In this document: positions 1 through 64,000 of the stretch, piece by piece
How the letters are laid out: the number at the start of each line of letters is the position of its first letter
Position numbering within the stretch: position 1 is the first letter of the stretch
Origin: Candidatus Woesebacteria bacterium
Lineage (GTDB): Bacteria > Patescibacteriota > Microgenomatia > UBA8517
Assembly (NCBI GenBank): GCA_016700095.1
Contig: CP065002.1
Location: forward strand, 432,463-496,462
Direction of reading: 5' to 3'
Length of the DNA stretch: 64,000 bases
The notes under the pieces: generated by a model
Databases searched by the model: none
Seen by the model: only the letters and a program-made list of their open reading frames with translations
Told to the model about the DNA's origin: nothing
Position numbers and translations under genes: made by a program

Positions 1-451
1 AGATCTTTTAGCATATTGCTTAATGCCAAATCACTTTCATTTGTTGCTAAGACAAAAGGTTGACGGAGGTATCTCGAAGTATGTAGGTGACTTCCAAAAC
101 AGCTACACAAAATATTTTAATAAAAAACACAATAGACGAGGAGGTTTATTGTCGCAAAGATTTAGGGCTGTCTTAATTAAATCGCATGAGCAACTACTTC
201 ATCTGACGAGATATATACACCTAAACCCATACGCGTCAGGTGGTATTAAGGACTTTGATGAACTTTTTTGTTTTCCTTATTCCTCGATAAGAAGTTATCT
301 GGGAACAAAAGAAGACGAGTTGGTAAATAATAAGCTGATTTATGACCTGTTTGAGACGGGAGATGGATATTGTGAGTTTATGAAAGAGCGAGGTGATTAT
401 CAAAAAGAATTAAGTAAGATAAAAAAGTCATTGGATCTGCATGAAAAATAA
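1..451 (+). mobile_element. IS200/IS605-family (HUH, Y1) transposase TnpA / REP-associated tyrosine transposase (RAYT)-like, 5'-truncated by window edge
   Basis: The reading frame is open from the window start (…DLLAYCLMPNHFHLLLRQ…), giving the classic 'YxLMPNHvHLL' HUH motif. Size and REP-like palindromes downstream fit a RAYT. Confidence 0.6.
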
Positions 452-480
452 AATAAAGAAATGCTTATTCTTTTAATTCC

Positions 481-527
481 AACCCCGGGGGTTAGAATAG
501 CCTCAAAACAACCCCGGGGGTTGGAAA
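481..527. repeat. Two copies of the near-palindromic 13-mer AACCCCGGGGGTT, 21 nt apart (REP-like hairpins)
   Basis: Direct reading: aaccccgggggttagaa…aaccccgggggttggaa. Each copy is self-complementary and they lie immediately 3' of the RAYT-like ORF. Confidence 0.6.
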
Positions 528-542
528 AGAAGGTTGCCACTA

Positions 543-592
543 AAAAACCCGCTTGGTAATCTTTGTTGTGTTCAAAACTACAAGCGGGTTTA
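543..592 (-). terminator. Probable intrinsic terminator downstream of rplL (stem AAACCCGCTTG/CAAGCGGGTTT with flanking A/T runs; usable from both strands)
   Basis: An 8–11 bp GC-rich inverted repeat at 548-558/579-590, followed on the minus-strand transcript by a U-run. The loop is long (~20 nt), so this is moderate. Confidence 0.45.
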
Positions 593-615
593 AGTATTTG
601 TTAAAGATAAAGTGA

Positions 616-1035
616 TTACTTCATCTCAACTGTTGCACCGACTGCTCTTAATTTTTCAGCAGCTTCTTTAGCTGCATCCGGTTTAGCATCTTTTACGATT
701 TCTGCCGGAAGATTTTCAGTCATTGCTTTAGCGTCAGGAAGAGTAATGTTTTGGTTAATTTCCCTGATGGCTTTTATGGTCGGGACCTTGTCTTTCACCG
801 CTGTTAAAATTACGGTTCCACCTCCACCCGAACCTTCGCTTGCACCTGCTTCGGCACCTTGTTGGCTTGCAACGGGAGCCGCTGCTTGTGCAACCGGCAT
901 CGCCGATACGCCAAGTTTGTCTTGCAGAGCGTTTACTAGATCTGACAATTCCATTACGGAAAGTTTACTGATGTCCTCAACTAGTTTTTCGACGTTTTTG
1001 CTTAACGCTTTATCTTCTTTTTTCTCGTCTGTCAT
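616..1035 (-). CDS. rplL: 50S ribosomal protein L7/L12
   Basis: Ala/Glu-rich hinge and a C-terminal 'KAIREI…LPDAK…AEKLRAVGATVEMK' domain. ATG start and 4-nt overlap with rplJ. Confidence 0.95.
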   Translation of the reverse strand: MTDEKKEDKALSKNVEKLVEDISKLSVMELSDLVNALQDKLGVSAMPVAQAAAPVASQQGAEAGASEGSGGGGTVILTAVKDKVPTIKAIREINQNITLPDAKAMTENLPAEIVKDAKPDAAKEAAEKLRAVGATVEMK

Positions 1036-1559
1036 GAATTGTCACCACCTTTCGCCGCTTCACTTAATACATATACTAATTTCTGCATGGGGGCATTTAA
1101 TGTACCAACAATTCCATAAAGTGGTGCGGCGATAGCACCGAGAGCTTGGGCAAAAAGAGCATCTTTTCCAGGAAGCGTGCTCAGTTTCAACAATGTTTCA
1201 CTGTTTTGGAATACGTTTTCAACAATTCCAATTTTAAACTGAGGAAGTTCGTTGACCTTGGAAAATTTGCCTAGTACCTGCAAAGGTGCAATCGGGTCAC
1301 CCGTTGTAATAACCATAGCTGTCGGTCCCACTAGTGCTGTATCGGTTGTCTCTTTTGGTGCATCGGCTTTTTCGGCGGCTAATTTAAACAAAGTATTTTT
1401 GACAACTACCATCGTAGCATTTACTTTAGATAGTTCGGATTTTAAAGCTTGCTGAAGTTTGACGGTTAAACCCATATAGTCAACCAACACAACACAGCTG
1501 GCTGCTTTTATTTCTTTGGCGAGGTCGCTTACAAATTTTTCTTTGGATACTTTATTCAT
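1032..1559 (-). CDS. rplJ: 50S ribosomal protein L10
   Basis: L10 family sequence (MNKVSKEKF…VVLVDYMGLTV…) immediately upstream of rplL. Confidence 0.9.
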   Translation of the reverse strand: MNKVSKEKFVSDLAKEIKAASCVVLVDYMGLTVKLQQALKSELSKVNATMVVVKNTLFKLAAEKADAPKETTDTALVGPTAMVITTGDPIAPLQVLGKFSKVNELPQFKIGIVENVFQNSETLLKLSTLPGKDALFAQALGAIAAPLYGIVGTLNAPMQKLVYVLSEAAKGGDNS

Positions 1560-2172
1560 GTAAATTAAACAAAAAAAAGACGCTTCGAAGCGTCAATTTA
1601 ATCAAACAAAAATGATTATAAAATTCGCCTCGGTAGGACTTACAAATCGCCTACTGTCTTTGGACTTAAGGTATTATATGTAAATAGTTGCATTAGGTCA
1701 AGATAGACAGTTTAATAAACTCGAAAGTAAGTAGGGCATGTTTTCCGCACCTAATTTCCCCCGTACTATCAAAAACTTTGGGAGAATTCCGAAGGTGTAG
1801 ATTTCCCTAAGAAGTAAATCAGAGCTTAGAAAGATGTATGAGGAAAAATAGGCTGTGAGACGGGGATAAGTAGTCCTACACAGCTTAACTTTTCAACAAT
1901 TGAATTGCCGCTAAGCGAAATATCACTATTTCATTTGTGCCAATAAAAAATCGCGAGACATTGTTTATGTTTTATAAATAGATCTATATTATAAGGTCAT
2001 GTGAATAAGTGGAAGTAAGTATTTTGGGCGAATCGAAGCTATGTTTCTTATCTACATATTGTTTATTAATTATTTTTTTTATTAACCATTAAATGATTCG
2101 CTTACTATTAAAAAAGACATAGGGAAAATTTATAATTAGCTAAAACAATAGACATCCTTGGGGTGATACACA

Positions 2173-4185
2173 CTAATTACTATTGATCCTTTGCAATACA
2201 CGTCCGGCTGTTAGGGCGGCGAGATGATACAAAATAAAAGCGCTTGTAACATCACTTGCTCCTTCCGCAGTAATTTTCTGATTACTTAAAGCGTATGACA
2301 TCAACCAATCCGCATCGATTTCAACTAAAGTTGTGCCCTCGTCAACCTCAACTTTGGCGCTACGTACCGCTTGGGAATCGTACAACGCGTGTTCACCGAT
2401 TGTAAACCCTTTCTCTAAAATAATGTCGGTTGGAACTCCATCTACATTTTTCCCAACTCCTGTAATTTGCACCGCGCCCGTACGGACAAAATACAATTTT
2501 CCGTTTGCCGGTGAACCTTGGTGATAGAGGACTTGTTTTCTGTCAAACTGTCTTACGGTAAGTGGGGAATCAGGATCTGATTCGTGTTGATTAATGGCAT
2601 CATTAATAATTGCAGAAAACTTATTAGGATCGTAAAAATTTGACAGAGGGTTGTTGTCTACAATCTTGTCGTGTAGCTCAACGGGATTGGGAGAACTGGT
2701 ATATTTTGATATTTCACCAAGCGTTTGTACCATTGTGTAGGGGAGTTGTGTAAGAAGAATATGTAGTGCTTTTGCTTCTTTTGATTTAATTTTTCCTGAG
2801 AATAGTTCATTAGCCAAAGCGGGGTAGCTAAGAATATTTCTAATTGCCTCACCCCTAATCATCATAAATTCGGTTTCACTGGTTGTTGTGACGGTTGCGG
2901 TTGCATTTTTTTCCTCGCTCGACAAAGCCTGAAACGCACCGACAATTCTACCAGGTTCTATGTTTCTTGTTATTACTTGTTGATTCTGATATGTAGCGGA
3001 AACGTTAAGAGGAGGATTTTTGTTCCCATCCTTTTTATTAAAGGGGACAACGTAAAGATTGTCGTTATTTTCTCCAGCTGTTGTTAAGGTGGTATTTTCA
3101 TTTACCGTTTCGTAACTAACTCCGCTGTCAAGAGCAGATAAAGATTCAACCAACAAATAATTTGATAGCGCTCTGAAGGCGTCTTCATTTCCGTGTTTTT
3201 TGTCTGCGTTCAATAGTGCCGAATCGGTAAGTATACTTCCAACTACCCGTGAGCGAAATCCGGTAGATGTCGGACTTTTTGTTGTTCGCACTTTGCCTGC
3301 TTCCTCCAATAAACTTTTTTCTTCATCGGATAATGATTTATCGTTGTCAATAACAAGCTGGGCTAATTTTTCATCAGGACTAATACCTTGTTCAAGAGCA
3401 CTCCTGACTGCTGAGGCGTAATCATTTTTAAGTTTAGTTAAACTTCGTTTGTTGGTTTCGGCAATTAGTTTCCCAAGCTTTATTCGAACTAAATATTTTG
3501 CCAATTTTGCATCCGATAACGCGCGGAATTCATCTTCGCTACCTGCGTGAACATAATCGTGTACAAATTCAGCGATATAAAGATTAGCAAATCCGACACC
3601 ACCTTGTTGAGTGAGGTTAATATTACTAAGAGCTTCGTTACCAATTTCGCTTGGTTTAGTATGTCCTTCGTCGTCGAAATCCCGCATCGATGAGGCAAGA
3701 TAAACAGCCAGCCCCGTATAGTAATCGTTATTGTCACCAAGAATAATACTCGCCGTTTCGGGATCGTAACCTTTTTCGGCGATAAACTCGCCTGATTTTC
3801 TGGCCGTAACTGCTTCTTTGAATCCACCATGTACAAATTCATTTTTATCGGAAAAAAAGACTTCCGAATTAAGGCCATAACCACTTATTAATTCAAGCAC
3901 GCGGGTTCTTTCGTCGTCTGTCAGATCGGAATTGGTAAATATTCTTAAATCGTGATCATTTCCACCTTTTTCGATAGGAGTTCCAACTTCGTTTATAGTG
4001 TGATATTTATCTCCCATAATTTCTTTGAGCTTTGGTTTTACCTCTTTGCAAAACGTGTGTCTTTTCGTGATACGATCTTGTTGAGAGTCTTTTAGTAATA
4101 ATACCGCCATTGTGTCCGTTTTTTTAGCTGGAGGTTGTTCGGGGTTTTGGACAGTGGGTATAGTACTATGTGTATCTTCGGTCAT
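2173..4185 (-). CDS. Large cytoplasmic protein with ~380-aa N-terminal region of unknown function and two tandem C-terminal cyclic-nucleotide-binding (CNB/cNMP) domains
   Basis: Two CAP/PKA-R-like segments: '…IVGAFQALSSEEKNATATVTTTSETEFMMIRGEAIRNIL' and '…FTIGEHALYDSQAVRSAKVEVDEGTTLVEIDADWL'. Both carry the GExAL…R(S/A)A(T/K)V signature. ATG start. Confidence 0.65.
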   Translation of the reverse strand: MTEDTHSTIPTVQNPEQPPAKKTDTMAVLLLKDSQQDRITKRHTFCKEVKPKLKEIMGDKYHTINEVGTPIEKGGNDHDLRIFTNSDLTDDERTRVLELISGYGLNSEVFFSDKNEFVHGGFKEAVTARKSGEFIAEKGYDPETASIILGDNNDYYTGLAVYLASSMRDFDDEGHTKPSEIGNEALSNINLTQQGGVGFANLYIAEFVHDYVHAGSEDEFRALSDAKLAKYLVRIKLGKLIAETNKRSLTKLKNDYASAVRSALEQGISPDEKLAQLVIDNDKSLSDEEKSLLEEAGKVRTTKSPTSTGFRSRVVGSILTDSALLNADKKHGNEDAFRALSNYLLVESLSALDSGVSYETVNENTTLTTAGENNDNLYVVPFNKKDGNKNPPLNVSATYQNQQVITRNIEPGRIVGAFQALSSEEKNATATVTTTSETEFMMIRGEAIRNILSYPALANELFSGKIKSKEAKALHILLTQLPYTMVQTLGEISKYTSSPNPVELHDKIVDNNPLSNFYDPNKFSAIINDAINQHESDPDSPLTVRQFDRKQVLYHQGSPANGKLYFVRTGAVQITGVGKNVDGVPTDIILEKGFTIGEHALYDSQAVRSAKVEVDEGTTLVEIDADWLMSYALSNQKITAEGASDVTSAFILYHLAALTAGRVLQRINSN

Positions 4186-4473
4186 GTTTTGATTATAAAG
4201 GTACCCGGGTGTAATTACAGATTCAAAATATGTAACTTTTAGGTAGTTAGCTAATAACCTTAACTAATTTATTCAAAGAGGTGTGATATGGTGTTTACTA
4301 AAATTACGTACTTAATACTGCGGTTTAGTTAAAACAAAGAACATACTTTTTAAATTAATAAAAACTCATGAGATGAATTAATGATCGAACAATTATCCGG
4401 TAACAAGAACTTAATGATATTCGATTAACCCTTTCCAAATATATGTTTTGTTTTAGAAGTAGTAGAATTAGGT

Positions 4474-5625
4474 ATGTCGGAAGATGAAATTGAGCAAGTT
4501 CATACTAAAGCCGAGGAAAAACTGGGGACTCCGGATGGGCAAGTGTTAATTAAAGAAATTCGCCGGGATGTTTTCGATGAGTATGATCGGGCGTTTCTCG
4601 AGGGAACTATAAGTAGTAGGGAAGAGCTTGAGTTAAACAAAAAACACGTTGATTTGGTGGTTGTGTTAGCCAAAAAGTCTATTCAGGTACTTCGTGATAA
4701 CCGTATTGACGTGACACAGGCTCAGGAAGATTTAATTGTCATTGAAGCGCTTTTACATGATGCGATGAAATTGGTACCCGAAAGACAAGAGTTGCCAGAT
4801 GATGATAATCGTGAGCATTCAGGTAAATCGTCCAGAGTCGCAAGACTTCTTATGCACGGAGAAGACAGTGCATTGTGGAGCGAGCAGTTACTAAAAGACA
4901 GGGGTTTTGAGACGGCTACGATAAAAAAAGTAAAAAGCGATATTCGTGCACACATGGGTATGCCATATGTAGAAAGTGTGTTAAATAGTACCAAGCAAGA
5001 CACGCACGAAAGAAACACTTTCCCGAGGTATTTACGCAGATCAAAAGATAAGTCCGAATATCCTGAACCCAATAGTCTGGAAGGAATAGTACTTAGAACG
5101 AGCGACTTTCTCACGGCAGGCATTTTAGCAGGTGCGGATATTGATCGTGATCCTGCCGCCGGAAGTCTGGATAAGTATTTGGCTATCAATTATGCTATTT
5201 TGGTCGCAAGAAATGAGCCGGTTACCTTCGAAAAGATTTTTAATATGTCACAAGATAGCATTTCGCGTAATGCTAAAAAACTGTCAGAAAGTATTCAAAG
5301 AAGACGAGATGGGAAATTGAAAGAAGTGGAAGGTGTTTTGTATATAGAGATGGTTTTTGGCTTAACGCAAAAAATTGCCCACTTTTCATCGGCTATCGGA
5401 AACGGTGAATTGGTAAATAGGGAAGGTGAAAAAACGGGTGATGCAAGTGCTTTGGCGGGAAGTAATGACAGGGCAAATGGATGGAACGATTTAAACGTAT
5501 TAAAGTCTGATGGAGAAACATTAGATTTTGAGGCTAGTATGGACAAGTATTATCAAGCGGTCAAAGTATTCCGTGAACAAAGAGAAATAGGTGGTTATCC
5601 TGCAAGTGATGTCTTGAATTGGTAA
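4474..5625 (+). CDS. HD-domain metal-dependent phosphohydrolase family protein
   Basis: H…HD motif (KKHVDLVVV…EALLHDAMK) with downstream conserved H/D residues. The C-terminal half is unrecognised. Confidence 0.55.
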   Translation: MSEDEIEQVHTKAEEKLGTPDGQVLIKEIRRDVFDEYDRAFLEGTISSREELELNKKHVDLVVVLAKKSIQVLRDNRIDVTQAQEDLIVIEALLHDAMKLVPERQELPDDDNREHSGKSSRVARLLMHGEDSALWSEQLLKDRGFETATIKKVKSDIRAHMGMPYVESVLNSTKQDTHERNTFPRYLRRSKDKSEYPEPNSLEGIVLRTSDFLTAGILAGADIDRDPAAGSLDKYLAINYAILVARNEPVTFEKIFNMSQDSISRNAKKLSESIQRRRDGKLKEVEGVLYIEMVFGLTQKIAHFSSAIGNGELVNREGEKTGDASALAGSNDRANGWNDLNVLKSDGETLDFEASMDKYYQAVKVFREQREIGGYPASDVLNW

Positions 5626-5760
5626 ATAGTTTACTAAAACCAATTTTAATAACGGTGAGCAGGTCGCATTACCGATAGCTTTTTTCTGCGATTTCTTGGA
5701 AACATTGCAAAGAACTGACAAGAAAAAACTAATGTTAAAATAACAATACGAGGTGAAAAG

Positions 5761-6579
5761 TTATTTATTGACGTCGACTTTTACGCTGGGACCGATTGAG
5801 GCACAAATATAGGTTTTTGCAAATAAACTTTTACCGATAGCCTTAATGATGCTTTGCGCATTTGCTTCCAATTCTTTGTCGTCTTGGCTAACTTTGCCGA
5901 TTGTTGTATGTATTAGAGGTGCTTTCTTTTCGGTTTTTACTGTAATTGCACTAGCTGAAAACTTTTTTGCATCGTCTTTGGTTTTGATAACTGTTCCATT
6001 TTTGGGATTTGGCATTAATCCTCTGGGACCAAGAATTTTTGCAAAAGGTACAAGTTTGGGCATCATATCACCTGTGGCAAGGAGTACGTCAAAATCTACT
6101 TTTCCCGCTTTCAATTTCACCAAAGTATTGTCATCGGCAACTTCGATGACTTTCGTTTTCCCGGCGCTAAAAGGTAATTTTACTTGTGCGCTAACGTTTT
6201 CTTTTTTCAAAACAGCATGCATTTCAAGTGTTGCATCGAACTTGGCATAAGAAGATTCTTTGGCAATTCTTAGGGCTTCCGTAAGGGAGTAAAGCTTGGT
6301 TTTGTCGACTTTTGCCAACGACGTTTTGTATTTATTACCTCGTACTCTTAGACCTCTTTTGGCTTTGGGGGATTTACCTGCTGTGCTTTGAGTTTCGATA
6401 GTTTCGGTTGCATCTCCTCCAACGACTTTTACGCGTTCGCCGCCTTTTAGACCAACACCCTTAACGGCGCTTTTTTCGGTTTCGATCTTTTTTAGTTGTT
6501 TGAGTTTGTATTTTTCAGCTCCCGATATCACTTTCTTGTTGCCAAGATCGGCTACGAGCGCTGTTTTTGTTTTTCCCAT
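5761..6579 (-). CDS. rplA: 50S ribosomal protein L1 (with ~75-aa Lys-rich N-terminal extension or mis-set start)
   Basis: L1 core '…KYKTSLAKVDKTKLYSLTEALRIAKE…GPRGLMPNPKNGTV…'. The longest ORF starts at an ATG well upstream of the usual L1 N-terminus. Confidence 0.9.
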   Translation of the reverse strand: MGKTKTALVADLGNKKVISGAEKYKLKQLKKIETEKSAVKGVGLKGGERVKVVGGDATETIETQSTAGKSPKAKRGLRVRGNKYKTSLAKVDKTKLYSLTEALRIAKESSYAKFDATLEMHAVLKKENVSAQVKLPFSAGKTKVIEVADDNTLVKLKAGKVDFDVLLATGDMMPKLVPFAKILGPRGLMPNPKNGTVIKTKDDAKKFSASAITVKTEKKAPLIHTTIGKVSQDDKELEANAQSIIKAIGKSLFAKTYICASIGPSVKVDVNK

Positions 6580-6582
6580 AAA

Positions 6583-7008
6583 TTAATTTTTAATTTTTAC
6601 TCCCATTGATCGTGCAGTTCCTGCTACGATTTTTTTTGCGGATTCAAGATTGTCGGTATTTAAATCATCCATTTTTTCTTTGGCGATTTTTTCAACCTGC
6701 TCATTTGTCAATTCACCGACAATTTTACGATTTGGCTCTCCAGATCCACTTTGTAAATTAAGTTCCTTTTTTATAAATTCCGACATTGGAGCCTTTTTGA
6801 GTTCGAAAGTAAACGACCGATCTTCAAAGATGGTAATTACGGCTGGAACCATCTGGCCTTTCATCTCCGCGGTTTTGTCGTTGTAAGATTTAACAAAATC
6901 CATAATGGCAATACCATGTTGACCCAAAGCGGTTCCAACAGGAGGTGCAGGTGTTGCCATGCCACCTTGTAAATTGATTTTTACGACCGTTAATATTTTC
7001 TTTGCCAT
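6583..7008 (-). CDS. rplK: 50S ribosomal protein L11
   Basis: The sequence 'MAKKI…VKINLQGGMATPAPPVGTALGQHGI…' is canonical L11. Confidence 0.95.
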   Translation of the reverse strand: MAKKILTVVKINLQGGMATPAPPVGTALGQHGIAIMDFVKSYNDKTAEMKGQMVPAVITIFEDRSFTFELKKAPMSEFIKKELNLQSGSGEPNRKIVGELTNEQVEKIAKEKMDDLNTDNLESAKKIVAGTARSMGVKIKN

Positions 7009-7288
7009 ATATGTAACGAATACACGAAGACTTTACTTGAAGTTTTCGATTATTCATCTACCTCAAACAGTTAAAATACTGCTGAAGTACACATATTGTA
7101 GCTAGTGGGTTAGTGAATTGCAAGAGTTGGTTGGATTAAATAGAAGTTAGAAGTTTAATATATTTCAGCATAAAATATTGTTAGTAATTTCCCGTAAGTT
7201 ATATTGGGGTAAACAAAGACTGCAAAGTGGTGTGTTTACCATTTCGCCAAAAAGAATCTATTCTGGGTGATAATTTGATAACGTGTTG

Positions 7289-8041
7289 TTAAACTTTGGC
7301 TACCTGAAGTAAATCGAGCTCAACGGGAGTTTCGCGACCAAAGATAGAAACGAGGACGTTAACTTTACCTTTTTCTTCATCAATACTTTGAATTGTTCCC
7401 AAGAAATCGGAAAAAGGACCATCAGTTATTTTTACTGCCTCACCGTTAACGAATTTAGTTTTGAATCTTTTTGCCGGAGTTGATACGAACTTTTGGATAT
7501 TTGCCACTTCATTTTCGGAAAGTGGTGTCGGTTGGTTACCTGCACCAACAAAGCCGGTAATTCCTGGAGTTGTCCTTATCGCAAGCCAAGTAGCGTCATC
7601 AAGAATAATTTTAACAAGCATATATCCGGGAAATATTTTTTCTTTAATTGTTGCTTTTTTACCACCTCTAATTACAACTCTGTCTTGAGTGGGGACTAGT
7701 ATTTCAAAAACACTATCTTCTAGTCGCATTGTTTCAACTCTTTGTCTTAGTGTTTCTGCAACTCTGGCTTCATGTCCGCTGGTTGTATGGACGACAAACC
7801 ACTTGGCGTTCTCGTTGTCTGTTTTATTTATAATAACATGGCCTTTAATTTTTGCTTTGCCGGTACCGCGTTCGTCGACAGCACTTTGGTCATGTGCGCC
7901 TGAGTCATTGTCATTATCATCCAATATATCCGTGCCAATTTTGCCTGAAGTGTCAGCGGTTTGTGTAACGGAAACTTCTTCCTCAACCTTGGTTATGGTA
8001 TCGGAAGATTCTTTGCTTAATGGGTTTTTGTTATCAGACAT
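7289..8041 (-). CDS. nusG: Transcription termination/antitermination factor NusG with ~95-aa acidic N-terminal extension
   Basis: NGN domain 'KWFVVHTTSGHEARV…' and KOW domain '…FVNGEAVKITDGPFSDFLGTI…', in the secE-nusG-rplK context. Confidence 0.9.
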   Translation of the reverse strand: MSDNKNPLSKESSDTITKVEEEVSVTQTADTSGKIGTDILDDNDNDSGAHDQSAVDERGTGKAKIKGHVIINKTDNENAKWFVVHTTSGHEARVAETLRQRVETMRLEDSVFEILVPTQDRVVIRGGKKATIKEKIFPGYMLVKIILDDATWLAIRTTPGITGFVGAGNQPTPLSENEVANIQKFVSTPAKRFKTKFVNGEAVKITDGPFSDFLGTIQSIDEEKGKVNVLVSIFGRETPVELDLLQVAKV

Positions 8042-8049
8042 GTAAATAT

Positions 8050-8235
8050 TTAAATCGAAAGTAACGTTTCAATTAATTTTGTAAAAGCGTAATCAAGACC
8101 TCCTACATATAATCCTACTATAACCGATATCAAAACAACTACTGTGGTAAGTCTAATAACCTCGCTTCTACTTGGCCATATAACTTTTGAAAGCTCAAAT
8201 CTAACACCTTTCAAATAATGAGCCAAATTATTCAT
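8050..8235 (-). CDS. secE: Preprotein translocase subunit SecE
   Basis: A small protein with a single C-terminal TM and the 'ELSKVIWPSRSEV' motif. I set the start at the internal ATG (MNNLAHYL…) rather than the ORF-track start at 8274. Confidence 0.8.
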   Translation of the reverse strand: MNNLAHYLKGVRFELSKVIWPSRSEVIRLTTVVVLISVIVGLYVGGLDYAFTKLIETLLSI

Positions 8236-8484
8236 AACATTGGAAATTGTACCAGAGATAGAGAAAAGATACAATATTTTCTAATAATAAATGAAATTTT
8301 GCAAATACTTATTCATACCGATAGTAAAGCTGTAGACGATGTTGGTGGATGTATCAAATATATATGGTTGGCAATTGTCACGGGCAAATAGTTCTTATAT
8401 CCAATTTCTGATATATTATTAAGAGTGAGCGAAGATATTACAGGAGATAAAACCCAAGGAATAGAAAATTTTTGAATAGGTGGT

Positions 8485-9394
8485 GTGGTTGTTGTTGCGA
8501 AGCACGATTCGGAAATAAGCGAAAGAGTAGCTAGCAAAGTTGCGCAACGGGGTTCCGAAGATGTAACTATTGCAGGTGTCGACTTTGAAGAAGACGGTGC
8601 AGATCTATTGGGGGCTGCAGTATTTGTAAGAGCAACGATTCCACAAGGTGAAATATACGGCGTTGTGGCACCAGCTGCTCCATATCACACCATAAGCCTA
8701 TGGAGATACACTTGGATTTACCGTTAGACCTGCAAATGAAACAGTAATTGTCATGGCCGATGGTGTCTCGTATGGGAAAAAAGTTGCTGAAGGAGTGGAA
8801 ACAAGAATTGATTGTTTTAGTCCTATTAACAAAGCAGGTGAAATGTCACTAGAATTAACACGTCTTGTTTTGGATAAAGCAAAAGGTGATGGCGACATGA
8901 TGACAGTAATTAAAGAAGCCACTGAAGATGAGAGAATATGTCAATTTCACCGTGATGGTTTTTCGACCACATTGCAAGTACTTACGATTAAACTTGAAAG
9001 TAACGGTAAATATGAAGTTACCGTATGCGCTGTCGGAGTAAATGGGGATTTGGGTGGTATTTCGGTTTACAAACCCGGCGAAGAACGACTGCAGGAAACG
9101 CTGATTAGCAAAAATACGGTGAGGCAATTTGTTGGAAGTACCAGGCCGCTTGTGATAAGCGTGGTTGAGTTAACGATTGAACAAGGAGGAGAATTGTTTA
9201 TGAGTACCGATGGAGTAAATCGTGAAGTTGCAACATCTGCTTTATGCCATACGCAAATGAGACATGTTGTAAATGGAAATCGGGAGAGTGACAGCAGTGA
9301 AATTGGTAAATACGTGTTATTACAGGGTATTTTGCCGCAACGATTTGTACAGGATGATATGACACAAGTTCTTGTAAAATTTAGTAAGGACTAG
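8485..9394 (+). pseudogene. Hypothetical gene of unknown function, apparently frameshifted (ORFs 8485-8727 and 8753-9394 joinable by a +1 shift near 8696-8727); GC visibly higher than surroundings
   Basis: Frame 2 is open from 8696 and overlaps the end of the frame-1 ORF. Codon usage looks coding across both ORFs. I recognise no family. Confidence 0.4.
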
Positions 9395-9430
9395 AAGGAT
9401 GTAACTACACATGAATATCTTCACACCATA

Positions 9431-10078
9431 ATGGCAGATTTTACGTATGAAAATAAATTATGGACGAAAGGAGTCAAGTTGATTGGCGGTGTAGATGAGG
9501 TGGGGAGGGGAAGTTTTGCAGGACCCGTTGTTGCAGCATGTATCGGGTTTGATTCGGGAGTTAGGCTAAATGACGCAATTAGAATAAATGATAGCAAACA
9601 ACTTACCCAAAAGAATAGAGAAATGGCGTATCGATGGATTATAGATAAATGCCTAGTTATTGGAGTCGGTATCGTCAATTTAGAAGAAATTGACGAAAAC
9701 GGTATCGGTAAAGCAAGTATCGAAGCAATGCGTCGCGCGGTAAATTCTGCGTTAATATTACCAAATAAATATGCAGATATTTCACTTGAACACTTATTAA
9801 TTGACGCGTTCAATATTCCTCAACTTGTAAATTTCCCCAAAGAGAAACAAACTGCAATTATCAAGGGGGACACATTGTCGTTTTCAGTCGCTGCAGCAAG
9901 TATTATTGCGAAAGTATATCGGGACAAGATTATGAATGATTTATCGACTTTCAAAAAATATGAAAAATATGCATGGCACAAAAACAAAGGTTATGGTACC
10001 AAAGAACATATCGATGCTATCCGAAAACATGGCTTAACCAAACACCACAGAAAACTATTTGTGAGAAATTATATATAA
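9431..10078 (+). CDS. rnhB: Ribonuclease HII
   Basis: The 'GVDEVGRGSFAGPVV' catalytic motif, RNase HII length and conserved C-terminal K/H residues. Confidence 0.9.
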   Translation: MADFTYENKLWTKGVKLIGGVDEVGRGSFAGPVVAACIGFDSGVRLNDAIRINDSKQLTQKNREMAYRWIIDKCLVIGVGIVNLEEIDENGIGKASIEAMRRAVNSALILPNKYADISLEHLLIDAFNIPQLVNFPKEKQTAIIKGDTLSFSVAAASIIAKVYRDKIMNDLSTFKKYEKYAWHKNKGYGTKEHIDAIRKHGLTKHHRKLFVRNYI

Positions 10079-10174
10079 AAAAGCAATCGACTTATCTTTT
10101 AAATGTATATTTCATACATAAAAACATCAAAAGACAAAAACGAGTATTTGCAGAATTAATGAATTTTGATCGTA

Positions 10175-10369
10175 TTAATACTTTCTTTTCTTTTCCAATT
10201 CGATCAAATGTTTTATGCGGGCTTTTTTCTCTTTTCTTTTTTCCGCTTTTGTTATGTAATGCGATCTATCACGCGCTTCCTGAAGTAGACCAGAGTTCAA
10301 AACTTCCTTTTTGAAACGATTGATTAGTTTGTCGTCTGATTCTCCTTGTTGTTTTACGACTTTCACCAT
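10175..10369 (-). CDS. rpsU: 30S ribosomal protein S21
   Basis: A 64-aa basic protein, 'MVKVVKQQGESDDKLINRFKK…', typical of S21. Confidence 0.85.
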   Translation of the reverse strand: MVKVVKQQGESDDKLINRFKKEVLNSGLLQEARDRSHYITKAEKRKEKKARIKHLIELEKKRKY

Positions 10370-10481
10370 GGATTATCGCCTCCCTTCGTAATATGTATTT
10401 TATTAATTGTGTCATATACGATCACCTAAGCTATTGTATAACGAAAACACCAACTTTTCCATAAAAAGATAATTGCACACC

Positions 10482-12758
10482 TTAGTTAATTTTATGTTTT
10501 TGTGGCATCTTTTGTCTTAGTCTTAGCTGTTGTGCATTTCTCGTGTTGACGGGGGAAGATTCTCCGGTGTTATTGTCAACTCTAGTTACTTGCAATTTTG
10601 GGTTATTAATAAGTAAAGTTGTGATGAGTGCATTGACATCATTGCCCTCTATTACCCATATATCGAGAATGTATTTGCCTCCATTAAATTGGTTGGATTG
10701 AGGTGAGTTGTCAGGTGAAACAATCGGAACAAAGCTAATTCCGCATTTATCTGCACTTTCTCCAATTATTTTCATAACTCCCGCTTTTTCTTCGGTAACT
10801 ATGCGGAAGTGCGGGCATTCAAGTGTCCGATCAATTACATCGTCTACAAATCGGTCTGCCATAGCCAGCTGGGGGTTAAATCCATATAAATCATGCCATT
10901 CTTCCATGTAATGATCACTTTCGGTATTAATTGGCACATGAATCCCAACTTGATGCGCAATATCAGCAAACCCAGCATCCATTTTTTGGAATATTAATAT
11001 TGGTTCCTTTGGTAGATTGGGATTATCGCTTACTTTTCCTGAATAGGTTTTTTCAATCATTCGCGTTCCGCGAATAATTGCCCTAGTGCGAATTTCAGGA
11101 CCATATATCGCATCATCTGTTAGTTGTTCCAAACGCCTAGTTATATTGTTTATTGCTTTACCAGTTGTAACCATGTCAAGTCTATCTGGAAAAACGATAT
11201 TACGGCCCTTAGAACCTTCTGCGACTTCAAACCATACTTTGTCTCCTGGTTTAAGCGAGGTGTTTAACGGTAAACCTTCGTATTTATTGTTGCCTTGTAT
11301 TATAGTTACCTTCGTTGCATCATTTCCTAAGTTTCTTCCTATTGCATATGCGGCATCCAAAGCAGTAGCTCCGGATGCTACTGTCAATATTTCACCCGTA
11401 GGTGTTTCAATGTTGATAGTTCCTCTTCCCAAACCTTCGGTAAGTAACTCGATGTGCGGATCTCCGTTTTTTTGTAATTGATCGGTGTATCTTGCGATAT
11501 CTGCTAGCTTTTTCAGTGCACCTGTGGCTAAATCTGGATTGTTGGTATGTATACCTCTGAAATTATCTAAAGGATTTACTAGATCCTCCTGGTGAAAGAC
11601 ATGAACACGTAAGCGATGTGTTTTTCCCTCGTGAGAAAAAGGAAGACTTGGAGTTTCACCTTTGTGGGGTTTGAAACTTTCTTGCTCACCTAAATAATGT
11701 TTCCATTGGAGGACAGATGTTGTAGTATCACAAATTATATAAACTTCTGGAAGCATGTTTTCTTCTGTGGGGTTGTGATTGGCTAAGTAAACTTCTAGGG
11801 GAGTTTGTGTTTCAATTGCAATTGCCGAATACGGAATCCTCATATTGTCAACCCTCGCTGTACTAACCAATCGGTCAAGCTCATCATTTATTGATCCGAT
11901 TAAAGCATTGTCAACTATGTGTTGCATAGCCGTTAATCTCGCGTATTCCTGCGGGTTGAGCGACCTAAACGACGCGTTACCTATCAAATCGGCAGCATTA
12001 AATGCGCCCAGTCTTATGGCTAATTTGTAATACAATTCTACTGCGAGAGTCGCTTTTTCTATACTCTTATTTCTTGGTAAATGTTCGTAGGTGAGTGCGT
12101 TGTGAACAACATCTCCAACTGTTTTTATAATTACTGCGACTTGTTGCTCGGAGTTTAATGAGCCAAGAAGTTTAAATACGGTTTGTGTTTCTTCTTCGTT
12201 CCAATATGATATCTGAGTTTGTCGCGGTTTACCTTTTACATCTTCTTTTTTCCTGATTTTCGTTAGCGCGTCAACAATATTGCTAACATTTTTATTTGTT
12301 GCCTCCGTAATTTCGTCAAGAGAGGTATCCGTATCTTCGTAAATATCGTGTAGTACGGTTGCGCAAATTGCATCTTCGTCAGTGATGCCAAGTCGAAGTA
12401 AGTAATAAACCATCCACCAGTGGTGAGTTTGGGTTTCGTCATCACTTTTTCGTTTCTCTTTTCCTGCTTTTATTAATTTATCCTGTGCGAAGTCACCCGC
12501 CTGATTTAACTTATCAATTAGCTCGTCAGGATTGTCCACCTGCATACGAATATAAACGAAAGCTTTTTGTTTTATTTCTTCGGTAGTTATGCCAGTTGGC
12601 GGCAAAAGCGCTTCTTCGGGATAATCAAACGGACCCAAGTTTTCAAGATTAGATGAACTGCCCATTCTCGCAGCTTCGTTTAACAGCCGTCTCACATCAA
12701 TTTCGGTTGGTGATAGTTTTTTTTTGGCGCTGGGGGGAGCCGTTGATTCTGCCGTCAT
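10482..12758 (-). CDS. RelA/SpoT-family (p)ppGpp synthetase/hydrolase homolog (HD hydrolase domain, divergent synthetase region, TGS domain, C-terminal ACT-like region)
   Basis: HD region 'VLHDIYEDTDTSLDEI'. Synthetase-like segment 'DLIGNASFRSLNPQEYARL…RIPYSAIAI'. TGS 'IETPTGEILTVASGATALDAAYAIGRNLGNDATKVTIIQGNNK…LKPGDKV'. Confidence 0.75.
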   Translation of the reverse strand: MTAESTAPPSAKKKLSPTEIDVRRLLNEAARMGSSSNLENLGPFDYPEEALLPPTGITTEEIKQKAFVYIRMQVDNPDELIDKLNQAGDFAQDKLIKAGKEKRKSDDETQTHHWWMVYYLLRLGITDEDAICATVLHDIYEDTDTSLDEITEATNKNVSNIVDALTKIRKKEDVKGKPRQTQISYWNEEETQTVFKLLGSLNSEQQVAVIIKTVGDVVHNALTYEHLPRNKSIEKATLAVELYYKLAIRLGAFNAADLIGNASFRSLNPQEYARLTAMQHIVDNALIGSINDELDRLVSTARVDNMRIPYSAIAIETQTPLEVYLANHNPTEENMLPEVYIICDTTTSVLQWKHYLGEQESFKPHKGETPSLPFSHEGKTHRLRVHVFHQEDLVNPLDNFRGIHTNNPDLATGALKKLADIARYTDQLQKNGDPHIELLTEGLGRGTINIETPTGEILTVASGATALDAAYAIGRNLGNDATKVTIIQGNNKYEGLPLNTSLKPGDKVWFEVAEGSKGRNIVFPDRLDMVTTGKAINNITRRLEQLTDDAIYGPEIRTRAIIRGTRMIEKTYSGKVSDNPNLPKEPILIFQKMDAGFADIAHQVGIHVPINTESDHYMEEWHDLYGFNPQLAMADRFVDDVIDRTLECPHFRIVTEEKAGVMKIIGESADKCGISFVPIVSPDNSPQSNQFNGGKYILDIWVIEGNDVNALITTLLINNPKLQVTRVDNNTGESSPVNTRNAQQLRLRQKMPQKHKIN

Positions 12759-12820
12759 TACACTTTATCGGAGGGAATTGGAGAATTATAAATGATTATC
12801 AGAATTTGTGGTAGTAGTGT

Positions 12821-13678
12821 TTAATAATATTCGATTACCAACTGTGGTCTGTTGACTGAACCTTTTTGTTCAGAGGATATGAAATATACAAAATCTCCCG
12901 ATTTGTTTTCACCTAACGTTTCTTTCCCAAAATGAATTCTGAATTGACTTTGACCCCTGCCATTTGCAAAATCATCTCGCACGGCGTTAGTTACATCTGC
13001 TTCTTTCCAGCCGATATTTTTACTGGTTGAAATAGTAGCAAAATTGCTGACAAAAGCCGGCAGGGAATAGTCCTGGGCATCCAGACTATCTCCGTAGTTA
13101 AGGTGGTCCAATCTTAAATCACCAATTGTTGCGTAGGGATTTTCAGTAGTTTTAATTTGATAAAGCCTTAAAGAAGCCGCTTTAACAGTAACGCCTGTCG
13201 GAATAACTGTTAGATCAAAACTGACAAAACCGCGGGTAACACTCACACTATCTCGACCTATACGAATTTCTTTGTCGGAATAACCAATACCGTCGCTTGC
13301 CATGTAGCCGTCAAGATCTGCTTGTCCTAATACGATTTTGGTAACGGTCGGTTTTTCCGGAGCTTGGGTTAAGGGTATTTCCGTCCTGGTCGGTTTTGGT
13401 TGGGGCGTTAACCCTTGGGTTACCACTTCCACGGCGTCAGATTTTTCATCTTCTGTAATCCGTGCGTTTTTTCCTATTTGGGGTGCAGTTAACCTTCCGT
13501 AAGTGAATGACGCATAGGAGATGAGAATGATTACGATGATAATCGGGGTAATGATCAATATTTTGGAAAATTTGTTTTTCAATGTAACTTTGGTAGCCAT
13601 GGGCTTTGTTGTGGTTTCTAAATTCTGCGAAGAACTTTCTTTTTGAATATCCTGCGGTATATTGGATATATTGTCCAT
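12821..13678 (-). CDS. Hypothetical N-terminally membrane-anchored extracytoplasmic protein
   Basis: One TM segment near the N-terminus (ILIITPIIIVIILISY) followed by a ~220-aa soluble region. No recognised domain. Confidence 0.5.
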   Translation of the reverse strand: MDNISNIPQDIQKESSSQNLETTTKPMATKVTLKNKFSKILIITPIIIVIILISYASFTYGRLTAPQIGKNARITEDEKSDAVEVVTQGLTPQPKPTRTEIPLTQAPEKPTVTKIVLGQADLDGYMASDGIGYSDKEIRIGRDSVSVTRGFVSFDLTVIPTGVTVKAASLRLYQIKTTENPYATIGDLRLDHLNYGDSLDAQDYSLPAFVSNFATISTSKNIGWKEADVTNAVRDDFANGRGQSQFRIHFGKETLGENKSGDFVYFISSEQKGSVNRPQLVIEYY

Positions 13679-13814
13679 TGTCTAATGATAATATTATTCG
13701 AATTACCTTTGCAAATTCTTCCTGTCTAAAGCAGGGAAAAATTAACCAGTGAAATACTTACTTTTATTAACGATCTACACTACTTTCTAAACGATACACA
13801 GAAAACAAGAACAG

Positions 13815-14207
13815 TTAATAGGGGCGAAAATTAATATATAAAATTATTGAGAGTAGTAGTACGGATGTAAAAACAAGCAGAAGAACATAGCCATAAAGCG
13901 AATAAGCATATTTTTTATATTTCCAAAGACCGATCGCAAAGACAGTGAGAAATCCTGTTGATATAACCAGCAGGGCATGATACAGCTTTCTGGTTACATT
14001 TCCCATCGGAAAAGCAATATAGAAATCGTAATTAGCATCCGCTGTTGGTGTGAAGAATTGATACCATCTGTGGAGCAATAAAACTAAGGTTAGAATAAAA
14101 GTATAGACGGTAATTTTTTTTCTAACTTTTGGTTTAGCCGAATGCCATATCAAAGTAAAAGTTCCGATTAAGATCGCGGCAAAGGAAGAGGCAAAAAGTC
14201 TAAACAT
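13815..14207 (-). CDS. Hypothetical integral membrane protein (4 predicted TM helices)
   Basis: Hydrophobic segment pattern only. Confidence 0.45.
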   Translation of the reverse strand: MFRLFASSFAAILIGTFTLIWHSAKPKVRKKITVYTFILTLVLLLHRWYQFFTPTADANYDFYIAFPMGNVTRKLYHALLVISTGFLTVFAIGLWKYKKYAYSLYGYVLLLVFTSVLLLSIILYINFRPY

Positions 14208-14211
14208 CTAT

Positions 14212-14799
14212 TTATAATAGCACTTTGTTTTGGGCAATTGCAGTAAGCAATGTATCTATTTGAGTAAATAAATATTTTTTTCCTTTCGAATTTATCAATG
14301 TATAATCCGCCATCGCAATCGGTCCACCTTTCTCCAAATTTTCGATTTCAGCGATATCACGCTTGGCTGCTTCTTCTTTTGTAAAACTTCTGAATCGTGA
14401 TTGAGGATCGTTAATTGCTTTTCTCTCACTTATTCTTGTATATCTAACTTGCGGTGGTGCCCATACGGCTACAACGATGACCGTGTCCTTAAAATACTTC
14501 TTAATTATCTTATATTCAGTGAAACTATAAAGTCCGTCGGCTACGACATTGTTTTCCTTTAACATATTGTCGATCACGGGAATAATGCGCTTTGCCAAAA
14601 CACCCTTCCCGTGTTTTTCCCGTAAACCTTCCCTGATTTCTCTTTCAACCTTTTCCGACGGTATGAGATTGCGTTTCTTGACTTCATCAAGGACTACTTG
14701 ACCGAAACGGACAAATTTAAATCCCTTTCCCACTAAATAATCGGAGACGGTACTTTTGCCGCTTCCAGGCATGCCGGCAACACAAATAACTTTATGCAT
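14212..14799 (-). CDS. P-loop nucleotide/nucleoside kinase-like protein (adenylate-kinase/dephospho-CoA-kinase fold)
   Basis: Walker A 'VICVAGMPGSGKSTVSDYL' at the extreme N-terminus and a ~195-aa size. Confidence 0.5.
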   Translation of the reverse strand: MHKVICVAGMPGSGKSTVSDYLVGKGFKFVRFGQVVLDEVKKRNLIPSEKVEREIREGLREKHGKGVLAKRIIPVIDNMLKENNVVADGLYSFTEYKIIKKYFKDTVIVVAVWAPPQVRYTRISERKAINDPQSRFRSFTKEEAAKRDIAEIENLEKGGPIAMADYTLINSKGKKYLFTQIDTLLTAIAQNKVLL

Positions 14800-14882
14800 A
14801 TGTATATATAATTCCTCTTACATAATAGTGTCAATGCGTAATTACCGTAAATTGCCGATTTGTTGTATAATTAAGTATTCAA

Positions 14883-15404
14883 ATGTCCACAAAATTGGGG
14901 ACTATCTTTGTAGGTACTAAGCTTAAATCACATAAAAAAGCTCAAGGATCTTCTTTTGCCGGTGAAGACAGTATCAAACTTGATCGCCTTGAAAAAGTTG
15001 CCAACCATATAATTTTTGAAGTACAAACAGTTCCTATTATGGGGTTTATCAAAGGTGGAGATAAACTAACCATTTGCACAAACCGTATCGCGATAACCCG
15101 TCAGACGATGTTTTCTGATGAGGAACGGCCGATTGCGATCGAGAATATAACATGCGCCAGTGTTTATCGACATTTAATGTATGCTTCATTAAATATCGAC
15201 ACATTCGGTGTTCCCAAACCGGAACCGATAACGCGTTTAAAAATCCAAGACGCAAGACTTGCCAGACGTTATATTTTGGCGTTAATCGAATGTAAAAAAG
15301 CGGGGATAGATTTAACAAAATTTGAACTTGAAGAATTAAGAGAGCGCTTAAAAAATTTGGGTGCAGTGCGTTTTACTTCGGAGGAAAAATACCACGAACT
15401 CTAG
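14883..15404 (+). CDS. Hypothetical protein
   Basis: ATG start and coding-like composition. No domain recognised. Confidence 0.4.
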   Translation: MSTKLGTIFVGTKLKSHKKAQGSSFAGEDSIKLDRLEKVANHIIFEVQTVPIMGFIKGGDKLTICTNRIAITRQTMFSDEERPIAIENITCASVYRHLMYASLNIDTFGVPKPEPITRLKIQDARLARRYILALIECKKAGIDLTKFELEELRERLKNLGAVRFTSEEKYHEL

Positions 15405-15409
15405 AATAA

Positions 15410-15526
15410 GATGGTAGATGGTAGATGGTAGATGGTAGATGGTAGATGGTAGATGGTAGATGGTAGATGGTAGATGGTAGATGGTAGATGGTAGATGGTA
15501 GATGGTAGATGGTAGATGGTAGATGG
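15410..15526. repeat. Heptanucleotide microsatellite (GATGGTA)n, ~16 perfect copies ending in a degenerate GATGGGA
   Basis: Read directly. The antisense 'IYHLPST'n ORFs in the track are artefacts of this repeat. Confidence 0.95.
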
Positions 15527-15563
15527 GAGTGATTTTTAGATAGAATTGATTCATAATCAAAAT

Positions 15564-16163
15564 ATGTATTCCGATAGTCCGAAAGTTCCATATAGTTTCG
15601 TCAAAATACTATTTATATATTTAGAAGGAATTTTTACATCGTTACTATTTTTAATTTTGGTTGGTCTGACATATGTGGTTCTTACGGGCAATGAAATGGA
15701 AAATCTTATCCTTTTGTGGATTTCTTTTACTCCGTGGCTGGCACGGGAATTACGCAATAGCTATACGTTTGATGCAACTGACCTTGTTGCCTTTCTACTT
15801 GTTTGGGGAGCGGTGATAAGTGTTTTTAGCGAATTGGTTTTGCGAAAAACAAGGTTACAAAAGTATATCCCGATAATACTATTTGTTTTTGGCACGATCT
15901 TTTTCCCGACAACTTTAATCGTACTATCTTTACGTTTTGGAATTATTTTTGCACTTTTGTTTTTGGGTGTACCATTTGTTATTTACACTTTCTGCATGCT
16001 TATGCTTTTAGTATTTGCTGTTGCCAGGAGAAGGCGTGTGCAAAATAAGGCAGTTGAGAAAGTTATATCACTAGAAAGTCAAATACCATCCACCAACGAG
16101 TCGAAATTAGAAGCTGATTCTACCAACGCTCCCGATTCACAACTTACCAGGCACTGGGATTAA
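15564..16163 (+). CDS. Hypothetical integral membrane protein (≥5 TM helices, C-terminal cytoplasmic tail)
   Basis: The ORF-track start at 15546 is TTG. The first ATG is at 15564 (MYSDSPK…). Several hydrophobic stretches. Confidence 0.5.
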   Translation: MYSDSPKVPYSFVKILFIYLEGIFTSLLFLILVGLTYVVLTGNEMENLILLWISFTPWLARELRNSYTFDATDLVAFLLVWGAVISVFSELVLRKTRLQKYIPIILFVFGTIFFPTTLIVLSLRFGIIFALLFLGVPFVIYTFCMLMLLVFAVARRRRVQNKAVEKVISLESQIPSTNESKLEADSTNAPDSQLTRHWD

Positions 16164-16226
16164 CTAACCTGTATACGATTTTGGTTCTTCACAAAAAATA
16201 CAAAAAGATGATAATTTAATCAATCC

Positions 16227-16691
16227 ATGTTGAAAGTAAAGCCATTTAAACAAGAAACAGGTTATTGTGGTCCGGCGTCTCTTAAGATTGTATTGGATTA
16301 CTATGGTATTGAAGTAACAGAAAAAGAATTAGTTGATTCTACCGATTGTTCGGTGCAGATGGGTGTCGAAGCCGGAAGACTTCTTGAGGCAGCGTTGGAA
16401 TACGGTTTGGAAGGGTATATTAAAGATTTTGCCGATTTAACCGATATTAAAAATCAAGTTGTTGACAAACTCAGACCGGTTATTGTAGATTGGTTTTCCG
16501 AGGATGATGGTCATTATAGTGTTGTGGTAGATATCGACGATGAAAATATTTATTTACTCGATCCGGAAATGGGACACGTCAGAGCAATGCGACATACGAA
16601 ATTCTACCGCGTTTGGTTTGACTTTCCGGGTGATTACATTAAAGCAAAAGACGATCTTACAATCAGAAGGATGATAGTTGTATATAAATAA
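16227..16691 (+). CDS. Peptidase C39-like (papain-fold cysteine peptidase) domain protein, standalone
   Basis: N-terminal 'ETGYCGPASLKIVLDYYG' matches the C39 catalytic-Cys motif (xCGxAxLxMxxxYYG). Downstream His/Asp candidates are 'GHYSVVVDID' and 'GHV'. Confidence 0.6.
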   Translation: MLKVKPFKQETGYCGPASLKIVLDYYGIEVTEKELVDSTDCSVQMGVEAGRLLEAALEYGLEGYIKDFADLTDIKNQVVDKLRPVIVDWFSEDDGHYSVVVDIDDENIYLLDPEMGHVRAMRHTKFYRVWFDFPGDYIKAKDDLTIRRMIVVYK

Positions 16692-16701
16692 ATTCAAATA
16701 C

Positions 16702-17748
16702 ATGACACAAGACCCTGGCGGTAATAACAATTCTCACGATTTTCCCAATACGGTTGGAATACTCTATAGCGAAGTTAAAAGAGAATACTTTCCTACAGAA
16801 GATCAATACTTAACTGAAAAAGACGCCCTTCACGATGCTCAAGTGATTGCGACATATCTTGATAAACTTGGCTTAAAAACCTATCTTTACCCTGGGGTTC
16901 CGGATGTAATAAATAGTCTGAAAAAGGACAAACCGGACATGGTAATTAATTTGGTTGGCTCGGTAAATGGGCAGGAATATTTGTCCTCGACGATTCCGGG
17001 AATGTTGGAAAGTCTCGATATACCATATACCGGGGCGGGAATTCTGGGAGAGTCACTTGCGTATAACAAGTTTTTAATTAAAGAGCTTCTCAAAAGCCAC
17101 GGTATTCCTGTTCCAAATTTCCAATTATTACCTGATATTGCAACTCCGCTTAGTAGTGACCTTCGGTTTCCGCTAATTTCCAAATTAAACGAAATCCATG
17201 GTGGGGTAGAAATTACCAACGACTCGGTTTCAAATGATGAAAAGCACCTTCGTGAACGCGTGAAGTATTTAATTGGGACGTACAAACAGCCGGTTGTAGT
17301 CGAAGAGTTCATTGCCGGAAAAGAAGTAACTGCGATGTTACTGGAAGGATTGAACAAAAAGGTTTATATGGCAGAAAAAGTATTTAAAGATTATGGTAAT
17401 CCTAACGCGTTTGCAACTTTTGAAGATCAATGGTTGGAGTCGGGTAAAGATAGTTACCGATATGAAAAATTCAGTGACAGTAATTTATCTCATCTTGTTA
17501 AAAAAGCATTTGATGTGACGAGAATGAGTGATTATGGAAAGTTCGATGTGAGAATTGACCAGTCGGGCAGGTATTATTTTATTGATAGCAATAGTAATCC
17601 TGCCTTCGGGCCGAAAGAATTGTATTGTGCACTATCGCTTATTCTTGATTTATATGGAATAAACTTCGGCGAGATCGTTAAAAGATTGTTAATGAACACG
17701 ATGAGAGATGCCAGAGGTAAAGAGAAACTTTCTCCGGTAGAGGAGTAG
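16702..17748 (+). CDS. D-Ala–D-Ala-ligase-family ATP-grasp enzyme (ddl or Ddl-like amidoligase)
   Basis: Ddl N-domain '…MVINLVGSVNGQEYLSSTIPGMLESLDIPYTGAGILGESLAYNK…'. ATP-grasp C-domain '…VVVEEFIAGKEVTAMLLEG…FDVRIDQSGRYYFIDSNSNPAFGP'. The ORF-track start at 16678 is TTG. The first ATG is at 16702, 10 nt after the C39 stop. Confidence 0.65.
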   Translation: MTQDPGGNNNSHDFPNTVGILYSEVKREYFPTEDQYLTEKDALHDAQVIATYLDKLGLKTYLYPGVPDVINSLKKDKPDMVINLVGSVNGQEYLSSTIPGMLESLDIPYTGAGILGESLAYNKFLIKELLKSHGIPVPNFQLLPDIATPLSSDLRFPLISKLNEIHGGVEITNDSVSNDEKHLRERVKYLIGTYKQPVVVEEFIAGKEVTAMLLEGLNKKVYMAEKVFKDYGNPNAFATFEDQWLESGKDSYRYEKFSDSNLSHLVKKAFDVTRMSDYGKFDVRIDQSGRYYFIDSNSNPAFGPKELYCALSLILDLYGINFGEIVKRLLMNTMRDARGKEKLSPVEE

Positions 17749-17973
17749 TCTAAAATAAATCGTAGGCTATAAATTCTTCATACCGTCTTTTCGTAAGAAA
17801 TTCTCATTATTGGAAGTTGGTATGAAATATTGCGGTGTTAAATAGAGCACGGGTTGGTACGGCAATGATGCTTTGTGTGCAAAAAGTTTGTATGAACGTG
17901 CTTGGTGAAAAATTATTCTTAGCAATTGACAAGCAGAAGTTAAAGGAGAAAAATAAGACTCTGATTTAAATAC

Positions 17974-18438
17974 ATGGATTATTACAATTTGCCTGAAACA
18001 GTAACTTTTCTTGTTAGTCAAAAAGCGTTTATCGTCGAAAAAGGCAAATTACTTCTTCTTCGGTATCCCATCAAACCCAATCGTGAATATAGCGGATATT
18101 GGGCTCTACCGGGAGGGTTACTTGAAATCGATGAAAAATTAGATTCAGGATTACTGCGCGAAGTTAAAGAAGAAACGGGCCTTAGTGTTGAGATTGGAAA
18201 ATTGGTAGCGGTTGGGGATTCGTATTTTGAAAATTTTGTTTTTGCAAACAAAAAAGTAACAGATGTCAGAATCGTGCAAATTGGATATGAATGCACATTG
18301 GTCGGGAAGATAAAAGTTATAATTAGTGATGAACACATGGCTTTCAAATGGGAAAAGCTTGATAACCTTAAAGACAATAAATTTACCCCCGACTGCGTGG
18401 ATTTGATAAACAAATACACCAGCTTACACACGGACTAG
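17974..18438 (+). CDS. NUDIX hydrolase
   Basis: Nudix box 'GGLLEIDEKLDSGLLREVKEETGL'. Confidence 0.8.
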   Translation: MDYYNLPETVTFLVSQKAFIVEKGKLLLLRYPIKPNREYSGYWALPGGLLEIDEKLDSGLLREVKEETGLSVEIGKLVAVGDSYFENFVFANKKVTDVRIVQIGYECTLVGKIKVIISDEHMAFKWEKLDNLKDNKFTPDCVDLINKYTSLHTD

Positions 18439-19964
18439 CTTTCGAAATCCGCTAGATTTATGTTAACTGGAAAGTTTTGTCCTTGTGCACCCAGTTTTGC
18501 ATTATGAGCTCTTTGTTCTTTGTAATGCCAATGGAGTAGATGGCAGCTTGTAAACCCGTAAACCCTTTTTTGATCACCTTCACCAACTACAAGCAAAAAA
18601 GCTCTTGGTGATACAGTCTGAGTTTCAGGTGATGTACTTAAACCAATATTTCCTTCTAGATAAGTAGTGTCTAGCTCAATAACACCGTTACTGACATTTA
18701 GCGGTATCGGGTCGACGTCAAAATTCCATTTGAAATTATCATATCCCGTTTTTTCATCTAAAGTAGCCGGGTAGAGTCTGGCAGTTGATGCACCCGGTGA
18801 TCCGGTAAAAGTATATTTATCAGACAGCTCTCCTTTTATAAATGGATCATCCCAAAAACTCATCTGTGATTCGAGAGGGCTTGCCATATTTTCGTCCCCA
18901 AATACAGATCTATGTACGACAAGTTCCTCTTGCGGAGATAAAGGGCTTTCACCACTAAAATAATATTTCCAGTCACTCAAGTGGTGGGATAACAAGTGTT
19001 TCTGCGATTGCGACAACTTCCAGAGCATAATATTGCCTGAGCCAATGTTTTCGGTTCGGGGCATTGTAGGATAGGATGTCCAGTTTTCGAGTCTTAGGTA
19101 ATAATTTAACAAATGATAATTATTGTAAAGTGTATGATGTGTTTGTTCGTGGATTAATCCCGTGTCGACGACTTTTCCTGAATCAGGATCTTTTGCTAAA
19201 AATCCTCCGGAAGTCGGATTATATGTTTTGGGGATTAAGTATCTTGCATACACATCTTTCGAATTGTGAATTGAAGTTACTGATCCATAAGGAGCACCGG
19301 GATAATTTTGTAACCACTGCTCATCAACGACGATGACTTTAATTGGATGATTACTGTTATCCATTCTTATACCATTTATTCCGTTTTCGGGTCTTGTTCC
19401 GGCAAGGAGTTTATTTGGTAAAGCTCTAAAATGATATTCAAGAAACGGTAATAGTTGTTCTCCATCTGCATTTAATCCATCCTGCCACATTTTAAAAGCC
19501 TCATGACCAACAAATATTTCCGGAGTCCTAACACTATTTTCAGGTAAATCTGTTTCCTTGCGACTATTAATGTAGATTTCTAGTTCGTGTGGTTTGAGAG
19601 GCGTTTTCCAACCAAGCGTGTGAACAAAAGTGTCCACCCCCTCACGGCTGACGAAATGTGTTTCCTGGAGATTATTAAATTCTTTCGATTCGGTTGTGTA
19701 TCTAGTGTCAGGAGTAGCCGTCGGTAAGATCAAGCCTTTATCGGCATTTGCAACAGGGGCTGGAGTTGGAAATACGGTTTCGTCACCACACGCCGCTAAA
19801 ACAACTGCTGCACCAACAGAAGGTAAAAATTGCAAGAACCTCCTTCTTCCTGGGTAAGGTACCCCTTGTTGTATAAGTTTCTTTCTTTCGCCTTCGGGGA
19901 CATTAAGAATGTTTTCTTCAGTAATATCTGCCATGTCTATATTTTGATTTAATATCTTAACCAA
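18435..19964 (-). CDS. Tat-signal lipoprotein, putative secreted zinc metallopeptidase-like (HExxH: 'LIHEQTHH')
   Basis: Twin-arginine motif 'PGRRRFLQF' plus lipobox 'LAAC'. One HEQTH motif. The track start is TTG and the first ATG (MADITEEN…) is at 19934. Confidence 0.5.
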   Translation of the reverse strand: MVKILNQNIDMADITEENILNVPEGERKKLIQQGVPYPGRRRFLQFLPSVGAAVVLAACGDETVFPTPAPVANADKGLILPTATPDTRYTTESKEFNNLQETHFVSREGVDTFVHTLGWKTPLKPHELEIYINSRKETDLPENSVRTPEIFVGHEAFKMWQDGLNADGEQLLPFLEYHFRALPNKLLAGTRPENGINGIRMDNSNHPIKVIVVDEQWLQNYPGAPYGSVTSIHNSKDVYARYLIPKTYNPTSGGFLAKDPDSGKVVDTGLIHEQTHHTLYNNYHLLNYYLRLENWTSYPTMPRTENIGSGNIMLWKLSQSQKHLLSHHLSDWKYYFSGESPLSPQEELVVHRSVFGDENMASPLESQMSFWDDPFIKGELSDKYTFTGSPGASTARLYPATLDEKTGYDNFKWNFDVDPIPLNVSNGVIELDTTYLEGNIGLSTSPETQTVSPRAFLLVVGEGDQKRVYGFTSCHLLHWHYKEQRAHNAKLGAQGQNFPVNINLADFES

Positions 19965-20058
19965 GGCAAGTGGTTAGTGTGATGAGTTACGGAAATTTAA
20001 ATGTTCCAAATAATTCTGCCTGAAAACTTGATGAAAGTAAGTTGTTTACTCATTAACA
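19850..20058. repeat. Copy 1 of a ~200-bp duplicated promoter + 5'-CDS module (partner at 20943-21140)
   Basis: Near-identical DNA: 'cttgttgtataagtttctttctttcgccttcggggacattaagaatgttttcttcagtaatatctg(c/t)catgtctatattttgatttaatatcttaaccaaggcaagtggttagtgt' and, farther upstream, 'gaaaacttgatgaaagta'. Confidence 0.85.
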
Positions 20059-21057
20059 TTATGCACCATGTGCAATTCTAATATTGTCGGCTAAATTTTC
20101 CAAAGCCTTTTGTTTCATTCCATCAATGTCCCTTAGTGGTTTAATATAGCCCTCATTTACTCCTGTACTTGCTATCATTGCCACAGCTTTTCCTGAGTCG
20201 TTAACTACTAGTGCACCACTAAAACCCGTTGTGAACGGAATGCTCGTTTTTATTACTTCACCTTCTTGCCTGGCTGTAAATGTCTTGGGTGAAACACCAT
20301 TGCTTTTTCTCGCGGCTTCTGTATATCCTATTGTGTGTAGATTTTCACTGGGATTTGGCACCCAATTAGTTGCAATGTCGCTAGTTGGGAACGGAGCGAA
20401 AGAAATAGCGTTAACGTCTTCCATTTTTATGGCAATAACAGCTTGATCAGATGGTTGATAAGCTTCCGTTGAAGAATCGTATTTTTTATCGACCGGGTAA
20501 GTGCTACTAAAGCCTATAAATAACGGTGTTACGGGTAAGTTTAATCCGGTGTGGATTTGATTCAAGTTAGTCTGTGCTTGGTGGGGTGGAAGGTCCGTTA
20601 TATTGTTAGCGGCGTGTCCTGCGGTCAGGATGTATGCAATGTTGTTTTCACTATCAACTTCCAGCAAAGTTGCGGTAGAAAATATTGGACTTTTTCCCTC
20701 ACCCATATGCATTTCCAGTCGAAAAGTAGATCGTTTCAAATTGACAGGTATTTGATCCAACTGTTCTTCAAATTCTTGCGGCGTCATTGCTTCCGAAGTT
20801 GCCGATATTGACGCTTGAGTTGTTGGAACAACGTCTTCGGCTGTTATTACAAGTCCCGGTGATGGTGTAATTTTTCTACCACACGCCGTTAAAGCAGTTG
20901 CTGTACCAACAGAAAATAAGATTTTCAGTATCTCCCTTCTTCCTGGTTTAGATACCCCTTGTTGTATAAGTTTCTTTCTTTCGCCTTCGGGGACATTAAG
21001 AATGTTTTCTTCAGTAATATCTGTCATGTCTATATTTTGATTTAATATCTTAACCAA
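20059..21057 (-). CDS. Tat-signal lipoprotein, trypsin-like (S1/chymotrypsin-fold) serine peptidase
   Basis: 'GRREILKIL' plus lipobox 'LTAC'. His motif 'YILTAGHAANN'. Ser motif 'GFSGALVVNDSG'. The N-terminal 35 aa are identical to the preceding gene. The likely ATG is at 21027. Confidence 0.55.
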   Translation of the reverse strand: MVKILNQNIDMTDITEENILNVPEGERKKLIQQGVSKPGRREILKILFSVGTATALTACGRKITPSPGLVITAEDVVPTTQASISATSEAMTPQEFEEQLDQIPVNLKRSTFRLEMHMGEGKSPIFSTATLLEVDSENNIAYILTAGHAANNITDLPPHQAQTNLNQIHTGLNLPVTPLFIGFSSTYPVDKKYDSSTEAYQPSDQAVIAIKMEDVNAISFAPFPTSDIATNWVPNPSENLHTIGYTEAARKSNGVSPKTFTARQEGEVIKTSIPFTTGFSGALVVNDSGKAVAMIASTGVNEGYIKPLRDIDGMKQKALENLADNIRIAHGA

Positions 21058-21140
21058 GGCAAGTGGTTAGTGTTATAAAGATGTCGCACATATCAAATAA
21101 TTACATATGAAAACTTGATGAAAGTAGTTGTGAGTGTATT
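20943..21140. repeat. Copy 2 of the duplicated promoter + 5'-CDS module
   Basis: See copy 1. Confidence 0.85.
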
Positions 21141-21170
21141 TAAGATGTAGAATTTCCGGTCACACACTTT

Positions 21171-22130
21171 TCACTTTGACTCATTTGCCAGTAAATTGTC
21201 ATACGCTTTTTGTTTCAAGTCCGGTATGTTGGTTAGATATCGAAAGGTCGTTTCGTTGGTATCAGATCTTGTGATAATACCTACACCGTTTCCTTGATCA
21301 TTTACGACAAGTGATCCGCTGCAACCACCCGAAACTGTAGATCCGAAAAAAGCTTTATTTTCTCCGGTTCTCGAAACATGTAAATTTATCGGGAAAATGC
21401 TATCTTGATGAAAAGCTGCAGAAGTGAAAGTGAGAGCATGTAGTTTTTCGCCTACGTTTGAGATTTGACCTGATATTAATTTTTCCATACCAAAAGGAGG
21501 GATATTTAATTCACCTTCGTATCTAATGGCAATAACTGCCTGATCGGGATTATTCATATCAATTGGTTCCTTCTCAAGACCAAGCGGTAGAGTAGATGCA
21601 TAGCCGTGTGAAACTTCTTCCACTTTTTCCCCGCAGTGGTTTTGAGTCAATTGTATTGTCGAATTTTCCTTAGATAACGAGTTTGCAATGTGCCCGTTTG
21701 TAAGTACATATACAATTTTATTTTGAGTATCAACTTCTATAACTGTTCCTGAGCCTTTCATTTCAGTTACCTTGTTTGATTCCGTGTCGAGATAGGGTGT
21801 AGTTATTTCTACACGAACGGCAGAGTTTACTAAGTTGGGTGGAATTTCCCGCATTTCTGCTTGATATATTTCCGGAGTGCGAGCTTCAGAGGTAGCGTTA
21901 ATAGCTGCGGTACGTGTGGTTTGTAACGCCTGGGAAGTTGCCTGTACTTGACCTGTGTTATCAGGCTCTGCGCAAGCGATAAGTAAAGATGGTGGTAGCG
22001 AAACGACGATCGCACATTTCGTTAGTACACCAAGCAATTTTCTTCTACCGGGGTTTATTACACCCCAACCTGCCAATGCCAGTGCTTTTTCATAGGGGAT
22101 ATATAAAATATCGGATTCGTTGTCAACCAT
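21171..22130 (-). CDS. Tat-signal lipoprotein, trypsin-like serine peptidase paralog
   Basis: 'GRRKLLGVL…LIAC'. His motif 'YVLTNGHIANS'. Ser motif 'GGCSGSLVVNDQG'. Confidence 0.55.
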   Translation of the reverse strand: MVDNESDILYIPYEKALALAGWGVINPGRRKLLGVLTKCAIVVSLPPSLLIACAEPDNTGQVQATSQALQTTRTAAINATSEARTPEIYQAEMREIPPNLVNSAVRVEITTPYLDTESNKVTEMKGSGTVIEVDTQNKIVYVLTNGHIANSLSKENSTIQLTQNHCGEKVEEVSHGYASTLPLGLEKEPIDMNNPDQAVIAIRYEGELNIPPFGMEKLISGQISNVGEKLHALTFTSAAFHQDSIFPINLHVSRTGENKAFFGSTVSGGCSGSLVVNDQGNGVGIITRSDTNETTFRYLTNIPDLKQKAYDNLLANESK

Positions 22131-22215
22131 GGTTATATTTTACTCTGCGCACGGCAACAAAGTTAGTATAATTTAAAAATACACAGTGCGTTATAATACA
22201 AAGGTTATATTCTTT

Positions 22216-23988
22216 ATGAAAAATATTTATAAAATAGTAAAGCTTTCTAAACCACAGCATAGTTGGATAATTTTTGTCTCACTTATTATTACCGTTCAGG
22301 CAATTTTGCAACAGGCGACACCCGTGACGCTCCGTTTTGTTGTCGACGAGTTATCAAACCAAATTAATGATACAAGTGGTGATTACCAAAAACTGGTTTC
22401 TTTGTTTCTTTTAATCTTAGTTATAAATATCACAGGCGTAATATTAAGCACGCTAAATCAAAGAATTGGGGATCACATCTCGTCACGTTTGGGAAAATAT
22501 TTGACCGAGGTGTATTACCGTAAAGTATTTACACTTCCTCAGAAATACTTTGACTCGGAAATTTCCGGCCAAATGGTCAATCAGCTTAATCGCGGAATTA
22601 ACTCGATCAGGGAGTTTGTTGGGGCAGCTACGAATTTTATTATGCCATCTTTGTTGCAAGCGATTTTCGGTATCGGCATATTACTTTACTATGATAAAAC
22701 AATCGGTCTTTTGGCGCTAAGCGTTTTTCCCGTTTATATTGCCATTTCTTCATATTCGACTACAAGATGGGGGAAACTTCAGGAAGAAAAAAATGTTCAC
22801 GAGGATCAAACCAGGGGGAGAATTCAGGAAGTAATAAGTAATATTAAACTCGTAAAAACTTACAACACGCAAATGAGTGAATGGAAATATGTCTCAGATA
22901 AATACAAAACTATAAATAAAATATATGACAAACAATCTACTCAATACCATATATTAAACTTCATCCGGGAATTCGGCTTGGAGATTTCTTTTGTGGCAAT
23001 TTTGTTTCTAGTTTTTCGAAAAACATTTTACGGAGAATTAAGTTTAGGAGAGATGGTTTTAATAATTCAACTTATGGGCCAACTAAGGTGGCCTTTGTAT
23101 GGTATGAGTTATATATTGGAGCGAATTCAACGCGCTGAAGCGGACTCGAAAGCGTTTTTTGAAGTACTTGCATTACAAGGAAGCGAAAAATTTATCGTAG
23201 GTAATATACAACGTGTCTTGAGAGATCCGGAAATTGAATTTACTAACGTCAGCTTTTCTTATGACGAGCAAGGAAAAGATGTTTTACATGATCTAAATTT
23301 AAAATTAGAAAAACGCCAGAAAGTGGCATTGGTTGGTCATTCCGGATCGGGAAAAACGACGCTTATTAATTTAATACTTAAGCTTTACGATCCGACTCAA
23401 GGATCGATAAAGATGTCGAGAAAAGATTATAGAAAAATTAATCACACAGTTATTCGAAACAATATCGCTCTTGTGTTTCAGGAAAACGAATTATTTTCAT
23501 CCACCATTCGCGAAAATGTAGCATATGGAATTAAAAATGCTACCGATAAACAGGTCATAAAAGCTTTGATTCAAGCAAACGCGTATAGTTTTGTAAAAAA
23601 ATATAAAGAAGGACTTGATGCAAAAATTGGTGAACGGGGAGTGAAATTATCAGGTGGGCAAAAGCAAAGAATTCAAATTGCCAGGGCAATACTACACGAC
23701 AAACCGATTTTAATTTTAGATGAAGCAACAAGTAGCCTAGATAGTAAATCGGAAAAATACGTGCAGGACGCACTGGAAAAATTAATGAAAAACAGGCTTG
23801 TAATCATTATTGCTCACCGTTTTTCGACAATTCAAAACGTCGATAGAGTTGTTGTTCTAAACAAAGGAAGAATTGTGGATAGCGGAAAACCTAAAGAACT
23901 GGCAGGAAGAAAGGGAATCTATTCGGAACTATTAAGGTATCAAATGGAAGGCAACAAGAAACTTCTAAGCGAATATGAATTGACGTGA
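22216..23988 (+). CDS. ABC transporter, fused permease/ATP-binding exporter (MsbA/ABCB-type)
   Basis: Six-TM N-domain. Walker A 'GHSGSGKTT', signature 'LSGGQKQRIQIARAIL', Walker B 'ILILDEATSSLD'. The track start at 22186 is GTG and the first ATG is at 22216. Confidence 0.85.
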   Translation: MKNIYKIVKLSKPQHSWIIFVSLIITVQAILQQATPVTLRFVVDELSNQINDTSGDYQKLVSLFLLILVINITGVILSTLNQRIGDHISSRLGKYLTEVYYRKVFTLPQKYFDSEISGQMVNQLNRGINSIREFVGAATNFIMPSLLQAIFGIGILLYYDKTIGLLALSVFPVYIAISSYSTTRWGKLQEEKNVHEDQTRGRIQEVISNIKLVKTYNTQMSEWKYVSDKYKTINKIYDKQSTQYHILNFIREFGLEISFVAILFLVFRKTFYGELSLGEMVLIIQLMGQLRWPLYGMSYILERIQRAEADSKAFFEVLALQGSEKFIVGNIQRVLRDPEIEFTNVSFSYDEQGKDVLHDLNLKLEKRQKVALVGHSGSGKTTLINLILKLYDPTQGSIKMSRKDYRKINHTVIRNNIALVFQENELFSSTIRENVAYGIKNATDKQVIKALIQANAYSFVKKYKEGLDAKIGERGVKLSGGQKQRIQIARAILHDKPILILDEATSSLDSKSEKYVQDALEKLMKNRLVIIIAHRFSTIQNVDRVVVLNKGRIVDSGKPKELAGRKGIYSELLRYQMEGNKKLLSEYELT

Positions 23989-24185
23989 TAACTTTCTTGA
24001 TTACGTTTTTTTAGTAATTCCACACGATTTAACGTGTTAATTAAGATTTGTCTTACCGCTGAAGGCGGAAAACACTGTAGCGCGTAAAGTATCAGCGTGT
24101 AAAATAAATTTCGGCGAGTAACAGGTAGGTGTATCATACCTTAGATTGTCACGTATTGTTTGCAAAGTAATGGTATAGTGTGAAT

Positions 24186-25085
24186 ATGAACCCGGAACGC
24201 AGCGGGTTAGTTAAGGTAAGAAATATTTCACTTACACTACTTTTCGGATTAACTTCTCTTGCGGGAGATACGGCTAATAATACTGTTTATTCTAATGAAG
24301 TCGGTACGCGTGCCACGTTAAGTGACGGAATAAATTATAAACAGGAAATAGTAGACAGCCCAAGCACTCTTCGTATCCATACGATTGAAATACCCGACAT
24401 TTCCAGAGTGGGGTTTTTGGTTACGCCCCCTCAAACAATTAACGGTTGGGAAACGTCGGCGCAAACACTGGTTGACCAGATAGGGGGAGTAGTTGATAGA
24501 TTTAAGGTGGTAGTAGCGGTTAATGCTAATTTTTTTGAACCGTTTGAATCCGGCATCTATCCTAACTACGGCGATGGTATTAATATTTTAGGACAGGCAG
24601 TATCACAAGGAATTGAATTCTCGCCTCCCCAGGAAAAATACCCTGTATTGTGTATCGGCGATATTTTGTCGGTAGACGAAAGTGCTTGTCCAACGGAAAC
24701 TGAAAATGTGATTGCGGGTAACGTGCTTCTAATTAACGAGGGTGAAATTGCCGATTTTTATGATGATAACGAAAAACATCCCCGAACCGCGATGGGAATT
24801 AGTGAAGACGGAAAAAGCTTGTGGATCGTCGTTGTTGACGGACGCCAGAAGAAAAGTGAAGGAGTAACACTTACAAAATTGTCAGAGATACTTCTTAGAT
24901 ATAACGTCTATCAAGCGATTAACTTTGATGGCGGAGGATCTTGCACGCTCATTTTTGTTGATGAAAATGGCAACATCAAGTTACTAAATATTCCGGTGAA
25001 TAAACCGTCGGCGTATTCACCAGGTCGTATGGGATTGACTAGAAACATAGGCGATAGTTTGATGATAGGAAATAGTAAGGAGTAA
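24186..25085 (+). CDS. Secreted phosphodiester-glycosidase-family (NAGPA/DUF2233-like) protein
   Basis: Signal-peptide-like N-terminus and C-terminal 'NFDGGGSCTLIF' (family motif NxDGGGS(S/T)). Confidence 0.5.
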   Translation: MNPERSGLVKVRNISLTLLFGLTSLAGDTANNTVYSNEVGTRATLSDGINYKQEIVDSPSTLRIHTIEIPDISRVGFLVTPPQTINGWETSAQTLVDQIGGVVDRFKVVVAVNANFFEPFESGIYPNYGDGINILGQAVSQGIEFSPPQEKYPVLCIGDILSVDESACPTETENVIAGNVLLINEGEIADFYDDNEKHPRTAMGISEDGKSLWIVVVDGRQKKSEGVTLTKLSEILLRYNVYQAINFDGGGSCTLIFVDENGNIKLLNIPVNKPSAYSPGRMGLTRNIGDSLMIGNSKE

Positions 25086-25161
25086 TTTAGATAGGGGAGG
25101 CTTGCACTTTGGTACACATTGACCATGAAATGACGCTTGGGTAACATGCTAAAATAAATTC

Positions 25162-25833
25162 ATGGAAAATATTACATACTACAAAAATAAACTGATAATG
25201 CCCCTTTTCATTATTATCAGCTTTGTGTTGTCTATCATTCTTCAAATGATTACCGTCATTTCACTCTTGCGATATATATGGTTATCACTTACTGTTATTC
25301 TCGTTTCGGCCGGTGTGTTTTTCATCACTCAAAAATTATCCAAAAGAAAAACGCACATTACACGTTTCGGGCAAGATGACTTTGTTCAATTCTCCTTTGT
25401 ATTTTTAGTAGTTTACTTGGGACTTTTTTTCTTTGATCAGGTATTCAAATTTAGCGGTGGTTACTTTGATATCGGTACGGAATTAATTAATTTTAGTTTA
25501 GGATTGCTCTCGGGAGTTTTTTACATATTGATACTTTATCTTGCAATGAACCATGCTCTTTTTGGATTAGTTAAAAAAATTTCCGGTGTGAAAAATATGG
25601 GAGATAAAAAAGATGACAAAATTAGTTTATTAATCGCTATTTCAAGCGTAATACCATTTTTATTTATTCTTTTTGTAATTTCCAAAGGTTTTAGTTATTG
25701 GACTGGTGTTTTGCATATAGAAGGGAACACACTTTCTGTTTTGATGACAGGATGTGTTATCGGTCCACCATTTTATTTATATATTGATATTGTCAGAAAT
25801 GACTGGAGAAGTTATAAAAAAAGATCACTCTGA
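25162..25833 (+). CDS. Hypothetical integral membrane protein (~6 TM)
   Basis: Hydrophobicity pattern and ATG start. Confidence 0.45.
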   Translation: MENITYYKNKLIMPLFIIISFVLSIILQMITVISLLRYIWLSLTVILVSAGVFFITQKLSKRKTHITRFGQDDFVQFSFVFLVVYLGLFFFDQVFKFSGGYFDIGTELINFSLGLLSGVFYILILYLAMNHALFGLVKKISGVKNMGDKKDDKISLLIAISSVIPFLFILFVISKGFSYWTGVLHIEGNTLSVLMTGCVIGPPFYLYIDIVRNDWRSYKKRSL

Positions 25834-26154
25834 TTGTTTTCCGGGTGAAAACTTCCATACACAATCAGAAATGCCATCTTCCGTGCCGAAGGTGTCGGTT
25901 GCCTTTTTGTAGATATCTACACTTTCGCACTCAGTTCTCGTTTTTTCGTAAAAGCATGCTTTCTCAAAAACTTCACTGTCATTAAGCCCTGAATTTTTGA
26001 CCACGGTAAATTTCGCACCACAACTCCACAGAGGTGCGGGTTTGGCAATATAGAGTACTAAAATTATACCGCCAAAAAAAAGAAGTACGAAGAAGAATAT
26101 TTTATTTACGTCGGCTATCACTTCCTTAGTATAACAAATTATTTTATCGAACAA
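25825..26154 (-). CDS. Hypothetical small membrane-anchored protein
   Basis: One TM (FFFVLLFFGGIILVLYI) followed by a Cys-containing soluble tail. TTG start in the track. Confidence 0.3.
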   Translation of the reverse strand: MFDKIICYTKEVIADVNKIFFFVLLFFGGIILVLYIAKPAPLWSCGAKFTVVKNSGLNDSEVFEKACFYEKTRTECESVDIYKKATDTFGTEDGISDCVWKFSPGKQSE

Positions 26155-26238
26155 TACTTAGACTAAAGGTAAAAGTATCGACAATGTACTGGCTAACTGA
26201 CAATGCGAACTGTCTGCGGGGGTGTTGAGACAATTATC

Positions 26239-26526
26239 TTACTTAGTTAGACTAAACGTCTGAGTAAACTTACGACAGTAATCGTAGTCGGTAAAATTGC
26301 CGGACTGTTGGGTTAGTAATTGGGTACAGCGCTTATGTTCTTCCAAAACCAGATCATAAGTATTTTTGGATTTCTCATACATTACTCTTTTGTCTAACGT
26401 ATTTTTGTAGTAGAGATAGAAAACCCCCGCTAACGATAAAATTATCAAAATTAAAAGGATGATCACTCGCGTCTTTAAACCCATTTTCACCTTTTTTTCT
26501 TTTGGAGAATTTTGTTTTTCTTCCAT
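26239..26526 (-). CDS. Hypothetical small membrane-anchored protein
   Basis: One TM (VIILLILIILSLAGVFYLYY) and an ATG start. Confidence 0.35.
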   Translation of the reverse strand: MEEKQNSPKEKKVKMGLKTRVIILLILIILSLAGVFYLYYKNTLDKRVMYEKSKNTYDLVLEEHKRCTQLLTQQSGNFTDYDYCRKFTQTFSLTK

Positions 26527-26583
26527 AAACCAATAATACCAGATGACGACAAGAAGCTGAAGTAGACGATCAGCGCATTTGTC

Positions 26584-27546
26584 ATGAAAAAGATCAGAAA
26601 AATAATATACAATCCATTTATGAAAATTGCAGTTATCGACATCGGAACGCTGAAAGTTAAAATGCTCATGGGGAATGTAACTTCTTCAAATAAATTCGAA
26701 ACACTTTATCAGTCAAATACACTAACATGCTTGGGTGTCAGAATGACCGAAAATAATAACCGTCCCCAGGAAAAAAATCTTAACCAAACCTTGGAGGAAT
26801 TGAAAAGGTGCGAGAAGTTATTAAGACAGGCGAAGGTTGAGAAAGTTAGAGTCGTATCTACCCATGCATTAAGGGAAATGGGCGAGGTTGGTAATGAGAT
26901 AGCAAACAAGATACGTAAAGAAGTTGGTATGAAGATTGAAATAATAAGCCAAGACGAAGAAGCGCAATTATTTTTCAACGCTGTGATGAGAGATTTTAAA
27001 ACCGATAGTGATTTCACGGTGGTTGATGTTGGAGGTGGGAGTGTGCAGATTCTTATTGGCAATAAACATAAATTGAAACATAAATACCTCTTGAAAACCG
27101 GAGCACAATACTTATTTGACAATTTCACACCGCGCCATACCGGTAGTGATTTTCCGACACGAGAAGAAATCAGAAATATGCAAGATTATGTGATTCGTGA
27201 ACTCGCACCCGTTCCCAAAGCAATTGAAACACCCGTCATATACGGTTCTTCCTGCATCATTGATGTTTTCAAACAAATCGGTCTTAACATGCAAAAATAT
27301 TATTTGTCGAAGTCTCATCCATTCAGGGCAGACGTTAACGAACTTGAAAAATTTTCCGAGAAAATTACACCCATACCTTACGACGAGAGAGAAAAAAATT
27401 ATCAGCTGGATCAGAAATATTATTTATGGGGAATAGAGAAAGCGTTTATAAACATTTTGGAAATTTGCAAAAAGGAACGATCGCCGTTTATAATCCCCAG
27501 TAATTCAAACATAAACGACGGGCTTGTTATGAGTATGCGTGAATAA
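26584..27546 (+). CDS. Ppx/GppA-family phosphatase (exopolyphosphatase / pppGpp 5'-phosphohydrolase-like)
   Basis: The actin-like ATPase motifs of the family: 'IAVIDIGTLKVKMLMG' and 'VVDVGGGSVQILIGN'. Confidence 0.7.
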   Translation: MKKIRKIIYNPFMKIAVIDIGTLKVKMLMGNVTSSNKFETLYQSNTLTCLGVRMTENNNRPQEKNLNQTLEELKRCEKLLRQAKVEKVRVVSTHALREMGEVGNEIANKIRKEVGMKIEIISQDEEAQLFFNAVMRDFKTDSDFTVVDVGGGSVQILIGNKHKLKHKYLLKTGAQYLFDNFTPRHTGSDFPTREEIRNMQDYVIRELAPVPKAIETPVIYGSSCIIDVFKQIGLNMQKYYLSKSHPFRADVNELEKFSEKITPIPYDEREKNYQLDQKYYLWGIEKAFINILEICKKERSPFIIPSNSNINDGLVMSMRE

Positions 27547-27573
27547 TAGAAGCAGTACCCCTATTTAACTAAT

Positions 27574-28344
27574 ATGGGAAAAGAATATGGCATATTTGAT
27601 GGTGAAAGAATTGATCCTTCTATGCTTTCTTTGTCATATTTATTAAATCAACCTGAACCTAAGTATGGTCATAAACATACTCCATGGGGCATGTGGCATA
27701 CCCTGGAAATTCACCAAGAGCGATACAGATTTGTTAATTCGTTGGGGGATCTGGGACAAATTTTAGATGTGGCTTGTGGGACGGGGTACGGAGAACGGTT
27801 AATTAAATCTTCAAATTATGTCGTCGGAGTTGATCTTAGTTACGATGCCTTAGTATTTGGTCGGGGAATGGGTTCAGGTCGTCAATATGCGGTAAATGCA
27901 AACGCGACATCGCTACCGTTTGGTAATGATACTTTTGATACTGTTGTAAGTTTCGAAACGATGGAACACATACCGCTAGATCAGGTGCCACACTATCTGA
28001 GTGAAGTACAAAGAGTTCTTGGTAATTCTGGACGATTTGTAGTTTCTGTCCCCAACAGAGTGTTTAATAATCCCGGTACAAGCATAGATGGCTCTCCTGT
28101 CAACCCATATCATTTTTTTGAACCAACGATTGAAGACTTTCAGGATTTATTATCTCCACATTTTCAACACATTGATTATTATTATCAAACGGGCAAAATA
28201 TTTACGCCTCGAAATAGCGTTCTGGGGAAAATGGCTAAATTACCAAGAGTTTTACAGGGAAGATATGCACGAGTTAACCCCTTATCAGATTTAAACGAGG
28301 GCCTTGAAATTCCTTCGACTTTTATTGCAGTTTGTAGAAATTAA
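27574..28344 (+). CDS. Class I SAM-dependent methyltransferase
   Basis: Motif I 'ILDVACGTGYGERLI' and 'TFDTVVSFETMEHI'. Confidence 0.7.
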   Translation: MGKEYGIFDGERIDPSMLSLSYLLNQPEPKYGHKHTPWGMWHTLEIHQERYRFVNSLGDLGQILDVACGTGYGERLIKSSNYVVGVDLSYDALVFGRGMGSGRQYAVNANATSLPFGNDTFDTVVSFETMEHIPLDQVPHYLSEVQRVLGNSGRFVVSVPNRVFNNPGTSIDGSPVNPYHFFEPTIEDFQDLLSPHFQHIDYYYQTGKIFTPRNSVLGKMAKLPRVLQGRYARVNPLSDLNEGLEIPSTFIAVCRN

Positions 28345-28453
28345 TTTATACTGATTAAAACTACTTGTGATTGTATGACAAGTAAATAAAATATAAAAGG
28401 CGATAAAGGAAAGGTGAGTGAAGCCTAATTGGAGAGTTGTTAATTTTAAGCAC

Positions 28454-29155
28454 ATGGAACTAAAGGAAAAAACAATACTTATCACGGGATCCACAGATGG
28501 GCTGGGAAAACTGTTGGCACAGCATTTTTCCGATAAAGGGTTAAGGGTAATTATCCACGGAAAAAACAAAGAAAAAGTACACTTAGTTAAAAAACAAATC
28601 AATGCATACGATACTGTTGTGTGTGATTTCAACAAACCATCAACGGTAAAAAGTGCTTTTGTGAAATTGGGTGAGTTGGATATTTTAATTAATAACGCCG
28701 GTGTATGGTTGGAGGGAAATACACTTGAGATGCAACACGAAAAAATTATTGAAAATATTAATGTAAATTTACTCTCGCATTTACTGGTAACAAGAACACT
28801 ATTGCCGAAACTTGTTAAGTCAAAATTTGCTCAAATATTAAATGTTGTAAGTGTCGCGGGTATCGAAATACCGTTTGATTATTATCATACGATTTATACT
28901 GCGGCGAAATATGGCATGCAGGGCTTTAGTGAAGGCTTGGAAAAAGAATTTGATAATAAAAATATTCGCGTTATGGGTTTTTACCCCGGAGGTATGAATA
29001 CCAAGTTATTTAAGAAAGCAGGGATGGTTTACAAAGTAAACGAGCCTTGGATGTTTGATATTGCGGAAGCGGTTGAAGCGATTGACTTCATGTTAACCAG
29101 ATCACCCAAAATAAATATTAAAAGGATGGATTTGATAAATCATTTACAAAAGTAA
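28454..29155 (+). CDS. Short-chain dehydrogenase/reductase (SDR) family oxidoreductase
   Basis: 'ILITGSTDGLGKLLA' Rossmann motif and 'YTAAKYGMQGF' catalytic YxxxK. The track start at 28418 is GTG and the ATG is at 28454. Confidence 0.8.
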   Translation: MELKEKTILITGSTDGLGKLLAQHFSDKGLRVIIHGKNKEKVHLVKKQINAYDTVVCDFNKPSTVKSAFVKLGELDILINNAGVWLEGNTLEMQHEKIIENINVNLLSHLLVTRTLLPKLVKSKFAQILNVVSVAGIEIPFDYYHTIYTAAKYGMQGFSEGLEKEFDNKNIRVMGFYPGGMNTKLFKKAGMVYKVNEPWMFDIAEAVEAIDFMLTRSPKINIKRMDLINHLQK

Positions 29156-29314
29156 GTAATGCTTCGGGTTGGCGCAAAGTTTAACTAACCATCTTTTTAT
29201 GAAAGTAGAATGGCTAACACTAAAGACTGTTGGCGAAGGACGAGAAATCACTTATTATTAATTACCACTCTAGCCGGTACTGTGGCACGCATCAGGCAAT
29301 TATAATTAAAATAT

Positions 29315-29926
29315 ATGACAAGTATTATATTTGGTACGACAAATGAAGCTAAAATAAAGCAACTTCAAAGTGTGTTGTCGGTCGATCGAATTGAAGTTGT
29401 CGGAATTGAGGACAAAAGCAAAATTCCAGAAATAGTTGAAAATGGTGAAACCGCTTTAGATAACGCCAGAATAAAATCCTTTGCTTACGCCAAAGCCTTG
29501 GGTAAAACGGTTTTTTCGATGGATAACGCGTTGTATCTTTCGGGTTTAACACAAGAGAAACAGCCGGGTGTTAATGTGCGAAGGATACATGGCATGTCTC
29601 AACGCCCGACAGATGAACAGATGCGAGATTACTATTCTAAACTGATCGACAAATTGGGAGGGAAAGTAAACGGGTATTGGGAGTATGGAGTTTGTATCGC
29701 CAACGAAAAAGGTGAATACAAAGAAACGGTGATAAGATCACCCAGGGTATTTGTTGGTAAACCGAGCGCTATTTTGGTCGATGGATATCCGCTTGAATCG
29801 CTTCAGATCGATCCGGAAACCGGACGCTACATTTCAGAAATGACGCGTGAGGAGCAAGATATATTTTGGCGACAAACAATTGGCCAGCAACTACTTATGT
29901 TTTTTCGGTCTGTAAAGTTTGCGTAA
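29315..29926 (+). CDS. Ham1/RdgB-family non-canonical purine NTP pyrophosphatase-like protein
   Basis: 'IIFGTTNEAKIKQLQSVL' (family consensus 'lATgNkgKlrEf') and 'SMDNALYLSGLTQEKQPGVNVRR'. Confidence 0.55.
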   Translation: MTSIIFGTTNEAKIKQLQSVLSVDRIEVVGIEDKSKIPEIVENGETALDNARIKSFAYAKALGKTVFSMDNALYLSGLTQEKQPGVNVRRIHGMSQRPTDEQMRDYYSKLIDKLGGKVNGYWEYGVCIANEKGEYKETVIRSPRVFVGKPSAILVDGYPLESLQIDPETGRYISEMTREEQDIFWRQTIGQQLLMFFRSVKFA

Positions 29927-30253
29927 TAGTTATTAATCCTACCAGTCTACGTTTAGTGCAAACAATATTTTCAACGTCAGAATAATTACTTTATTCAACA
30001 ATTGCGAAATCTGTGAACTAGAAGCCCGCGGATGAAGTAAAGTATTGAACAAACTTTTATTAGTTTGTAGAAAAACCGCTGACTTTTATATCGTGGTTAA
30101 TTATTGTGATTTGTCCGGTAATAGAGGGTACTTTCGTAATGAGTATCTGTTGACTTTATTCATTATTATTATTAACTTAATTCTCCTTAATCATGTTAGA
30201 ATTGGAAAAATTTACAGACCGGATTACGAATTAGTAGGAATTATTTAAATAAA

Positions 30254-30556
30254 ATGGAAAATGATCGACTGCCGAAATATTTATTAGAAGGTAGAGACAG
30301 TTTTAATTGTCAGCCGTGTAAAAACGGACCGCTTGTTACCGTGACAATAGCTCCTAATTATGATCGAGAAGGTACCCCAATAGAATACTTTCTCGGGTGT
30401 CCTTTAAGAAAACCGAAAAGTATGTGTCACGCGAGAAGAAATGACCGATATGTAAAGAATAGAAGATGTTGTTATTGGAAAGGTGACGGACTTGATTATC
30501 AAATAATTGGCCCGGGAATGGACCGTAAGCTCCCAGATGATAAGGAGTGGGTCTAG
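30254..30556 (+). CDS. Hypothetical small Cys-rich protein (7 Cys incl. CxxC and CC)
   Basis: ATG start. Cysteine pattern 'NCQPC…GCP…MCH…RRCCYW'. Confidence 0.35.
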   Translation: MENDRLPKYLLEGRDSFNCQPCKNGPLVTVTIAPNYDREGTPIEYFLGCPLRKPKSMCHARRNDRYVKNRRCCYWKGDGLDYQIIGPGMDRKLPDDKEWV

Positions 30557-30763
30557 CAAAGACTGTCGCAATCGTGTGTAGGAGACACTAGAGCAGTTTC
30601 ACTTCGTTACAGGCAGTTGATTAAAATGCAGTTAGAACTGCTTGGAAGAATATAATTATAATTGTTTGCTCGCTTAGTGTGTAACTACATCGAAGTCGGT
30701 TTCAAAGTAAGAAGTTCAAGTGCGTCTTTGCCGATAGTCTATTAAGCAATATAATATTGCCAT

Positions 30764-31363
30764 ATGGATATCGAATGGGAAGCGAAATTTTCCGATATAA
30801 ATAAAAATGAAATACGAAGTCGGTTGGCAGTAAGTGGTGCACAATTGGTTAAACCGGAATTTCTCCAGAAAAGAGTCACCTTTAATTTACCGACAGGACA
30901 TGAATTGGAAGGTGCTTGGGTTAGGGTGCGTGATGAAGGTGACAAATTCACAATGAGTTTGAAAATCGTTAGTGGTGACAAAATTCAAGACCAAAAAGAG
31001 ATTGCATTACAAATAGATAATTTTGAAAACGCACGTACTTTGCTAACAACCATCGGTTGCGACGAAAAATCTTATCAGGAAAATAAACGGGAATTGTGGA
31101 TTCTCGATGGTGTGGAAATTACACTTGACGAATGGCCGTATCTTGAACCGTTTGTTGAAATTGAAGGAAAATCGGAAGCCGAAGTTAGAAGAATTAGTGA
31201 AGAATTAGGCTTCGATTGGTCAAAGGCGATATTTGGCTCTACACATTTTCTGACAAGTAGAAAATATCATATTCCGGAGAGTAATTTAAACAACGAAATT
31301 CCACGAATAGTATTCAATGAACCAAACCCTTATGTGAAGTGGTTAGAAAAAAATAAAAGATAA
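30764..31363 (+). CDS. CYTH-domain (triphosphate tunnel metalloenzyme; CyaB/thiamine-triphosphatase-like) protein
   Basis: N-terminal 'DIEWEAKF' (ExExK signature), later 'EIE' acidic motifs, and a ~190-aa size. Confidence 0.55.
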   Translation: MDIEWEAKFSDINKNEIRSRLAVSGAQLVKPEFLQKRVTFNLPTGHELEGAWVRVRDEGDKFTMSLKIVSGDKIQDQKEIALQIDNFENARTLLTTIGCDEKSYQENKRELWILDGVEITLDEWPYLEPFVEIEGKSEAEVRRISEELGFDWSKAIFGSTHFLTSRKYHIPESNLNNEIPRIVFNEPNPYVKWLEKNKR

Positions 31364-31459
31364 AGATAAATCATTAAACACAATATTTATTAAAGAATTT
31401 CCATTTCCGAATCTCCATCCACACCAATCTAAATTCTGGTAAAATAACTTCAGATTGAT

Positions 31460-32107
31460 ATGAATATACTACCAAATGCCACAAGAATTTTGTGTTTTGG
31501 GGATAGTAACACTTGGGGTTATATTCCAGCTTCAGGGAAAAGGTATCCAGTTGGTGTCAGATGGACAAGTTTACTTCAAGAAAAATTAGGAAATGATTTT
31601 GAAATTATTGAAGAAGGCCTTAACAGTAGAGCTACTGATATAGATGACCCAAAGCATATCGGTAAAAACGGCTTAACTTACTTCAGACCTTGTTTGGAAA
31701 CCCACCACCCGATTGATTTAATAATTCTTATGCTTGGGACAAATGATATGAAGGAAAGATTTAATAGAACTCCCGAGCGAATTACCAAAGGAGTAGAAAA
31801 CCTCTTGTTGTCAGTAAAAGAATTTATAGAGGAGGAAGAAACCATAATGCCAAAGATTGTTGTTGTTTCACCTCCATTAGTTGATGAGGAAGTTGAAGGA
31901 GTAAAAGAAAAATATTTGGGTGCAGGTGAAAAATCAAAGCATTTGGGCTCGCTTTATGAAGTTATTGCGAAAAAATACAACTGTGAATTTATTGATATTG
32001 CAAAACTGGTTTCGCCAAGTAAAAAAGACGGTTACCACCTTGAACCCGAAGATCATAAGAAAATTGCTGATTATTTTTACGGTTTAATCTTAGAGGCAGA
32101 ATTATGA
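31460..32107 (+). CDS. SGNH/GDSL-family hydrolase (esterase/lipase)
   Basis: Block I 'ILCFGDSNTWGY', block III 'LGTND', block V 'DGYHLEPEDH'. Confidence 0.75.
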   Translation: MNILPNATRILCFGDSNTWGYIPASGKRYPVGVRWTSLLQEKLGNDFEIIEEGLNSRATDIDDPKHIGKNGLTYFRPCLETHHPIDLIILMLGTNDMKERFNRTPERITKGVENLLLSVKEFIEEEETIMPKIVVVSPPLVDEEVEGVKEKYLGAGEKSKHLGSLYEVIAKKYNCEFIDIAKLVSPSKKDGYHLEPEDHKKIADYFYGLILEAEL

Positions 32108-32673
32108 TTACGAAAACTTTAATAAAAAAAGTTGAAAAAATTGTATATGAAGATATAGAGAAGTATGGTGCTCCTTCAAAATTTCAAGTAGATTACACAA
32201 ATGAAAAAGGGCAATGGTTAGCCAATAAGTTAGGTGCTGATAAGAAAATAGTGCTATTAGGAACATTATTGATGGATAGCAAGTTGGGACAGGCTTACAA
32301 AGAAGGAAGGCTGAAAGACCATATTGAAATGAGTAGGAAGTTGGCAGATGAATTCTTGTCTGTGAGTAGTGAAATTACCGATACCGAAAAAGAAAACATC
32401 TTACATTGTGTTTTACAACATCACGGAGTAAAAAAATTTTACTCACTGGAAGCAGAGATATGTTGTAATGCAGATTGTTACAAATTCGCTTCAGTAAAAG
32501 GGGTTATCGGAAGCATAAAAAATCTGAGAGATATGCCACTGGAGGATTTAGTTAAACTTTTTATTGAAAAGGCAGAAGAAAAATGGAATGCATTAAGTTT
32601 GGGTATTTGCAGGAAGGAACTTAAACCACAATACGAAGCGATAGTAAATTTGTTAAAAGCATATCAAAACTAA
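32104..32673 (+). CDS. Hypothetical protein (possibly HD-superfamily-like)
   Basis: ATG start overlapping the upstream stop (ATGA). His-rich 'LHCVLQHHG'. Weak. Confidence 0.35.
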   Translation: MITKTLIKKVEKIVYEDIEKYGAPSKFQVDYTNEKGQWLANKLGADKKIVLLGTLLMDSKLGQAYKEGRLKDHIEMSRKLADEFLSVSSEITDTEKENILHCVLQHHGVKKFYSLEAEICCNADCYKFASVKGVIGSIKNLRDMPLEDLVKLFIEKAEEKWNALSLGICRKELKPQYEAIVNLLKAYQN

Positions 32674-32677
32674 GATT

Positions 32678-33223
32678 ATGAAACTATATAGATTTAGTCC
32701 CATAAAAAACGAGAAAGAGCTCTTAGACGCCATTAAGCATACTCATTTTGAGTGTTATAAACTTAGCAAGCAATCTTTTGGAAGATATTTACCAAATGCA
32801 GGAAACATTGGGATATTTTGTCATTACGATGATGAGTTTGAACGCTTGATCAAAATTCGTGAAAGACTTACCGAAAAATCAGATAATTATAATCAGAAGT
32901 ATTTCAGATTACATAAACCGATTACCATACCTCAAAAGGGAGATGTTCCGGAAACTATTTACACCTATCTTTATATTAGAAGGCCTGATCCGTATCGTTC
33001 ACAAGTGGGAGATGTGGATTTTTATTTGCAGCCAGAAAAATACAATAAACTAAAGACAGAAATGTTGAAAGGAAAAAAAGTAAAAGGGGCAAGAGTCTTT
33101 GATAGACCTGATTTGGATATGATCGAGCTTTATGATCCGGATAGCGACGCTCTTGGGTATGTGAGCACTGAAAAGATGTCTGAATTGGTGAGAGTTAAAT
33201 TATCAGAACATACCAAGTTGTGA
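32678..33223 (+). CDS. Hypothetical protein
   Basis: ATG start 4 nt after the previous gene. No domain recognised. Confidence 0.35.
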   Translation: MKLYRFSPIKNEKELLDAIKHTHFECYKLSKQSFGRYLPNAGNIGIFCHYDDEFERLIKIRERLTEKSDNYNQKYFRLHKPITIPQKGDVPETIYTYLYIRRPDPYRSQVGDVDFYLQPEKYNKLKTEMLKGKKVKGARVFDRPDLDMIELYDPDSDALGYVSTEKMSELVRVKLSEHTKL

Positions 33224-33435
33224 TTTGGTGTGTTCGGGAATGACCTGTGTAATATGTAAATAAAGATATACCAAACTTATTCATCGATTCCGGTATGTGA
33301 TTTTTACAACAAAGCTACAGATAATCAAGTAAAATAGTATTTATCCGCTAGACATCACTTATTAAGTTAGTCTAAACTCACTACGCAGCAAGTTTTTTCT
33401 ACGACCATTAGTGATTATTAAAGTACGATATCATC

Positions 33436-34629
33436 ATGAAAGACAAAAGAATCTGGATTATTTTTTTGATTATTTTTGTAAACCTACTTGGCTTTGGAAT
33501 TATTTTGCCTCTCCTTCCTTATTATGTTGAAAGTTTCGGCGCCGGCCCTTTGACTATCGGGCTAATATTTGCCTCTTATTCTTTTTTCCAGATAATTTCG
33601 GCACCGATTTTGGGGGAGCTGTCGGATAAATTTGGCAGACGACCGGTTTTGTTATTCTCGATTTTCGGAACCGCAGTATCCTTTGGTTTACTGGGTATCG
33701 CAAATTCAATTCCGCTTTTATTTCTGTCGCGCATAATTGATGGAGCAACAGGTGGAAATATTTCAACGGCTCAGGCTTACATTGCCGACATAACTACCAA
33801 AGAAAATAGAACCCAGGGAATGGGAATAATGATGGCAGCTTTTAGTTTGGGTTTTATAATAGGGCCTGCATTAGGCGGCTTGTTATCGGTATATGGATAT
33901 GCAGTCCCTGCTTTTGTAGCAGGGATAGTTGCACTTGGGGCAACTTTACTTACATATTTCTTTTTACCGGAATCACTCAAACGGGATGCGAATTCTATAA
34001 AAGTTAAGGGAAAAAGACGGCCAATATTTAGTGTTAAAGATTTCTATGATGCCTTGACTCATCCCGAAGTGGGATTGATGCTCAGCATTTCTTTTATGAC
34101 TATGTTTGCATTTTCTCTCATGCAGGGTACGTTTGCCTTATTTACCGAGCATAGCCTTAGTTTGACTGCACAGACGAATGGGTTTATTTTTGCGTACCTT
34201 GGCTTTATCGGAATAATTGTCCAGGTATTTTTGCTAAAGCGAATTTTGAAATTATTACCCGAACACAGAATAGTCACTATCGCGATTGCTTCACTTGCAG
34301 TCTCGCTTGCCCTGATTGCCCTAAGTACCAATCTAATTATGCTTGTTATTGCAATTACAATTCTTGCTATAGCAAACGGAGTTTCAGGGCCGGTAATCGC
34401 GGGATATATATCGAAATTAACACCCGACAATGAACAGGGAAATATTGCCGGAATGAATCAATCGGTCGGCGGTGTTGCGCGATTATTTGGTCCGTTGCTT
34501 GGAACATTTTTTTACAGCCAAATAGGTATGAGATCACCATACTTTATTGCAACTGGGATTTTGTTATTAACGTGCATTTATGGAATTAAAAAATTAAAAC
34601 CCGTAAAGGAAGTTGTCACGCCAATGTAA
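33436..34629 (+). CDS. MFS transporter (TetA/multidrug-efflux-like, 12 TM)
   Basis: 'GELSDKFGRRPVLL' MFS motif A and a 12-TM profile. Confidence 0.8.
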   Translation: MKDKRIWIIFLIIFVNLLGFGIILPLLPYYVESFGAGPLTIGLIFASYSFFQIISAPILGELSDKFGRRPVLLFSIFGTAVSFGLLGIANSIPLLFLSRIIDGATGGNISTAQAYIADITTKENRTQGMGIMMAAFSLGFIIGPALGGLLSVYGYAVPAFVAGIVALGATLLTYFFLPESLKRDANSIKVKGKRRPIFSVKDFYDALTHPEVGLMLSISFMTMFAFSLMQGTFALFTEHSLSLTAQTNGFIFAYLGFIGIIVQVFLLKRILKLLPEHRIVTIAIASLAVSLALIALSTNLIMLVIAITILAIANGVSGPVIAGYISKLTPDNEQGNIAGMNQSVGGVARLFGPLLGTFFYSQIGMRSPYFIATGILLLTCIYGIKKLKPVKEVVTPM

Positions 34630-34763
34630 TAAAAGTAAGTTGGTAACAAGTTTCTTTAAGAAAACTAACCGGGTTTGCAGCAATTCTTCGGAATATTTAA
34701 TCTAAGAAGTTTTTGGATCTTGGATAAGTGTAACAATAATTTAATCTACAATTTGCAATACAA

Positions 34764-35552
34764 TTACTTTTTGGCTCTAGCTATTACTTTTACAAAAGCT
34801 GATTTATCACCGTAAAATACTTCTTCTCCACTTTCAATTTTCTCTATTCTAAAATTATTACTCACAAGTGACCCAGCATAACTTTCGCTGAAAAAGTGCC
34901 GTACGTGTCCGCGGTGCTCGAACATATCTTTTTCTATCTCAGTGCCGATACCGTATAGCGGATCACGTGTAGATTTACAGATGAAGCAAAGATAGCCGTT
35001 AGGTTTTAATAATTTATGTATATCATCAATAATCCTGCGAGTAACTTTGTCAGTAAAGTAATGGAGTGATAAGCGGGCGTAAACAACATCAAACATATCG
35101 GAGAAAAAAATCCGCTTATTCATGTCTGCCACCGTAAAAATTAAATTGGGTACGTTTCTAAATCTTTCGGTGTTTTTCGCAATTGCAACACCGGAAAAAT
35201 CCGTAGCAATAACACTGTGGCCGGCATTCGCCAATGCGACGGAGTCATTGCCGGCTCCACATCCTAATTCCAATATTTTCGAATTTGGATCAATAAATTT
35301 TATTATTTCCCGGGCAAAGTCAGTCGGCTTATCTGAATAGTGATCAATATTACCTTTTTTGTGTAACGTGTCCCAATGGTGTTGTTGATTACTCACATTT
35401 GAATTATAACAGAGGTTAAGGAATTTGGATGATTGATTGGTAGCGCGGAAGTGGTGAACTATGTCAGGGCCTGTGCAGGCATTAACAAGCGACCTTCGAA
35501 CGGAAAAATTAGTCAGTTTGATCTTCAGCGACTCGCAGTTTTTCGGTCCCAA
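34764..35552 (-). CDS. SAM-dependent methyltransferase (TehB/thiopurine-MT-like); true start uncertain (track start is TTG)
   Basis: 'ILELGCGAGNDSVALANAGHSVIATDFS' and 'LKPNGYLCF'. Confidence 0.65.
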   Translation of the reverse strand: MGPKNCESLKIKLTNFSVRRSLVNACTGPDIVHHFRATNQSSKFLNLCYNSNVSNQQHHWDTLHKKGNIDHYSDKPTDFAREIIKFIDPNSKILELGCGAGNDSVALANAGHSVIATDFSGVAIAKNTERFRNVPNLIFTVADMNKRIFFSDMFDVVYARLSLHYFTDKVTRRIIDDIHKLLKPNGYLCFICKSTRDPLYGIGTEIEKDMFEHRGHVRHFFSESYAGSLVSNNFRIEKIESGEEVFYGDKSAFVKVIARAKK

Positions 35553-36179
35553 CCTGTATATGCAATTCGATAGTGAAATCGGTATTTTGGCTTATTATAA
35601 AGTATAATTGTGTGTTTATGAGCGAAGGAATGTTTCATCCAGAATCGGCAAGACAAGGAGAAATCACTACAAGAGAAAGAGAGCGAGTTGCAGAAGTTGT
35701 ACAAACTCCAGAACCGGTGGTAACAATTTCTGGCGAACAATTAAGAGAGTCACAGACAGGCTTTGCCATAGGTAGGGGATTCGAAAAGTTTGAGGATATG
35801 CCTCCGATAGAAAGGGCAGTTTTTTTGGACTATTGAAAACGGGGTAGCAAACAATCATTTGAAAGCAGAAAAGGCAGCGGTTGAGGCTGGACTAGACCGA
35901 AAAGAGCAACTTGATTATATGATTAAGGCTTTGGAGGCTCGAATGCGTGCATTATCGCGATCTCTCAACAAGGCTGATATTATAGAGTTTCAGTCTTTGG
36001 ATAATATTGGTCAGAGTTTAAGACAAGAACATGCTAAATTAAAATAGACCTTATTGACATTCAAAGACTTCAGGAATTTCTTATTCATAGTTATTTTCAT
36101 TTGGAGCTTCACTTGGAATAGCTTGATTTTCAGAGCTATCATTCCCCAACACTGATCTTAACCTTTCAAGTGTATCTTC

Positions 36180-36413
36180 GAAGTTGATTTTTTACTTCTG
36201 AAAATATCTCCGGGAACTTTTGAAAATGGGGCAAAAGGCTGGTTGCTTTATTTTGTGTCAAAAAGAGCGATTGAGGATTTGACGGTGGGGTTAGCAGAAG
36301 AGTCGAAAGATAATGAGATAAGGGTGAATTGTGTTTCGCCGTCAGATACGGCTACTGAGGAATATATTAAATGCTTTCCCAAAGACGCTAAGTCGCTGAT
36401 GCGCCAGAACTAG
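36180..36413 (+). pseudogene. C-terminal fragment of an SDR oxidoreductase gene (remnant)
   Basis: Translates to '…LYFVSKRAIEDLTVGLAEESKDNEIRVNCVSPSDTATEEY…', i.e. the YxxSK catalytic site plus the 'IRVNxVxPG' segment, with no intact upstream Rossmann region. Confidence 0.5.
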
Positions 36414-36512
36414 TTGCGCGTCTTATGTTTGAAGTATCCAAGAAACATGAGACAAGACAGTATTGGGAAATTAAAAAAGGTTTAGTTTCAAAAGTCTGTT
36501 ATCATAAATAAT

Positions 36513-37370
36513 ATGGAATGGTTTTGGCTTACATTGGTTTACCTATGCTTCATGGTCATAGCTGCACTTATAAACAAAAAAAGTTTGTCGATAAATGGTA
36601 TTGACGAGCTTGTCTTTGGTTCATCCGTGCAACTTATTACAGGAATAATTTGTCTAGTTCTTGCATTAGTGACTGGTTGGAGTTTCACTTTCGATTCGAA
36701 ATCAATCTTGATGATTGTTTTGATGATTGGTACATATACTCTGGCTGTGACTTGTTATTACACAGGACTGAAAAGAGTTGATTTGTCTGAGGAAACAATA
36801 TTAAGTTCGACAGGCGCGATCTGGAGTCTAATACTTGGTGTTTTGATTATAAATGAGAGCTTTGGTTGGTCGAAAATAGTAGGAGTTTTGTTCATCCTAA
36901 TTGCCAACACAATACTTTTCTGGGGACCGTCAATTCTTCGGTTCGGCAAATACGAGAAAATAATTCTATTTTCTACAATTTTCTACGCCCAAGGTGCAGT
37001 ATGGGACAAACTTCTAAGTGGCTACGGTAATTCACTAAGCTATGTCGCCATATCCTTTGGTTTGACCGGATTATTTATGCTTACTTTTTATCACAAAAGG
37101 ACAATTAGAGCGGTTAAGGGGACCTTTCTTTTGAAGGCATACTGGAAGGGAGTGTTGACAAACGGCTTATTGTATTCCTTTGCTTTTTGGGCGTTGTTTA
37201 GCGCTTATCTAAAAGGAGGGGAAGTGTCGCGAATGTTCCCGATGACACTATCAACGTCAGTATTGGTTCCAATTTTTGGGATTGTAATCCTCAAAGAATA
37301 CAAAGGAATGCAAAGAAAACTAATTGCATCGGCTGTACTAATTTTTGGTATGTTTATGATCGGGAGATAG
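36513..37370 (+). CDS. EamA/DMT-superfamily membrane transporter
   Basis: Ten hydrophobic helices in two halves, typical EamA architecture. Confidence 0.55.
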   Translation: MEWFWLTLVYLCFMVIAALINKKSLSINGIDELVFGSSVQLITGIICLVLALVTGWSFTFDSKSILMIVLMIGTYTLAVTCYYTGLKRVDLSEETILSSTGAIWSLILGVLIINESFGWSKIVGVLFILIANTILFWGPSILRFGKYEKIILFSTIFYAQGAVWDKLLSGYGNSLSYVAISFGLTGLFMLTFYHKRTIRAVKGTFLLKAYWKGVLTNGLLYSFAFWALFSAYLKGGEVSRMFPMTLSTSVLVPIFGIVILKEYKGMQRKLIASAVLIFGMFMIGR

Positions 37371-37989
37371 TGTAGGGTGGGGGTTCATGAACTTCTTGTT
37401 AGATTTCATTACGAATTAAAGATTGGAAATTTTGATTTTTTGGTAGATTGGTATTACCTGTTGCGTCAATTATTTCGTGCCTTACTAGTGTTACTGTGGT
37501 TTGAGAGTCCGACGAGAAAAGAACATAAAATTTATCACACTCAAAACCTGCCGAATTAATATGTGTGTTGTAATTTCGCCTCATTGTTTGGATCAATCGT
37601 CTTAATACCTGGATATGCGCGTGGACTGGAGGCTTCGTCAAGTGTGTCGGTAATAAGTACAACTATACCGTTATTAAAAGCATACCGTTTGTTATTGTTA
37701 AAATTTAGAATATATAAATAAATATAAACAAACTATTGGTAAAATAAAAATATGGATGAAGAAGGTAGGTACTTGTCATGCCATCTATAGCAAAATTGTA
37801 GTCTAGTCCCAACATTCCATTACAGTAGGTTACTTCATGGAAGTAAGCCAATTCTTAATGTGATTTGCCAAATAACTATTAATGATATAAAAATACATGC
37901 AATCACGAAGGTCAATTTTTACGTAAATAATTAAATATTATTTACTACCGTTTGTTTGTAGAAGTTGGTATCCTTTGCAAAAAATATTC

Positions 37990-38316
37990 TTAGTGTGAAA
38001 TGGGTTCAAGTTGTAGATGATTTTCGATTCTTTCAACTCTTTCGAGTAGTCGAATGAACTCTCTGTCTAAGAAATTAATTGCTTTATCGAGCTTTCTGTC
38101 TAACTTATCTATTCTTTGGTTTAGTCTCTTTTCCAAATCAATGATCTCTTTATGGACAATTTTTCCAGTTTCCACTTGAACAATCTTTGTAGTTTCGTCA
38201 TGCACAATCTTTCTCGTTTCCGCCTGAACAATTTTGGGAGTTTCCGTTTGTACAATCTTAGTCGTTTGTTCTTGAACAATCTTTGCTATCTGATTAAGAT
38301 CTGTCTTTGTTAACAT
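37990..38316 (-). CDS. Hypothetical coiled-coil protein with 8-aa tandem repeats (ETxKIVQ/H)x6
   Basis: 'KIVQTETPKIVQAETRKIVHDETTKIVQVETGKIVHKEI', from a 24-bp DNA periodicity (ACAATCTT core). Confidence 0.45.
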   Translation of the reverse strand: MLTKTDLNQIAKIVQEQTTKIVQTETPKIVQAETRKIVHDETTKIVQVETGKIVHKEIIDLEKRLNQRIDKLDRKLDKAINFLDREFIRLLERVERIENHLQLEPISH

Positions 38317-38472
38317 AAGTAGAATATATTATTATTTCCTGCTATTTTCAAGAATTCAAACTGTATCAGTGATTAGAAAAGGTTTATTGTGCTAACCTAA
38401 AAAGTTTGTCACCGTCCAAATTTTTTTGTGCAAATGTGACACAAATAAAAGTGCTGAATAGGTTTTGTGTGC

Positions 38473-38823
38473 CTACCACAAGGGTAATTCGATCCCGGGT
38501 TGTGAGAACATAACAAATATTAGTAACTCGATAGGCCACCAAAATTTGTCAAACAGCCAGGAAATAAAGTATTCACTCCCGAAATGTCCGCAATTCGTGG
38601 TACCTCCGTATTTAAATGGACAATAATAAGCTGTTCTAATTACAAATACTTCCAATAGTATTCCCGTGGCAAGGTATATAAATAATCCCAAACTGCCTAT
38701 AAAAATAACTTTATTTAATCTTCGCGAAAACCGCAGACGAAGGGAAGTATTGGAAAAATTCTTTATAGTATTGCGAGAAACTCCCGCACATTTGGGTGTT
38801 GGTGGTGTATTATTTTTTTTCAT
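38473..38823 (-). CDS. Hypothetical membrane protein (2-3 TM)
   Basis: ATG start and hydrophobic segments. Confidence 0.4.
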   Translation of the reverse strand: MKKNNTPPTPKCAGVSRNTIKNFSNTSLRLRFSRRLNKVIFIGSLGLFIYLATGILLEVFVIRTAYYCPFKYGGTTNCGHFGSEYFISWLFDKFWWPIELLIFVMFSQPGIELPLW

Positions 38824-39257
38824 TAGTTAATAATAACAAAATAATAATAGGTTATTTAAGAAGGTAAATGGTTATCAGAAAGCTAAAAGAGAAAGATTTC
38901 TTATTTTTACTATGAAGGATTTCTCTTTGGCAGAATTTGTCCTTTATGGGTTTTTAAATAGCCATAACTGATTGAGATACGAAATATTATGAAACTTATG
39001 GCACTCTTAAGGCCGCAAATGATGAGATTGCCTTGGGAAAATCCGTTCTGTAATTATTTTTTTCGATACTTACTTTTTCAAGCAATTATTACAGTTCTAT
39101 ATCTGAAATGGTCAAAATAATTGATCAGGTACCCTTTTCAAATTAACGGTAAGTGGGTATTTGTTAACAAAGTATTAATTGTCATACATGGTATACACAA
39201 TAAAATTAAGATGAAATTCATCTGTTGTACCATTATAGTTATTGGTAAAATATAAGC

Positions 39258-39983
39258 ATGGATGAAGAAAGCCCATATCTTGAAACACATAGATTTCAAA
39301 TAAATGAAACCAGCAAAGTAAAGCTGCGTAAATTCAGAAAATTATTAACCGAAACACAAACCAAGCATCCTGAAATAATTGCTGCAACAGTTTTTGGTTC
39401 GCAAATAATTGGTAAGGCGACCGATATAAGTGATATTGACGCTGTTGTTTTTGTAGATGTAAATAAAGCTGGACTAAGTGACAAACCGGACGCATTGTTT
39501 TCAGACACGCGAGGAGACCAAAATTGGGAACAGGTGAATGGACAGATCGGGGATGTCTTTAGGAATAAAGCCTCAAAGTTATTGCCCAGCGCAGAAGCTA
39601 AACAAGGTATCAAATTACGCTTGATATCTGAAGCGCGAATAAATAATGAAATGGACAATCTCATTAACTATCAGCAACAAATAGATGCAAAGAAAGCGGA
39701 TGGTGGAATATCAAGTGTTGTCGAAAGATCCAGGTCTGATATACATTATTTATTTCATCTGCAAATTGGAGGTAGTGATTTGGAGAAGTACCGGTGCATT
39801 GTGTTAGACAGATTAGCTGCGCTTGGGGAATTGGGTGATGAAATTTGGCGTGATCGTATAGTATTTGGTGTACAGTTTGATGAGAATGCAAGGTTAGGAG
39901 AAGTTGATCGCACATCAAATGAACTTTTTCCGCTGTCTATCGAGAAAGCAAGAGAAAAATTTGGTACATATCCTTCTAATTAA
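39258..39983 (+). CDS. Polβ-superfamily nucleotidyltransferase-domain protein
   Basis: 'TVFGSQIIGKATDISDIDAVVFVD' (GS…DxD NTase motif). Helical C-terminal half. Confidence 0.6.
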   Translation: MDEESPYLETHRFQINETSKVKLRKFRKLLTETQTKHPEIIAATVFGSQIIGKATDISDIDAVVFVDVNKAGLSDKPDALFSDTRGDQNWEQVNGQIGDVFRNKASKLLPSAEAKQGIKLRLISEARINNEMDNLINYQQQIDAKKADGGISSVVERSRSDIHYLFHLQIGGSDLEKYRCIVLDRLAALGELGDEIWRDRIVFGVQFDENARLGEVDRTSNELFPLSIEKAREKFGTYPSN

Positions 39984-40132
39984 TTGGTGAGAATTAAATT
40001 CGCGTAAAGTTAGAAAATATGAGACTTCCTTGTTCCCAGGGTACCTATATTAAAAATTGAACACCCTAATCTCATATAATCATTGTCGATTTTTCGCATG
40101 TAGCATCACAAGGGATGCTATAATTCGCCATC

Positions 40133-40732
40133 ATGAGGGTAGAAATAGAGCCGCCATGTCCGTTGCTTCATTTTGGTGTTGAGAGTGTAACCTTTGAATT
40201 GTCTTCAGTAGCCGTATGGGTAATAGTTTATAAAGAGGGGGTTCCGGCTTATTTTCTTACTGTGCAACAGGCAGATAAACCGGGTAATCCCTGGGGTGTC
40301 CCAGCGGGAAAAGTAATTAAGAGCGATAATACACCTCAAGAAGCGGGTGTTAGAGAGTTGCGAGAAGAAACAGGAATAATAGTACAGACTGATGATCTAC
40401 GATATTTAACTTGGAGCTGGGAGCACCCTGATGCTAAATCCGGCCACTTAATGTATGGTGTAGAGATAGACATTAGTCAACTAGACACTAAGGAGCCTCA
40501 GGTTTTAGATGGTGGAACAATAATATTTGAACCTCCAGCTAGTGTAGATAAACAAGAAATATCGTTCTTAGCATTGGTTCCTGTAGAGTTAGCGTTTAAG
40601 CCAAACGTACTAAATGACAAGCCTTATCATTTCCAAGAAACATATCGCGGATTAGCATCGTTGCGAAGAGTGGGAATAATTAGCGGAAATTATGGCTTTG
40701 AAAAAGATCCTTATTTATTTGATGATGAATAA
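40133..40732 (+). CDS. NUDIX hydrolase
   Basis: Nudix box 'GKVIKSDNTPQEAGVRELREETGI'. Confidence 0.7.
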   Translation: MRVEIEPPCPLLHFGVESVTFELSSVAVWVIVYKEGVPAYFLTVQQADKPGNPWGVPAGKVIKSDNTPQEAGVRELREETGIIVQTDDLRYLTWSWEHPDAKSGHLMYGVEIDISQLDTKEPQVLDGGTIIFEPPASVDKQEISFLALVPVELAFKPNVLNDKPYHFQETYRGLASLRRVGIISGNYGFEKDPYLFDDE

Positions 40733-40888
40733 TTGGTGGTAAGCTAAATGTGGTGCGCTTTAATCACTAAACTTCGAACAATTTGGTGCAAAATTAGTCA
40801 GTTTAATCTCCATAGATGGCAGAAGTTCACAACTTTGTAGTCAGCTATAAGCTTTGTCTAATTTTTGATAAGATACTCTCATACGGCA

Positions 40889-41404
40889 ATGAAAATTATT
40901 CTTACAATGGCAGTTTCAGCTAATGGAATTATTGCTTCAAAATCAGGAAGTGAAGATTTTCTCTCACATACTAACTGGTTACAGTTCGTTAGGTTAGCAA
41001 AGAGAGTTGGTTGCTTCATGTGGGGAAGAAAAACATACGAAGCAGTTATTAAATGGGAAGGAGATTACATCAAAGATCTCGATGGAGTTAAAAAAGTAAT
41101 TGTTTCTCAATCAAATCTCGATCTTAAAGAGGGATTTGTATCTGTTAACTCTCCAGAAAACGCATTAGAAATGCTTAATGCTGATGGCTTTACAGAAGCA
41201 ATAATTACAGGAGGTTCCACCCTGAACAGTGCATTTGCTGAAAAAGGACTGATTGATGAAGTTATCCTTGATGTTAACCCTTCTATTTTAGGAGAAGGCA
41301 TACCAGTGTTTAATCCCTCTGACTTCCTGCTGACCTTAGATTTAATCGATGTTGAAAGAATCAACGATGGAATTGTTGAAATGCATTATAGAGTAATAAA
41401 ATAA
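40889..41404 (+). CDS. RibD C-terminal-domain / dihydrofolate-reductase-fold family protein
   Basis: 'MKIILTMAVSANGII…' and 'AIITGGSTLNSAF…LIDEVILDVNPSILGEGIPVF'. The track start at 40865 is TTG and the ATG is at 40889. Confidence 0.6.
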   Translation: MKIILTMAVSANGIIASKSGSEDFLSHTNWLQFVRLAKRVGCFMWGRKTYEAVIKWEGDYIKDLDGVKKVIVSQSNLDLKEGFVSVNSPENALEMLNADGFTEAIITGGSTLNSAFAEKGLIDEVILDVNPSILGEGIPVFNPSDFLLTLDLIDVERINDGIVEMHYRVIK

Positions 41405-41444
41405 TCTCCCAAAGATATGGAAGTCGAGATTAGTTCAGTGAGGC

Positions 41445-41465
41445 TTGGCAGGGGTGGAGGGAATC
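41445..41465 (-). repeat. 21-bp direct repeat of the tRNA-Trp 3' end (att-like scar)
   Basis: 'cttggcaggggtggagggaatc' at 41445-41465 equals 41556-41576 (tRNA 3' acceptor/T-stem plus 2 nt). Confidence 0.8.
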
Positions 41466-41557
41466 CCTTCGACACCTTTTACTTGCTCAGGGTAAACTTC
41501 TCATCCCTGCAATATTAATAACCAAAAATTCCAGATCTACGACCGGGAATTATTACT

Positions 41558-41631
41558 TGGCAGGGGTGGAGGGAATCGAACCCCCAATAGCGGTTTTGGA
41601 GACCGCTGTTATACCATTTAACTACACCCCT
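41558..41631 (-). tRNA. tRNA-Trp (anticodon CCA)
   Basis: Reverse complement AGGGGTGTAGTTAAATGGTATAACAGCGGTCTCCAAAACCGCTATTGGGGGTTCGATTCCCTCCACCCCTGCCA. 7-bp acceptor, anticodon loop CUCCAAA, GGTTCGATTCC T-loop, encoded CCA. Confidence 0.9.
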
Positions 41632-41635
41632 ATAT

Positions 41636-41800
41636 AACAAACAACAAACAACAACCAACACCCAACCTTCCAGCAAACAACAACCAACCCCCAACAAACA
41701 ACAAACAACAACCAACACCCAACCTTCCAGCAAACAACAAACAACCCCCAACAAACAACATACAACAACCAACCTTCCAACAAACAACTTCTTTAGGTTG
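41636..41800. repeat. CA-rich tandem repeat (~57-bp unit, ~2.5 copies, built from ACAAACAAC motifs)
   Basis: 'aacaaacaacaaccaacacccaaccttccagcaaacaaca…' occurs twice plus a partial third copy. The antisense 'VVCCLL' ORF is an artefact. Confidence 0.85.
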
Positions 41801-41940
41801 ACATCCAACTTCCGAGTAAAAAAATTAACTTCTAATTAACTACAATCATCAATGGTTAAATATTGACAACTTACGGGATACTGGAATGTTGGGTTGTTAC
41901 AAGCAATTATACAATACGTGTGAAATTATCGCAGAGAAGA

Positions 41941-42651
41941 TTATTGTGCTATTACTTTTCCGTCAAATTTCATTGTTTGAAATACGGTGTTAACAAATTT
42001 TTCGGCTTCTGCGGAGTACTTGTAGTAGTAAACGTTCATTAAAAAATAATCATTTGTCACAGGGTGTGTGAGCTGATAAATTGAGAATGCATGTCCATCC
42101 TTAAATATATGCAGAGTACTATCCCATTCATATCCGCCGTAGTTATACTTATTATTTACTGAAAAATCGAGGTTTGTGTCATCCCCACTTCTGCCACCCT
42201 CTGTTGGCTTTATCTCAATAATATTGTTACTGAAAGTACAGGAAAGGTATTTATTCACCGAATACTCCTTGTTAACTAATTCGCATATTGGGGGAATATC
42301 AAGTGTGAATGACAACGAATCCGTGAGATTATAAGAAGAAATAAACTGATTATCTTTTAGGCTATATTCATTAACCTTTGGAATCGTTTTGGTGGGATAG
42401 GGTTTTGGATATTCCCATCCATTTGATGTGATGCATATTTTAGGATCATTTGGGTCACCTTTGAATGTATGACCCTTTTCAGATAAACAATCTTCGTATG
42501 AAGGTACGCTTGGAGGGCAGTACTTGGTATGAGTGGATCTGCAAATTTCGTCAGATTGGTTTATTCTTCGCGTGCTTATAACAAATAAACTAATGAGGAT
42601 AAACGCTACGGTTGAAGCAAGTAATAATAAATTTCTTCGGAAAACTTTCAT
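41941..42651 (-). CDS. Hypothetical secreted/membrane-anchored Cys-containing protein
   Basis: N-terminal signal/TM 'LLLLASTVAFILISLFVIS'. No domain recognised. Confidence 0.45.
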   Translation of the reverse strand: MKVFRRNLLLLASTVAFILISLFVISTRRINQSDEICRSTHTKYCPPSVPSYEDCLSEKGHTFKGDPNDPKICITSNGWEYPKPYPTKTIPKVNEYSLKDNQFISSYNLTDSLSFTLDIPPICELVNKEYSVNKYLSCTFSNNIIEIKPTEGGRSGDDTNLDFSVNNKYNYGGYEWDSTLHIFKDGHAFSIYQLTHPVTNDYFLMNVYYYKYSAEAEKFVNTVFQTMKFDGKVIAQ

Positions 42652-42711
42652 GGTAATATGATACCACTAAGAGTATAAGTTGGAGAATAGGTGTAAAAAA
42701 ACAGCGAGAGA

Positions 42712-42885
42712 TTACTTCAATTTTGTGGTTTCTTTGTGCTCAGTTTGTTTCTTGCACAGTTTACAAAACTTACTTAATTTAAGTTTTTCTTCCATATTTA
42801 ACTTGTTACGCGTTGTAACGTAATTTTGCGATTTACAAATTGCACAAATCATAGCGACTATTTCTGATTTTGATTTTCTTGCCAT
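42712..42885 (-). CDS. rpmG: 50S ribosomal protein L33
   Basis: 'MARKSKSEIVAMICAICKSQNYVTTRNKLNMEEKLKLSKFCKLCKKQTEHKE' follows the L33 zinc-ribbon pattern (C-x2-C…C-x2-C). I set the start to the internal ATG. Confidence 0.8.
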   Translation of the reverse strand: MARKSKSEIVAMICAICKSQNYVTTRNKLNMEEKLKLSKFCKLCKKQTEHKETTKLK

Positions 42886-43117
42886 AGATATTCTAAATGC
42901 TAAAGACTTCTTGGGAAACAAAAAGTTTCTTCGTAAGTTCTTCGCATTGTAGCACAACTTTTTGTTGGTATAAAGTATACAAGTTGTTGGTAAGACTTAG
43001 CTTATCTAAAACTGGCTTTAACTTGGCAACCAGTGATTACTTATATAAGTTATGTGAGTTTTGGATAAAAGTACTCGTGAATTGACATACGTCCTTTTAT
43101 AAATTAATAATAAATAT

Positions 43118-43417
43118 ATGACTATAGATGATTTTTTAGAGGAGTGGTCAAGCGTTCCGGGAGTGACTCCTCCCAACGATAAAGTTAAAACAGAATTTAA
43201 AAAGAAACATCAAGGAAATAATGGTAAGGATAAAAGGGGAAATAAAGGTAAGGTCGAACAAGCTGTACCAAGAAATCCTTCTTTGCCAATCCCGGGTAAT
43301 CCTGATACATTTAAAGCTTTACTGAGAGATGAATGGGACGAGTTGGCTGAATCAGGTCAGGTAAAACCAAGAGGTCCGAAAGATGATCACTGGTTGAGCA
43401 GGAAACGCAGTACGTAA
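43118..43417 (+). CDS. Hypothetical basic protein
   Basis: ATG start. Lys/Arg-rich. No domain. Confidence 0.35.
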   Translation: MTIDDFLEEWSSVPGVTPPNDKVKTEFKKKHQGNNGKDKRGNKGKVEQAVPRNPSLPIPGNPDTFKALLRDEWDELAESGQVKPRGPKDDHWLSRKRST

Positions 43418-43526
43418 AACAAGAAAATACTCTAGAAGATGCGGGAAGGTGCCTGAGTATTAAAAGGATCTCTTGAATCTCTTTTGATCTATTCTTGAGC
43501 GCCGCGCGAGTGAGCTTAAAATCAGG

Positions 43527-43596
43527 AGCCTGAGGAGGGGATTGAACCCTCGACCTAATTCTTGTGATTTATCATGCGACAGCTGCAAGAATGCGC
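43527..43596 (-). pseudogene. 5'-truncated pseudo-copy of tRNA-Thr(GGU) with a ~21-nt insertion in the anticodon loop, preceded by a duplicated 28-nt flank
   Basis: 43499-43592 repeats the unit [gcgccgcgcgagtgagcttaaaatcagg + tRNA 3' portion] of 43593-43692. The anticodon stem 'cattcttg[tgatttatcatgcgacagctg]caagaatg' is interrupted. The D-arm and 5' acceptor are missing. Confidence 0.8.
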
Positions 43597-43620
43597 CGCG
43601 CGAGTGAGCTTAAAATCAGG

Positions 43621-43692
43621 AGCCTGAGGAGGGGATTGAACCCTCGACCTCATTCTTACCAAGAATGCGCTCTACCACTGAGCTACCCAGGC
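43621..43692 (-). tRNA. tRNA-Thr (anticodon GGU)
   Basis: Reverse complement GCCTGGGTAGCTCAGTGGTAGAGCGCATTCTTGGTAAGAATGAGGTCGAGGGTTCAATCCCCTCCTCAGGCT. Cloverleaf with anticodon loop UUGGUAA. Confidence 0.85.
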
Positions 43693-44012
43693 ACATCGAA
43701 ATAACTTGCGCTTATGTCAAACCGCTAACTTCACGACAACCGCTCCTTTGTTTTTTTCTCTTCAAATTCTTCAGAAGAATTTGAATGAGTACATTTGTTC
43801 ATTGACAATTTTTGCAATAATCTGTGAGCTATGAACCTGTAAATTAGTAATATGCATTATTAAAAATTATAATTTGATGCCGTTTTTGTGATCAAATAAA
43901 CTTCCTGCAATTATCACAGGAATGTAAGTAAACACAACGTGCTTAGAGATTATACCAAATTTGTTTTAATCAAACTAACACTTGCAAATGTATTTGATAA
44001 GGTGTTTAAATT

Positions 44013-44828
44013 ATGTATATGGATCCGAAGAAAGTTGCCGTTACCGCTCTCGTTCTTGTCGTTGGACTTGGTGGAATTGTCTCAGGTGCTTTACTACTTC
44101 GCAGAAATACGGAAATTAGAGATCAAGCTGCGGTTCCCGGCGGAAGGGGATCGGTAAAAATTCTTCCCAATTCGGGATCGTATAACGTGAGTGACAACAT
44201 TCCCGTCAGTGTTTATTTCAACACTGATGGTGTCCCTGTTTCGGGAGTTTCGGTGAGAATTAGTTATCCCTTTTCGGGTACTACTCCCGAGGTTACAGTA
44301 AGTAATGTTGTAATTAATCCGGCTTTAACTTCCAATGCCGACTGGAGTTGCCCTACCAAAAACGTTGCCGAAGTTGGAGGTAATATAAATGTCGATGTCG
44401 CATGCGCAAATCTTGGCGCTGCCGGTTTTTCGTCAACCACCGACACGCTGTTGGCTTCCTTTAATTTAACAATTGCGAGAACTCCTTCGGCTTTGCCTTT
44501 TTCTGTGAAGGTTGATCCGATTTCTACGATTACCCAAAAATCAAATGGTGAGGATATATTGGCTAGTGACGCCACTACAACCGCCGTTTATACGATAGGC
44601 GGAACAGTCTCGCCAACTACGGCTCTTTCGGTTACCCCAACCTCAGCTGTCAAAACGACTCTTACCCCGACGGGAAAACTGACAACGACACCGACAAAAA
44701 TCCCTACTGCCACAAAAGCGGCTACGGGATCGGCGATGCTTCCTGATGCCGGCATTGCTACACCAACATTTGCCGTTATGGTGGTTGGTCTGATTGCTGT
44801 ATTTGCTTCACTAGCGCTTGCTTTGTAA
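44013..44828 (+). CDS. Surface protein with N-terminal signal/TM and C-terminal LPxTG-like (LPDAG) motif + hydrophobic anchor; Thr/Pro-rich stalk
   Basis: '…GSAMLPDAGIATPTFAVMVVGLIAVFASLALAL' at the C-terminus, a 'TPT' repeat stalk, and N-terminal TM 'VAVTALVLVVGLGGIVSGALLL'. Confidence 0.5.
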   Translation: MYMDPKKVAVTALVLVVGLGGIVSGALLLRRNTEIRDQAAVPGGRGSVKILPNSGSYNVSDNIPVSVYFNTDGVPVSGVSVRISYPFSGTTPEVTVSNVVINPALTSNADWSCPTKNVAEVGGNINVDVACANLGAAGFSSTTDTLLASFNLTIARTPSALPFSVKVDPISTITQKSNGEDILASDATTTAVYTIGGTVSPTTALSVTPTSAVKTTLTPTGKLTTTPTKIPTATKAATGSAMLPDAGIATPTFAVMVVGLIAVFASLALAL

Positions 44829-45000
44829 CCTTAGTTGCGTTTTATATCTTTATAAGTTTTTGTCTTAAATTTGTGACGACACATTACTTTTACGTAGATT
44901 AGCTATTGCTCAAAGCGGAGAATGATCAAATTACTTAAAAAAACCACAACCTAATAAGGTTAAGGTTATTTATCGAAGTCGTAACGTAGTAAATAATTGT

Positions 45001-45085
45001 GTGCTGAGGGAGGGATTCGAACCCCCGTAGCCCGTTCGGGCGCGAGATTTACAGTCTCGTGCGATTGGCCGCTCCGCCACCTCAG
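45001..45085 (-). tRNA. tRNA-Tyr (anticodon GUA, long variable arm)
   Basis: Reverse complement GCTGAGGTGGCGGAGCGGCCAATCGCACGAGACTGTAAATCTCGCGCCCGAACGGGCTACGGGGGTTCGAATCCCTCCCTCAGCA. Type II variable arm. Confidence 0.85.
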
Positions 45086-45193
45086 CTTAAGATTCACTAA
45101 AATACATTTGACCCCGAAAACGTGAATATTTAATTCTTACAAAATATTGTTAGCGATACAATACGATACTTTCAATACTGTGTATGTGATTTG

Positions 45194-45266
45194 AGCCGAA
45201 GGTGGGAGTCGAACCCACGACCTGCTGGTTACAAAACAGCTGCTCTGGCCACTGAGCTACTTCGGC
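45194..45266 (-). tRNA. tRNA-Thr (anticodon UGU)
   Basis: Reverse complement GCCGAAGTAGCTCAGTGGCCAGAGCAGCTGTTTTGTAACCAGCAGGTCGTGGGTTCGACTCCCACCTTCGGCT. Anticodon loop UUUGUAA. One U·C mismatch closes the anticodon stem. Confidence 0.75.
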
Positions 45267-46048
45267 GCAAATGAAATTATATCAAATATTCTTTGTAAGC
45301 CAAAAAAATCGACCCTGCAAAAGACGAGGAATTCTTTCCTGGAATGATCCAGGTGGGAAGGCTGCCATAATTACCAAGGTAAAGACGGACTTGCCACAAG
45401 GTCCGAACGAGTCGGACTCCCAGAAAATAGTTGGTCAGGAAAGTAACTTCCTACTATCCTCACAGGGTCTAACCCATTATAGCTAGTTTAAAAACAAATG
45501 TCATTTTCAATTTTAGTCATGCTAATTACTAAGACCTGGGGGTAACTTGAAAGATGACAGATGATGCTATTTGATTGCCTGATTAGCAAAAAGCACTCTG
45601 TGCCGTTGGAAGGTGCGAAATTCACATAAACGAAATACCTGTCCTTGTGACTGGAATCTTTACATTTGGGTTGATAAATAATACTTAAACACATAAATTC
45701 TCGTTACCGTTAAACAATTTATACCAGCACAACTGATACGCCTTGTATTTTCTTTATGGTACTTCCACGCGATTTGTCGTTTGGATAAAAAAAGTTTCCA
45801 CATCGAAAGCGTAAAAAAATACTACGGACTTTAGTCCGTCGAGTATCGTTCCGGCTAATCGAAAAGTCGGGAAAATTCAGAAGATGAAGATTGCCCGAAA
45901 GTGACAAAAAGTATGCGAAGTGCGTTAGAGTAAAAGGGAAGCTATGGGTGTAAGTATCACCCTTGAGTCTCACTTTGTATGAATACATGTAAATAACCAA
46001 AACAGGAGGAAAAAAATACTTTGGTAAGTATAATTGTTGCGACTACTT

Positions 46049-46702
46049 TCAAATCAATGCAGGGCCGGGGAGCAAAATTCCGAGAATCAAATTAAGCAAA
46101 GGTCCAAGAAACGCAGTCAAGGGAGACGAACCGTTGACGGAAGCAAAAATCAGAAAGAAAAGAATTATCATACCGTAGCGATTGAGAAAAAGGTCGGCAT
46201 CGGCCGCCTCACGTGCCGGCAATAGCGCTATAAAAATCTTGCCTCCATCCAGAGGATGAATGGGCAATAAATTAAACACAGCAAGCAAAACATTTAAATA
46301 TATTAACGGTAATAAAAAAATGGTTAGCATTCCAAAGGGAGAAAACGGCGCGATAGCAAGTCTAATCAAAATGGATGCAATAACGGCGATTAGTAAATTT
46401 GACACTGGTCCTGCAAGGGCAATCAGAGCCGAATCACGACGAGGATACTTTAGATTATATGGATCAAATCGAACCGGCTTTGCCCAACCAAAGGGGATTA
46501 CCGGAAAATGAAACGCATGTAGTATTACGAGTATCAATAAAATACTTGTGCCGATTGGGTCATAATGAACGATTGGGTTAAGCGACAATCTTCCCATGAG
46601 CCTCGCTGTCGGGTCACCGAGTTTGTCTGCCATCCAAGCGTGAGCCGCTTCATGAAAGGTGATCGCGATAATAAAAGCTACAATCGAGGCGAGTATTTCC
46701 AT
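46049..46702 (-). CDS. Site-2-protease-family (peptidase M50) membrane zinc metalloprotease
   Basis: 'HEAAHAWMADKLGD' HExxH in TM1, 'LNPIVHYDPIGT', and 'NLLPIHPLDGGK' (LDG motif). Confidence 0.8.
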   Translation of the reverse strand: MEILASIVAFIIAITFHEAAHAWMADKLGDPTARLMGRLSLNPIVHYDPIGTSILLILVILHAFHFPVIPFGWAKPVRFDPYNLKYPRRDSALIALAGPVSNLLIAVIASILIRLAIAPFSPFGMLTIFLLPLIYLNVLLAVFNLLPIHPLDGGKIFIALLPAREAADADLFLNRYGMIILFFLIFASVNGSSPLTAFLGPLLNLILGILLPGPALI

Positions 46703-46827
46703 ATTTTATGTTTATGTTAGAATAATCCTGGTTAAATTATTATCTTTGAAAAAAGAAACTTTTAATAGTATAATTCACAAGGTATCATTAATCAAAGGAT
46801 AAGTTTGTAGTACCTTTTATAAATCCA

Positions 46828-47079
46828 ATGTCATACATTTGCGAAATTTGCGGAAAGAAATCAGCTGTAGGCAGAAGCCAACAGCATAAACGAGGCGTTG
46901 CCGGTAAGCGGTGGAGAAAACGTGCACAAGAAACTGCGCGTGTATTTAAACCCAACTTGCAGAAGAAAACTTTTGTCGTGTCAGGCGAAAACATCCAAAT
47001 GCGTGCGTGCACGAAATGTATCAAAGCCGCAAAGAAATTCGGTAAAGTAAAAGACTATAAATCAATCTCCGTCTTGTAA
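46828..47079 (+). CDS. rpmB: 50S ribosomal protein L28
   Basis: 'MSYICEICGKKSAVGRSQQHKRG…KPNLQKK', L28 family. Confidence 0.8.
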   Translation: MSYICEICGKKSAVGRSQQHKRGVAGKRWRKRAQETARVFKPNLQKKTFVVSGENIQMRACTKCIKAAKKFGKVKDYKSISVL

Positions 47080-47155
47080 CGTCTTCAGACACTATTGGAA
47101 CTAAACCCAAGAAAGCTAAATTGCCCAATTTGGGAATGTTACTTGGCAAAAAAAG

Positions 47156-48079
47156 TTACACAACTTTGTATACTTCCAGGAATTGTTTCCAAGAAACGGG
47201 GTTTTTGCCTTCTAACTGAACAGTAATGATTTCAAGATTGTCATTATGTGCTTTAACTTCGAGAATTTTAAGCCGTTTACCGGTTTTTCCAATTTCCAGT
47301 TTTGTCCAAGCTCCCGGCCAAGGTGTAAGTGCCCGTACGAAACGGTCAATGTTTATAGGTGTGGGTTTAATTTGGTAGTTTTTTATGTATGGTATATCCC
47401 ACACATAATCGGTTGGTTCGCCTGTAATGGCGGATTTTAAAAATTTCCAATCAACGAAACCATCGTCTCTTTTTATGAGTCGGGTGAAAGTTGCTAACTC
47501 ATGATCTTGTGGTTTGAGATTTACCTTGCCTTTGATGTATGCGGGTAAAAGGGTTTTGATGACCTCGGCGCTTTTTTCAAATAGTCGGACCCGAAGGGTT
47601 GCGAGTGTATCGTTTTCTTCCAGTGTATCCTTAAACTGCGTCACGATGGGTCCGTGATCCATTTTCTCATCTAACTTAATTATCGTAACTCCACAATCTT
47701 CACCTATTGTAAGTGTCGATTGAACCGGCGAAGCTCCGCGTAATTTGGGTAGTAAGGATGGGTGAACGTTTAAAATACCATAGGGGAAATAATTTATAAC
47801 GTCGTTTGGGATAATAGCACCGTAGGCGGCAAGTATAGCAATATCGGCAGGAACTTTTTCTCTTAGGACGTCTTGCGGAGTATAAAGTCTGGGAATAGAT
47901 TTTTTGTACGCCCAATTATCGACTGCCGAAAAAGTATTAATCTTTTGTCTACCTGTCGGTTGCGGTGGTTGTGTTACAACGGCTTTGATACATGATCCGT
48001 CAACGGAGCTGAACGTTTTATGTAAAACATTTAGTACTGGAATTACGTTGTCGGGTGTTCCAAAAAAAACTATTTTCAT
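47156..48079 (-). CDS. fmt: Methionyl-tRNA formyltransferase
   Basis: 'MKIVFFGTPDNVIPVL…', formyltransferase core 'NVHPSLLPKLRGASPVQ', C-terminal domain, and def-fmt operon context. Confidence 0.9.
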   Translation of the reverse strand: MKIVFFGTPDNVIPVLNVLHKTFSSVDGSCIKAVVTQPPQPTGRQKINTFSAVDNWAYKKSIPRLYTPQDVLREKVPADIAILAAYGAIIPNDVINYFPYGILNVHPSLLPKLRGASPVQSTLTIGEDCGVTIIKLDEKMDHGPIVTQFKDTLEENDTLATLRVRLFEKSAEVIKTLLPAYIKGKVNLKPQDHELATFTRLIKRDDGFVDWKFLKSAITGEPTDYVWDIPYIKNYQIKPTPINIDRFVRALTPWPGAWTKLEIGKTGKRLKILEVKAHNDNLEIITVQLEGKNPVSWKQFLEVYKVV

Positions 48080-48633
48080 GTAAGTTCAACTTCTTTCCAA
48101 CGATCTGCTTTGTATTCATATAACGGTTGTCCTTGTTCCAACAATCTGTCTACGAATAGTATGCCGTTCAAGTGATCGATTTCATGTAGGACAATTTGTG
48201 CCGGTAAATTAGAAAACGTTTGAATTCTTTTTTCACCATTTTCATCAAGATAATTTATTGTAACTTTACTTGAACGAACCAGTGGTCCGTAGTAATGGGG
48301 TAAAGATAAACAACCCTCGAGTATTTCCCGTTTTTTGGTGAGTTCTTGTTTTGTCACCTTGTCAACTTTGACGATTTGCGGATTTATAACAACTTTGATG
48401 AGACTTTGTTCATTTAATTCTTTTGCATCTTTTGTAGTTAATTTCATTAAAAATATTTGCAGGTTTTTACCGATCTGAGGTGCCGCAAGACCGATACCTT
48501 CAGGATCCTTTTGTGAAACCAAAGTTTCTTCCATATCCCTGATCAAGTCTTTAATTTTTTTGTCGACTTTTTTAACAGGAAGTGAAATCCTACGTAAGGA
48601 CGGGTCTTTTACGCCAACAATTTTTCTAATCAT
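48076..48633 (-). CDS. def: Peptide deformylase
   Basis: Motifs 'EGCLSLP' and 'HEIDHLNG'. 4-nt overlap with fmt. Confidence 0.9.
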   Translation of the reverse strand: MIRKIVGVKDPSLRRISLPVKKVDKKIKDLIRDMEETLVSQKDPEGIGLAAPQIGKNLQIFLMKLTTKDAKELNEQSLIKVVINPQIVKVDKVTKQELTKKREILEGCLSLPHYYGPLVRSSKVTINYLDENGEKRIQTFSNLPAQIVLHEIDHLNGILFVDRLLEQGQPLYEYKADRWKEVELT

Positions 48634-48813
48634 CTTGAGAATTATAAGCTGTGGTGGTGGGTAGATGCAACCGTTTATGTAACGATGTTAATTTTGACAG
48701 TTATTTCAATTTATACAAAAAATATTCTTGGAAAAGTAGTTTATTTTTCATGCTTTATCTGGACCACAAATATTGTATTGGTCAAACAAATCGGCCAGAT
48801 AATCCACGAAAAT

Positions 48814-50955
48814 TCACTCCAGCTCTTTAATTTTGGTGTTAACGTTTACGTCTGTTTGGTCGATGTTGTTGTAAATATACTGTAAGTGATATTGCGCTTT
48901 TAGGATCTCACCTTGGTCGATATAGAGAATTGCCGCCGCCAATCTCGGCTCTTTGTAATTAGGTTTAATTACAATTGTTTTTTCAAATGTCTTTAGAGCC
49001 AAGTCGCTTTGATTTGTTCTAACAAGAGTAAGTCCGTAGTTATAAAGTAGTTCTGCATCATTTGGTGCATACGTGATCGCATCGTGTAAAACATCGCTTG
49101 CAACATTCATAAACAACGGTTCAATTCCCGACAAGGATATAAATAGATACGCCTGGCGCATTTTCAGATTGACGTTATATTTGGATAAATTAACAGCGTT
49201 AGTTGATTCGGCAACTGTCGAGGAAACATAATTTTCTATTAAGTCGGTTTCATTCGATGAAGTGTTTATGGCAAGATCTGCTGCTGTTTCTGCAAGGAGC
49301 ATGTGATAGTAAGGTTCCCTGGGTTGTATATTAAGTGCTTTCGTAATTAAACGTCTTGCTTCGTGTGCATTACCTCGTGACAAGTAAGATTTTGCGCTTT
49401 CTGCAAGTTTGTCTGCTTGCCAATACATACAAATATTGTAAATGGCAAAAACACCGAGTGTAATAACCGGTATAACAAATAGCAATTGTAATTTACCGAC
49501 TGTATTTTTTTGTGCAACCTTAATGCCAACATTACTAGACAATGACTTGGACATCGCCGGATAAAGAAAGAAGATAAGAGACGTAACAGTTACCGAAAAA
49601 CCGACAATGTTAGTGATGAGTAAGGTAATAAAACCGACAAATAAACCAAGGTGTAGTAGTCGTATACCATTTGGATGATTTGTAGATCGAATGTTATTTA
49701 TAAACAAATAGAAAAAACTTCCAATGACGGTTATGTAAGAAACCAATCCGACCAAGCCAGTGTTTGCAAGTATATTTAAATACTCATTGTGAGCTTTGTT
49801 AAACAAAAAATTCCACTCCGAAGTAAGATTGTGTACAACCGGTTGATAACCCGAATACGTATAACCGAAAGTTTCCACACCGCTTCCAAAAATTGGATGT
49901 GCTCGCCAAATATTTAGTGCACCTTCCCATACAATTTTTCTAATCGCGAAAGTATCTGTGATTGTCTCGCCTTTGTTCCGGGAAATACTTAAGGTTGTTT
50001 TTTGCAAAAAAGAATGTGAGAAAAGTAAAACCGCAATCAAAAGAATTACCATAACGCCAACAATGCTTGATCGCATGTGCTTTATTGAATACTTTTCTTG
50101 CAGTTTAATTATGAATAAAACGGCAAGGAATAATATTAACCCGAGGAGGAAAGCAATTAAGCCCGACCTGGATTTTGTAAAAATTACAACCAGAGTAAAA
50201 GTGATGGATAATGCGATTAAACAAAGATTTGTAAGTGTTGTTACAACTTTTAATGAAGTCGCATTGCGCAATTTAATAAACAAAGAATCGGAACCACAAT
50301 TAAATACAAACGACCATGTGACGGGAATGAGTGCGACCATCCATGCGGCAAGCCAATTGGGTTGACCGATGGTCGAAAATACGCGTTCACTAAAATTTTG
50401 TACCCAGCAGGCGGGATCAAAACTTGATTGGAGCGATGAAAAATAACTTGCAGGATTAGTGTAAGGCAAAGCTACTGCGCTGACAATTAGACATGTCGGA
50501 CTTACTCCAAAGTGTTCGAATACGGCGATGATAGATACGATTAATCCCGAGACGACTAAGATTTTAAGTATTTTCAATGTATCTTTTTTGTCGACGTTTG
50601 CCAGGTAGATCCAATAAAGCAGACAGTACGAAATACTGGAAAACAATCCGCCATTATATCTGCCATAGTAACCAAGAAGTGAAGTTCGCACATCAAGCGA
50701 CAAATATGTTGAAATTACCCCAGAAACCAAAAACAGAATTAGCGGAATGTCTGCTGCCGACTTTGTAAATAAAATTTTTTTGTTGATTATAATTCTAATA
50801 ATGTGAAGGGTCGTAACACTCGATGCCACAAGATATATAAAGACGATTTTGGAGAACTCAAATATTTCACCCGTTTGGGGATAGACGATTAAAGGCGTAA
50901 AAAAAAATAAAGCCGAGAAGATCCCGACAATAAGCTGTCTAATTTTCTGATCCAT
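48814..50955 (-). CDS. O-antigen-ligase/Wzy-like polytopic membrane protein with C-terminal TPR repeats
   Basis: About 12 TM helices with a large periplasmic loop, plus C-terminal TPR-like helices ('…YYHMLLAETAADLA…GNAHEARRLITKALNIQP…'). Confidence 0.55.
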   Translation of the reverse strand: MDQKIRQLIVGIFSALFFFTPLIVYPQTGEIFEFSKIVFIYLVASSVTTLHIIRIIINKKILFTKSAADIPLILFLVSGVISTYLSLDVRTSLLGYYGRYNGGLFSSISYCLLYWIYLANVDKKDTLKILKILVVSGLIVSIIAVFEHFGVSPTCLIVSAVALPYTNPASYFSSLQSSFDPACWVQNFSERVFSTIGQPNWLAAWMVALIPVTWSFVFNCGSDSLFIKLRNATSLKVVTTLTNLCLIALSITFTLVVIFTKSRSGLIAFLLGLILFLAVLFIIKLQEKYSIKHMRSSIVGVMVILLIAVLLFSHSFLQKTTLSISRNKGETITDTFAIRKIVWEGALNIWRAHPIFGSGVETFGYTYSGYQPVVHNLTSEWNFLFNKAHNEYLNILANTGLVGLVSYITVIGSFFYLFINNIRSTNHPNGIRLLHLGLFVGFITLLITNIVGFSVTVTSLIFFLYPAMSKSLSSNVGIKVAQKNTVGKLQLLFVIPVITLGVFAIYNICMYWQADKLAESAKSYLSRGNAHEARRLITKALNIQPREPYYHMLLAETAADLAINTSSNETDLIENYVSSTVAESTNAVNLSKYNVNLKMRQAYLFISLSGIEPLFMNVASDVLHDAITYAPNDAELLYNYGLTLVRTNQSDLALKTFEKTIVIKPNYKEPRLAAAILYIDQGEILKAQYHLQYIYNNIDQTDVNVNTKIKELE

Positions 50956-51274
50956 AAATCTATTCTATGTGAAATAGTCAAATTCGACAAAACGTATTAC
51001 TTTAATTTTTTACTCCCAACCCTGAAACCTGAGTTATCGCGTAAATTTTTTTCTCTAATTAAATATTGGTAATTGGTTGACATATTTTTCAGCATACTAA
51101 AATCCAAAAAAGGTCGAGTAGACATACCGCAATAACAAAGTTGAAAAATAGTGTTGTCTAACCGGGTTGGTCAAACATTAGCTATTCTTGTCTTTCGCAC
51201 ACGACAATTATTTGAAGTGTCTTTGTTATACTCTTTTAAACATTATAAACTAAGGTTATACTGGGCTGCACAAT

Positions 51275-52372
51275 ATGAAATTAAGAGTTACTACGTTAAA
51301 AAGATTTTTACCCAGTTTTACGATCAATAAACTGCTGGGAACTTTCTCGCATGATGTGGGCATTGACTTGGGAACAGCAAATACCCTTGTTTGGGTCAAA
51401 GACAAAGGAATAGTCATCAGGGAACCGTCGGTGGTTGCCAGAAATCGGAAAACAAAAGAAGTATTGGCAATCGGATCATCAGCCAAGAGAATGTTGGGTC
51501 GAGCTCCTTCAACACTCGAAATTATTAGGCCGCTTCGCGATGGGGTAATTGCCGATTTTGATGCAACCGCATCGATGCTTGATCATTACGTAAAAAAAGT
51601 TCATGAATCAGGTGGAGTAATTCCTAAAATTCCACGTCCTCGGATCGTGATTGGAATACCATCGGGAGTAACGGAAGTCGAACGGCGTGCGGTTGCGGAT
51701 GCTGCCGTTTCAGCAGGTGCAAGAGAAGCACATTTGGTCGAAGAACCGATGGCTGCAGCGATTGGTGCCGGTTTGCCGATCGAAAAACCCGAAGGTTTGT
51801 TTGTTGTTGATATTGGTGGTGGCACGAGTGAAATTGCCGTAATAAGTTTGGGCGGCGTAGTCGTGGGTGGGTCGATCCGTGTTGCCGGTGACGAGATGAA
51901 CGATGCAATTGTAAACTACGTGCGTTTGAAATATTCATTATTATTGGGAGAATCTACGGCAGAAAAAGTTAAAATTGATATCGGCAGTGCAACTCAGGTT
52001 AAAAAAGAACTTTTTTCGGTTGTACGGGGAAGAGACTTGGAGACCGGATTGCCGAAATCGGTCAAATTATCAAGTACGGAAGTGCGTGAAGCTCTTGCGC
52101 CAATTGTTCGAGAAATTGTAAAAAGCATTTCAAACACGCTTGAAGAAACCCCTCCAGAGCTTGTTTCGGACATTATGAAACGCGGGATTATAATTGCCGG
52201 TGGAGGAGCGTTGTTAACCGGAATTGATGAGGTGATTTCCGAGCAAACTAAAATGCCTGCGTTTATTGCTGATGATCCGTTAACTGCCGTTGTTCGCGGG
52301 TGTGGTGCGATATTAAATGATATAGGGTTACTTGGCCGAATTAATATGACTGAAAAAATGAATGAAAATTAA
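51275..52372 (+). CDS. mreB: Rod-shape-determining actin homolog MreB
   Basis: 'VGIDLGTANTLVWV', 'VVDIGGGTSEIAVISLGG', 'DDPLTAVVRG'. The annotated ATG gives a ~25-aa longer N-terminus than usual. Confidence 0.9.
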   Translation: MKLRVTTLKRFLPSFTINKLLGTFSHDVGIDLGTANTLVWVKDKGIVIREPSVVARNRKTKEVLAIGSSAKRMLGRAPSTLEIIRPLRDGVIADFDATASMLDHYVKKVHESGGVIPKIPRPRIVIGIPSGVTEVERRAVADAAVSAGAREAHLVEEPMAAAIGAGLPIEKPEGLFVVDIGGGTSEIAVISLGGVVVGGSIRVAGDEMNDAIVNYVRLKYSLLLGESTAEKVKIDIGSATQVKKELFSVVRGRDLETGLPKSVKLSSTEVREALAPIVREIVKSISNTLEETPPELVSDIMKRGIIIAGGGALLTGIDEVISEQTKMPAFIADDPLTAVVRGCGAILNDIGLLGRINMTEKMNEN

Positions 52373-52380
52373 CTAGCTTA

Positions 52381-54126
52381 ATGGAAACTCTGTCGCAATC
52401 ACGTTCGCAAAGTTGGTTATCTTGGTTTTACCGAGGTGTGTTGATTTTAGGTTTTTTAATCCTTGTAGGGAGGTTGTTTGATTTGCAGATTATCCGTGGT
52501 GCGTACTTCCGATCACTTGCCGAGGGAAACAGAATTCGTCGCGTTCCAATTACTGCTGCCCGAGGTGAAATATTGGCACGGGGAGGCGAATTGTTGGTTG
52601 GAAATACTAAAGTTAAAAAACATGTTACTTTCAGCCCCACTGAAGGATATGAAAAAACGCTTGATATTAATAACGCTCCGGATGAAGAAATAATTGACGA
52701 ATACGTCAGAGATTATAAATTAGGATCTTCGTTTGCGCACGTAAGTGGCTATCTGGGATTAGTTAATGAGGATGAAGTGGGAAAAGTTAATGCGGGATGT
52801 TTGAGCCATGGACCCAGGAAGTTTGATTCGCTTACCGGCAGAACCGGTTTAGAACAATATTATGAATGCACTTTGATGGGGCATGATGGTGAGGAATTGG
52901 TAGAGGTAGATGTTTTGGGGAATAGAGTCCGAACTTTGGGTAGAAAGCAACCGATTTCCGGACGGGAAATTCGTACAACCATAGACTACGGATTACAAAT
53001 TCATGTTGCCGACATATTTAGCGGTAAGAAAGATTTTGCGCGCGGGGACATTCCCGAAGGTCTAATCAAAGGAGCCGTGGTTATATCAGATACAAAGGGA
53101 GAAATTCTTGCGCTGTATTCATCGCCTTCATATGATCCAAATATTTTTGTCAAAAAAGATAAGTCGCAAGATATCGAAAACCTTTTCACTAATACAGAAC
53201 TTCCGTTGTATAACCGCGCAACCGGTGGGACATATCACCCGGGCTCTGTATTTAAACCGGTTGTCGTACTTGCTTCATTGGAAACACGAACAATTGATGA
53301 TGACTACACATACGAAGACACGGGGTCGATTGTGTTAAATACTGACTATGGAGTTTATACGTATAACAATTGGTATTGGACACAATACGGTGGACAAGAA
53401 GGTGTAATTGGCATAAAAAAAGCACTGGCTAGATCAACGGATACACTGTTTTATAAAATCGGAGAATTAACCGGAATTGATAATCTGGTTTTATGGGCAG
53501 AAAAGTTCGGATTTGGTGTCCCGACAGGGATTGATTTACCGGGTGAGGTTAGCGGATTATTACCTAATCCCGAATGGAAAAAATTGGCAAAAGCCGAACG
53601 ATGGTTTTTGGGTAATACATATCATTTTTCAATTGGCCAAGGCGATACGGCGCTTACACCGATTCAGATTAACCGTGCAATCGCAGCAATTGCCGCCGAT
53701 GGGAAAATTTGTAAACCACATCTTGTTGGTGGGGTCGAATGTAGTGATTTGGAAATAGACAAAGACAACTTGGAAATTGTGCGTGAAGGTATGTTTCAAG
53801 CATGCTCACCGGAGGGAACCGGTTTTACTTTTTTTGATATCAATGGGTCAAACGATGAGAAATTTGCGAATAAAAAAGTTGCGTGCAAAACCGGAACGGC
53901 GGAAACTTCGACTGATAAAAATCCGCATGCTTGGTTTACTTTTTTTACTCCGTTTTCAACCGATGAAAATACAGAGTTGATAAAACCCGAAATTGTCGTT
54001 ACAGTTTTGGTAGAAGAAGGTGGAGAAGGTTCAAAAATTGCGGGGCCGATTGCCAGAAGTATATATAATTATTGGTACAATTTTCCCGAATCAAAACCTG
54101 CAAGTGTTCCAGTTGCCACCGAATAA
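52381..54126 (+). CDS. mrdA: Penicillin-binding protein 2 / peptidoglycan D,D-transpeptidase
   Basis: N-terminal TM, dimerisation domain, and transpeptidase motifs 'GSVFKP' (SxxK) and 'CKTGTAE' (KTG). Confidence 0.85.
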   Translation: METLSQSRSQSWLSWFYRGVLILGFLILVGRLFDLQIIRGAYFRSLAEGNRIRRVPITAARGEILARGGELLVGNTKVKKHVTFSPTEGYEKTLDINNAPDEEIIDEYVRDYKLGSSFAHVSGYLGLVNEDEVGKVNAGCLSHGPRKFDSLTGRTGLEQYYECTLMGHDGEELVEVDVLGNRVRTLGRKQPISGREIRTTIDYGLQIHVADIFSGKKDFARGDIPEGLIKGAVVISDTKGEILALYSSPSYDPNIFVKKDKSQDIENLFTNTELPLYNRATGGTYHPGSVFKPVVVLASLETRTIDDDYTYEDTGSIVLNTDYGVYTYNNWYWTQYGGQEGVIGIKKALARSTDTLFYKIGELTGIDNLVLWAEKFGFGVPTGIDLPGEVSGLLPNPEWKKLAKAERWFLGNTYHFSIGQGDTALTPIQINRAIAAIAADGKICKPHLVGGVECSDLEIDKDNLEIVREGMFQACSPEGTGFTFFDINGSNDEKFANKKVACKTGTAETSTDKNPHAWFTFFTPFSTDENTELIKPEIVVTVLVEEGGEGSKIAGPIARSIYNYWYNFPESKPASVPVATE

Positions 54127-54156
54127 CCAAAGAGCCAAAGCTTAGCTTTGAAATAC

Positions 54157-55242
54157 ATGACGGAAAATGATTTTTTAGTGTGCATATCAACCTATGTTGG
54201 ATTCGGACCGGTGCGGTTGACGTTACTGAAAAATTATTTCGGAACATATGAAAATATCTGGAAATTAAGTAAAAAAGAACTTAAAGAAGTTAATCTATCC
54301 GACAAGTTGATTGACGGGTTTGTCGAACACAGGAAGAATTTTGACTTTGATAAATATCAACTGAAGTTAGCAAAGTTAGCAATTGGCATTATTACTCATT
54401 CCGACGCTAATTATCCGTCAAATTTAAGTGAATTATCAAACGCTCCACAGGTTTTATATATCAAGGGGGAACTTTGTCAAAACGACTCGAATGCCATTGC
54501 GATTGTAGGAAGCAGGAAAATGACACATTACGGCAGGGAGGTGGCAGCTAAATTCGCCGGCGAGCTTTCCGATTTTGGCGTCACAATTGTATCGGGTTTG
54601 GCACTTGGAATCGATGCAGTTGCCCACAACGCGTGTTTGGCAAGTGGTGGCAGAAGTATCGCGGTACTTGCAAGCGGACTTGATACGATTACGCCGCAAC
54701 AAAATTACTACATCGCCAAAAAAATATTCGACGGGAAAAAGGGTGCTATCGTATCCGAATATCCGCTTGGAACACCTGCTCTTAAAACCAATTTTGCCAA
54801 CAGAAATCGAATAATATCGGGATTATCAAAAGCAGTAATCGTGGTTGAGGGTCAACATAAAAGCGGGACACTGCTTACTGCTCGTGCTGCGGCGGAGCAG
54901 GGGAGGACGGTGTTTGCGGTTCCGGGACAAATTACTTCTCCCATGAGTGAGGCGCCTTTGTATTTGATTGAAAATGGAGCGCGCTTGGCAACAAGTACCC
55001 GAGTTGTTTTAGAAGAAATGAATATGCAATTCAAGGTAGATAAAAAGCAGGTCGAAAAAATCATGCCGACTGATGAACTGGAAAGAAAAATTTACATACT
55101 ACTGAAAAACGAGGCAAAACACATTGATGAAATTGCACGGGAGATTAAGCTGGATATTGGTAAACTGCAGTCAAAGCTTTCGATGATGGAGTTAAAGGGC
55201 TTGGTTAATTGCGACGATGGACTATATCGGGTTAGGAATTAG
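54157..55242 (+). CDS. dprA: DNA-processing protein DprA (Smf)
   Basis: 'IAIVGSRKMTHYGREVAAKFAGELSDFGVTIVSGLALGIDAVAHNACL' Rossmann-like DprA core and a C-terminal winged-helix tail. The track start at 54148 is TTG and the ATG is at 54157. Confidence 0.85.
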   Translation: MTENDFLVCISTYVGFGPVRLTLLKNYFGTYENIWKLSKKELKEVNLSDKLIDGFVEHRKNFDFDKYQLKLAKLAIGIITHSDANYPSNLSELSNAPQVLYIKGELCQNDSNAIAIVGSRKMTHYGREVAAKFAGELSDFGVTIVSGLALGIDAVAHNACLASGGRSIAVLASGLDTITPQQNYYIAKKIFDGKKGAIVSEYPLGTPALKTNFANRNRIISGLSKAVIVVEGQHKSGTLLTARAAAEQGRTVFAVPGQITSPMSEAPLYLIENGARLATSTRVVLEEMNMQFKVDKKQVEKIMPTDELERKIYILLKNEAKHIDEIAREIKLDIGKLQSKLSMMELKGLVNCDDGLYRVRN

Positions 55243-55246
55243 TATC

Positions 55247-55486
55247 CTATTCTGTTTCTGTCAAAGACATATCTTCAAATCTAGCAGCATCTCTCAATCT
55301 CTCTTCGCATCGTTTGTGGTTTCCCGCACGATCATATGCCAAAGCCTCTTCAAATGTCTTCAATGCCAATTCACCTGCACGCTTTTTTGCTTGATCTAAC
55401 TGTTCTCGCGATATTTCTGCTGCCATAAATTTATTAATCTGATTTGGGGGTTTTGGGCGTTGGTGTACTATTGGTGGTAGGAACAT
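55247..55486 (-). CDS. Hypothetical small protein; a second unlisted ~50-aa ORF (55487-55612, minus strand, 'MSENEDTSRNKLEEAQRRFEQTQYMQAAIKAG…') lies just upstream
   Basis: Coding-like composition. No domains. The likely real start is the internal 'MAAEISREQLDQAKK'. Confidence 0.3.
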   Translation of the reverse strand: MFLPPIVHQRPKPPNQINKFMAAEISREQLDQAKKRAGELALKTFEEALAYDRAGNHKRCEERLRDAARFEDMSLTETE

Positions 55487-55747
55487 TTGGTCTTTCGGGA
55501 AGTGGTTTTGGTTTAGCGCCTGCTTTTATTGCAGCCTGCATATATTGTGTTTGCTCAAATCTACGCTGGGCTTCTTCCAGCTTATTCCTGGAGGTATCTT
55601 CGTTTTCAGACATGTTTTAATTATACGTGGAATATATATTATTTCAATACAACTTTCGAAATTATTGACATTGCTGTTACAATTTCATCCTGGGATGTTG
55701 ACATTAGTTGCATTTTCCTGTTTTACTGATAACTGTTTATCTAAAGT

Positions 55748-57751
55748 ATGAATTTAATAATTGTAGAAAGTCCAACAAAAGCAAAAACACTAAATCGGTT
55801 TCTCGGGAAAGATTATTCGGTTGAGGCGACAATGGGACACATCAAAGATTTACCTAAAAGTAAATTGAGTGTCGATGTGGAAAATGATTTTCAGCCTGAT
55901 TACCAGTTGGTCGAGACGAGAAAAAAAGAAATTGCAAAGTTAGTAAAGCAAGCAAAAAAAGCCAAGAAAGTTTATTTAGCAACCGATCCGGATCGTGAGG
56001 GAGAAGCAATTGCTTTGCATGTTCATGAGATTATTGGTAAGACAGATTACGCAAGAATTACCTTTCATGAGATAACCAAAGAAGCGGTCGAAGAAGCAAT
56101 CGCTCATCCTGCAAAAATTGACGATAATTTAGTGAATGCCCAAATTGCCCGGCGTGTACTCGATCGACTAGTGGGCTATAAATTGTCACCTGTCATTTGG
56201 AAAAAAATCCGGCGCGGTTTGTCGGCAGGGAGAGTGCAAACGGTAGTTGTCCGTTTGATTGTCGAGCGTGAACGCGAGATTGAAAAGTTTGTTAAAAAAG
56301 AGTATTGGGAAATTGCTTGTGACGTAAAGCAACAAGAAAAGGGGAAAATTTTCAGAGTAAATCTTTTAAAAGTAGATAACAAAGTATTGAGTGTTGCAAA
56401 TGGAAATGAAGCCAAAAAACTTAAAGATGATCTTGAAAAAGCCATTTTCAGCGTTAAAGATGTCAGGTCAAAAGAAGTAAGAAAAAAACCATTCCCTCCA
56501 TACACGACATCAACGCTTACCCAAGCGGGTGCTAATGTATATGGTTGGTCATCAAAAAAAACCATGAGTATTGCCCAAAAACTGTATGAAGAAGGGCTGA
56601 TTACTTATCACAGAACCGATTCCACCAATCTGTCAGTACAAGCGGTGGAAAAAGTACGTACATTTATCGCAAAAACATATGGGGACAAATATGTACCGGC
56701 AAACGCTTTAATTTATAAAACCAAAGCAAAATCGGCTCAGCAAGCACACGAAGCTATACGACCGACCGATATTAAAATCCAAGGTGACTTGGCAGTACAT
56801 GTAAAGATCAAATTAGATGCAGAGAAACTTTACAGTTTGATCTGGAGAAGATTTGTGGCGTGTCAAATGGAAATGGCGATTTATGATGTGACCACGATAG
56901 ATGTAAACGCAGATGGTAATAATAATTATTTACTTAGGACTACCGGAAATGTAGAAATATTTGATGGGTGGAGAAAGGTAATACCAACCAAGGAAAAAGA
57001 CGAGTTGATTTTACCGAAAGTAAACGCAGGTGAAAAATTAGATGTTAAACAAGTAATTAGTGAACAGAAGTTTACCCAACCTCCCGCCAGATTTAATGAA
57101 GCATCGTTAATTAAAACGTTGGAGAAATTGGGGATAGGTAGACCATCAACTTATGCTCCAACCATCTCGACCATCCAAACAAGGCAATATGTTGAAAAAC
57201 TTGATAAAAAGTTTTACCCGACACCTGTCGGGATTGCCGTTACTGATTTTATGGTGACTAATTTTGATGAAATCTTTGATTATTCATTTACGGCAGGCAT
57301 GGAAAACGACCTCGACGAAGTTGCCAAAGGAAATAAAGATTGGGTGACAATGATGAAGGATTTTTACAAACCTTTTGAGAAAAAGGTGTTAGATGTCGAG
57401 AAAAACGCGGTGAGAGTTGCCGTACCTGTTGAGAAAACCGGAAGAAAATGCCCGACATGCAAAAAGGAAAAAAGAGTTGGTGATAAACAAGGTGATTTAG
57501 TGATTAGAACCGGAAGATTTGGGAAATTTATTTCCTGTTCAAACTTCCCGGATTGTAAACACACGGAAAAATTAGTTGTTAAAGTTGACATGAAATGCCT
57601 ACGTTGTTTGGAAGAAGGAAGAGATAAAGAAAGTCAAGGAGATATCATTGTTAAAAAAACCAGAACGGGAAGAATATTTTATGGATGTTCCAAATACCCC
57701 GAGTGTGAATATGCAAGTTGGGTAAACCCGGCACAGGCAAAAGACAACTAG
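55748..57751 (+). CDS. topA: DNA topoisomerase I
   Basis: Toprim 'MNLIIVESPTKAKTL', 'ATDPDREGEAIA', and C-terminal C4 zinc ribbons (CPTCKK…, CLRCLEEG…). Confidence 0.9.
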   Translation: MNLIIVESPTKAKTLNRFLGKDYSVEATMGHIKDLPKSKLSVDVENDFQPDYQLVETRKKEIAKLVKQAKKAKKVYLATDPDREGEAIALHVHEIIGKTDYARITFHEITKEAVEEAIAHPAKIDDNLVNAQIARRVLDRLVGYKLSPVIWKKIRRGLSAGRVQTVVVRLIVEREREIEKFVKKEYWEIACDVKQQEKGKIFRVNLLKVDNKVLSVANGNEAKKLKDDLEKAIFSVKDVRSKEVRKKPFPPYTTSTLTQAGANVYGWSSKKTMSIAQKLYEEGLITYHRTDSTNLSVQAVEKVRTFIAKTYGDKYVPANALIYKTKAKSAQQAHEAIRPTDIKIQGDLAVHVKIKLDAEKLYSLIWRRFVACQMEMAIYDVTTIDVNADGNNNYLLRTTGNVEIFDGWRKVIPTKEKDELILPKVNAGEKLDVKQVISEQKFTQPPARFNEASLIKTLEKLGIGRPSTYAPTISTIQTRQYVEKLDKKFYPTPVGIAVTDFMVTNFDEIFDYSFTAGMENDLDEVAKGNKDWVTMMKDFYKPFEKKVLDVEKNAVRVAVPVEKTGRKCPTCKKEKRVGDKQGDLVIRTGRFGKFISCSNFPDCKHTEKLVVKVDMKCLRCLEEGRDKESQGDIIVKKTRTGRIFYGCSKYPECEYASWVNPAQAKDN

Positions 57752-57757
57752 ATGTGT

Positions 57758-58237
57758 TTACACCTTATTATAAACGTTGAAAGAATATTTCAGACCGTTT
57801 TCTTCGCTTTCTAGAATTTCTTTTCGTTTATACTTAGTTTTATCAAACCTTGGGAAATACGTATCTCCTTCAAACGCTTTATCAATTTCGGTTAAGTACA
57901 ATTTATCTGCAAGGGACAAAAATAATTTATAAATTTGGCCGCCACCTGCAATAAATATTTCACCACTTTCTGTGTTAATTAATTTAAGTGCGTCTTCAAG
58001 TGAATGAACAACAACACATCCGTATGCCTCAAAGTTTTTATCTTTCGACATGACAATTATCTTTCTATCGGGAAGTGGTTTACCGATCGACTTGAAAGTT
58101 GCCTCTCCCATAATTACCGTATGTCCCAGAGTTAACTTTTTAAAATATTTAAAATCCTCTGAAATATGCCAGGGTATCCGGCCTTTGTTTCCGATAACGA
58201 AGTTTTTTGATAAGGCTGCAATAATTGATATTTTCAT
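57758..58237 (-). CDS. folA: Dihydrofolate reductase
   Basis: 'MKISIIAALSKNFVIGNKGRIPWHISEDFKYFKKLTLGHTVIMG', the canonical DHFR N-terminus. 4-nt overlap with thyA. Confidence 0.9.
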   Translation of the reverse strand: MKISIIAALSKNFVIGNKGRIPWHISEDFKYFKKLTLGHTVIMGEATFKSIGKPLPDRKIIVMSKDKNFEAYGCVVVHSLEDALKLINTESGEIFIAGGGQIYKLFLSLADKLYLTEIDKAFEGDTYFPRFDKTKYKRKEILESEENGLKYSFNVYNKV

Positions 58238-59133
58238 ACTGAAATTTTTGCTTTTATTGGTGGGTGATATTGGTAGTTCATTAGAGTGAAGTCCTCATAT
58301 TTAAATCTAAACAATGATTTTACATCCTTATTAAGTTTCATTGTCGGAAGTGTATATGGTTTTCTCTTTACAATTTCTTTTGCTTGGTCAATATGATTTA
58401 AATAAATGTGTGTATCTGCCAGACTCAAAACTAACTCACCGGGTTTTAGATTAGTGACATGGGCGATCATCATGGTAAGAAGTGCGTAACTTGCGATATT
58501 AAATGGTAATCCTAAAAATGTATCAACCGATCTTTGCGTCATGAGGCATGACAATTTATTATTACTTACACTAAATTGATACATAACGTGGCATGGTGGA
58601 AGTGCCATGGTGTCAACACGTGATGCGTTCCATGCATTGACAATTAACCGCCTACTTCCCGGATTATTTTTGATTTCTCTTACTACCCACTTTAATTGAT
58701 CAAAGCCGTCGAAATTTCTCCATTGTGCACCATAAACCGGACCAAGGTTTCCCCATTTTTCAGCAAACTTTTTATCGGACTTAATTTTCTCCACATACTC
58801 GATCATTTTCTCTTGCCATGTACTGGAGTACATCGGGTATCTTTTGTCCAACTTATTAGCCTTAAGATAATTTTGAAATGGCCATTCGTTCCAGATTCTT
58901 ACATTGTTTTTGGCAAGATATCTTAAGTTTGTATCTCCTTTGATAAACCAAAGTAGTTCGTGAATAATTGCTTTTAGATACATTTGCTTTGTTGTAAGAA
59001 GTGGAAAGCCTTGGGATAAATCAAATCGAACCATGCGGCCAAAAACTTTTTTCGTTCCGGTGCCTGTTCGTTCGTTTTTTTCAACCACACCGTTTTTCAG
59101 GATATCGTTAAGTAGATCGTGATAAACTTTCAT
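58234..59133 (-). CDS. thyA: Thymidylate synthase (ThyA type)
   Basis: 'RRLIVNAWNASRVDTMALPPCHVMYQF' active-site Cys region. Confidence 0.9.
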   Translation of the reverse strand: MKVYHDLLNDILKNGVVEKNERTGTGTKKVFGRMVRFDLSQGFPLLTTKQMYLKAIIHELLWFIKGDTNLRYLAKNNVRIWNEWPFQNYLKANKLDKRYPMYSSTWQEKMIEYVEKIKSDKKFAEKWGNLGPVYGAQWRNFDGFDQLKWVVREIKNNPGSRRLIVNAWNASRVDTMALPPCHVMYQFSVSNNKLSCLMTQRSVDTFLGLPFNIASYALLTMMIAHVTNLKPGELVLSLADTHIYLNHIDQAKEIVKRKPYTLPTMKLNKDVKSLFRFKYEDFTLMNYQYHPPIKAKISV

Positions 59134-59242
59134 TGTTGACTAACCTTCTTGCCAGCATAAATTATATGACAATAAATTTCCAGTGGAGAAAAAAGATAAT
59201 GGATAATTTTCAAAAAGCATGCTACATTTTTGGTGTAAATCA

Positions 59243-59950
59243 ATGATTAATAAATCGCCATTCATTGTTATCGAAGGTCCCGATGGAAGCGGAAAAGGTA
59301 CACAGCATGCGTTGTTAATTGAAAAACTCAAGGAAAATGAAAGAAAGGTTTTTCCTGTAGATTTCCCCCAATATTACAATCATGAGGGATATTTTGGTCC
59401 GATGATTGGAAGGATGCTTAAGGGTGACTTTGGACCAATGGACATTATTGATCCGAGGCTTGCGTCGGTGTTATTTGCAATGGATCGTTGGGAGGCAAGT
59501 GAAAACATTAGAACAGCTCAAAGAAATGGATTAATTGTAGTTGGGAATAGATACACACTTTCAAATGAAGCACATCAAGTGGCCAGAATGCCCCCAAGCG
59601 AAAGAGATGGTTTTTTGGCGGATTTGAGAAAAATGGAATATGACATACTAAAAATCCCGCGTCCAGATTTATACCTATTTTTGTCCGTTCCATTTGAAAT
59701 AAGTCAAAAACTTATTGAAAAGAAAGCGGGGAGAAATTATTTGGGGGGGGCACAAAAGGATGGTCTGGAGAAAGACGTTGAACATCAGTTATCAGCTACC
59801 AGATTGTATGGAGAATTAGCTAAGAATGATTCTGGCATAGTTGTTGTTGATTGCGCGAGCGAAAGTGGGACATTGATGTCAATTGAGGAGGTTCATGGAA
59901 AGGTTTGGAAGGAAGTAGACAGATTTATACATCAATATGAGGAAGGATAG
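59243..59950 (+). CDS. tmk: Thymidylate (dTMP) kinase
   Basis: P-loop 'FIVIEGPDGSGKGTQ', 'FAMDRWE', and lid region. Confidence 0.8.
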   Translation: MINKSPFIVIEGPDGSGKGTQHALLIEKLKENERKVFPVDFPQYYNHEGYFGPMIGRMLKGDFGPMDIIDPRLASVLFAMDRWEASENIRTAQRNGLIVVGNRYTLSNEAHQVARMPPSERDGFLADLRKMEYDILKIPRPDLYLFLSVPFEISQKLIEKKAGRNYLGGAQKDGLEKDVEHQLSATRLYGELAKNDSGIVVVDCASESGTLMSIEEVHGKVWKEVDRFIHQYEEG

Positions 59951-60008
59951 GTTGTCGGTGAAAGACAGAAGTAACATTTGAATATTTTTAAATAAGCAAT
60001 ATACTGGG

Positions 60009-61325
60009 ATGGTGGATAAAATATTTTCATTAATTGACCAAGAGGCAAAAAGGCAGAAAGAAACGCTGATGATGATTCCGTCAGAAAACTATACTTACCC
60101 GGAAGTAAGAAGCGCTGTCGGAAGTATTCTGATGCATAAGTATGCGGAAGGTGATCCGGGAAGGCGGTATTATCAGGGAAATGAATTTGTTGACCAAGTG
60201 GAAGCAACCGCGGAAGGAAGAGTTCTGGAATGTTTTAATCTAAACCCTGAGGATTGGCATGTAAATGTGCAACCTCATTCCGGGTGTGAAGCAAACTTGG
60301 CGGTTTACAATGCAATTTTAGATCCGGGTGACAAAATCATGTCTATGTTTTTGCCCGACGGTGGGCATCTCTCGCATGGTTGGCATATGGGCGACAACAA
60401 AATTACATTAGTCTCTAAAATTTTTAACGTAAGTTTTTATAACGTCGATCCCGAAAAAGAGATTTTTGATTTTGCCAAAATTGCACTATTGGCAACTCAA
60501 ATAAAACCTAAACTAATAATTTCCGGCGGTACTGCTTATCCTCGGGATATTGATTATAAACGCATGGCAAAAATCGCCCATAGGGTAGGGGCGTATTATA
60601 TGGCTGATGTGGCACACGAGGCGGGACTTATTATTGCCGGTGCCAATAATTCACCTTTTCCACACGCCGATTTTGTTACTTTTACGACCCACAAAACGCT
60701 TCGAGGACCAAGAGGAGCAGTTATTGTTGCAAGAAAAGAATACGGCGAGAAAATTGACAGATCGATTATTCCCGGTCTTCAGGGAGGTCCGCATCTTCAT
60801 TCCATCGCTGGAATTGCAGTAGCACTTGAAAAAGCTAAAACACCAAAATTTAAACGATATGGTGCGCAGACAGTTGAAAACGCCAAATATTTAGCTCAGC
60901 TCCTTAAATCAAAGGGATTACACATTGTAAGTGGTGGAACAGATAAGCACTTGGTTTTAATTGATTTGAGAGAGCAAAAAACAAACGGTTGGTTTGCGGC
61001 ATGGGCGTTGGAATATGCAGGTATTATTGCAAACAGAAATACAGTCCCGAGTGACACGGGGTCGCCGTTTTATCCCTCGGGTCTAAGGTTGGGGACTCCG
61101 GCAATTACGGTTAGAGGAATGAAAGAACGCGAAATGAAAAAAATTGCGGATTGGATTCATGAAGTGATCGAGATTGTTGCCGGTCAAACTATTCCCGCCG
61201 ACAAAGAAGAAAGAAATCAATTCCTAAAAGCTTTTAGAGTTGGGATTGCAAAGAATGAACGCATACTTAAAATAAACAAAGAAGTAAAAATGTTGTGTAA
61301 AGAATTCCCCATTGATTTTGAATAA
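60009..61325 (+). CDS. glyA: Serine hydroxymethyltransferase
   Basis: The PLP-lysine motif 'TFTTHKTLRGPRGA' and the conserved N-terminal 'IPSENYTYPEV'. Confidence 0.95.
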   Translation: MVDKIFSLIDQEAKRQKETLMMIPSENYTYPEVRSAVGSILMHKYAEGDPGRRYYQGNEFVDQVEATAEGRVLECFNLNPEDWHVNVQPHSGCEANLAVYNAILDPGDKIMSMFLPDGGHLSHGWHMGDNKITLVSKIFNVSFYNVDPEKEIFDFAKIALLATQIKPKLIISGGTAYPRDIDYKRMAKIAHRVGAYYMADVAHEAGLIIAGANNSPFPHADFVTFTTHKTLRGPRGAVIVARKEYGEKIDRSIIPGLQGGPHLHSIAGIAVALEKAKTPKFKRYGAQTVENAKYLAQLLKSKGLHIVSGGTDKHLVLIDLREQKTNGWFAAWALEYAGIIANRNTVPSDTGSPFYPSGLRLGTPAITVRGMKEREMKKIADWIHEVIEIVAGQTIPADKEERNQFLKAFRVGIAKNERILKINKEVKMLCKEFPIDFE

Positions 61326-61445
61326 CACTTCTGCCTTTTGAAAATATATTTTGATACGAATAGTTTTTTAGGAATTTTCTTACTATGCGAAGATGTGACG
61401 CTTTTCGTAATATTTGTTACCGTACTAAATTTAGCATAAAATAAC

Positions 61446-62264
61446 ATGATGATAAGTTTTGATGGCAGAAAATATTCCGACGAGAAGCTTCTGGTTCTAA
61501 AAAAACAAGTTGATAATCTAAAAGCGCGAGGTATTAATTTAAAGCTTGCCAGTATTTATGTATCAACTGATCCCGGAAGTGTTCTTTATACTAAACTCAA
61601 GAAAAGCAAAGCTGAAAGTATTGGCATAGCTTTCGTTGCGTACGAAATGGACAATATCGACAAAGAAGGTGTGATTGAGGTGATCACAAGATTAAACGGC
61701 GATGAAGGTACAACCGGGATATTGGTTCAAAAACCGTCTGGTGACAAGCAATACGATAAAGAAAGTTGGGCGGAAATTGTATCGGTTATTGACCCCGCCA
61801 AAGACGTCGATGGATTAACACCTCACAATTTAGGTTTACTAAGCATGGGGACGCCGAAGTTTATCCCCGCAACCGTTAAAGCAGTGATGTCTGTTCTAGC
61901 AAGCTGGCAGATAGAGTTAGCGGGAAAAAACATTGTCATAATCGGAGCGAGTGAAATACTGGGAAAACCGCTTACTATGTTAATGACACAAATGGATGCA
62001 ACAGTCAGTTTACTTCACTCCAAAACGGAAAACATCAAAAAGTACACATTAAATTGCGATATTTTAATCAGTGCTACAGGCGTTCCCAATTTAATTACGC
62101 AAGACATGGTTAGACATGGAAGTATTATGATTGATGTCGGGGCTCCAAGGGGGGATATCGACAAAGCAACTTACCAAAAAGCAGCGTACGTCTCGGGTGT
62201 TCCCGGAGGTGTCGGACCAGTGACAATCGTTTCCCTTTTAGAGAATTTAGTTGTATTCAAATAG
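61446..62264 (+). CDS. folD: Bifunctional 5,10-methylene-THF dehydrogenase / methenyl-THF cyclohydrolase
   Basis: 'LASIYVSTDPGSVLYTKLKKSKAESIGI…', 'VIIGASEILGKPLTMLM', and 'DVGAPRG…GGVGPVTIVSLLEN'. Confidence 0.85.
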   Translation: MMISFDGRKYSDEKLLVLKKQVDNLKARGINLKLASIYVSTDPGSVLYTKLKKSKAESIGIAFVAYEMDNIDKEGVIEVITRLNGDEGTTGILVQKPSGDKQYDKESWAEIVSVIDPAKDVDGLTPHNLGLLSMGTPKFIPATVKAVMSVLASWQIELAGKNIVIIGASEILGKPLTMLMTQMDATVSLLHSKTENIKKYTLNCDILISATGVPNLITQDMVRHGSIMIDVGAPRGDIDKATYQKAAYVSGVPGGVGPVTIVSLLENLVVFK

Positions 62265-62468
62265 AAAATATAAGGTGTTTTGTGATATCAATTTCTAACC
62301 TGTGGGTTTAAATTAATCAGCCAACTCATAACTTTACTTCGTTAATTACGCACTATTGTGCACCAGAGATACTTTTGTTATAATACTTCAACGCATACTT
62401 AAGGAATGCATTCCTGAAGAAAAAAACTTCGCCTTAAGTAGAGGATTAAGGAATGTAAAAGTTATAAT

Positions 62469-63272
62469 ATGACTGAAGTTTCCGCACAAAAACTAATTGA
62501 ATCAGGTGCCCATTATGGACATCAAACAAGACGTTGGAATCCGAAAATGGCAAAATATATCCACAGCCATGTCGACGGAGTCCATATTTTTGATTTGATA
62601 AAAACAAAAAAGGCATTAGAAGAAGCTCTCAAAGTAATTAGTAAAGTTGCAAGTGAAAAGAAAAATATTCTGATATTGGGAACCAAAAAACAAGCCAAGG
62701 AAAAGGTTGCAGAGATAGCCCAAAGAACACAAGTCTTTTATGTGAATGAAAGGTGGCTTGGAGGAACACTCTCGAATTTTTCCCAGATCAAAAAATCGCT
62801 CAATAAACTAAATACCATGCGTGATAAACTTGCCGCAGGTGAGTACAAGAAATTTACGAAAAAGGAAAGACTTCTGATTGAACGAGAGATTGCACGTTTG
62901 GAAAGATTTTTCGGAGGGTTGTATGGTATGGAAAAAACACCCGATCTAATTATCATTATCGATCTCAAAAGGGAACAAGGTGCCATCAAAGAAGCACGAA
63001 CAGCAGGTGTTGAAACAGTGGGGATAGTTGATACAAACTGTGATCCGGATGGAGTTACATATCCGATTCCGATGAACGACGACGCAACACGCGCACTTGA
63101 TTATGTACTTGATCTGATTGCCGAGGCGATAACTGAAGGAAAAAATAATTCAAAGAAATTAGAAGCAAAACCGGAAACTCCCCAAAAACAGGTTAAAGTT
63201 GCAAAGGGCAAGAATATTAAAACTTCACCAAGGAAAGTTAAGGAAAAGAAAAGCAAGGTGTCTAAAAAATAA
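62469..63272 (+). CDS. rpsB: 30S ribosomal protein S2
   Basis: 'GAHYGHQTRRWNPKMAKYI', canonical S2. Confidence 0.95.
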   Translation: MTEVSAQKLIESGAHYGHQTRRWNPKMAKYIHSHVDGVHIFDLIKTKKALEEALKVISKVASEKKNILILGTKKQAKEKVAEIAQRTQVFYVNERWLGGTLSNFSQIKKSLNKLNTMRDKLAAGEYKKFTKKERLLIEREIARLERFFGGLYGMEKTPDLIIIIDLKREQGAIKEARTAGVETVGIVDTNCDPDGVTYPIPMNDDATRALDYVLDLIAEAITEGKNNSKKLEAKPETPQKQVKVAKGKNIKTSPRKVKEKKSKVSKK

Positions 63273-63273
63273 C

Positions 63274-63735
63274 ATGGCAAAGATTGATGTCAAGACAATC
63301 CGAAAACTAAGAGATGAAACGGGGGCTTCAATTGTGCGTATCACAAAAGTTCTTGACGAAGTGGGTGGGGATGAAGGCAAGGCATGCGAAATTCTGAAAA
63401 AAGAAGGTTTTGAAAAAGCCGCGAAACGTAGCGATCGTGAGACCAACCAAGGTGTACTTAAAACTTATGTTCATCACTCAGGAAAATTGGTGTCAATTGT
63501 CGAACTTCTTTGCGAAACTGATTTTGTAGCCAAAAATGATTTATTTATAACATTGGCAAATGACCTTGCGATGCAAGTTGCCTCTATGGGTGCAAATAGC
63601 GTTGATGACTTGATTGCTCAGGATTTTATCAAAGACCCGAGCAAAAAAGTTGAGAATCTGGTAAGAGATGTTATTGCAAAAACCGGTGAGAATGTTCGCA
63701 TTGGAAGAATTTTTCGTGTAGAATTAGGAAAGTAA
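63274..63735 (+). CDS. tsf: Elongation factor Ts (short form, 153 aa)
   Basis: 'MAKIDVKTIRKLRDETGASIVRITKVL' EF-Ts N-terminal UBA-like domain. The ATG is 1 nt after the rpsB stop. The short length is typical of streamlined genomes. Confidence 0.85.
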   Translation: MAKIDVKTIRKLRDETGASIVRITKVLDEVGGDEGKACEILKKEGFEKAAKRSDRETNQGVLKTYVHHSGKLVSIVELLCETDFVAKNDLFITLANDLAMQVASMGANSVDDLIAQDFIKDPSKKVENLVRDVIAKTGENVRIGRIFRVELGK

Positions 63736-64000
63736 TGAACGAATCTTCAGTACGCTCTAAACTAAGTGAAGTGTTGGATCTTGTTGTTTCGGATGTGAAT
63801 ACGGTTAGGACGGGACGTGCTAAACCCAGTTTGGTTGAGGATCTCACAGTCGTGGTTTATGGTGGTACAACAAAACTTAGAATTCAAGAAGTGGCAACCG
63901 TAAGTTCGCCTGATCCTGAGAGTATTGTCATTTCCCCCTACGATAAATCGATAATCGGTGAAATAAAAAAGGGAATAGAAGCGGCAAACATCGGTTTCTC
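63735..64000 (+). CDS. frr: Ribosome-recycling factor (3'-truncated by window)
   Basis: '…VRTGRAKPSLVEDLTVVVYGGTTKLRIQEVATVS…' matches the RRF N-terminus. The ATG overlaps the tsf stop. pyrH is absent between tsf and frr. Confidence 0.75.
   Translation, partial: MNESSVRSKLSEVLDLVVSDVNTVRTGRAKPSLVEDLTVVVYGGTTKLRIQEVATVSSPDPESIVISPYDKSIIGEIKKGIEAANIGF

Follow-up and report, generated by a model that had tools for sequence, protein, structure and literature searches.

The window that we analyzed is a stretch of 64,000 nucleotides of Candidatus Woesebacteria DNA in which two genes are lodged between rplA and rplJ, at the rplKA-rplJL junction, which is usually invariant. On the reverse strand, the upstream flank runs from a SecE-like open reading frame (ORF; 8050 to 8274) through nusG (7289 to 8041) and rplK (L11; 6583 to 7008), an ORF whose orthologs in the compared loci carry PF03946/PF00298, to rplA (L1; 5761 to 6579), identified by PF00687 (E value, 9.8e-22). 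The downstream flank, on the same strand, consists of rplJ (L10; 1032 to 1559), identified by PF00466 (E value, 7.9e-22), and rplL (L7/L12; 616 to 1035), an ORF whose orthologs at loci L001, L006, and L012 carry PF00542/PF16320. A Y1-transposase-like ORF at 23 to 451 lies beyond rplL, outside the insert. The gap itself measures about 4.2 kb between the stop of rplA and the start of rplJ (the first-pass annotation had put it at about 4.1 kb) and holds only a reverse-strand gene for a 670-aa protein (2173 to 4185) and a forward-strand gene for a 383-aa protein (HD383; 4474 to 5625) that is convergent with rplA, both ORFs being exactly as that annotation gave them. The two genes are divergent rather than operonic and are separated by a 288-bp AT-rich spacer (4186 to 4473; GC, 0.32) that presumably carries the promoters of both; a consensus promoter search of this spacer gave no strong site. 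Identical proteins for both genes are present in NCBI from a 1.27-Mb Candidatus Woesebacteria contig, the longer one (100% identity) as a "cyclic nucleotide-binding domain-containing protein" of Candidatus Woesebacteria bacterium, and since both also have diverged homologs (54 to 58% and 32 to 35% identity, respectively), we conclude that the two ORFs are real genes.

Ahead of rplJ on the reverse strand we identified a ribosomal protein L10 leader, the autoregulatory RNA of rplJL (1563 to 1681; Rfam RF00557, 47.7 bits against a gathering score of 44), with a terminator-like hairpin inside it (1594 to 1579), and a promoter-like site, TTGACC-17-TATAAT (1701 to 1673), which is a consensus match only (11/12 matches) and the best such site within positions 400 to 8400. 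Because rplJL has its own promoter-like site and leader, the insert lies between two transcription units and not inside one, which refines the earlier description of two genes lodged in a housekeeping operon. Nor is an insertion into this syntenic block as unusual as it first seems, since unrelated cargo routinely fills the gap in this lineage. Gap sizes in 75 loci extend from 10 bp to more than 11 kb, with about 40% of 70 unselected species exceeding 1 kb, and the 129 ORFs found there fall into 108 families, with lanthipeptide genes, P450, cohesin, and dockerin genes, membrane proteins, and HD enzymes among the cargo. The rplA-rplJ gap is therefore a variable-cargo hotspot in Woesebacteria, and the position would represent a site at which this lineage in particular tolerates accessory genes, with no sign of a ribosomal function. 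A genomic island or mobile element was also considered for the insert and rejected: there is no integrase, no significant flanking repeat, no compositional shift, and no tRNA within 35 kb, and the GC (0.40 to 0.41) and GC3 (0.33 to 0.35) of the insert genes equal those of the flanking housekeeping genes.

The C-terminal part of the 670-aa protein contains tandem cyclic-nucleotide-binding (CNB) domains, as the first reading of the locus had it. PF00027 (cNMP_binding) matches in two stretches (E value, 4.7e-17; 62.2 bits against a cutoff of 27.5), the best of which covers residues 545 to 627; NCBIfam matches to CNB regions cover residues 360 to 462 and 543 to 638, and matches to CRP/CAP in the PDB span residues 545 to 666. 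CNB2 (residues ~530 to 650; 2236 to 2598, reverse strand) has a canonical phosphate-binding cassette, G597-E598-x9-R608-S609-A610, at nucleotides 2356 to 2397, with CAP-like spacing (E72...R82) and invariant in three orthologs. CNB1 (residues ~345 to 470; 2776 to 3153, reverse strand), recognized by Pfam, NCBIfam, and alignments, has a degenerate cassette, GAFQALSSEEKNATATV, in which Ala417 and Asn427 replace the conserved Glu and Arg throughout the clade, whereas distant homologs keep GE...PRSATV at this position; the cassette is thus conserved in CNB2, while that of CNB1 is intact in the distant relatives but not in the clade. In the clade, CNB2 is thus the only one of the two domains to retain the Glu and Arg by which cyclic phosphate and ribose are held, and we infer that the protein is gated by a cyclic nucleotide (cNMP).

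The N-terminal domain had been described as unrecognized and possibly an uncharacterized effector or enzyme, and at the level of sequence this stands. Residues 1 to 340 had no match in Pfam or NCBIfam scans of the 670-aa protein, the 15 family members gave no Pfam match to the domain at E values of ≤10 (PF01909, PF03445, PF08335, and PF10335 included) and no NCBIfam match, and a 15-sequence profile found no sequence match in the PDB; by sequence profile, the domain belongs to no catalogued nucleotidyltransferase (NTase) family. Its predicted structure, in contrast, is recognizable. In an AF2 model, residues 35 to 113 form α1 (35 to 60), β1 (61 to 67), a G68-T69 loop, β2 with D77xD79, a helix (90 to 101), and β3 (109 to 113, with E108), about 200 aa of helices follow, and this modeled arrangement conforms to the Pol-β NTase core fold (α-β-α-β-α-β). 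The AlphaFold and Foldseek check that the first-pass annotation had proposed ranked NTases first, with HalB, ANT(4'), AAD(9), AadA, and MNT at the top (probability, 0.9 to 0.98). Residues ~35 to 340 (3166 to 4083, reverse strand) are accordingly predicted to form a Pol-β-type NTase core (α-β-β-α-β) and a helical KNTase_C/HEPN-like domain, as in GlnE, ANT, and DrrA. The DxD motif, D77-H78-D79 (3949 to 3957, reverse strand), lies at the start of predicted strand β2 with G68-T69 before it, and among the 15 members, which share only about 20% identity, both aspartates (D77 and D79) are invariant and followed by hydrophobic residues, G68-T69 is nearly invariant, and the consensus reads FGTPGGxDxDLR. 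Speaking against an NTase, besides the lack of sequence-level matches, are the third acidic position (E108), which varies among E, D, and H, and the distance between G[ST] and DxD, which is 4 to 7 residues instead of the usual 9 to 13 (hG[GS]x9-13Dh[DE]h). The protein would most reasonably act as an NTase, and a ligand-sensing CNB pair fused to an effector remains a reasonable description of it, the effector being an uncatalogued, enzyme-like domain for which an NTase-like fold is predicted.

An exhaustive search of 1.84 billion representatives with a profile built from only the N-terminal domain recovered just 15 clusters, and PF00027 was present in 10 of 10 scanned clusters having this domain; the family is thus a small orphan one whose NTase-CNB-CNB architecture is fixed. 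The 670-aa gene itself belongs to one small clade, in which it lies between rplA and rplJ at all three loci (orthologs P0002, with 58% identity, and P0003, with 54%), and it was not found in 80 other Woesebacteria/Microgenomates species. Its conservation among orthologs (54 to 58%) is like that of L1 (54 to 66%), and the gene looks to have been inherited vertically within the clade. The first-pass annotation had held that universal carriage of the two genes by related genomes at this position, with housekeeping-like conservation, would make this an ordinary lineage-specific regulator, and the answer is mixed; the fixed position and L1-like conservation apply within the clade, yet the gene is absent from the 80 other species, and the comparison of gap contents that it had proposed shows a clade-limited gene in a gap with variable cargo across the lineage. 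Distant family members at five loci have housekeeping genes as neighbors, with no HD neighbor and no ribosomal genes nearby, and two members (P0010 and P0014) carry long extensions with H...HD motifs, which are unverified.

HD383 is a metal-dependent phosphohydrolase of the HD superfamily, which bears out the earlier assignment of the neighbor to the HD-fold enzymes. Its HD motif is H95-D96 (nucleotides 4756 to 4761, forward strand), and H58, H95-D96, H128, H160, and D211 are invariant in four homologs at 32 to 35% identity, giving the H...HD...D metal-binding pattern, and the fold is likewise that of the HD superfamily; its match to PF01966 is below threshold (18.7 bits against a gathering score of 22; E value, 0.0022), and its homologs have no precomputed Pfam match. 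An HD-motif gene adjoins the 670-aa gene at all three loci, but it is HD383 in the window and a member of a different family (HD-B) at L001 (286 aa) and L005 (211 aa). HD-B is classed as HD by motif only and has no profile similarity beyond shuffles to HD383 or to the P0010/P0014 extensions.

HD-motif genes occur in about 1% of gaps among 80 species loci (only L018), yet they sit directly next to the CNB gene in three of three cases and come from two families, with L005 having the same gene order and orientation as the window, a like-for-like swap of one HD gene for another. This adjacency is what suggests a partnership, in which the HD enzyme would be a possible antagonist, and we regard a functional link between HD383 and the NTase protein as less likely than not. 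It also weighs, together with the unverified H...HD motifs of P0010 and P0014, against the idea that the two are unrelated accessory genes sharing a hotspot, the 670-aa protein being a stand-alone cNMP-regulated enzyme or regulator and HD383 an independent nucleotide/phosphoester hydrolase that is ancestral or mobile gap cargo. That idea, which we consider somewhat unlikely, is consistent with the divergent orientation of the genes, with the five distant NTase-CNB loci that have no HD neighbor, and with the occurrence of both HD families apart from the 670-aa gene: homologs of HD383 are found in different gene strings of the same gap, after LanB/LanC at L006 and within a P450...cupredoxin string at L012, and HD-B is found at L018 without a CNB gene.

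We propose that the 670-aa protein is a cNMP-gated nucleotidyltransferase, probably of the AMPylase type, with the HD enzyme as a possible antagonist and the locus as a permissive site, a model that we hold to be about evenly balanced between right and wrong. Sensor and enzyme would be combined in one polypeptide, with a Pol-β NTase core bearing a DxD metal site and a helical substrate-binding domain in the N-terminal half and a CNB pair resembling that of PKA-R in the C-terminal part. Binding of cAMP or cGMP at CNB2 would reorient the CNB pair, a conserved linker, and the C-terminal helix, and this movement would switch nucleotidyl transfer on or off, the transfer most likely being AMPylation of a hydroxyl on a protein or small molecule. 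If the two genes are linked, HD383 may hydrolyze the cyclic nucleotide or else, like the HD domain of GlnD, remove the nucleotidyl group.

The 670-aa protein would be the NTase counterpart of Pat/KATmt (Rv0998 and MSMEG_5458), the mycobacterial cAMP-activated protein acetyltransferase, which likewise joins in one polypeptide a CNB domain and a group-transfer enzyme (GNAT) that modifies other molecules; the best NCBIfam match for CNB1 is NF058543, the Pat CNB region (E value, 8.7e-7). In Pat, ligand binding relieves or imposes autoinhibition, and we propose the same logic here. Homology is confined to the CNB domain, however. The one CNB domain of Pat is N-terminal and its output is a GNAT, whereas in the 670-aa protein the NTase output comes first and the tandem CNB domains come after it. 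The adenylyl- and uridylyltransferases GlnE, GlnD, and DrrA share the plan of a Pol-β NTase and a KNTase_C-clan helical domain, supplemented in GlnD by an HD "removing" domain, but there is no detectable sequence similarity, the glycine-to-DxD spacing of the 670-aa protein is shorter, their regulation is by PII, glutamine, or ACT rather than the CNB domains proposed here, and the HD domain of GlnD is in the same protein while HD383 is encoded by a separate divergent gene, a candidate partner by adjacency. ANT(3'')(9), AAD(9), AadA, ANT(4'), LinB, MNT antitoxins, and HalB of Hailong are stand-alone, sensor-free enzymes of about 250 aa, with 10 to 14% identity. DUF294 proteins, which are functionally uncharacterized, have the architecture cNMP_binding-CBS-CBS-NTase (PF03445)-DUF294_C (PF10335). 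These proteins also join a CNB domain to a Pol-β NTase and a KNTase_C-type helical domain (DUF294_C is an NTase C-terminal domain [PMC3710099]), but their domain order is opposite, they have CBS pairs and a single CNB, and the 15 family members match neither PF03445 nor PF10335 even at E values of ≤10.

The NTase could instead make the signal. As in HalB, CD-NTases, and RelA-type synthetases, it would produce a nucleotide messenger (a linear or cyclic oligonucleotide, or an alarmone-like compound), the CNB pair would provide feed-forward or feedback control, and HD383 would degrade the product, in a split RelA/SpoT-like logic; we judge this unlikely. A bolder extension of our own model, which we consider improbable, is that the NTase-CNB-CNB protein and its HD neighbor form a reversible switch, with a cNMP-gated AMPylase as the writer and the HD enzyme as the eraser of the mark or signal, maybe kept at L11/L1-L10/L7/L12 in this CPR clade because the target is part of the translation apparatus. 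If true, the switch, which would be new to the literature, would constitute the first cNMP-to-nucleotidylylation pathway and offer a rare view of second-messenger signaling in Patescibacteria.

The first-pass annotation likened the genes to second-messenger-gated effector modules such as Pycsar. In an anti-phage system of this or a similar kind, a phage-activated cyclase would produce a cNMP, its binding to the CNB pair would release the toxicity of the N-terminal effector, and HD383 would be a nuclease or signal degrader. Pycsar effectors (PycTIR and PycTM) likewise fuse a CNB sensor to an effector, defense and toxin-antitoxin enzymes such as HalB (Hailong) and MNT belong to the NTase fold class, cargo at the locus is variable, and the 670-aa protein has weak matches to PycTIR (4.2e-7), TIR effectors, and PycC in PADLOC and to PycTIR in the PDB (E value, 0.23). 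The PADLOC matches, however, are limited to the generic CNB2 region at E values of ≥4e-7, with that to PycC (0.0013) on the CNB domain. There is no cyclase in the gap at any of the three loci (by Pfam preannotation for L001 and L005), and thus no adjacent PycC; the sole cyclase-type candidate in the 64 kb is a CYTH-domain protein (30764 to 31363), 26 kb from the insert, which may be a triphosphatase. The 670-aa protein has no TIR match and no transmembrane segment (maximum Kyte-Doolittle 19-residue score, 1.39), no homologs were found on phages, plasmids, or IMG/VR contigs, and the lack of mobile marks, the flank-like composition, the seemingly vertical inheritance with L1-like conservation, and the housekeeping neighbors of distant members point the same way. 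With no cyclase, TIR/TM effector, mobile mark, or defense context, the Pycsar-like reading is unsupported, and we consider it very improbable.

Least probable is an NTase that AMPylates the ribosomal stalk, L1/L11, or a translation factor, or that inactivates a ribosome-targeting compound in the manner of ANT/Lnu, which would explain the position of all three orthologs between rplA and rplJ and accord with a fold closest to aminoglycoside/lincosamide NTases and GlnE and with lanthipeptide clusters in the same gap elsewhere, but which is opposed by the more than 100 unrelated ORF families in the gap, the location of distant members away from ribosomal genes, the identity of about 10% to ANTs with no sequence-level match, and the self-contained regulation of rplJL.

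Separately, the rplKA-rplJL junction of Woesebacteria is a high-turnover cargo site, useful for comparative genomics of the CPR and for the mining of accessory functions, being readily recognized in fragmented MAGs. Binding domains for cNMP gate transcription factors, kinases, channels, the acetyltransferase Pat, EAL phosphodiesterases, and Pycsar effectors, and to our knowledge no dedicated cNMP-gated nucleotidyltransferase has been characterized. Under our proposed model, the NTase-CNB-CNB family would extend the outputs of cyclic-nucleotide signaling to nucleotidylylation and would offer a tractable, single-protein way into signaling in the CPR, whose regulatory biology is almost unknown.

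Two genes occupy the 4.2 kb that separate rplA and rplJ in the window, and ORF calls reproduce exactly the coordinates and gene sizes proposed in the first-pass annotation. On the minus strand, a SecE-like ORF (8050-8274), nusG (7289-8041), rplK (6583-7008), and rplA (5761-6579) are followed by the gene for a 383-aa protein, HD383, which lies on the plus strand (4474-5625) convergent with rplA, and then by a 288-bp AT-rich spacer and the divergent 670-aa ORF (4185-2173, minus strand). About 470 bp of noncoding DNA lie downstream of the latter, and minus-strand signals and genes continue with a strong promoter-like site (1701-1673; 11/12 matches), an L10 leader (1681-1563; 47.7 bits against an Rfam gathering score of 44), rplJ (1559-1032), and rplL (1035-616). 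NCBI holds both inserted proteins at 100% identity on a 1.27-Mb Candidatus Woesebacteria (CPR/Patescibacteria) contig, where the 670-aa protein is named "cyclic nucleotide-binding domain-containing protein" and HD383 "hypothetical protein IPM62_02070." The surrounding genes have peculiarities of their own: L1 (272 aa) carries a lineage-specific N-terminal extension with a conserved MGKTKTA start, its Pfam match beginning near residue 142, and NusG (250 aa) carries a lineage-specific, acidic, Ser-rich leader of ∼75 aa, both extensions being common to related loci. No rpoBC follows rplL in the window, in L001 (a locus with a 670-aa orthologue), or in L006 (a locus with an HD383 relative). Directly after rplL is a Y1/IS200-like transposase fragment (23-451, plus strand; HUH motif HFHLL; PF01797, 1.6e-5), adjoined by a palindrome pair, TTCCAACCCCGGGGGTT / AACCCCGGGGGTTGGAA, at 474-529.

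Residues 1 to 345 of the 670-aa protein have no match in Pfam, NCBIfam, or PADLOC, the N-terminal domains of 15 family members have none in Pfam even at E ≤ 10, and PDB, searched with profiles of 3 and of 15 sequences, returned nothing for this region. The earlier suggestion of an uncharacterized effector or enzyme is therefore upheld insofar as none of these four resources catalogues the domain, which by model is nucleotidyltransferase (NTase)-like. An AF2 model of the N-terminal half, built from three orthologues (pLDDT 72.6; pTM 0.74), has disordered residues 1 to 31, then alpha(35-60)-beta(61-67)-loop-beta(79-84)-alpha(90-101)-beta(109-113), two further short strands, and ∼170 helical residues. 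Its best structure matches were ANT(3'')(9) (7.7) and AAD(9) (7.4), followed by HEPN-type helical domains (∼6 to 7), minimal nucleotidyltransferases, DrrA, LinB, and ANT(6)/ANT(4'), all scores that fall in the grey zone; Foldseek independently placed HalB (Hailong), ANT(4'), AAD(9), AadA, and MNT at the top, with probabilities of 0.9 to 0.98 and weak E-values (≥0.01). The segment G68-T69...D77-H-D79-L-R-I-F occupies the place expected for the NTase G[GS]...DxD motif. Among 15 relatives at ∼20% identity, D77 and D79 never vary and G68 hardly does. Besides the grey-zone scores there are two further caveats: only 4 to 7 residues separate G from DxD across the family, which is short, and the third acidic residue varies among E, D, and H. 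The N-terminal half is quite probably a Pol-beta-type NTase. Its predicted plan, an NTase followed by a helical domain, is that of GlnD, GlnE, DUF294, and the aminoglycoside NTases, in which the second domain is KNTase_C/HEPN-like (PMC3710099).

The sole Pfam match of the 670-aa protein is cNMP_binding (4.7e-17, two stretches), and a PDB profile search aligned CRP/CAP structures to residues 545 to 666. The phosphate-binding cassette of the second cyclic-nucleotide-binding domain, CNB2, is canonical (G597-E598-x9-R608-S609-A610, with CAP spacing) and invariant across the three orthologues. In CNB1 (∼345-470), both key residues are replaced in the clade of the window (Ala417 and Asn427); distant relatives have a canonical CNB1 (GE...PRSATV), and in several of them CNB2 is weakened instead. 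Conservation throughout the family extends to the linker between the two domains (ALHILLTQL...TSSPNP...NPL..FYD) and to the C-terminal helix (LYHLAA..GRV).

Searching 1.84 billion representatives with a profile restricted to the N-terminal domain recovered 15 clusters carrying the domain, 9 of them at E ≤ 1e-10. All ten clusters scanned carry C-terminal cNMP_binding domains, so in this family the catalytic-like domain is obligately coupled to its sensor pair, and this pairing is the strongest argument that the CNBs regulate the N-terminal domain. Named members are labeled "CRP-like cAMP-binding protein" by their sources, and hosts range from low-GC CPR (protein P0014, Candidatus Microgenomates) to high-GC bacteria (locus L094, 70% GC). 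L094 encodes tandem paralogues of 749 and 736 aa (10001-12250 and 12310-14520, plus strand), each with an extra N-terminal helical extension of ∼130 aa. Two family members, P0010 (N-terminal residues 1 to 400) and P0014 (C-terminal residues ∼680 to 1197; L093 4503-8093, the gene running beyond its contig end), have long extra regions with H...HD motifs, including "AMAHDS" and "HNWHH...x36...LFHDIGW," the latter with class I PDE-like spacing; judged from such motifs, they are possible HD or PDE ("Rosetta-stone") fusions. The literature covered, which is incomplete, gives no account of such an NTase-CNB fusion and no report of cNMP signaling in Woesebacteria.

HD383 is an HD phosphohydrolase. 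Its match to PF01966 is below threshold (18.7 versus 22 bits), and its AF2 model (pLDDT 61.8; core 75 to 90) strongly matches the HD hydrolases YpgQ (11.9), SidE PDE (11.0), and YedJ (10.4), with the GppA C-domain, cNMP PDEs, HD-GYP proteins, and small alarmone hydrolases at ∼9 to 10; no substitution of H58, H95-D96, H128(GED), H160, or D211 occurs among four homologues. An HD-motif gene adjoins the 670-aa gene in all three loci compared (the window, L001, and L005), compared with ∼1/80 gaps in an unselected survey. The L001 and L005 neighbors (286 aa and 211 aa, the latter possibly frameshifted) belong to a small family other than that of HD383, here HD-B, with the motifs [FY]HNxxH, HDxGN, YH, GAEDRS, and MDxxG. 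Gene order and orientation in L005 are identical to those in the window, so that one HD-motif gene looks to have been swapped for another in place. The L005 gene, beside a 658-aa orthologue, is seemingly split (3397-4222, minus strand): the 286-aa query aligned by tblastn in two HSPs, 4138-3608 and 3624-3397, that differ in frame, reflecting either a frameshift/pseudogene or an assembly error. HD383 relatives (L006, L012) and HD-B (L018) also occur without the 670-aa gene, and an HD neighbor is missing from five distant NTase-CNB loci. We consider a functional link between the 670-aa protein and its HD neighbor possible, if somewhat doubtful. The HD383 family, HD-B, and the P0010/P0014 extensions could not be linked to one another by hhalign (probabilities ≤1%), HD-B and the extensions found nothing in Pfam, NCBIfam, or PDB, and an HD-B profile in hmmsearch scored no better than 2000 shuffles; no statistic supports HD-B or the extensions as HD domains, and in a MAFFT alignment DE[YF]D and HD were the only motifs to line up. 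The HD-B [FY]HNxxH...HD motif resembles that of class I PDEs (5vyd, E 4 to 34), a lead rather than a result, because the profile, PDB, and shuffle comparisons failed.

Among 5.8 billion sequences, only two further clusters of the 670-aa protein were found (58% and 54% identity), and both sit between rplA and rplJ (L001 to L004, and L005). The HD383 homologues (32 to 35%) are likewise all in this gap, amid other cargo: a LanC/LanB lanthipeptide cluster with MazE in L006 to L011 (L006 1005-12663) and a P450-cupredoxin-cohesin-dockerin string in L012 (3535-10841). JGI metagenome scans recovered no further 670-aa orthologues and, for the HD383 family, only known loci plus one 1.2-kb fragment. In a survey of 80 species-representative Woesebacteria/Microgenomates loci found via L1, neither gene was present, and the gap ranged from 10 bp to 8.8 kb (>11 kb in L006), exceeding 1 kb in ∼40% of 70 measurable unselected loci and 2 kb in 16. 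Gap ORFs of 80 aa or longer number 129 and sort into 108 families, 95 of them singletons. The commonest family, a 450- to 490-aa protein with a signal peptide and multiple TM segments that adjoins rplA, was observed in at least nine loci (L001 13063-14418, minus; L006 11288-12667, plus; L018 10917-12389, minus; also L013, L026, L038, L042, L055, and L062); it combines a ∼300-aa extracytoplasmic domain with a multi-TM region at the C terminus, matches nothing in Pfam, and may be an ancestral gap resident that is missing from the window. In an NJ tree of L11+L1+L10, without bootstrap, the window, L005, and L001 form an exclusive clade, and identity among the 670-aa orthologues (54 to 58%) resembles that of L1 (54 to 66%). 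Both inserted genes equal their neighbors in GC and GC3, and no flanking repeats, integrase, or tRNA surround the insert. As to whether this is an island or a lineage feature, the 670-aa gene is fixed in position in one small clade (3/3 loci) and absent from 80 other loci, with no mobile-element signs around the insert. The picture is of a clade-specific 670-aa gene, long resident at a site that is permissive throughout the lineage and flanked by two operons, each self-contained, and its location by ribosomal operons is explained by this lineage-specific hotspot, not by function.

As to the proposal that the pair is a Pycsar-type defense effector module, weak PADLOC matches to PycTIR (4.2e-7), TIR effectors, and PycC (1.3e-3) are all confined to CNB2, the gap is cyclase-free in all three loci with a 670-aa gene, the protein has neither TIR nor TM segment, searches of phages, plasmids, and IMG/VR contigs yielded no relatives, and no other defense genes were found around the insert, which leaves that reading unsupported and very improbable. 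The observation made in the first-pass annotation thus stands along with part of its interpretation, and the defense part is not supported. The nearest conceivable cyclase, and the one candidate within the 64-kb window, is a 199-aa CYTH-domain protein (30764-31363, plus strand; PF01928, 7.9e-8) that starts with an EXEXK motif (EWEAK) and matches no PDB entry by sequence; a class IV adenylate cyclase, which would make it a cAMP source, and a triphosphate-tunnel phosphatase/triphosphatase are equally conceivable identities. Elsewhere in the window, a 758-aa RelA/SpoT-homologue-like protein (10482-12758, minus strand) has HD_4 (4.8e-15) and TGS (5.5e-7) domains and no synthetase-domain Pfam match at E ≤ 1e-3, so that it may act only as a hydrolase or its synthetase may be divergent; a cluster of nucleotide-metabolism genes nearby encodes Ppx-GppA (26584-27546), NUDIX (17974-18438), and Ham1 (29315-29926) proteins. 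The window also has a possible set for processing and exporting a peptide or bacteriocin, made up of a C39 peptidase domain protein that stands alone (16227-16691, plus), an exporter of the ABC type (ABC_membrane + ABC_tran; 22186-23988, plus), and a tandem pair of trypsin-like peptidase paralogues (20059-22130, minus).

Beyond the observed domains, family architecture, conserved motifs, and genomic distribution, we infer a scheme of catalysis, ligand, direction of regulation, acceptor, and HD partnership in which the 670-aa protein would be a cNMP-gated Pol-beta nucleotidyltransferase. The DxD site would hold Mg-NTP and the helical domain would bind the acceptor, by analogy with GlnE, ANT, and DrrA. 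Binding of cNMP at the single intact CNB site would shift the tandem CNB module, the conserved linker, and the C-helix, opening or closing the active site, a gating modeled on PKA-R and cAMP-activated Pat. The HD neighbor may clear cNMP or strip the nucleotidyl group as the HD domain of GlnD does. The 670-aa protein is thus predicted to couple CNB gating to an enzymatic output of the NTase superfamily, through a catalytic domain that represents a rare family absent from current catalogues.

Follow-up and report, generated by a model that had tools for sequence, protein, structure and literature searches.

The GATGGTA heptanucleotide array located between the genes IPM62_02135 and IPM62_02140 of a Candidatus Woesebacteria chromosome is probably neutral or at most weakly modulatory, a slippage-born and probably hypermutable tract placed between the stop codon of the first gene and the -35 region of a predicted leaderless promoter of the second. 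The array was analysed in a 64-kb stretch of DNA (referred to as the window) of a metagenome-assembled chromosome, a contig of 1,274,238 bp. A preceding sequence-only reading had proposed that the array is a phase-variation switch. The tract is slippage-prone, non-coding and gene-proximal, as this proposal assumed, but in silico it is not positioned to switch expression.

According to the favoured explanation, replication slippage would have expanded a young heptamer microsatellite in the gap between the stop codon of IPM62_02135 and the -35 region of IPM62_02140, this gap presumably being the only dispensable stretch of a tightly packed gene pair. Transcription of IPM62_02140 would be driven by a CATAAT box and yield a leaderless mRNA, and changes in array length would be either phenotypically silent or would weakly tune the strength of the promoter through the upstream DNA.

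The GATGGTA array and the flanking genes

The features of the locus are listed below in the order in which they occur in the window, with their basis in brackets.

14866-14871, + strand: -10-like box TATAAT of the upstream gene, 11 nt before its ATG (direct reading, -10 scan)
14883-15404, + strand: IPM62_02135 (QQS39389), PH-like domain protein of 173 aa (homologue search, AlphaFold2, Foldseek)
15409-15526, + strand: heptanucleotide array, 16 perfect GATGGTA units plus a partial GATGG (TRF, shuffles, direct reading)
15522-15528, + strand: terminal variant unit GATGGGA at the junction of array and promoter (direct reading, one-mismatch probe match)
15529-15534, + strand: predicted -35 slot GTGATT, 3/6 matches to TTGACA, 17 nt upstream of CATAAT (alignment of 21 promoters)
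15541-15546, + strand: possible alternative -10-like box TAGAAT (aligns with the GATAAT box of a related locus)
15552-15557, + strand: predicted -10 box CATAAT, separated by 6 nt (CAAAAT) from ATG 15564 (the modal gap genome-wide)
15564-16163, + strand: IPM62_02140 (QQS39390), orphan polytopic membrane protein of 199 aa (NCBI start ATG 15564, hydropathy)
16227-16691, + strand: stand-alone C39-like cysteine peptidase (Pfam Peptidase_C39, E 5e-12; NCBIfam matches)
16678-17748, + strand: Ddl-like ATP-grasp ligase (Pfam Dala_Dala_lig_C, E 6e-11)

Tandem Repeats Finder (TRF) described the array as a + strand repeat with a period of 7, 16.9 copies, 100% matches, no indels and a score of 236, in agreement with the earlier count of about 16 perfect units. 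By direct reading, the TAG stop codon of IPM62_02135 (15402-15404) is followed by AATAA, 16 perfect GATGGTA units (15410-15521), GATGG, GAGTGATTTTTAGATAGAATTGATTCATAATCAAAAT and the ATG at 15564. The tract was also correctly placed between this stop codon and two possible starts of the downstream gene: from its 3' end it is 19 nt to TTG 15546 and 37 nt to ATG 15564. The G-rich strand of the array is the sense strand of both flanking genes. The intergenic spacer measures 159 nt, 41 nt of which remain when the array is subtracted.

When the window was searched with a two-unit GATGGTA probe (at most two mismatches allowed), 17 matches were obtained, 16 of them inside the array. In 100 dinucleotide-preserving shuffles used as control the mean was 0.21 matches and none of the shuffles attained 17. 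Origin of the array by chance is statistically impossible. With TRF no other simple-sequence repeat (SSR) of more than 3.4 copies and a unit of up to 9 nt was found in the window, where the array stands isolated and partnerless. Contingency loci are built on long, perfect, slippage-prone SSRs, and 16.9 perfect copies of a 7-nt unit make such a tract; the claim that it is intrinsically prone to slippage holds on length and perfection. By analogy with other long perfect heptamer tracts, the array is very likely to be hypermutable in length.

The + strand of the array contains TAG in all three frames and is therefore non-coding. The - strand is free of stop codons and has two ORFs (15348-15560 and 15373-15591), whose products of 70 and 72 aa would consist of (YHLPSTI)n. 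These ORFs were rejected as genes, since they are owed only to the stop-free repeat and overlap both real genes. The repeat peptide was likewise rejected as a graspetide/RiPP precursor serving the ATP-grasp gene: the ORFs run on the wrong strand, and the peptide lacks acidic residues as well as lysines that could be cross-linked, Ser and Thr by themselves being insufficient.

The upstream protein IPM62_02135 had no match in Pfam or NCBIfam. Its family comprises 49 homologues, the named members of which come solely from Woesebacteria or Patescibacteria; judged by these sequences the family is restricted to Patescibacteria. The AlphaFold2 model (pLDDT 77) consists of a helix, seven strands and a helix, and its best Foldseek matches were PH domains, including the bacterial structures 3dcx and 3hsa. 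The gene directly downstream of the array, IPM62_02140, encodes a polytopic membrane protein, as had been stated: hydropathy analysis indicated hydrophobic segments at residues 11-45, 69-94, 101-125 and 109-156, corresponding to about 4-6 membrane spans. An exhaustive HMMER search of 1.84 billion representative proteins returned four matches, the protein itself and three distant ones, and no family match was found in Pfam or NCBIfam. Among approximately 15 billion proteins, IPM62_02135 and IPM62_02140 each form a singleton cluster. Of the genes that follow, the one for the C39-like peptidase is preceded, at 11 nt from its ATG, by a separate GATAAT box detected in the -10 scan, and overlaps the ATP-grasp ligase gene by 14 nt. 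NCBIfam models of D-Ala-D-Ala ligase match the ligase with scores below their cut-offs. The next gene codes for a NUDIX hydrolase.

Promoter predicted for IPM62_02140

Promoter architecture was surveyed in the 70 nt upstream of 55 long ORFs of the window. Hexamers with at least 5/6 matches to TATAAT, including A2 and T6, were regarded as -10-like boxes and scored by their distance from the start codon. Nine of the 55 genes had such a box exactly 6 nt before the start, compared with about 0.36 expected from a background of 0.0065 per position, and 21 had one at a distance of 3-12 nt (3.6 expected). Shine-Dalgarno (SD) cores (GGAG, GAGG or AGGA) at SD distance were present in only 3/55 genes. 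The peak of -10 boxes at 6 nt and the scarcity of SD cores suggest that many genes of this organism appear to be expressed as leaderless or near-leaderless mRNAs. The literature searched contained nothing directly relevant on leaderless translation in the Candidate Phyla Radiation (CPR).

The sequence preceding IPM62_02140 resembles the TATAAT-CAAAAC-ATG arrangement of the gene at 2173-4185. In the 21 promoters aligned on their -10 box the -35 region was weakly conserved, with T at the first position in 15. Because a scan with the sigma-70 consensus detected no site in the spacer at its threshold, the promoter call for IPM62_02140 rests on the genome-specific positional analysis, from which a core promoter at 15529-15557 and a transcription start at about 15564 are predicted. 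The end of the array (15526) is located 2 nt upstream of the predicted -35 slot, and the array spans positions of about -38 to -155. Since the predicted promoter and start are both downstream of it, the array is outside the -35/-10 spacer and the 5'UTR.

The sequence-only reading had placed the tract in a promoter or 5'UTR, where it would modulate expression, and had given the absence of promoter elements overlapping the tract as one of two observations that would speak against it. In silico the placement was not borne out and this one of the two observations was made, the predicted -35 and -10 elements both being outside the tract. Gain or loss of units should, on this prediction, alter no -35/-10 spacing, promoter-proximal sequence, transcript or reading frame. 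If the TAGAAT box were used instead, the -35 slot would fall inside the last array unit and would have the same sequence at any copy number. As far as can be judged in silico, the tract occupies none of the positions (ORF, promoter spacer, 5'UTR) where a change in unit number alters expression.

The locus in relatives and heptamer arrays in other bacteria

Locus L009 is the sole relative with both genes, the encoded proteins having 63% (IPM62_02135) and 31% (IPM62_02140) amino acid identity. Its spacer between the two genes is 35 nt long, contains a GATAAT box immediately ahead of the start codon and is free of tandem repeats. The spacer of the window, with the array collapsed, can be aligned to it. 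A GTGAAT hexamer is found in L009 16 nt before the -10 box (547-552), at the place corresponding to the predicted -35 slot of the window, and is repeated 6 nt before the box (557-562). At 14 loci with IPM62_02135 homologues the co-directional downstream spacers were 23-121 nt long, and the intergenic DNA at all of these loci was free of SSRs of at least 12 nt. A metagenome profile scan with the upstream protein yielded 11 loci, none with an array or a homologue of the membrane protein. The 28-nt right flank of the array had 0 matches in the JGI metagenomes, and look-ups with the exact IPM62_02135 and IPM62_02140 proteins found no other contig on record. Absence from the known relatives suggests that the expansion is lineage-specific, and its perfection that it is probably recent.

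In loci L001-L004 a NUDIX gene directly follows the gene of the PH-like protein, an arrangement that raised the possibility of an inserted cassette of membrane-protein, C39 and ATP-grasp genes with the array at its edge. This was rejected because L009 keeps the PH-gene/membrane-gene adjacency, which is therefore ancestral, and because the two NUDIX proteins have only generic similarity.

Arrays of the same unit were searched for in one genome per species by exact match to four GATGGTA units; the source genome was not among the representatives. The search returned 118 stretches in about 75 unrelated genomes of many phyla. The hosts included Verrucomicrobiota, Bacteroidota, Rhodohalobacter, Gemmatimonadota, Planctomycetota, three Saccharibacteria, Tumebacillus avium, whose complete isolate genome has an array of 20.9 copies, and a Nitrosocosmicus archaeon. 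There were no Microgenomates among the species-representative genomes with GATGGTA arrays. In these genomes, tracts of one-base variants (GATGGTG, GATGGGA, GATAGTA, GATGGCA and others) as well as inverted partner arrays are often found next to those of GATGGTA, and many of the matches sit at contig ends. About 60 of the 80 arrays that could be evaluated with a crude ORF model were intergenic. The flanking genes were oriented +|+ in 21 cases, +|- in 16, -|+ in 10 and -|- in 9. Since every orientation class is represented, convergent pairs included, there is no consistent link to promoters.

In the 828 kb surrounding these arrays TRF detected 52 further period-7 arrays, compared with a total of 13 for the remaining periods between 3 and 14. 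One Saccharibacteria locus contained at least eight different heptamer arrays in 8 kb. Period-7 arrays, those of GATGGTA among them, recur in many phyla and far outnumber other periods. Over-representation of heptamers among bacterial SSRs, with a polymerase-footprint hypothesis to account for it, is credited to Mrazek 2007 in PMC4692102. The sequence-only reading had argued that SSRs are rare in streamlined genomes and that this one probably has a function. The argument is weak because heptamers are mutationally favoured, arrays are present in small CPR genomes such as those of Saccharibacteria, and GATGGTA arrays are found in all orientations.

Alternative explanations and comparison with known repeat systems

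It is unlikely, in our estimate, that the array is a true contingency or rheostat locus acting on the membrane-protein gene from upstream of the core promoter. In such a rheostat each 7-bp change would rotate the upstream DNA by about 240 degrees and shift it by 7 bp, and altered phasing of RNA polymerase with a putative upstream site, or altered alpha-CTD contacts, would lead to cell-to-cell differences in the expression of the membrane-protein gene and perhaps also of the C39 and ATP-grasp genes. In favour of this mechanism, a long perfect tract lies directly upstream of the predicted -35 slot, the target is a lineage-restricted orphan membrane protein, and absence of the array from relatives would mean that it was gained recently at exactly this gene. 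However, the promoter-proximal 100 bp would be identical at any copy number, the DNA beyond the array belongs to the 3' end of the upstream gene and has no operator-like or inverted-repeat element, and GATGGTA arrays elsewhere do not prefer promoter-side positions. The neutral reading has difficulties of its own. The promoter assignment is purely computational, with a poor -35 match and the second -10-like box TAGAAT; persistence of a 118-bp insertion in a streamlined genome of 1.27 Mb could indicate selection; and IPM62_02140 is a fast-evolving membrane protein, a type of gene usually found under contingency loci. Moreover, tracts upstream of a -35 can modulate promoters. The TAAA tract of Neisseria meningitidis nadA, a precedent for the rheostat, does so from this position and needs flanking regulator sites, none of which is evident at the GATGGTA array. 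In the promoter-spacer switches of Haemophilus influenzae hifA/B (TA tract) and Neisseria opc and porA (poly-C/G) the SSR is located between -35 and -10. In all these systems, as at the present locus, an SSR adjoins the sigma-70-type promoter of a gene for a membrane or surface protein, but the hifA/B, opc and porA tracts are in the spacer, whereas the GATGGTA array is wholly upstream of the predicted -35 slot.

No paper linking phase variation of this kind with Patescibacteria was found in the literature searched, and a functional switch at this locus would be new; the present evidence does not favour one. That the locus is the first simple-sequence contingency locus described in the CPR, a hypermutable heptamer tuning a leaderless promoter from upstream, we regard as quite improbable. 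Were it true, the tuning would be stochastic or graded and would diversify the expression of a fast-evolving orphan membrane protein, and possibly of the neighbouring C39 peptidase and ATP-grasp genes, in an episymbiont for which attachment to the host depends on the cell surface. Modulation of expression by the tract would mean that ultra-small CPR bacteria use contingency loci. As they stand, the findings are mainly of cautionary and descriptive value: a long perfect SSR beside the start of a gene need not be a switch, since whether changes in unit number can matter depends on how promoters of the host are built, here leaderless with the -10 box 6 nt before the ATG. Of more general interest, the recurrence of period-7 arrays in many phyla adds to the unexplained heptamer bias of bacterial microsatellites.

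There is a slim chance that a bicistronic mRNA originating at the promoter of the upstream gene carries the array between its two cistrons, and that the array acts post-transcriptionally by binding a protein or by being a site of RNA processing, in the manner of the Beggiatoaceae TAACTGA repeats or of the hmw 5'UTR. The two genes are co-directional and are also adjacent in L009, and a generic scan of the spacer revealed no intrinsic terminator between them. TAACTGA heptamer arrays, known from Beggiatoaceae, cyanobacteria and Bacteroidetes, have been proposed to be regulator binding sites when situated just upstream of start codons (PMC4679880). In H. influenzae hmw1A/hmw2A, the closest mechanistic analogue with a 7-nt unit and a precedent for a heptamer rheostat, the (ATCTTTC)n tract is part of the transcribed 5'UTR, where pairing with a G-rich arm creates a hairpin that is processed by RNase III (PMC12721329). 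A rheostat of the hmw type is characterised by expression inversely proportional to repeat number. The GATGGTA array is similar to the hmw repeat in being a heptamer SSR of comparable length (at least 11 units in natural hmw tracts) that can change in copy number by slippage, upstream of a gene that may be surface-related, but it is located upstream of the predicted transcription start and is not part of a long hairpin with a complementary arm. No inverted repeat involving 15409-15526 was detected within 14000-17500, and the sole distant 14-nt match (16084-16097, two mismatches) was discarded as a hairpin partner, being at chance level. The RNA fold of 15380-15600 was weaker than that of shuffled sequences (z +1.74; 195/200 shuffles folded at least as well), and no Rfam family was found in 13000-18500 at E ≤1. 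Transcription of the array as an intercistronic element is further opposed by the -10 box that IPM62_02140 itself has at the canonical leaderless distance, by the lack of an SD motif placed for internal initiation, and by the arrangement of the TAACTGA sets, in which 2-6 copies come to within a few nt of the ATG; here the copies number 17 and stop 37 nt short of it.

That the array acts through DNA structure or protein binding, for instance as a two-tetrad sense-strand G-quadruplex (G4), a read-through insulator or an iteron-like array, is very unlikely. GG does recur every 7 nt on the non-template strand, and the G-rich heptamers GGGAATC of Xanthomonas and GGGGATT of Nostoc form G4 structures when arrayed (PMC4692102). 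The GATGGTA unit offers only G2 tracts separated by 5-nt loops, and was rejected as a G3-tract repeat of the GGGAATC type; ViennaRNA with the gquad option predicted no G4 for the array, and the complementary strand was unstructured. A spacing of 7 bp is too tight for typical dimeric DNA binders, and the motif is absent from relatives. That the array is an artefact of assembly or polishing is extremely unlikely. The chromosome is metagenome-assembled, assemblies from short reads are often interrupted at such repeats, and many GATGGTA matches are at contig ends. The perfectly periodic array is nevertheless embedded in unique sequence on a 1.27-Mb contig, and isolate genomes carry comparable arrays of up to 21 copies, as in the complete genome of T. 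avium. The exact copy number could be off by one unit; the tract itself is not in doubt.

On the favoured reading of a neutral or weakly modulatory tract, the closest counterparts are intergenic arrays. The GATGGTA array belongs to a widespread and functionally obscure class of intergenic heptamer arrays, the abundance of which is attributed to a 7-nt slippage bias. Its units are arranged head to tail in non-coding DNA, as are the perfect 7-nt copies of the intergenic Calothrix/Nostoc STRR, Xanthomonas GGGAATC and Nostoc GGGGA(T/C)T arrays (PMC4692102). For the intergenic GGGAATC and GGGGATT arrays strong variation between close relatives and no demonstrated role have been described (PMC4692102). 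Differences in length and sequence between relatives are common to the STRR-like arrays, the TAACTGA arrays and the present one, and function has at most been proposed (PMC4692102, PMC4679880). The array nevertheless differs from these families in its host, a Woesebacterium, and in a unit that is not G3-rich like those of the G4-forming GGGAATC and GGGGATT repeats. STRR-like families, moreover, are present in multiple copies per genome, often as inverted pairs or compound arrays, whereas the GATGGTA array is solitary in 64 kb and has no partner.

Spacing of -10-like hexamers and start codons

When the upstream 70 nt of 55 long ORFs of the window were scored, a -10-like hexamer was found 3-12 nt 5' of the start codon in 21 of the 55 genes, and the gap between hexamer and start codon was exactly 6 nt in nine. 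Shine-Dalgarno cores were almost absent from these genes. Examples of the -10/start arrangement obtained in the scan are the following sites:

4186-4200
14866-14882
15552-15563
48634-48650
50956-50970

This pattern was also seen in the homologous loci of relatives. Judged from these sequence features, the mRNA habit of this Woesebacterium genome looks leaderless-type across the whole window.

Genes flanking the GATGGTA array

The gene upstream of the array, IPM62_02135 (14883-15404), belongs to an unannotated family of 49 members, which is apparently restricted to Patescibacteria. Its product is predicted to fold into a PH-like domain with two helices after it. Directly 3' of the orphan membrane protein gene IPM62_02140 lie a stand-alone C39-like peptidase gene and a gene for a divergent Ddl-like ATP-grasp ligase (16227-17748), which overlap by 14 nt. 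IPM62_02140, the peptidase and the ligase may constitute a small envelope or peptide-processing module. In L009, the only relative in which both flanking genes are adjacent, the membrane-protein gene is followed by a different gene on the opposite strand.

Heptamer arrays in other genomes

Arrays of the exact unit GATGGTA occur in about 75 unrelated genomes (loci L010-L127, collected by exact search for four units with one genome per species). Period-7 arrays predominate in these loci (52 arrays vs 13 with any other period in the range 3-14). Several genomes, among them Haloferula sargassicola, Verrucomicrobiia Tous-C4TDCM and Rhodohalobacter MAGs, carry several GATGGTA loci each, and the arrays often lie next to arrays of one-base variants and to partner arrays in inverted orientation. 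In Verrucomicrobia the array commonly starts 6-10 nt from the start codon of a divergent gene.

Many different heptamer arrays were found in loci of Saccharibacteria (CPR), namely L063:114-7415, L072:2646-2783 and L036:2916-6926; L063 contains at least eight within 8 kb. With G-T wobble permitted, some arrays form approximately complementary pairs, e.g. GCAGTGA (3590-3620) and CTCATTG (3664-3687), which hints that such pairs could form RNA hairpins.

Other repeats and paralogues in the window

A low-complexity A/C-rich repeat (41636-41791; 57-nt unit, 2.4 copies, 97% identity, AACAACC-like sub-period) directly adjoins the following gene, inside the gap before gene 41941-42651:

41558-41631, minus strand, tRNA-Trp

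The 21-nt sequence TTGGCAGGGGTGGAGGGAATC is directly duplicated at 41446-41466 and 41558-41578. It is a copy of the tRNA-Trp 3' end approximately 112 nt from the gene, and may have been left behind by an att-like integration event.

A degenerate 24/48-nt tandem repeat (38151-38285; about five copies, 70-75% identity, unit ACAATCTTTGTAGTTTCCGCTTGA) may encode a repetitive peptide on the minus strand. The adjacent minus-strand genes 18435-19964 and 20059-21057 share their start and upstream sequence, CACTAACCACTTGCC-TTGGTTAAG, and are apparently tandem paralogues in which the 5' region is conserved and translation starts at TTG.

Follow-up and report, generated by a model that had tools for sequence, protein, structure and literature searches.

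Two closely spaced genes on the forward strand of the window (the whole 64-kb stretch of DNA analyzed here, part of a 1.27-Mb contig of 1,274,238 bp) encode a predicted cysteine peptidase of the C39 fold and a predicted ligase of the ATP-grasp type, hereafter AG1. The features of the locus are as follows:

16188..16215, + strand: promoter-like site, TTCACA-16 nt-GATAAT (consensus scan, 10/12 matches)
16227..16691, + strand: gene for a predicted free-standing, cytoplasmic C39-fold cysteine peptidase (Pfam, conserved residues, AF2, Foldseek)
16702..17748, + strand: gene for AG1, a putative divergent amide ligase of the Ddl superfamily with an ATP-grasp fold (Pfam, NCBIfam, PDB matches, clade)
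16702..16722, + strand: hydrophilic N-terminal extension of AG1 with Pro-Gly-Gly at its end, a candidate double-glycine site (PGG tally, AF2)

The peptidase (154 aa) begins with MLKVKPFKQETGYCGPASLKIVLDYYG, and AG1 is read from an ATG at 16702 to a stop at 17748, giving 348 aa (349 codons including the stop); the spacer between the peptidase stop and this ATG is exactly 10 nt. An earlier note on this DNA had placed both ORFs correctly, including the spacing and the length of the first product; the second product is the 348-aa protein. An alternative AG1 start (TTG at 16678, with AGAAGGA 6 nt upstream) would give a product of 356 aa and a 14-nt overlap with the peptidase gene. Given the number of homologues (>1,300 for each protein, at 55–76% identity) and 100% matches of both to NCBI proteins encoded on a Candidatus Woesebacteria contig, both ORFs are genuine genes, and they form a compact, probably translationally coupled operon in a genome of the Woesebacteria, a CPR lineage. 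The promoter-like site lies 12 nt 5' of the peptidase ATG and is compatible with separate transcription of the pair in the window, but such sites are rarer in this region than in its shuffles, which makes it weak evidence alone. Upstream are the membrane protein and the simple repeat that the earlier note had mentioned, namely a hydrophobic 205-aa ORF (15546–16163) and a perfect microsatellite, (AGATGGT)x16.9 (15409–15526). Neither the 205-aa ORF nor an upstream 173-aa ORF nor a downstream NUDIX gene has counterparts beside the pair in other loci, and all three are therefore excluded from the system.

In Pfam, the peptidase matches Peptidase_C39 (PF03412) with 46.1 bits (cut-off 22) and Peptidase_C39_2 with 40.5 bits, as a single domain with no ABC-transporter domain; against the NCBIfam C39 family models it falls under every cut-off. 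The predicted catalytic residues are Gln9, Cys14, His96, and Asp112, of which C14, H96, and D112 do not vary, and Q9 hardly does, across 26 homologues. The family also has its own WFDF motif (residues 130–133) within a conserved extra C-terminal segment, RVWFDFPG...IRR. The AF2 model (pLDDT 89.9) is matched best in Foldseek by the peptidase domains of LahT150, PCAT1, and ComA (TM 0.66–0.72), and also by the pseudomurein endoisopeptidase PeiR (TM 0.71); CtaG and AziU are among the fold matches as well, more weakly than the PCAT peptidase domains (TM about 0.54, E about 1e-4). Because the catalytic Cys already stands at residue 14, no signal peptide is possible. The Pfam gathering score, the papain-like fold, and the Gln/Cys/His/Asp set place the protein in peptidase family C39, and it is predicted to be a cytoplasmic, free-standing, catalytically intact cysteine peptidase. 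This agrees with the earlier note, which had recognized the catalytic motif in a protein lacking transporter domains and had proposed structure prediction as a check; the fold is modelled with confidence and retains Cys, His, and Asp, along with Gln.

AG1 matches Dala_Dala_lig_C in Pfam (42.8 bits; cut-off 24) with no match to the N-terminal domain Dala_Dala_lig_N (PF01820), and its only PDB matches, both by sequence and by fold, are Ddl/Van ligases. It nevertheless scores far under every Ddl cut-off (TIGR01205, 85.0 bits vs. 245.65; PRK01372, 98.2 vs. 243; PRK01966, 55.6 vs. 262), and a genuine Woesebacteria Ddl reaches 274.9 and 318.6 bits on the same models. Residues were mapped by alignment with E. 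coli DdlB (24% identity; uncertain in loops), with DdlB numbering. DdlB K97, K144, E180, E187, D257, and N272 are kept in AG1 as K123, K161, E201, E208, D282, and N297, and E270 becomes D295; these nucleotide and Mg2+ ligands (K123, K161, E201, E208, D282, D295, N297) are conserved in the family, as expected of an ATP-grasp enzyme, so that acyl-phosphate chemistry is presumably common to AG1 and Ddl. By contrast, the substrate and catalytic residues S150, K215, Y216, R255, and S281 of DdlB correspond to G167, Q243, W244, K280, and E306 (loop alignment uncertain), which are invariant or nearly so within the AG1 family; K280 in place of R255 and Q243 in place of K215 would be unusual in an active ATP-grasp enzyme. 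The Ddl motif GGxSxExEVS is replaced by YSEVKREYFPTE..YLTEKDA, which includes a 10-residue insertion (YFPTEAQYLT) in the N-terminal substrate loop. The AF2 model of AG1 is of moderate confidence (pLDDT 72.5), with active-site loops below 50.

A neighbor-joining tree resolves three clades, with AG1 forming a separate and tight one (AG1–AG1 identity 54–76%; AG1–Ddl 17–23%). The 54–76% range spans CPR classes and extends into Anaerolineae, and Ddl proper in these organisms falls to 43–60% over a comparable span. Two Woesebacteria carry both enzymes: in L080, a Ddl (318.6 bits; cut-off 262) adjoins an ORF resembling murF, identified by its sequence and not by a profile scan, 6–9 kb from AG1, and L043 has close homologues of both, likewise placed relative to AG1. 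In the window, AG1 is the sole Ddl-like gene, and the best 120 matches of a protein search with a Woesebacteria Ddl query include none from the source contig. AG1 fails as canonical Ddl (EC 6.3.2.4) on model scores, on the N-domain and motif, and on D-Ala-binding residues, and is predicted to be an ATP-grasp carboxylate–amine ligase of the Ddl superfamily that represents a separate, slowly evolving family. Of the two options left by the earlier note, ddl or a Ddl-like amidoligase, scores, residue map, and phylogeny favor the latter. Source annotations widely label AG1 and its relatives either "D-alanine-D-alanine ligase" or "hypothetical," and the former label speaks for regarding AG1 simply as ddl with an unrelated peptidase next door. 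In view of the scores, the replaced residues, the separate clade, the coexistence with canonical Ddl in L080 and L043, and the recurrence of the peptidase beside AG1 in unrelated contexts, that explanation is extremely improbable.

The C39 gene lies directly upstream of AG1, on the same strand and with ORFs that overlap or nearly abut, in at least five different contexts (L001/L019/L025; L011/L013; L018; L039; L073; the window), and this recurrence in several CPR lineages counts in favor of functional coupling. The association is nonetheless facultative. Of 24 metagenome C39 genes sharing 61% identity or more with the one in the window, 23 have AG1 immediately 3'. AG1 is absent beside 45 of the 70 assessable C39 loci, among them the majority of the more divergent C39 genes, and C39 is upstream of AG1 in only 8/80 of the closest species-level AG1 loci. 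The suggestion of the earlier note that the two genes may be a working pair therefore stands as regards recurrent same-strand adjacency, as its proposed neighborhood analysis bears out, and does not stand as regards a fixed pair; because the association is facultative, each enzyme must be able to work without a partner encoded next to it. Both genes are near-universal and highly conserved, and lie in housekeeping surroundings such as smpB-C39-argS. Members of the C39 family also occur alone. L017 and L048 have another C39-like gene that is convergent to AG1 and retains Q/C/H/D, though its sequence is divergent (26% identity). No description of the pair was found in the literature searched, a 2009 survey of ATP-grasp amidoligases lying outside the scope of that search.

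AG1 adjoins other enzymes more often than it adjoins C39. A second Ddl-like ligase (AG2) is 3' of AG1 in about 30/80 loci, and further neighbors are a KamA-family aminomutase (nine loci; TIGR00238, 231 bits), a BesA-like ATP-grasp enzyme (six loci), a distant MurL-like protein (five loci), and a GNAT (three loci). Fusions of the C39 domain to deacylase or carboxypeptidase domains of the AstE/AspA–M14 type occur in either order, and a Ddl-like–GNAT fusion adjoins C39. These neighbors and fusions count as evidence that the two enzymes may keep company with peptide metabolism, although the 64-kb window itself encodes none of the accessory genes (AG2, KamA, GNAT, or others). A ClpB-like ATPase is divergently placed beside AG1 in 17–18 loci, where tmk and an NTP-transferase gene accompany the Clp gene. 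No small ORF or exporter is conserved beside C39 or AG1 across 80+80 loci; an ABC exporter encoded 4.4 kb downstream of the pair in the window has no C39 domain and does not accompany the two genes in other loci. A defense system was considered and rejected (PADLOC gives no match for C39, and only 13 bits, E = 0.0097, for AG1), as was a phage or mobile origin: in IMG/VR, AG1 has no relative and C39 only distant ones (35–41% identity), with no ATP-grasp or AstE relatives in their 6-kb flanks by tblastn.

In one Microgenomates lineage, the pair is situated inside a CIRCE-controlled hrcA-grpE-dnaK operon, wedged in the order dnaK-C39-AG1-dnaJ, with C39 starting 3 nt past dnaK and a second gap of 25 nt. 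CIRCE-like operators are found 5' of hrcA and in the AG1–dnaJ interval of these dnaK-operon loci only; the 64-kb window has no CIRCE within three mismatches. The chaperone context is lineage-specific, and suggests a stress-linked role where it occurs.

From gene neighborhoods and domain fusions, our preferred though still tentative interpretation is that C39 and AG1 are a hydrolase and a ligase for a small peptide of non-ribosomal origin or for a peptide tail. AG1 would spend ATP to convert a carboxylate to an acyl-phosphate, which would then be joined to an amine to form an amide bond, either in a small non-ribosomal peptide, possibly with beta-, D-, or N-acylated residues, or alternatively at the end of a peptide or protein. 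Bonds of the same class would be the target of the C39 enzyme, acting as the cognate thiol hydrolase or else in processing or transfer, and together the two could set the level of the product, in the manner of glutathionylspermidine synthetase/amidase or of tubulin-tyrosine ligase and vasohibin.

Several other explanations bear on the same observations. The peptidase might have as its main job the maturation of its neighbor, clipping a short leader off AG1 and thereby activating or releasing the ligase; we regard this as unlikely. The leader reads MTQDPGG from the ATG (MYINKFKYMTQDPGG from the TTG start), the cut would precede NNNSHDFPNTVG, and the candidate cleavage peptide is MTQDPGGNNNSH. 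The C39 fold is specific for Gly-Gly, and P(P)GG is present in 13/18 distinct C39-linked AG1 sequences vs. 2/63 unlinked ones (Fisher p = 2e-9, phylogeny not corrected for), where [DE][EKD]P(P)GG sits 4–13 residues ahead of the conserved fold start NG[FY]xLPKxVGII. C39 and PGG occur together on three or more separate branches in the tree of AG1 (the main clade, to which the window belongs; L073/L170; L094), leaderless AG1 proteins begin nearly where cleavage would leave them (for example L053, MKTNGFHLPK), residues 1–11 of the extension are modelled as disordered (AF2, pLDDT <50), and overlapping C39 and AG1 ORFs suggest co-translation. However, GG is missing from several C39-linked AG1 proteins, among them P0123, P0126, and P0130 (the closest homologues of the window copy) and those of L011, L013, L021, and L103. 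C39 domains bind amphipathic leaders with the consensus LSxxELxxIxGG, unlike the acidic, hydrophilic AG1 leader; unlinked AG1 often has DKPP at the same spot, so that PGG could be a lineage-specific form of a more ancient motif; and most C39 members have no AG1 nearby and would need other substrates. Very unlikely is the stronger version, in which AG1 bears a bacteriocin-style double-glycine leader cut by C39 after ...[D/E][E/K]PGG and becomes a proteolytically switched, stress-controlled amide ligase (HrcA/CIRCE, in one lineage), and in its boldest form the exposed Gly-Gly carboxylate is itself activated and ligated to an amine. If true, that boldest form would be a minimal tagging chemistry of the ubiquitin-like kind in the ultra-small bacteria of the CPR. 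The earlier note had also raised ribosomal-peptide maturation. In a RiPP pathway, the ATP-grasp enzyme would modify, and C39 would remove the double-glycine leader of, a ribosomal precursor encoded elsewhere. Graspetide ligases are ATP-grasp enzymes of the RimK/MdnB/MdnC-like type; in the Pfam, NCBIfam, and PDB comparisons, all matches of AG1 are of the Ddl type, apparently not the MdnB/C type. The C39 fold is nearest to bacteriocin leader peptidases, and ATP-grasp and C39 proteins co-occur in graspetide clusters (PMC8939145); yet there is no precursor gene, conserved small ORF, or conserved exporter by the cassette, the 3-nt and 25-nt gaps of the dnaK-C39-AG1-dnaJ arrangement leave no space for one, and the two genes differ from RiPP clusters in being nearly universal, strongly conserved, and placed in housekeeping synteny. 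Membership in a graspetide cluster was accordingly rejected, and we consider RiPP maturation highly improbable.

Protein tails could instead be the substrate, with AG1 adding amino acids to a terminus or side chain, as RimK and tubulin-tyrosine ligases do, and with C39 and the fused M14-type carboxypeptidases removing them, so that chaperone or protease clients are tuned under stress. The cassette keeps its place in the CIRCE-controlled operon among genomes diverging to 56% GrpE identity, and the ClpB-like neighbor fits the same theme, although both contexts may be mere lineage synteny. The set of ATP-grasp enzyme, papain-fold peptidase, and M14 carboxypeptidase mirrors the tubulin code enzymes (TTL/TTLL, vasohibin, and CCP), and the very high conservation of both families would be expected if a conserved macromolecule were recognized. 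Against this, AG1 is of the Ddl type, whose characterized matched members act on small molecules; its most frequent partners (second ligase, aminomutase, GNAT, epimerase-like protein) speak for chemistry on small molecules; and the proposal comes without a candidate target, so that a role in proteostasis seems rather unlikely. A similar, marginally lower standing is given to peptidoglycan-peptide metabolism, in which AG1, AG2, and the MurL-like protein would build or re-ligate non-canonical stem or bridge peptides or salvaged murein peptides, and C39 and M14/AstE-like enzymes would cleave them in the cytoplasm. Ddl is the closest known family to AG1, the C39 model resembles PeiR, the M14-type enzyme MpaA is a murein-peptide amidase, and the source organism makes a wall, since MreB and a PBP2-type transpeptidase are encoded in the window. 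MurL epimerizes the terminal Glu of a murein precursor (PMC8788868), and the MurL-like gene is directly 5' of AG1–AG2 in 4/5 of its loci; however, the similarity is very weak (NF041275, E = 1e-7 over a nearly full-length alignment, 30.7 bits vs. a cut-off of 700). Furthermore, no mur/dcw gene is consistently beside AG1 or C39, the true ddl–murF pair sits elsewhere in L080 and L043, and the heat-shock operon placement would be left unexplained.

CPR bacteria (Patescibacteria) have tiny genomes with many conserved genes lacking an assigned role, and AG1 together with C39, the peptide-bond enzymes, and the dnaK-operon placement may point to an uncharacterized peptide metabolite or peptide-tagging pathway. 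Recognition of AG1 as a distinct ligase would also correct an annotation error that can mislead cell-wall reconstructions. Both enzymes are small and soluble.

Compared with known systems, AG1 has the ATP-grasp fold and the ATP/Mg2+ ligands in common with Ddl (Dala_Dala_lig_N/C, TIGR01205), but differs in lacking an N-domain match, in the YFPTEAQYLT insertion, in the five replaced residues, and in its location outside a mur context, coexisting with true Ddl in relatives. The window C39 protein has the papain-like fold and Gln/Cys/His/Asp in common with the C39 domains of PCATs (LahT, PCAT1, ComA), but at about 20% identity, and is cytoplasmic, with the extra RVWFDFPG...IRR segment and without an ABC transporter or an adjacent GG-leader gene; a PCAT-type bacteriocin system was rejected, the 154-aa peptidase being single-domain, with no exporter fusion or nearby conserved precursor ORF. 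Iyer, Abhiman, Burroughs, and Aravind reportedly surveyed neighborhoods of ATP-grasp amidoligases and peptidases in 2009 (Mol Biosyst 5:1636). Such neighborhoods are of the same general kind, in which an ATP-grasp enzyme is linked to peptidases, GNATs, and enzymes of the AstE/AspA type that serve peptide metabolites or tags, and the Ddl-like/C39 pair, its CPR distribution, or its dnaK-operon placement may already be among those described. BtrJ/BtrH of butirosin and CtaD/CtaG of closthioamide biosynthesis also combine an ATP-grasp ligase with a C39/BtrH-like cysteine enzyme (PMC7183216). These systems require an ACP/PCP carrier, whereas no carrier protein is encoded in the C39–AG1 loci (gene lists with precomputed Pfam) or among the flanking ORFs of the window (Pfam), and a carrier-dependent pathway with a BtrH-type transacylase was rejected. 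Glutathionylspermidine synthetase/amidase, which unites a papain-like CHAP amidase and an ATP-grasp-type synthetase in one polypeptide, differs from the two-gene C39–AG1 arrangement, and neither AG1 nor C39 has a Pfam match to the glutathionylspermidine-synthetase family. As an analogy only, it follows the same logic as that proposed here for C39 and AG1, with an ATP-dependent amide synthetase and a cysteine amidase acting on the same bond.

Two adjacent forward-strand genes in the window encode a free-standing C39-fold cysteine peptidase (C39) and a Ddl-superfamily ATP-grasp ligase (AG1), at the positions put forward in an earlier note made from the sequence alone, with 10 nt between the C39 stop and the AG1 ATG. 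The membrane protein and simple sequence repeat that the note placed upstream are also present, as a hydrophobic ORF of 205 aa 5′ of the pair and a 7-bp microsatellite.

15409-15526: perfect 7-bp microsatellite (AGATGGT)x16.9, 100% matches, intergenic between a 173-aa ORF and the membrane-protein ORF
16188-16215: promoter-like site TTCACA-16-GATAAT, just 5′ of the peptidase ATG
16227-16691, + strand: C39-fold peptidase gene, 154 aa, N-terminus MLKVKPFKQETGYCGPASLKIVLDYYG
16702-17748, + strand: AG1 ATP-grasp gene, 348 aa from the ATG at 16702
18435-19964, 20059-21057 and 21171-22130, all − strand: three genes in a row whose products appear to be exported

An alternative AG1 start (TTG at 16678, with AGAAGGA 6 nt 5′) would overlap the C39 gene by 14 nt. 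Slippage within the microsatellite could switch the gene 3′ of it. In Pfam, the C39 product matches Peptidase_C39 (46.1 bits, cut-off 22) and Peptidase_C39_2 (40.5 bits) and has no transporter domains, in agreement with the note; the AG1 product matches Dala_Dala_lig_C (42.8 bits). Each protein has >1,300 homologues at 55-76% identity, and the database entries identical to them belong to a 1,274,238-bp contig of Candidatus Woesebacteria; thus, C39 and AG1 are real genes of a CPR (Patescibacteria) bacterium.

Elsewhere in the window, a NUDIX hydrolase gene with its own promoter-like site (17974-18438, +) lies 225 nt past AG1, and is not conserved beside the C39-AG1 pair in other loci. The 18435-19964 and 20059-21057 products share a near-identical 35-aa N-terminus, MVKILNQNIDM[A/T]DITEENILNVPEGERKKLIQQGV, and after it a signal-like segment that contains RR; the former (509 aa) has no Pfam match, the latter has a Trypsin_2 domain, and the 21171-22130 product resembles the latter by eye. 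A RelA/SpoT-like protein (10482-12758, −; 758 aa) has HD_4 and TGS domains with no synthetase-domain match at E ≤ 1e-4; possibly it only hydrolyzes (p)ppGpp. Also present are a ribosomal protein L10 leader (1563-1681, −; RF00557, 47.7 bits vs. 44) and four tRNA genes at 41.5-45.3 kb.

AG1 is a distinct family within the Ddl superfamily. It scores 85-98 bits on NCBI curated Ddl models that require 243-246, and has no Pfam match to the Ddl N-domain. We aligned 20 AG1-family members with what we take to be the sequence and residue numbering of E. coli DdlB. The ATP/Mg2+ residues are retained (DdlB to AG1: K97 to K123, K144 to K161, E180 to E201, E187 to E208, D257 to D282, E270 to D295, N272 to N297), whereas residues that contact D-alanine or the tetrahedral intermediate are swapped (S150 to G167, K215 to Q243, Y216 to W244, R255 to K280, S281 to E306) for others that are themselves invariant or nearly invariant in AG1. 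The N-terminal substrate loop carries a 10-residue insertion relative to DdlB. PDB matches are to Ddl/Van ligases only, with low scores (59 bits by sequence profile; TM ~0.67 by fold). A neighbor-joining tree resolves three clades, namely canonical Ddl, a second Ddl-like paralogue (AG2), and AG1; identity is 17-23% between AG1 and Ddl, and 54-76% within AG1.

The complete Woesebacteria genome CP055308 (L080) encodes a Ddl (318.6 bits, cut-off 262) adjoining an ORF named murF-like from its sequence, 6-9 kb from AG1, and locus L043 has close homologues of both in the same arrangement. A protein search seeded with a Woesebacteria Ddl returned no protein of the source contig, of which 64 kb is visible, among its top 120 matches. 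Given the sub-cut-off scores, swapped substrate residues, separate clade, and true ddl beside AG1 in relatives, the possibility that AG1 is simply ddl is essentially excluded, and the note's alternative of a Ddl-like amidoligase is upheld. Databases label AG1 as Ddl or hypothetical.

The peptidase is predicted to be a complete, cytoplasmic C39 enzyme. Across the family, Cys14, His96, and Asp112 are invariant and Gln9 nearly so, and a family-specific RVWFDFPG...IRR segment is conserved. The structure prediction that the note proposed, made with AF2, is confident (pLDDT 89.9). Its best fold matches are the leader-peptidase domains of LahT, PCAT1, and ComA (TM 0.66-0.72), with the pseudomurein endoisopeptidase PeiR also high (TM 0.71) and the BtrH-like transacylases CtaG and AziU ranked lower. 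Because the catalytic Cys is residue 14, C39 lacks a signal peptide. Its score is under the threshold of each curated C39 family in NCBIfam. What is shown is an intact thiol peptidase next to a ligase of the ATP-grasp type whose nucleotide chemistry is intact and whose substrate site is not that of Ddl.

C39 and AG1 form a tight pair that has been retained or transferred together. Of the AG1 loci in GTDB species representatives, the closest 80 include eight with C39 directly 5′ on the same strand; in two more, a C39-like gene that has diverged to 26% identity but retains the catalytic residues lies convergent 3′ of AG1. In 80 metagenome loci sampled from the C39 side, 24 copies share ≥61% identity with the window protein, and 23 of these have AG1 immediately 3′. 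A clade at 53-60% identity mostly lacks AG1 (it is missing at 45 loci, and at 10 the contig stops too soon), and solitary copies occupy housekeeping synteny (e.g., smpB / C39-argS). The cassette occurs in at least five unrelated contexts. The pairing, for which the note proposed a gene-neighborhood check, is conserved but facultative. In a Microgenomates lineage it sits between dnaK and dnaJ (hrcA-grpE-dnaK-C39-AG1-dnaJ), with 3 nt from dnaK to the C39 start and an 11-nt C39/AG1 overlap. CIRCE-like inverted repeats (HrcA operators) bracket this operon, as in locus L001:

L001 2388-2414: CIRCE-like repeat, 5′ of hrcA
L001 7080-7106: CIRCE-like repeat, between AG1 and dnaJ

They recur in L019, L108, L109, L111, and L117. 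These flanking operators and the tight spacing place C39-AG1 in a heat-shock transcription unit there, an arrangement kept in genomes with GrpE only 56-60% identical. The window has no CIRCE.

AG2, which resembles Ddl more closely than AG1 does, lies directly 3′ of AG1 in ~30 of the 80 loci. Also near AG1 are KamA-family 2,3-aminomutases (nine loci; TIGR00238, 231 bits vs. 199), GNAT acetyltransferases (three), a 444-aa protein weakly resembling the BesA ATP-grasp (six), and a 460-aa protein distantly like MurL (five; NF041275, E = 1e-7):

L023 8604-9986; also L047, L051, L055, L065: MurL-like 460-aa gene

This gene is directly 5′ of AG1-AG2 in Roizmanbacteria-type loci and only close by in L055. 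MurL epimerizes the terminal Glu of a murein precursor in an ATP-dependent reaction (PMC8788868). Some loci have tandem AG1 paralogues. Anaerolineae/Chloroflexota AG1 copies (59-63% identity) are always solitary (L085, CP070639, Anaerolineales, 3.6 Mb; L089, Bellilinea; L071, L077, L082), and AG1 conservation across phyla is unusually high.

C39 is itself fused, in both orders, to one or two zinc-dependent AstE/AspA-M14 deacylase/carboxypeptidase domains:

L137, L138 (734 aa), L144, L146, L151, L160; proteins P0363, P0367, P0431, P0439: C39-AstE/AspA-M14 fusions

A distant family member (P0458, 608 aa) is a phosphatase-C39-NUDIX fusion, seen once, and in L161 C39 adjoins a Ddl-like-GNAT fusion. 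In the Woesearchaeota (DPANN archaeal) contigs L008-L010 and L126, where genes for tRNA-intron endonuclease and TFIIS are present, a C39 copy matches its bacterial counterpart at ~61% identity, adjoins a transposase, and is not accompanied by AG1; this suggests inter-domain transfer. Phage-like IMG/VR contigs (L171-L183; 34-371 kb, several 317-371 kb) encode free-standing relatives (35-41% identity) that retain the catalytic residues and an RVWFDW motif, with no ATP-grasp or AstE relatives detected by tblastn within 6-kb flanks.

C39 enzymes cut after Gly-Gly, and so C39 may clip the neighboring AG1. AG1 has a disordered N-terminal extension before a conserved NG[FY]xLPKxVGII, which in C39-linked copies usually ends in [D/E][E/K]P(P)GG (MTQDPGG followed by NNNSHDFPNTVG in the window; MATDQPPKKPDEPGG followed by TSK in L003). 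The P(P)GG motif occurs in 13 of 18 linked vs. 2 of 63 unlinked AG1 (Fisher p = 2e-9, ignoring kinship between sequences) and is spread over three or more separate branches in the AG1 tree, and leaderless AG1 starts almost exactly past the Gly-Gly point. However, GG is missing from several linked AG1, among them the nearest homologues of the window protein, the leader differs from the amphipathic type seen in bacteriocins, and unlinked AG1 often has DKPP at the same position. We consider it unlikely that clipping AG1 is what the peptidase mainly does. A ClpB-like ATPase divergently adjoins AG1 in 17-18 loci of one syntenic group; protein-tail modification in proteostasis is about as improbable. 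The window encodes MreB and a PBP2-type transpeptidase, and thus the organism builds a wall; synthesis or salvage of peptidoglycan peptides has a similarly low probability. Maturation of ribosomal peptides (RiPPs), as raised in the note, is poorly supported: the ligase type is wrong, a precursor gene is absent, and conservation is housekeeping-like. The note's observation is confirmed, and its interpretation holds in part, for the pairing of a Ddl-like amidoligase with C39.

We infer that the enzymes found alongside both families act on small peptides, whose amide bonds they form, modify, or cleave; they comprise additional ligases, a mutase that yields beta-amino acids, acetyltransferases, a relative of a terminal-residue epimerase, and N-acyl-amino-acid/C-terminal hydrolases. 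The most economical reading, to which we give a little less than an even chance, is that AG1 and C39 would work as ligase and hydrolase on a single small non-ribosomal peptide or else on a peptide tail, linked to stress in one lineage. We found no description of C39 combined with a Ddl-like AG1 in the searchable literature; the combination is marked by a free-standing C39, slow evolution of the Ddl-like ligase, distribution across the CPR, insertion into the dnaK operon in one lineage, and possibly a GG leader on the AG1 enzyme. ATP-grasp amidoligases linked to peptidases are an already known kind, and the proposed ligase/hydrolase logic resembles that of glutathionylspermidine synthetase/amidase and of TTL/vasohibin.

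Follow-up and report, generated by a model that had tools for sequence, protein, structure and literature searches.

Three neighbouring genes for predicted Tat-type lipoprotein hydrolases in a Woesebacteria genome

Two neighbouring genes in the small genome (1.27 Mb) of a Woesebacteria (CPR) bacterium begin with almost the same DNA and continue into different mature proteins. How did they come to share a beginning, and what do they and a third gene beside them encode? The window analysed here, the whole stretch of DNA under study, is 64 kb long. All three genes lie on its minus strand: gene A (NCBI IPM62_02160; 18435..19934, 499 aa), gene B (IPM62_02165; 20059..21027, 322 aa), and gene C (IPM62_02170; 21171..22130, 319 aa). 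Gene B encodes a lipobox-bearing serine peptidase of chymotrypsin fold (Pfam and an alignment to DegP) and gene C is its paralog (BLASTP). Gene A is built from a leader of the B/C Tat-lipoprotein type, a body of a rare HExxH family, and a C-terminal beta-rich domain. We consider it reasonably probable, taking the account as a whole, that the three products are Tat-type lipoprotein hydrolases, that B and C are old paralogs, and that the leader of A was copied from the B lineage.

The coordinates above use the NCBI starts. In A and B the ATG lies 10 codons inside an ORF opening with TTG and aligns with the ATG of gene C, and the NCBI annotation uses this ATG for both genes. It is most likely the true start. 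The shared N-terminal peptide quoted in the original prediction is thus correct in sequence, but its start is moved from the TTG to the ATG downstream.

Serine peptidases and a rare HExxH family

Gene B matches Pfam Trypsin_2 (PF13365) with 31.4 bits, above the gathering score of 27.6, and gene C falls just under it with 25.3 bits. The two proteins are 31% identical over their full length (BLASTP, E=2e-39). The catalytic triad of B, placed by a profile alignment to DegP, consists of His138 (TAGH, 20614-20625), Asp194 (DQAVIAI, 20428-20448), and Ser270 (GFSG, 20215-20226), all on the minus strand. The corresponding motifs of C, on the same strand, are H147 (TNGH, 21690-21701), D196 (DQAVIAI, 21525-21545), and S271 (GCSG, 21315-21326). 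In both proteins they align in canonical order to TNsHV, DiAli, and GNSGGP of DegP. Judged from their sequences, B and C are old paralogs with a predicted chymotrypsin fold and an intact His/Asp/Ser triad, and the earlier reading of trypsin-fold motifs in two of the genes holds, for C as a clear paralog of B. They resemble Trypsin_2 enzymes of the HtrA-DegP type in these motifs but lack PDZ domains.

B and C are also similar to the lipoprotein proteases of Mollicutes (DUF31 and the MIP Ig-specific endopeptidase) in being predicted lipid-anchored enzymes of a reduced-genome cell. Gene C weakly matches both Mollicutes models, in the region around the catalytic Ser only (MIP model NF045841, 25.9 bits against a cut-off of 125; DUF31, PF01732, 17.4 bits against 27). 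Membership of B and C in these families was rejected because the scores are far under threshold. A word search of 5.8 billion proteins detected no relatives of B and C, so the cassette is not comparable across genomes.

A search of 1.84 billion representative proteins finds about a dozen relatives of gene A, whose family is known almost only from metagenomes; the two traceable members of the family come from a Patescibacteria MAG and from groundwater samples of ultra-small cells. The putative metal site of A (19113..19166, minus strand) includes D257 (19164-19166), HEQTH at residues 262-266 (19137-19151), and H274 (19113-19115). H168, D257, H262, E263, H266, and H274 are invariant in 11 sequences of the family, giving a motif D...HExxH(x7)H that is fixed among homologs of only ~25-37% identity. 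In the AF2 model (pLDDT 71.9, pTM 0.73) the HExxH lies in a predicted helix (258-268) that follows a beta-sheet, and H274 comes just after the helix. The family is probably one of zinc-dependent hydrolases or peptidases, and the product of A would then act by metal-dependent catalysis.

The arrangement is like that of metzincins and other zincins (e.g., ADAM17/TACE and ulilysin), where the HExxH helix also follows a beta-sheet and an invariant His lies past a turn. Unlike in metzincins, the third His of gene A is at +12 from the first and not at +10, and the Gly of HExxHxxGxxH is not found at its position. Foldseek ranks the TACE catalytic domain first (E=0.5, TM-score ~0.3), with ulilysin also near the top, and these matches are non-significant. 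Gene A matches no Pfam or NCBIfam peptidase family; one family member matches SprT-like at E=0.15. Of the proposed metallopeptidase-like nature of A, the HExxH therefore stands as an invariant family feature, whereas structure prediction finds no significant match to a peptidase fold, an outcome named in advance as refuting; the metallopeptidase label is putative and based on a short motif.

It is possible, though we think it doubtful, that A is another metal-dependent hydrolase, or a binding protein in which the HExxH has a different role. This would fit the lack of a significant peptidase match, and a conserved C-terminal motif rich in aromatic residues and His (FTSWHLxYWHWxEQ), together with a beta-sandwich domain, suggests ligand or glycan binding. 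Against it, the Asp, the HExxH, and the downstream His are kept through the wide divergence of the family, the helix is placed as in zincins, and TACE and ulilysin, the only peptidase-like neighbours, head the non-significant structural list. A zinc-dependent hydrolase or peptidase remains the preferred assignment.

Twin-arginine leaders

The leaders of A, B, and C are ordered alike: the N-region is long, a twin-arginine motif and then a short h-region follow, and a lipobox cysteine comes last. The predicted signal peptides, all on the minus strand, cover residues 1-48 of A (19791..19934; RR 30-31 at 19842-19847), 1-48 of B (20884..21027; RR 30-31 at 20935-20940), and 1-52 of C (21975..22130; RR 29-30 at 22041-22046). 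The N-regions are acidic and 28-29 residues long. The arginines occur in PGRRRFLQFL (A), PGRREILKIL (B), and PGRRKLLGVL (C), each followed by 14-17 uncharged residues. We judge these to agree with the consensus (S/T)-R-R-x-F-L-K, yet G replaces S/T at -1 in all three. B and C conserve E6, I9-L10, P13, G24-V25, and P-G-R-R.

Profile searches separate the three. The leader of A scores 17.9 bits with NCBIfam TIGR01409 (TAT_signal_seq) and so passes the cut-off of 16.7. B and C have no match to the Tat-signal models of Pfam (PF10518) or NCBIfam (TIGR01409) even at E<=10, and RREIL of B is outside the TatP-style pattern RR.[FGAVML][LITMVF]. A profile searched against the PDB gives weak matches to NapA, hydrogenase, and arsenite oxidase in their Tat leaders. 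No tatA or tatC was found within the 64-kb window, and the same holds for lgt and lspA; the class Microgenomatia is reported to have TatA and TatC (PMC9166423). The Tat plus lipobox layout proposed for the three genes is therefore present as motifs in all of them, and is backed by a Tat model in A but not in B and C.

From these features A, B, and C are probably exported by the Tat route. It is unlikely that they are ordinary Sec-dependent lipoproteins in which RR merely supplies the positive charge of the n-region. The failure of the Tat models on B and C, the absence of Tat genes from the window, and the usual export of proteases in unfolded form would agree with Sec. However, RR is invariant in the three, with P-G before it and x-hydrophobic-L after it; an acidic n-region of this length is atypical of Sec/SPII signals; A passes TIGR01409; and canonical SRRxFLK signals are found throughout the gene A family (Pfam TAT_signal matches 7 of its 14 members).

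Tat-dependent lipoproteins, which are also found in Streptomyces, likewise join a twin-arginine motif, a weakly hydrophobic h-region, and a lipobox cysteine. The present leaders differ from the known ones in their CPR host, in their unusually long and conserved acidic N-region, and in their cargo, which consists of hydrolases or proteases with predicted export and lipidation and not of redox or substrate-binding proteins. The Tat/SPII lipoprotein signal class is known in the literature, including from haloarchaea, and is a class of SignalP 6.0 (PMC9287161, PMC2945643).

The shared repeat and its origin

The DNA common to A and B is a 199-nt repeat of 90% identity, aligned without gaps. One copy (19785..19983, minus strand) stops at the Cys-Gly codons in gene A and the other (20878..21076, minus strand) lies in gene B. 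A 38-mer taken from the repeat is present at exactly two places in the window (0 expected, 100 shuffles). The claim of about 200 bp of near-identical upstream and leader DNA is thereby borne out. The core is a 5' tract running from -46 to +75 relative to the ATG (46 nt upstream plus codons 1-25; 19860..19980 in A and 20953..21073 in B, minus strand), with 1 mismatch in 121 nt. Identity is 76% from +76 to +150, which includes the Cys-Gly codons, and 31% in the next 85 nt, as for random sequence. The similarity thus ends precisely at the signal-peptide/mature boundary. Further upstream, a 33-nt block of 85% identity is found in the B-A spacer (20007..20039, minus strand) and in the C-B spacer (21094-21126).

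The tract probably contains the promoter. In A, a putative promoter (TTGCCT, 17 nt, CAAAAT; 19941..19969, minus strand) can be read from the sequence, its -10 box ending 7 nt before the ATG, and B has an identical copy (21034-21062, minus strand). Gene C has a TAAAAT box (22137-22142, minus strand). Boxes resembling a -10 element are most frequent at position -7 relative to start codons across the window, which has hardly any Shine-Dalgarno sequences. The position of the box suggests a leaderless mRNA for gene A, and the original placement of a promoter within the duplicated DNA is plausible.

Codons 1-25 of A and B have no synonymous difference. Of the 14 residues conserved between them in codons 26-50, 13 are encoded by the same codon (~3.9 expected, P ~4e-7), and in this part dN (0.35) exceeds dS (0.14). 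The latter is unusual and comes from few sites, so a single-event history of the copying is not secure. Could selection on a nucleic-acid element, i.e., a promoter or operator plus RNA structure, keep the 121 nt identical in place of recent gene conversion? Co-regulation of A and B would favour identical control DNA, and the first 46 nt precede the ATG. We consider this quite unlikely: the other 75 nt are coding and still free of synonymous differences, RNA folding is unremarkable (z-scores -0.27, +1.08, +0.70, and +0.16), Rfam has no match in the tract, and gene C retains the protein features of the leader but not its DNA sequence. Recent copying or conversion of the leader is the better explanation. 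Of the recent tandem duplication with module shuffling that had been proposed, the recent part applies to the A/B leader and not to the B/C duplication, in which the proteins are only 31% identical.

The homologs of gene A elsewhere indicate the direction. They have their own canonical Tat signals, (S/T)RRxFLK, with N-regions unrelated to that of A, implying that the ancestral Tat leader of A was replaced by the B/C-type leader of its neighbour. Since gene C, the paralog of B, already has the same leader architecture, the transfer would have gone from the B lineage to A. The idea of a conserved leader fused to new cargo gives way to that of a leader swap. In the sequence of events that we infer, B and C would derive from an ancient duplication of a chymotrypsin-fold serine peptidase, and a gene of the A family, whose members as a rule have a Tat signal of their own for export, would have received a copied segment of ~260 nt. 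This segment would comprise the promoter region, the 29-residue N-region, RR, the h-region, and the lipobox, with its junction exactly at the signal-peptide/mature boundary. Its 5' 121 nt would still be 99% identical, or have been made so again by gene conversion, and each gene would probably have its own promoter, set for a leaderless transcript.

The lipoboxes are LAAC in A (19788-19799, Cys49 at 19788-19790), LTAC in B (20881-20892, Cys49), and LIAC in C (21972-21983, Cys53), all on the minus strand. In each, the h-region closes with the pattern [LVI][ASTVI][GAS]C, preceded by uncharged residues, and the three genes are the only ORFs with a credible lipobox within the 64 kb. After export, the proteins made with these twin-arginine-type signal peptides would most likely be cleaved at the lipobox, and the lipidated cysteine would anchor them to the cytoplasmic membrane on its outer face. 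The N-terminus could otherwise be an uncleaved signal anchor, with the N-region a small cytoplasmic domain and the cysteine incidental. The N-region is conserved as protein even between B and C and is partly helical by low-confidence prediction. This reading is very unlikely given that a perfect lipobox closes the h-region in all three, that lipoboxes occur independently in two A-family homologs (P0005, LAGC; P0007, LAAC), and that the h-regions are short for a stable transmembrane helix.

The pattern of a common promoter with differing mature parts is the same as in the Borrelia Erp/UHB family, whose leader peptides are reportedly shared too (Marconi in 1996 and Akins in 1999 are said to have found this). 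The Borrelia leaders are Sec-type, and there are many copies on prophage plasmids, while the present genes form a chromosomal tandem trio with Tat-type leaders and near-identical DNA in two copies only. The Erp (OspE/F-related) lipoprotein genes have differing mature parts and similar promoters, the upstream homology box (UHB), and papers on them also discuss leader peptides (PMC7002432).

The neighbouring exporter and the meaning of the locus

An ABC half-transporter with ABC_membrane and ABC_tran domains (Pfam; 22186..23988, plus strand) is divergent from gene C, the ORFs being 55 nt apart. It shares the type-I transmembrane domain and nucleotide-binding domain of MsbA-type half-transporters. 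Unlike MsbA, it belongs to a CPR host, a group generally considered to have neither an outer membrane nor lipid A. Patescibacteria are predicted to be Gram-positive-like (PMC9166423). The description as MsbA-like is right in that MsbA (TIGR02203) is the best NCBIfam model, but with 385 bits against an equivalog cut-off of 602 only a generic exporter can be named. That it cooperates with the three hydrolases, e.g., by exporting products, a substrate, or an inhibitor, is highly improbable: adjacency across the short spacer is all that speaks for the suggested functional link, while lipoproteins of the Tat or Sec route do without an ABC exporter, this one is below every NCBIfam cut-off, and A-family genes have no ABC neighbour at any of 5 independent loci elsewhere.

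The observation at this locus is real and the original prediction was partly right; the locus is a tidy and fairly ordinary case of gene-family evolution. A bolder reading, which we hold to be distinctly unlikely, is that the promoter and the 29-residue acidic N-region form a portable export and regulation module spread by recombination, and that A founds a family of Tat-exported zincins at the episymbiont-host interface. The N-region could then, for example, dock a cytoplasmic holdase or inhibitor, so that folded proteases would do no harm before their Tat export, and no member of this new, Patescibacteria-associated zincin family would have been recognised before gene A. Apart from this bolder reading, the originally proposed use of the three genes as a protease arsenal in an epibiotic way of life is an inference only.

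The surface enzymes of CPR/Patescibacteria, which are believed to live in attachment to other cells, are little known. If the account preferred here is true, the locus would offer a small set of candidate surface-anchored proteases using the folded-protein (Tat) route, an uncharacterised HExxH family that comes from this bacterial group where its origin is traceable, and a clear case in which one enzyme gene acquired the promoter and signal peptide of another, unrelated one. General concepts are unchanged by it, and it would be useful mainly for annotation and for choosing targets in studies of the CPR cell surface.

A leader common to two different genes

The window is part of a 1.27-Mb contig in a MAG labeled 'Candidatus Woesebacteria bacterium'. 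Three neighbouring genes lie on its minus strand: gene A (18435-19934; 499 aa, NCBI IPM62_02160), gene B (20059-21027; 322 aa, NCBI IPM62_02165), and gene C (21171-22130; 319 aa, NCBI IPM62_02170). The original prediction opened the ORFs of A and B at TTG. These starts are ruled out in favor of an ATG ten codons further in, which lines up with gene C's ATG and is also the start given by NCBI. Residues and codons of A and B are therefore numbered from this ATG.

Near-identical DNA had been noticed at the starts of A and B, and this is borne out. The segments 19785-19983 and 20878-21076 are 90% identical over 199 nt without a gap, and a 38-mer of the repeat occurs exactly twice in the window against an expectation of 0. 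Counted from the ATG, the 121 nt at -46 to +75 differ at one position only. Identity is 76% over +76 to +150, which takes in RR motif, h-region, and lipobox as far as and including the Cys-Gly codons. In the 85 nt beyond the Cys-Gly codons it falls to 31%, the random level, and an additional block of 33 nt lies further upstream (20007-20039 vs. 21094-21126, 85% identical). The duplicated unit is thus the upstream region and exactly one signal peptide. The window has no third copy of this leader. In protein sets of 5.8 billion and 1.84 billion sequences it was found in A and B only, and an exact 32-mer search of the JGI metagenomes gave no copy. An RNA element in the conserved tract was considered and rejected (no Rfam match, folding z-scores of -0.27 to +1.08).

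Predicted peptidases behind the leader

The likeness of A to B is confined to residues 1-83. When 1.84 billion representative proteins were scanned exhaustively with HMMER, 17 matched at E<=0.001; around a dozen of these are true homologs (25-37% identity). One of the homologs belongs to a 'Patescibacteria group bacterium' MAG, and another derives from 0.1-µm-filtered groundwater at Hainich. GTDB genomes, searched with the single protein, gave no relatives. The HExxH motif of the original prediction is present, and H262-E263-x-x-H266 is invariant in the family together with H168, D257, and H274. A canonical Tat motif (e.g., SRRDFLK, TRRDVLK) opens almost every full-length member, and Pfam TAT_signal matches 7 of 14 members. 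In two independent assemblies, from JGI and ENA (locus L009, 8001-9457; locus L010, 7096-8552), one homolog (P0010) occurs as two overlapping ORFs (326 and 168 aa); this is either a genuine pseudogene with a frameshift or a site of recoding.

Compared along the whole of both proteins, B and C share 31% identity (E=2e-39), and faint DNA remnants recur about 1.1 kb apart, so the two are old tandem paralogs. The trypsin-fold His and Ser motifs proposed for these genes hold up. A B+C profile aligns to DegP-type proteases with the catalytic His (TAGH/TNGH), Asp (DQAVIAI), and Ser (GFSG/GCSG) in place; B passes Pfam Trypsin_2 (31.4 bits, cut-off 27.6) and C, at 25.3 bits, is just under. Gene C is also weakly similar around the serine to the Mycoplasma DUF31 and MIP proteases, with scores far under their cut-offs. 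Whether the query was B by itself or the B+C profile, a word search of 5.8 billion proteins returned only the window's own proteins; GTDB genomes and JGI metagenomes, when scanned, gave no relatives. Despite the 31% overall identity, a linker I(S/N)ATSEA(M/R)TP is identical at 8 of 10 positions between B (20770-20830, minus strand, residues about 74-83) and C (21860-21920, minus strand, residues about 78-87). Cleavage for maturation or to release a pro-peptide may occur here.

Export, promoter, and history of the leader

The layout of twin-arginine motif and lipobox described earlier is present in all three genes, which are the sole credible lipobox ORFs of the 64-kb window. RR falls within residues 29-31, and the lipoboxes are canonical (A, LAAC, Cys49; B, LTAC, Cys49; C, LIAC, Cys53). 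A P-G-R-R-x-hydrophobic-L core is invariant across A, B, and C. Protein-level conservation of the long acidic N-region extends even to the B-C pair (E6, I9-L10, P13, G24-V25), which fits Tat leaders better than Sec leaders. The leader of A passes TIGR01409 TAT_signal_seq (17.9 bits, cut-off 16.7); those of B and C match no Tat model. Gene A is probably a Tat-lipoprotein, and for B and C the same assignment is slightly favored. TatA and TatC are reported for the class Microgenomatia (PMC9166423). In the 64-kb window no Tat genes were found by phmmer with E. coli and B. subtilis TatA/TatC queries, or by Pfam on suitably sized candidate ORFs.

The identical upstream DNA of A and B reads TTGCCT, 17 nt, CAAAAT, 6 nt, ATG; gene C has TAAAAT, 6 nt, ATG. 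At the 44 gene starts of the window Shine-Dalgarno sequences are almost absent and TATAAT-like boxes peak 7 nt upstream of the start codon; in 14 of the 44 genes a box with at least 5/6 matches ends at -5 to -10. Given this box spacing and the scarcity of Shine-Dalgarno sequences, the A/B upstream DNA is plausibly a promoter for leaderless transcripts, and the same pattern suggests that leaderless mRNAs are widespread in this genome.

Gene C already has a B-type leader, and A homologs elsewhere have unrelated N-regions. This points to a leader native to the B/C lineage, which would have been moved onto A, displacing A's own Tat signal. Synonymous sites suggest that the leader is young throughout its length. 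Codons 1-25 of A and B have no synonymous differences, and in codons 26-50 the identical codon is used at 13 of 14 conserved residues (about 3.9 expected, P about 4e-7). Changes of amino acid cluster in codons 26-48 (dN 0.35, dS 0.14), suggesting either that the h-region changed fast after one transfer or that a later conversion tract re-homogenized the first 121 nt.

Neighboring genes and related systems

An ABC half-transporter (22186-23988, plus strand) is divergent to the three genes. The proposed functional link between this exporter and the hydrolases has no support beyond adjacency. The exporter is a generic type-I transporter (best match MsbA, 385 bits, cut-off 602), and A-family loci elsewhere have no ABC, B/C-like, or other recurrent neighbor. 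The exporter has no C39 domain of its own. At 4.5 kb from it (16227-17748, plus strand), the genes of a stand-alone C39-like cysteine peptidase (154 aa) and a D-Ala-D-Ala-ligase-type ATP-grasp enzyme (356 aa) share 14 nt; the two may be a peptide-modifying pair. A NAGPA phosphodiester glycosidase (24180-25085, plus strand), whose N-terminal hydrophobic segment looks Sec-type by eye, and a DNRLRE-domain protein (12821-13678, minus strand) near the three hydrolase genes are likely secreted. Three tandem repeats were also seen. (AGATGGT) x 16.9, at 100% identity, fills 15409-15526 in the spacer of genes 14883-15404 and 15546-16163 and could be a slippage-prone, phase-variable tract. A CAA/CCA-rich compound repeat (41636-41791; period 57, 2.4 copies, 97% identity) adjoins tRNA-Trp (41558-41631), and a degenerate 24/48-nt repeat (38151-38285, 70-75% identity) is found where long ORFs are lacking.

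Trypsin_2 proteases are ubiquitous. The signal class of Tat-dependent lipoproteins is already established (PMC9287161, PMC2945643). The Borrelia UHB/Erp family resembles A and B in having a common promoter region on lipoprotein genes with different mature parts, and its leader peptides have also been discussed (PMC7002432). Less ordinary are the rarity of A's family, with its Patescibacteria and groundwater origin, and the apparently clean replacement of one Tat leader by another at the lipobox.
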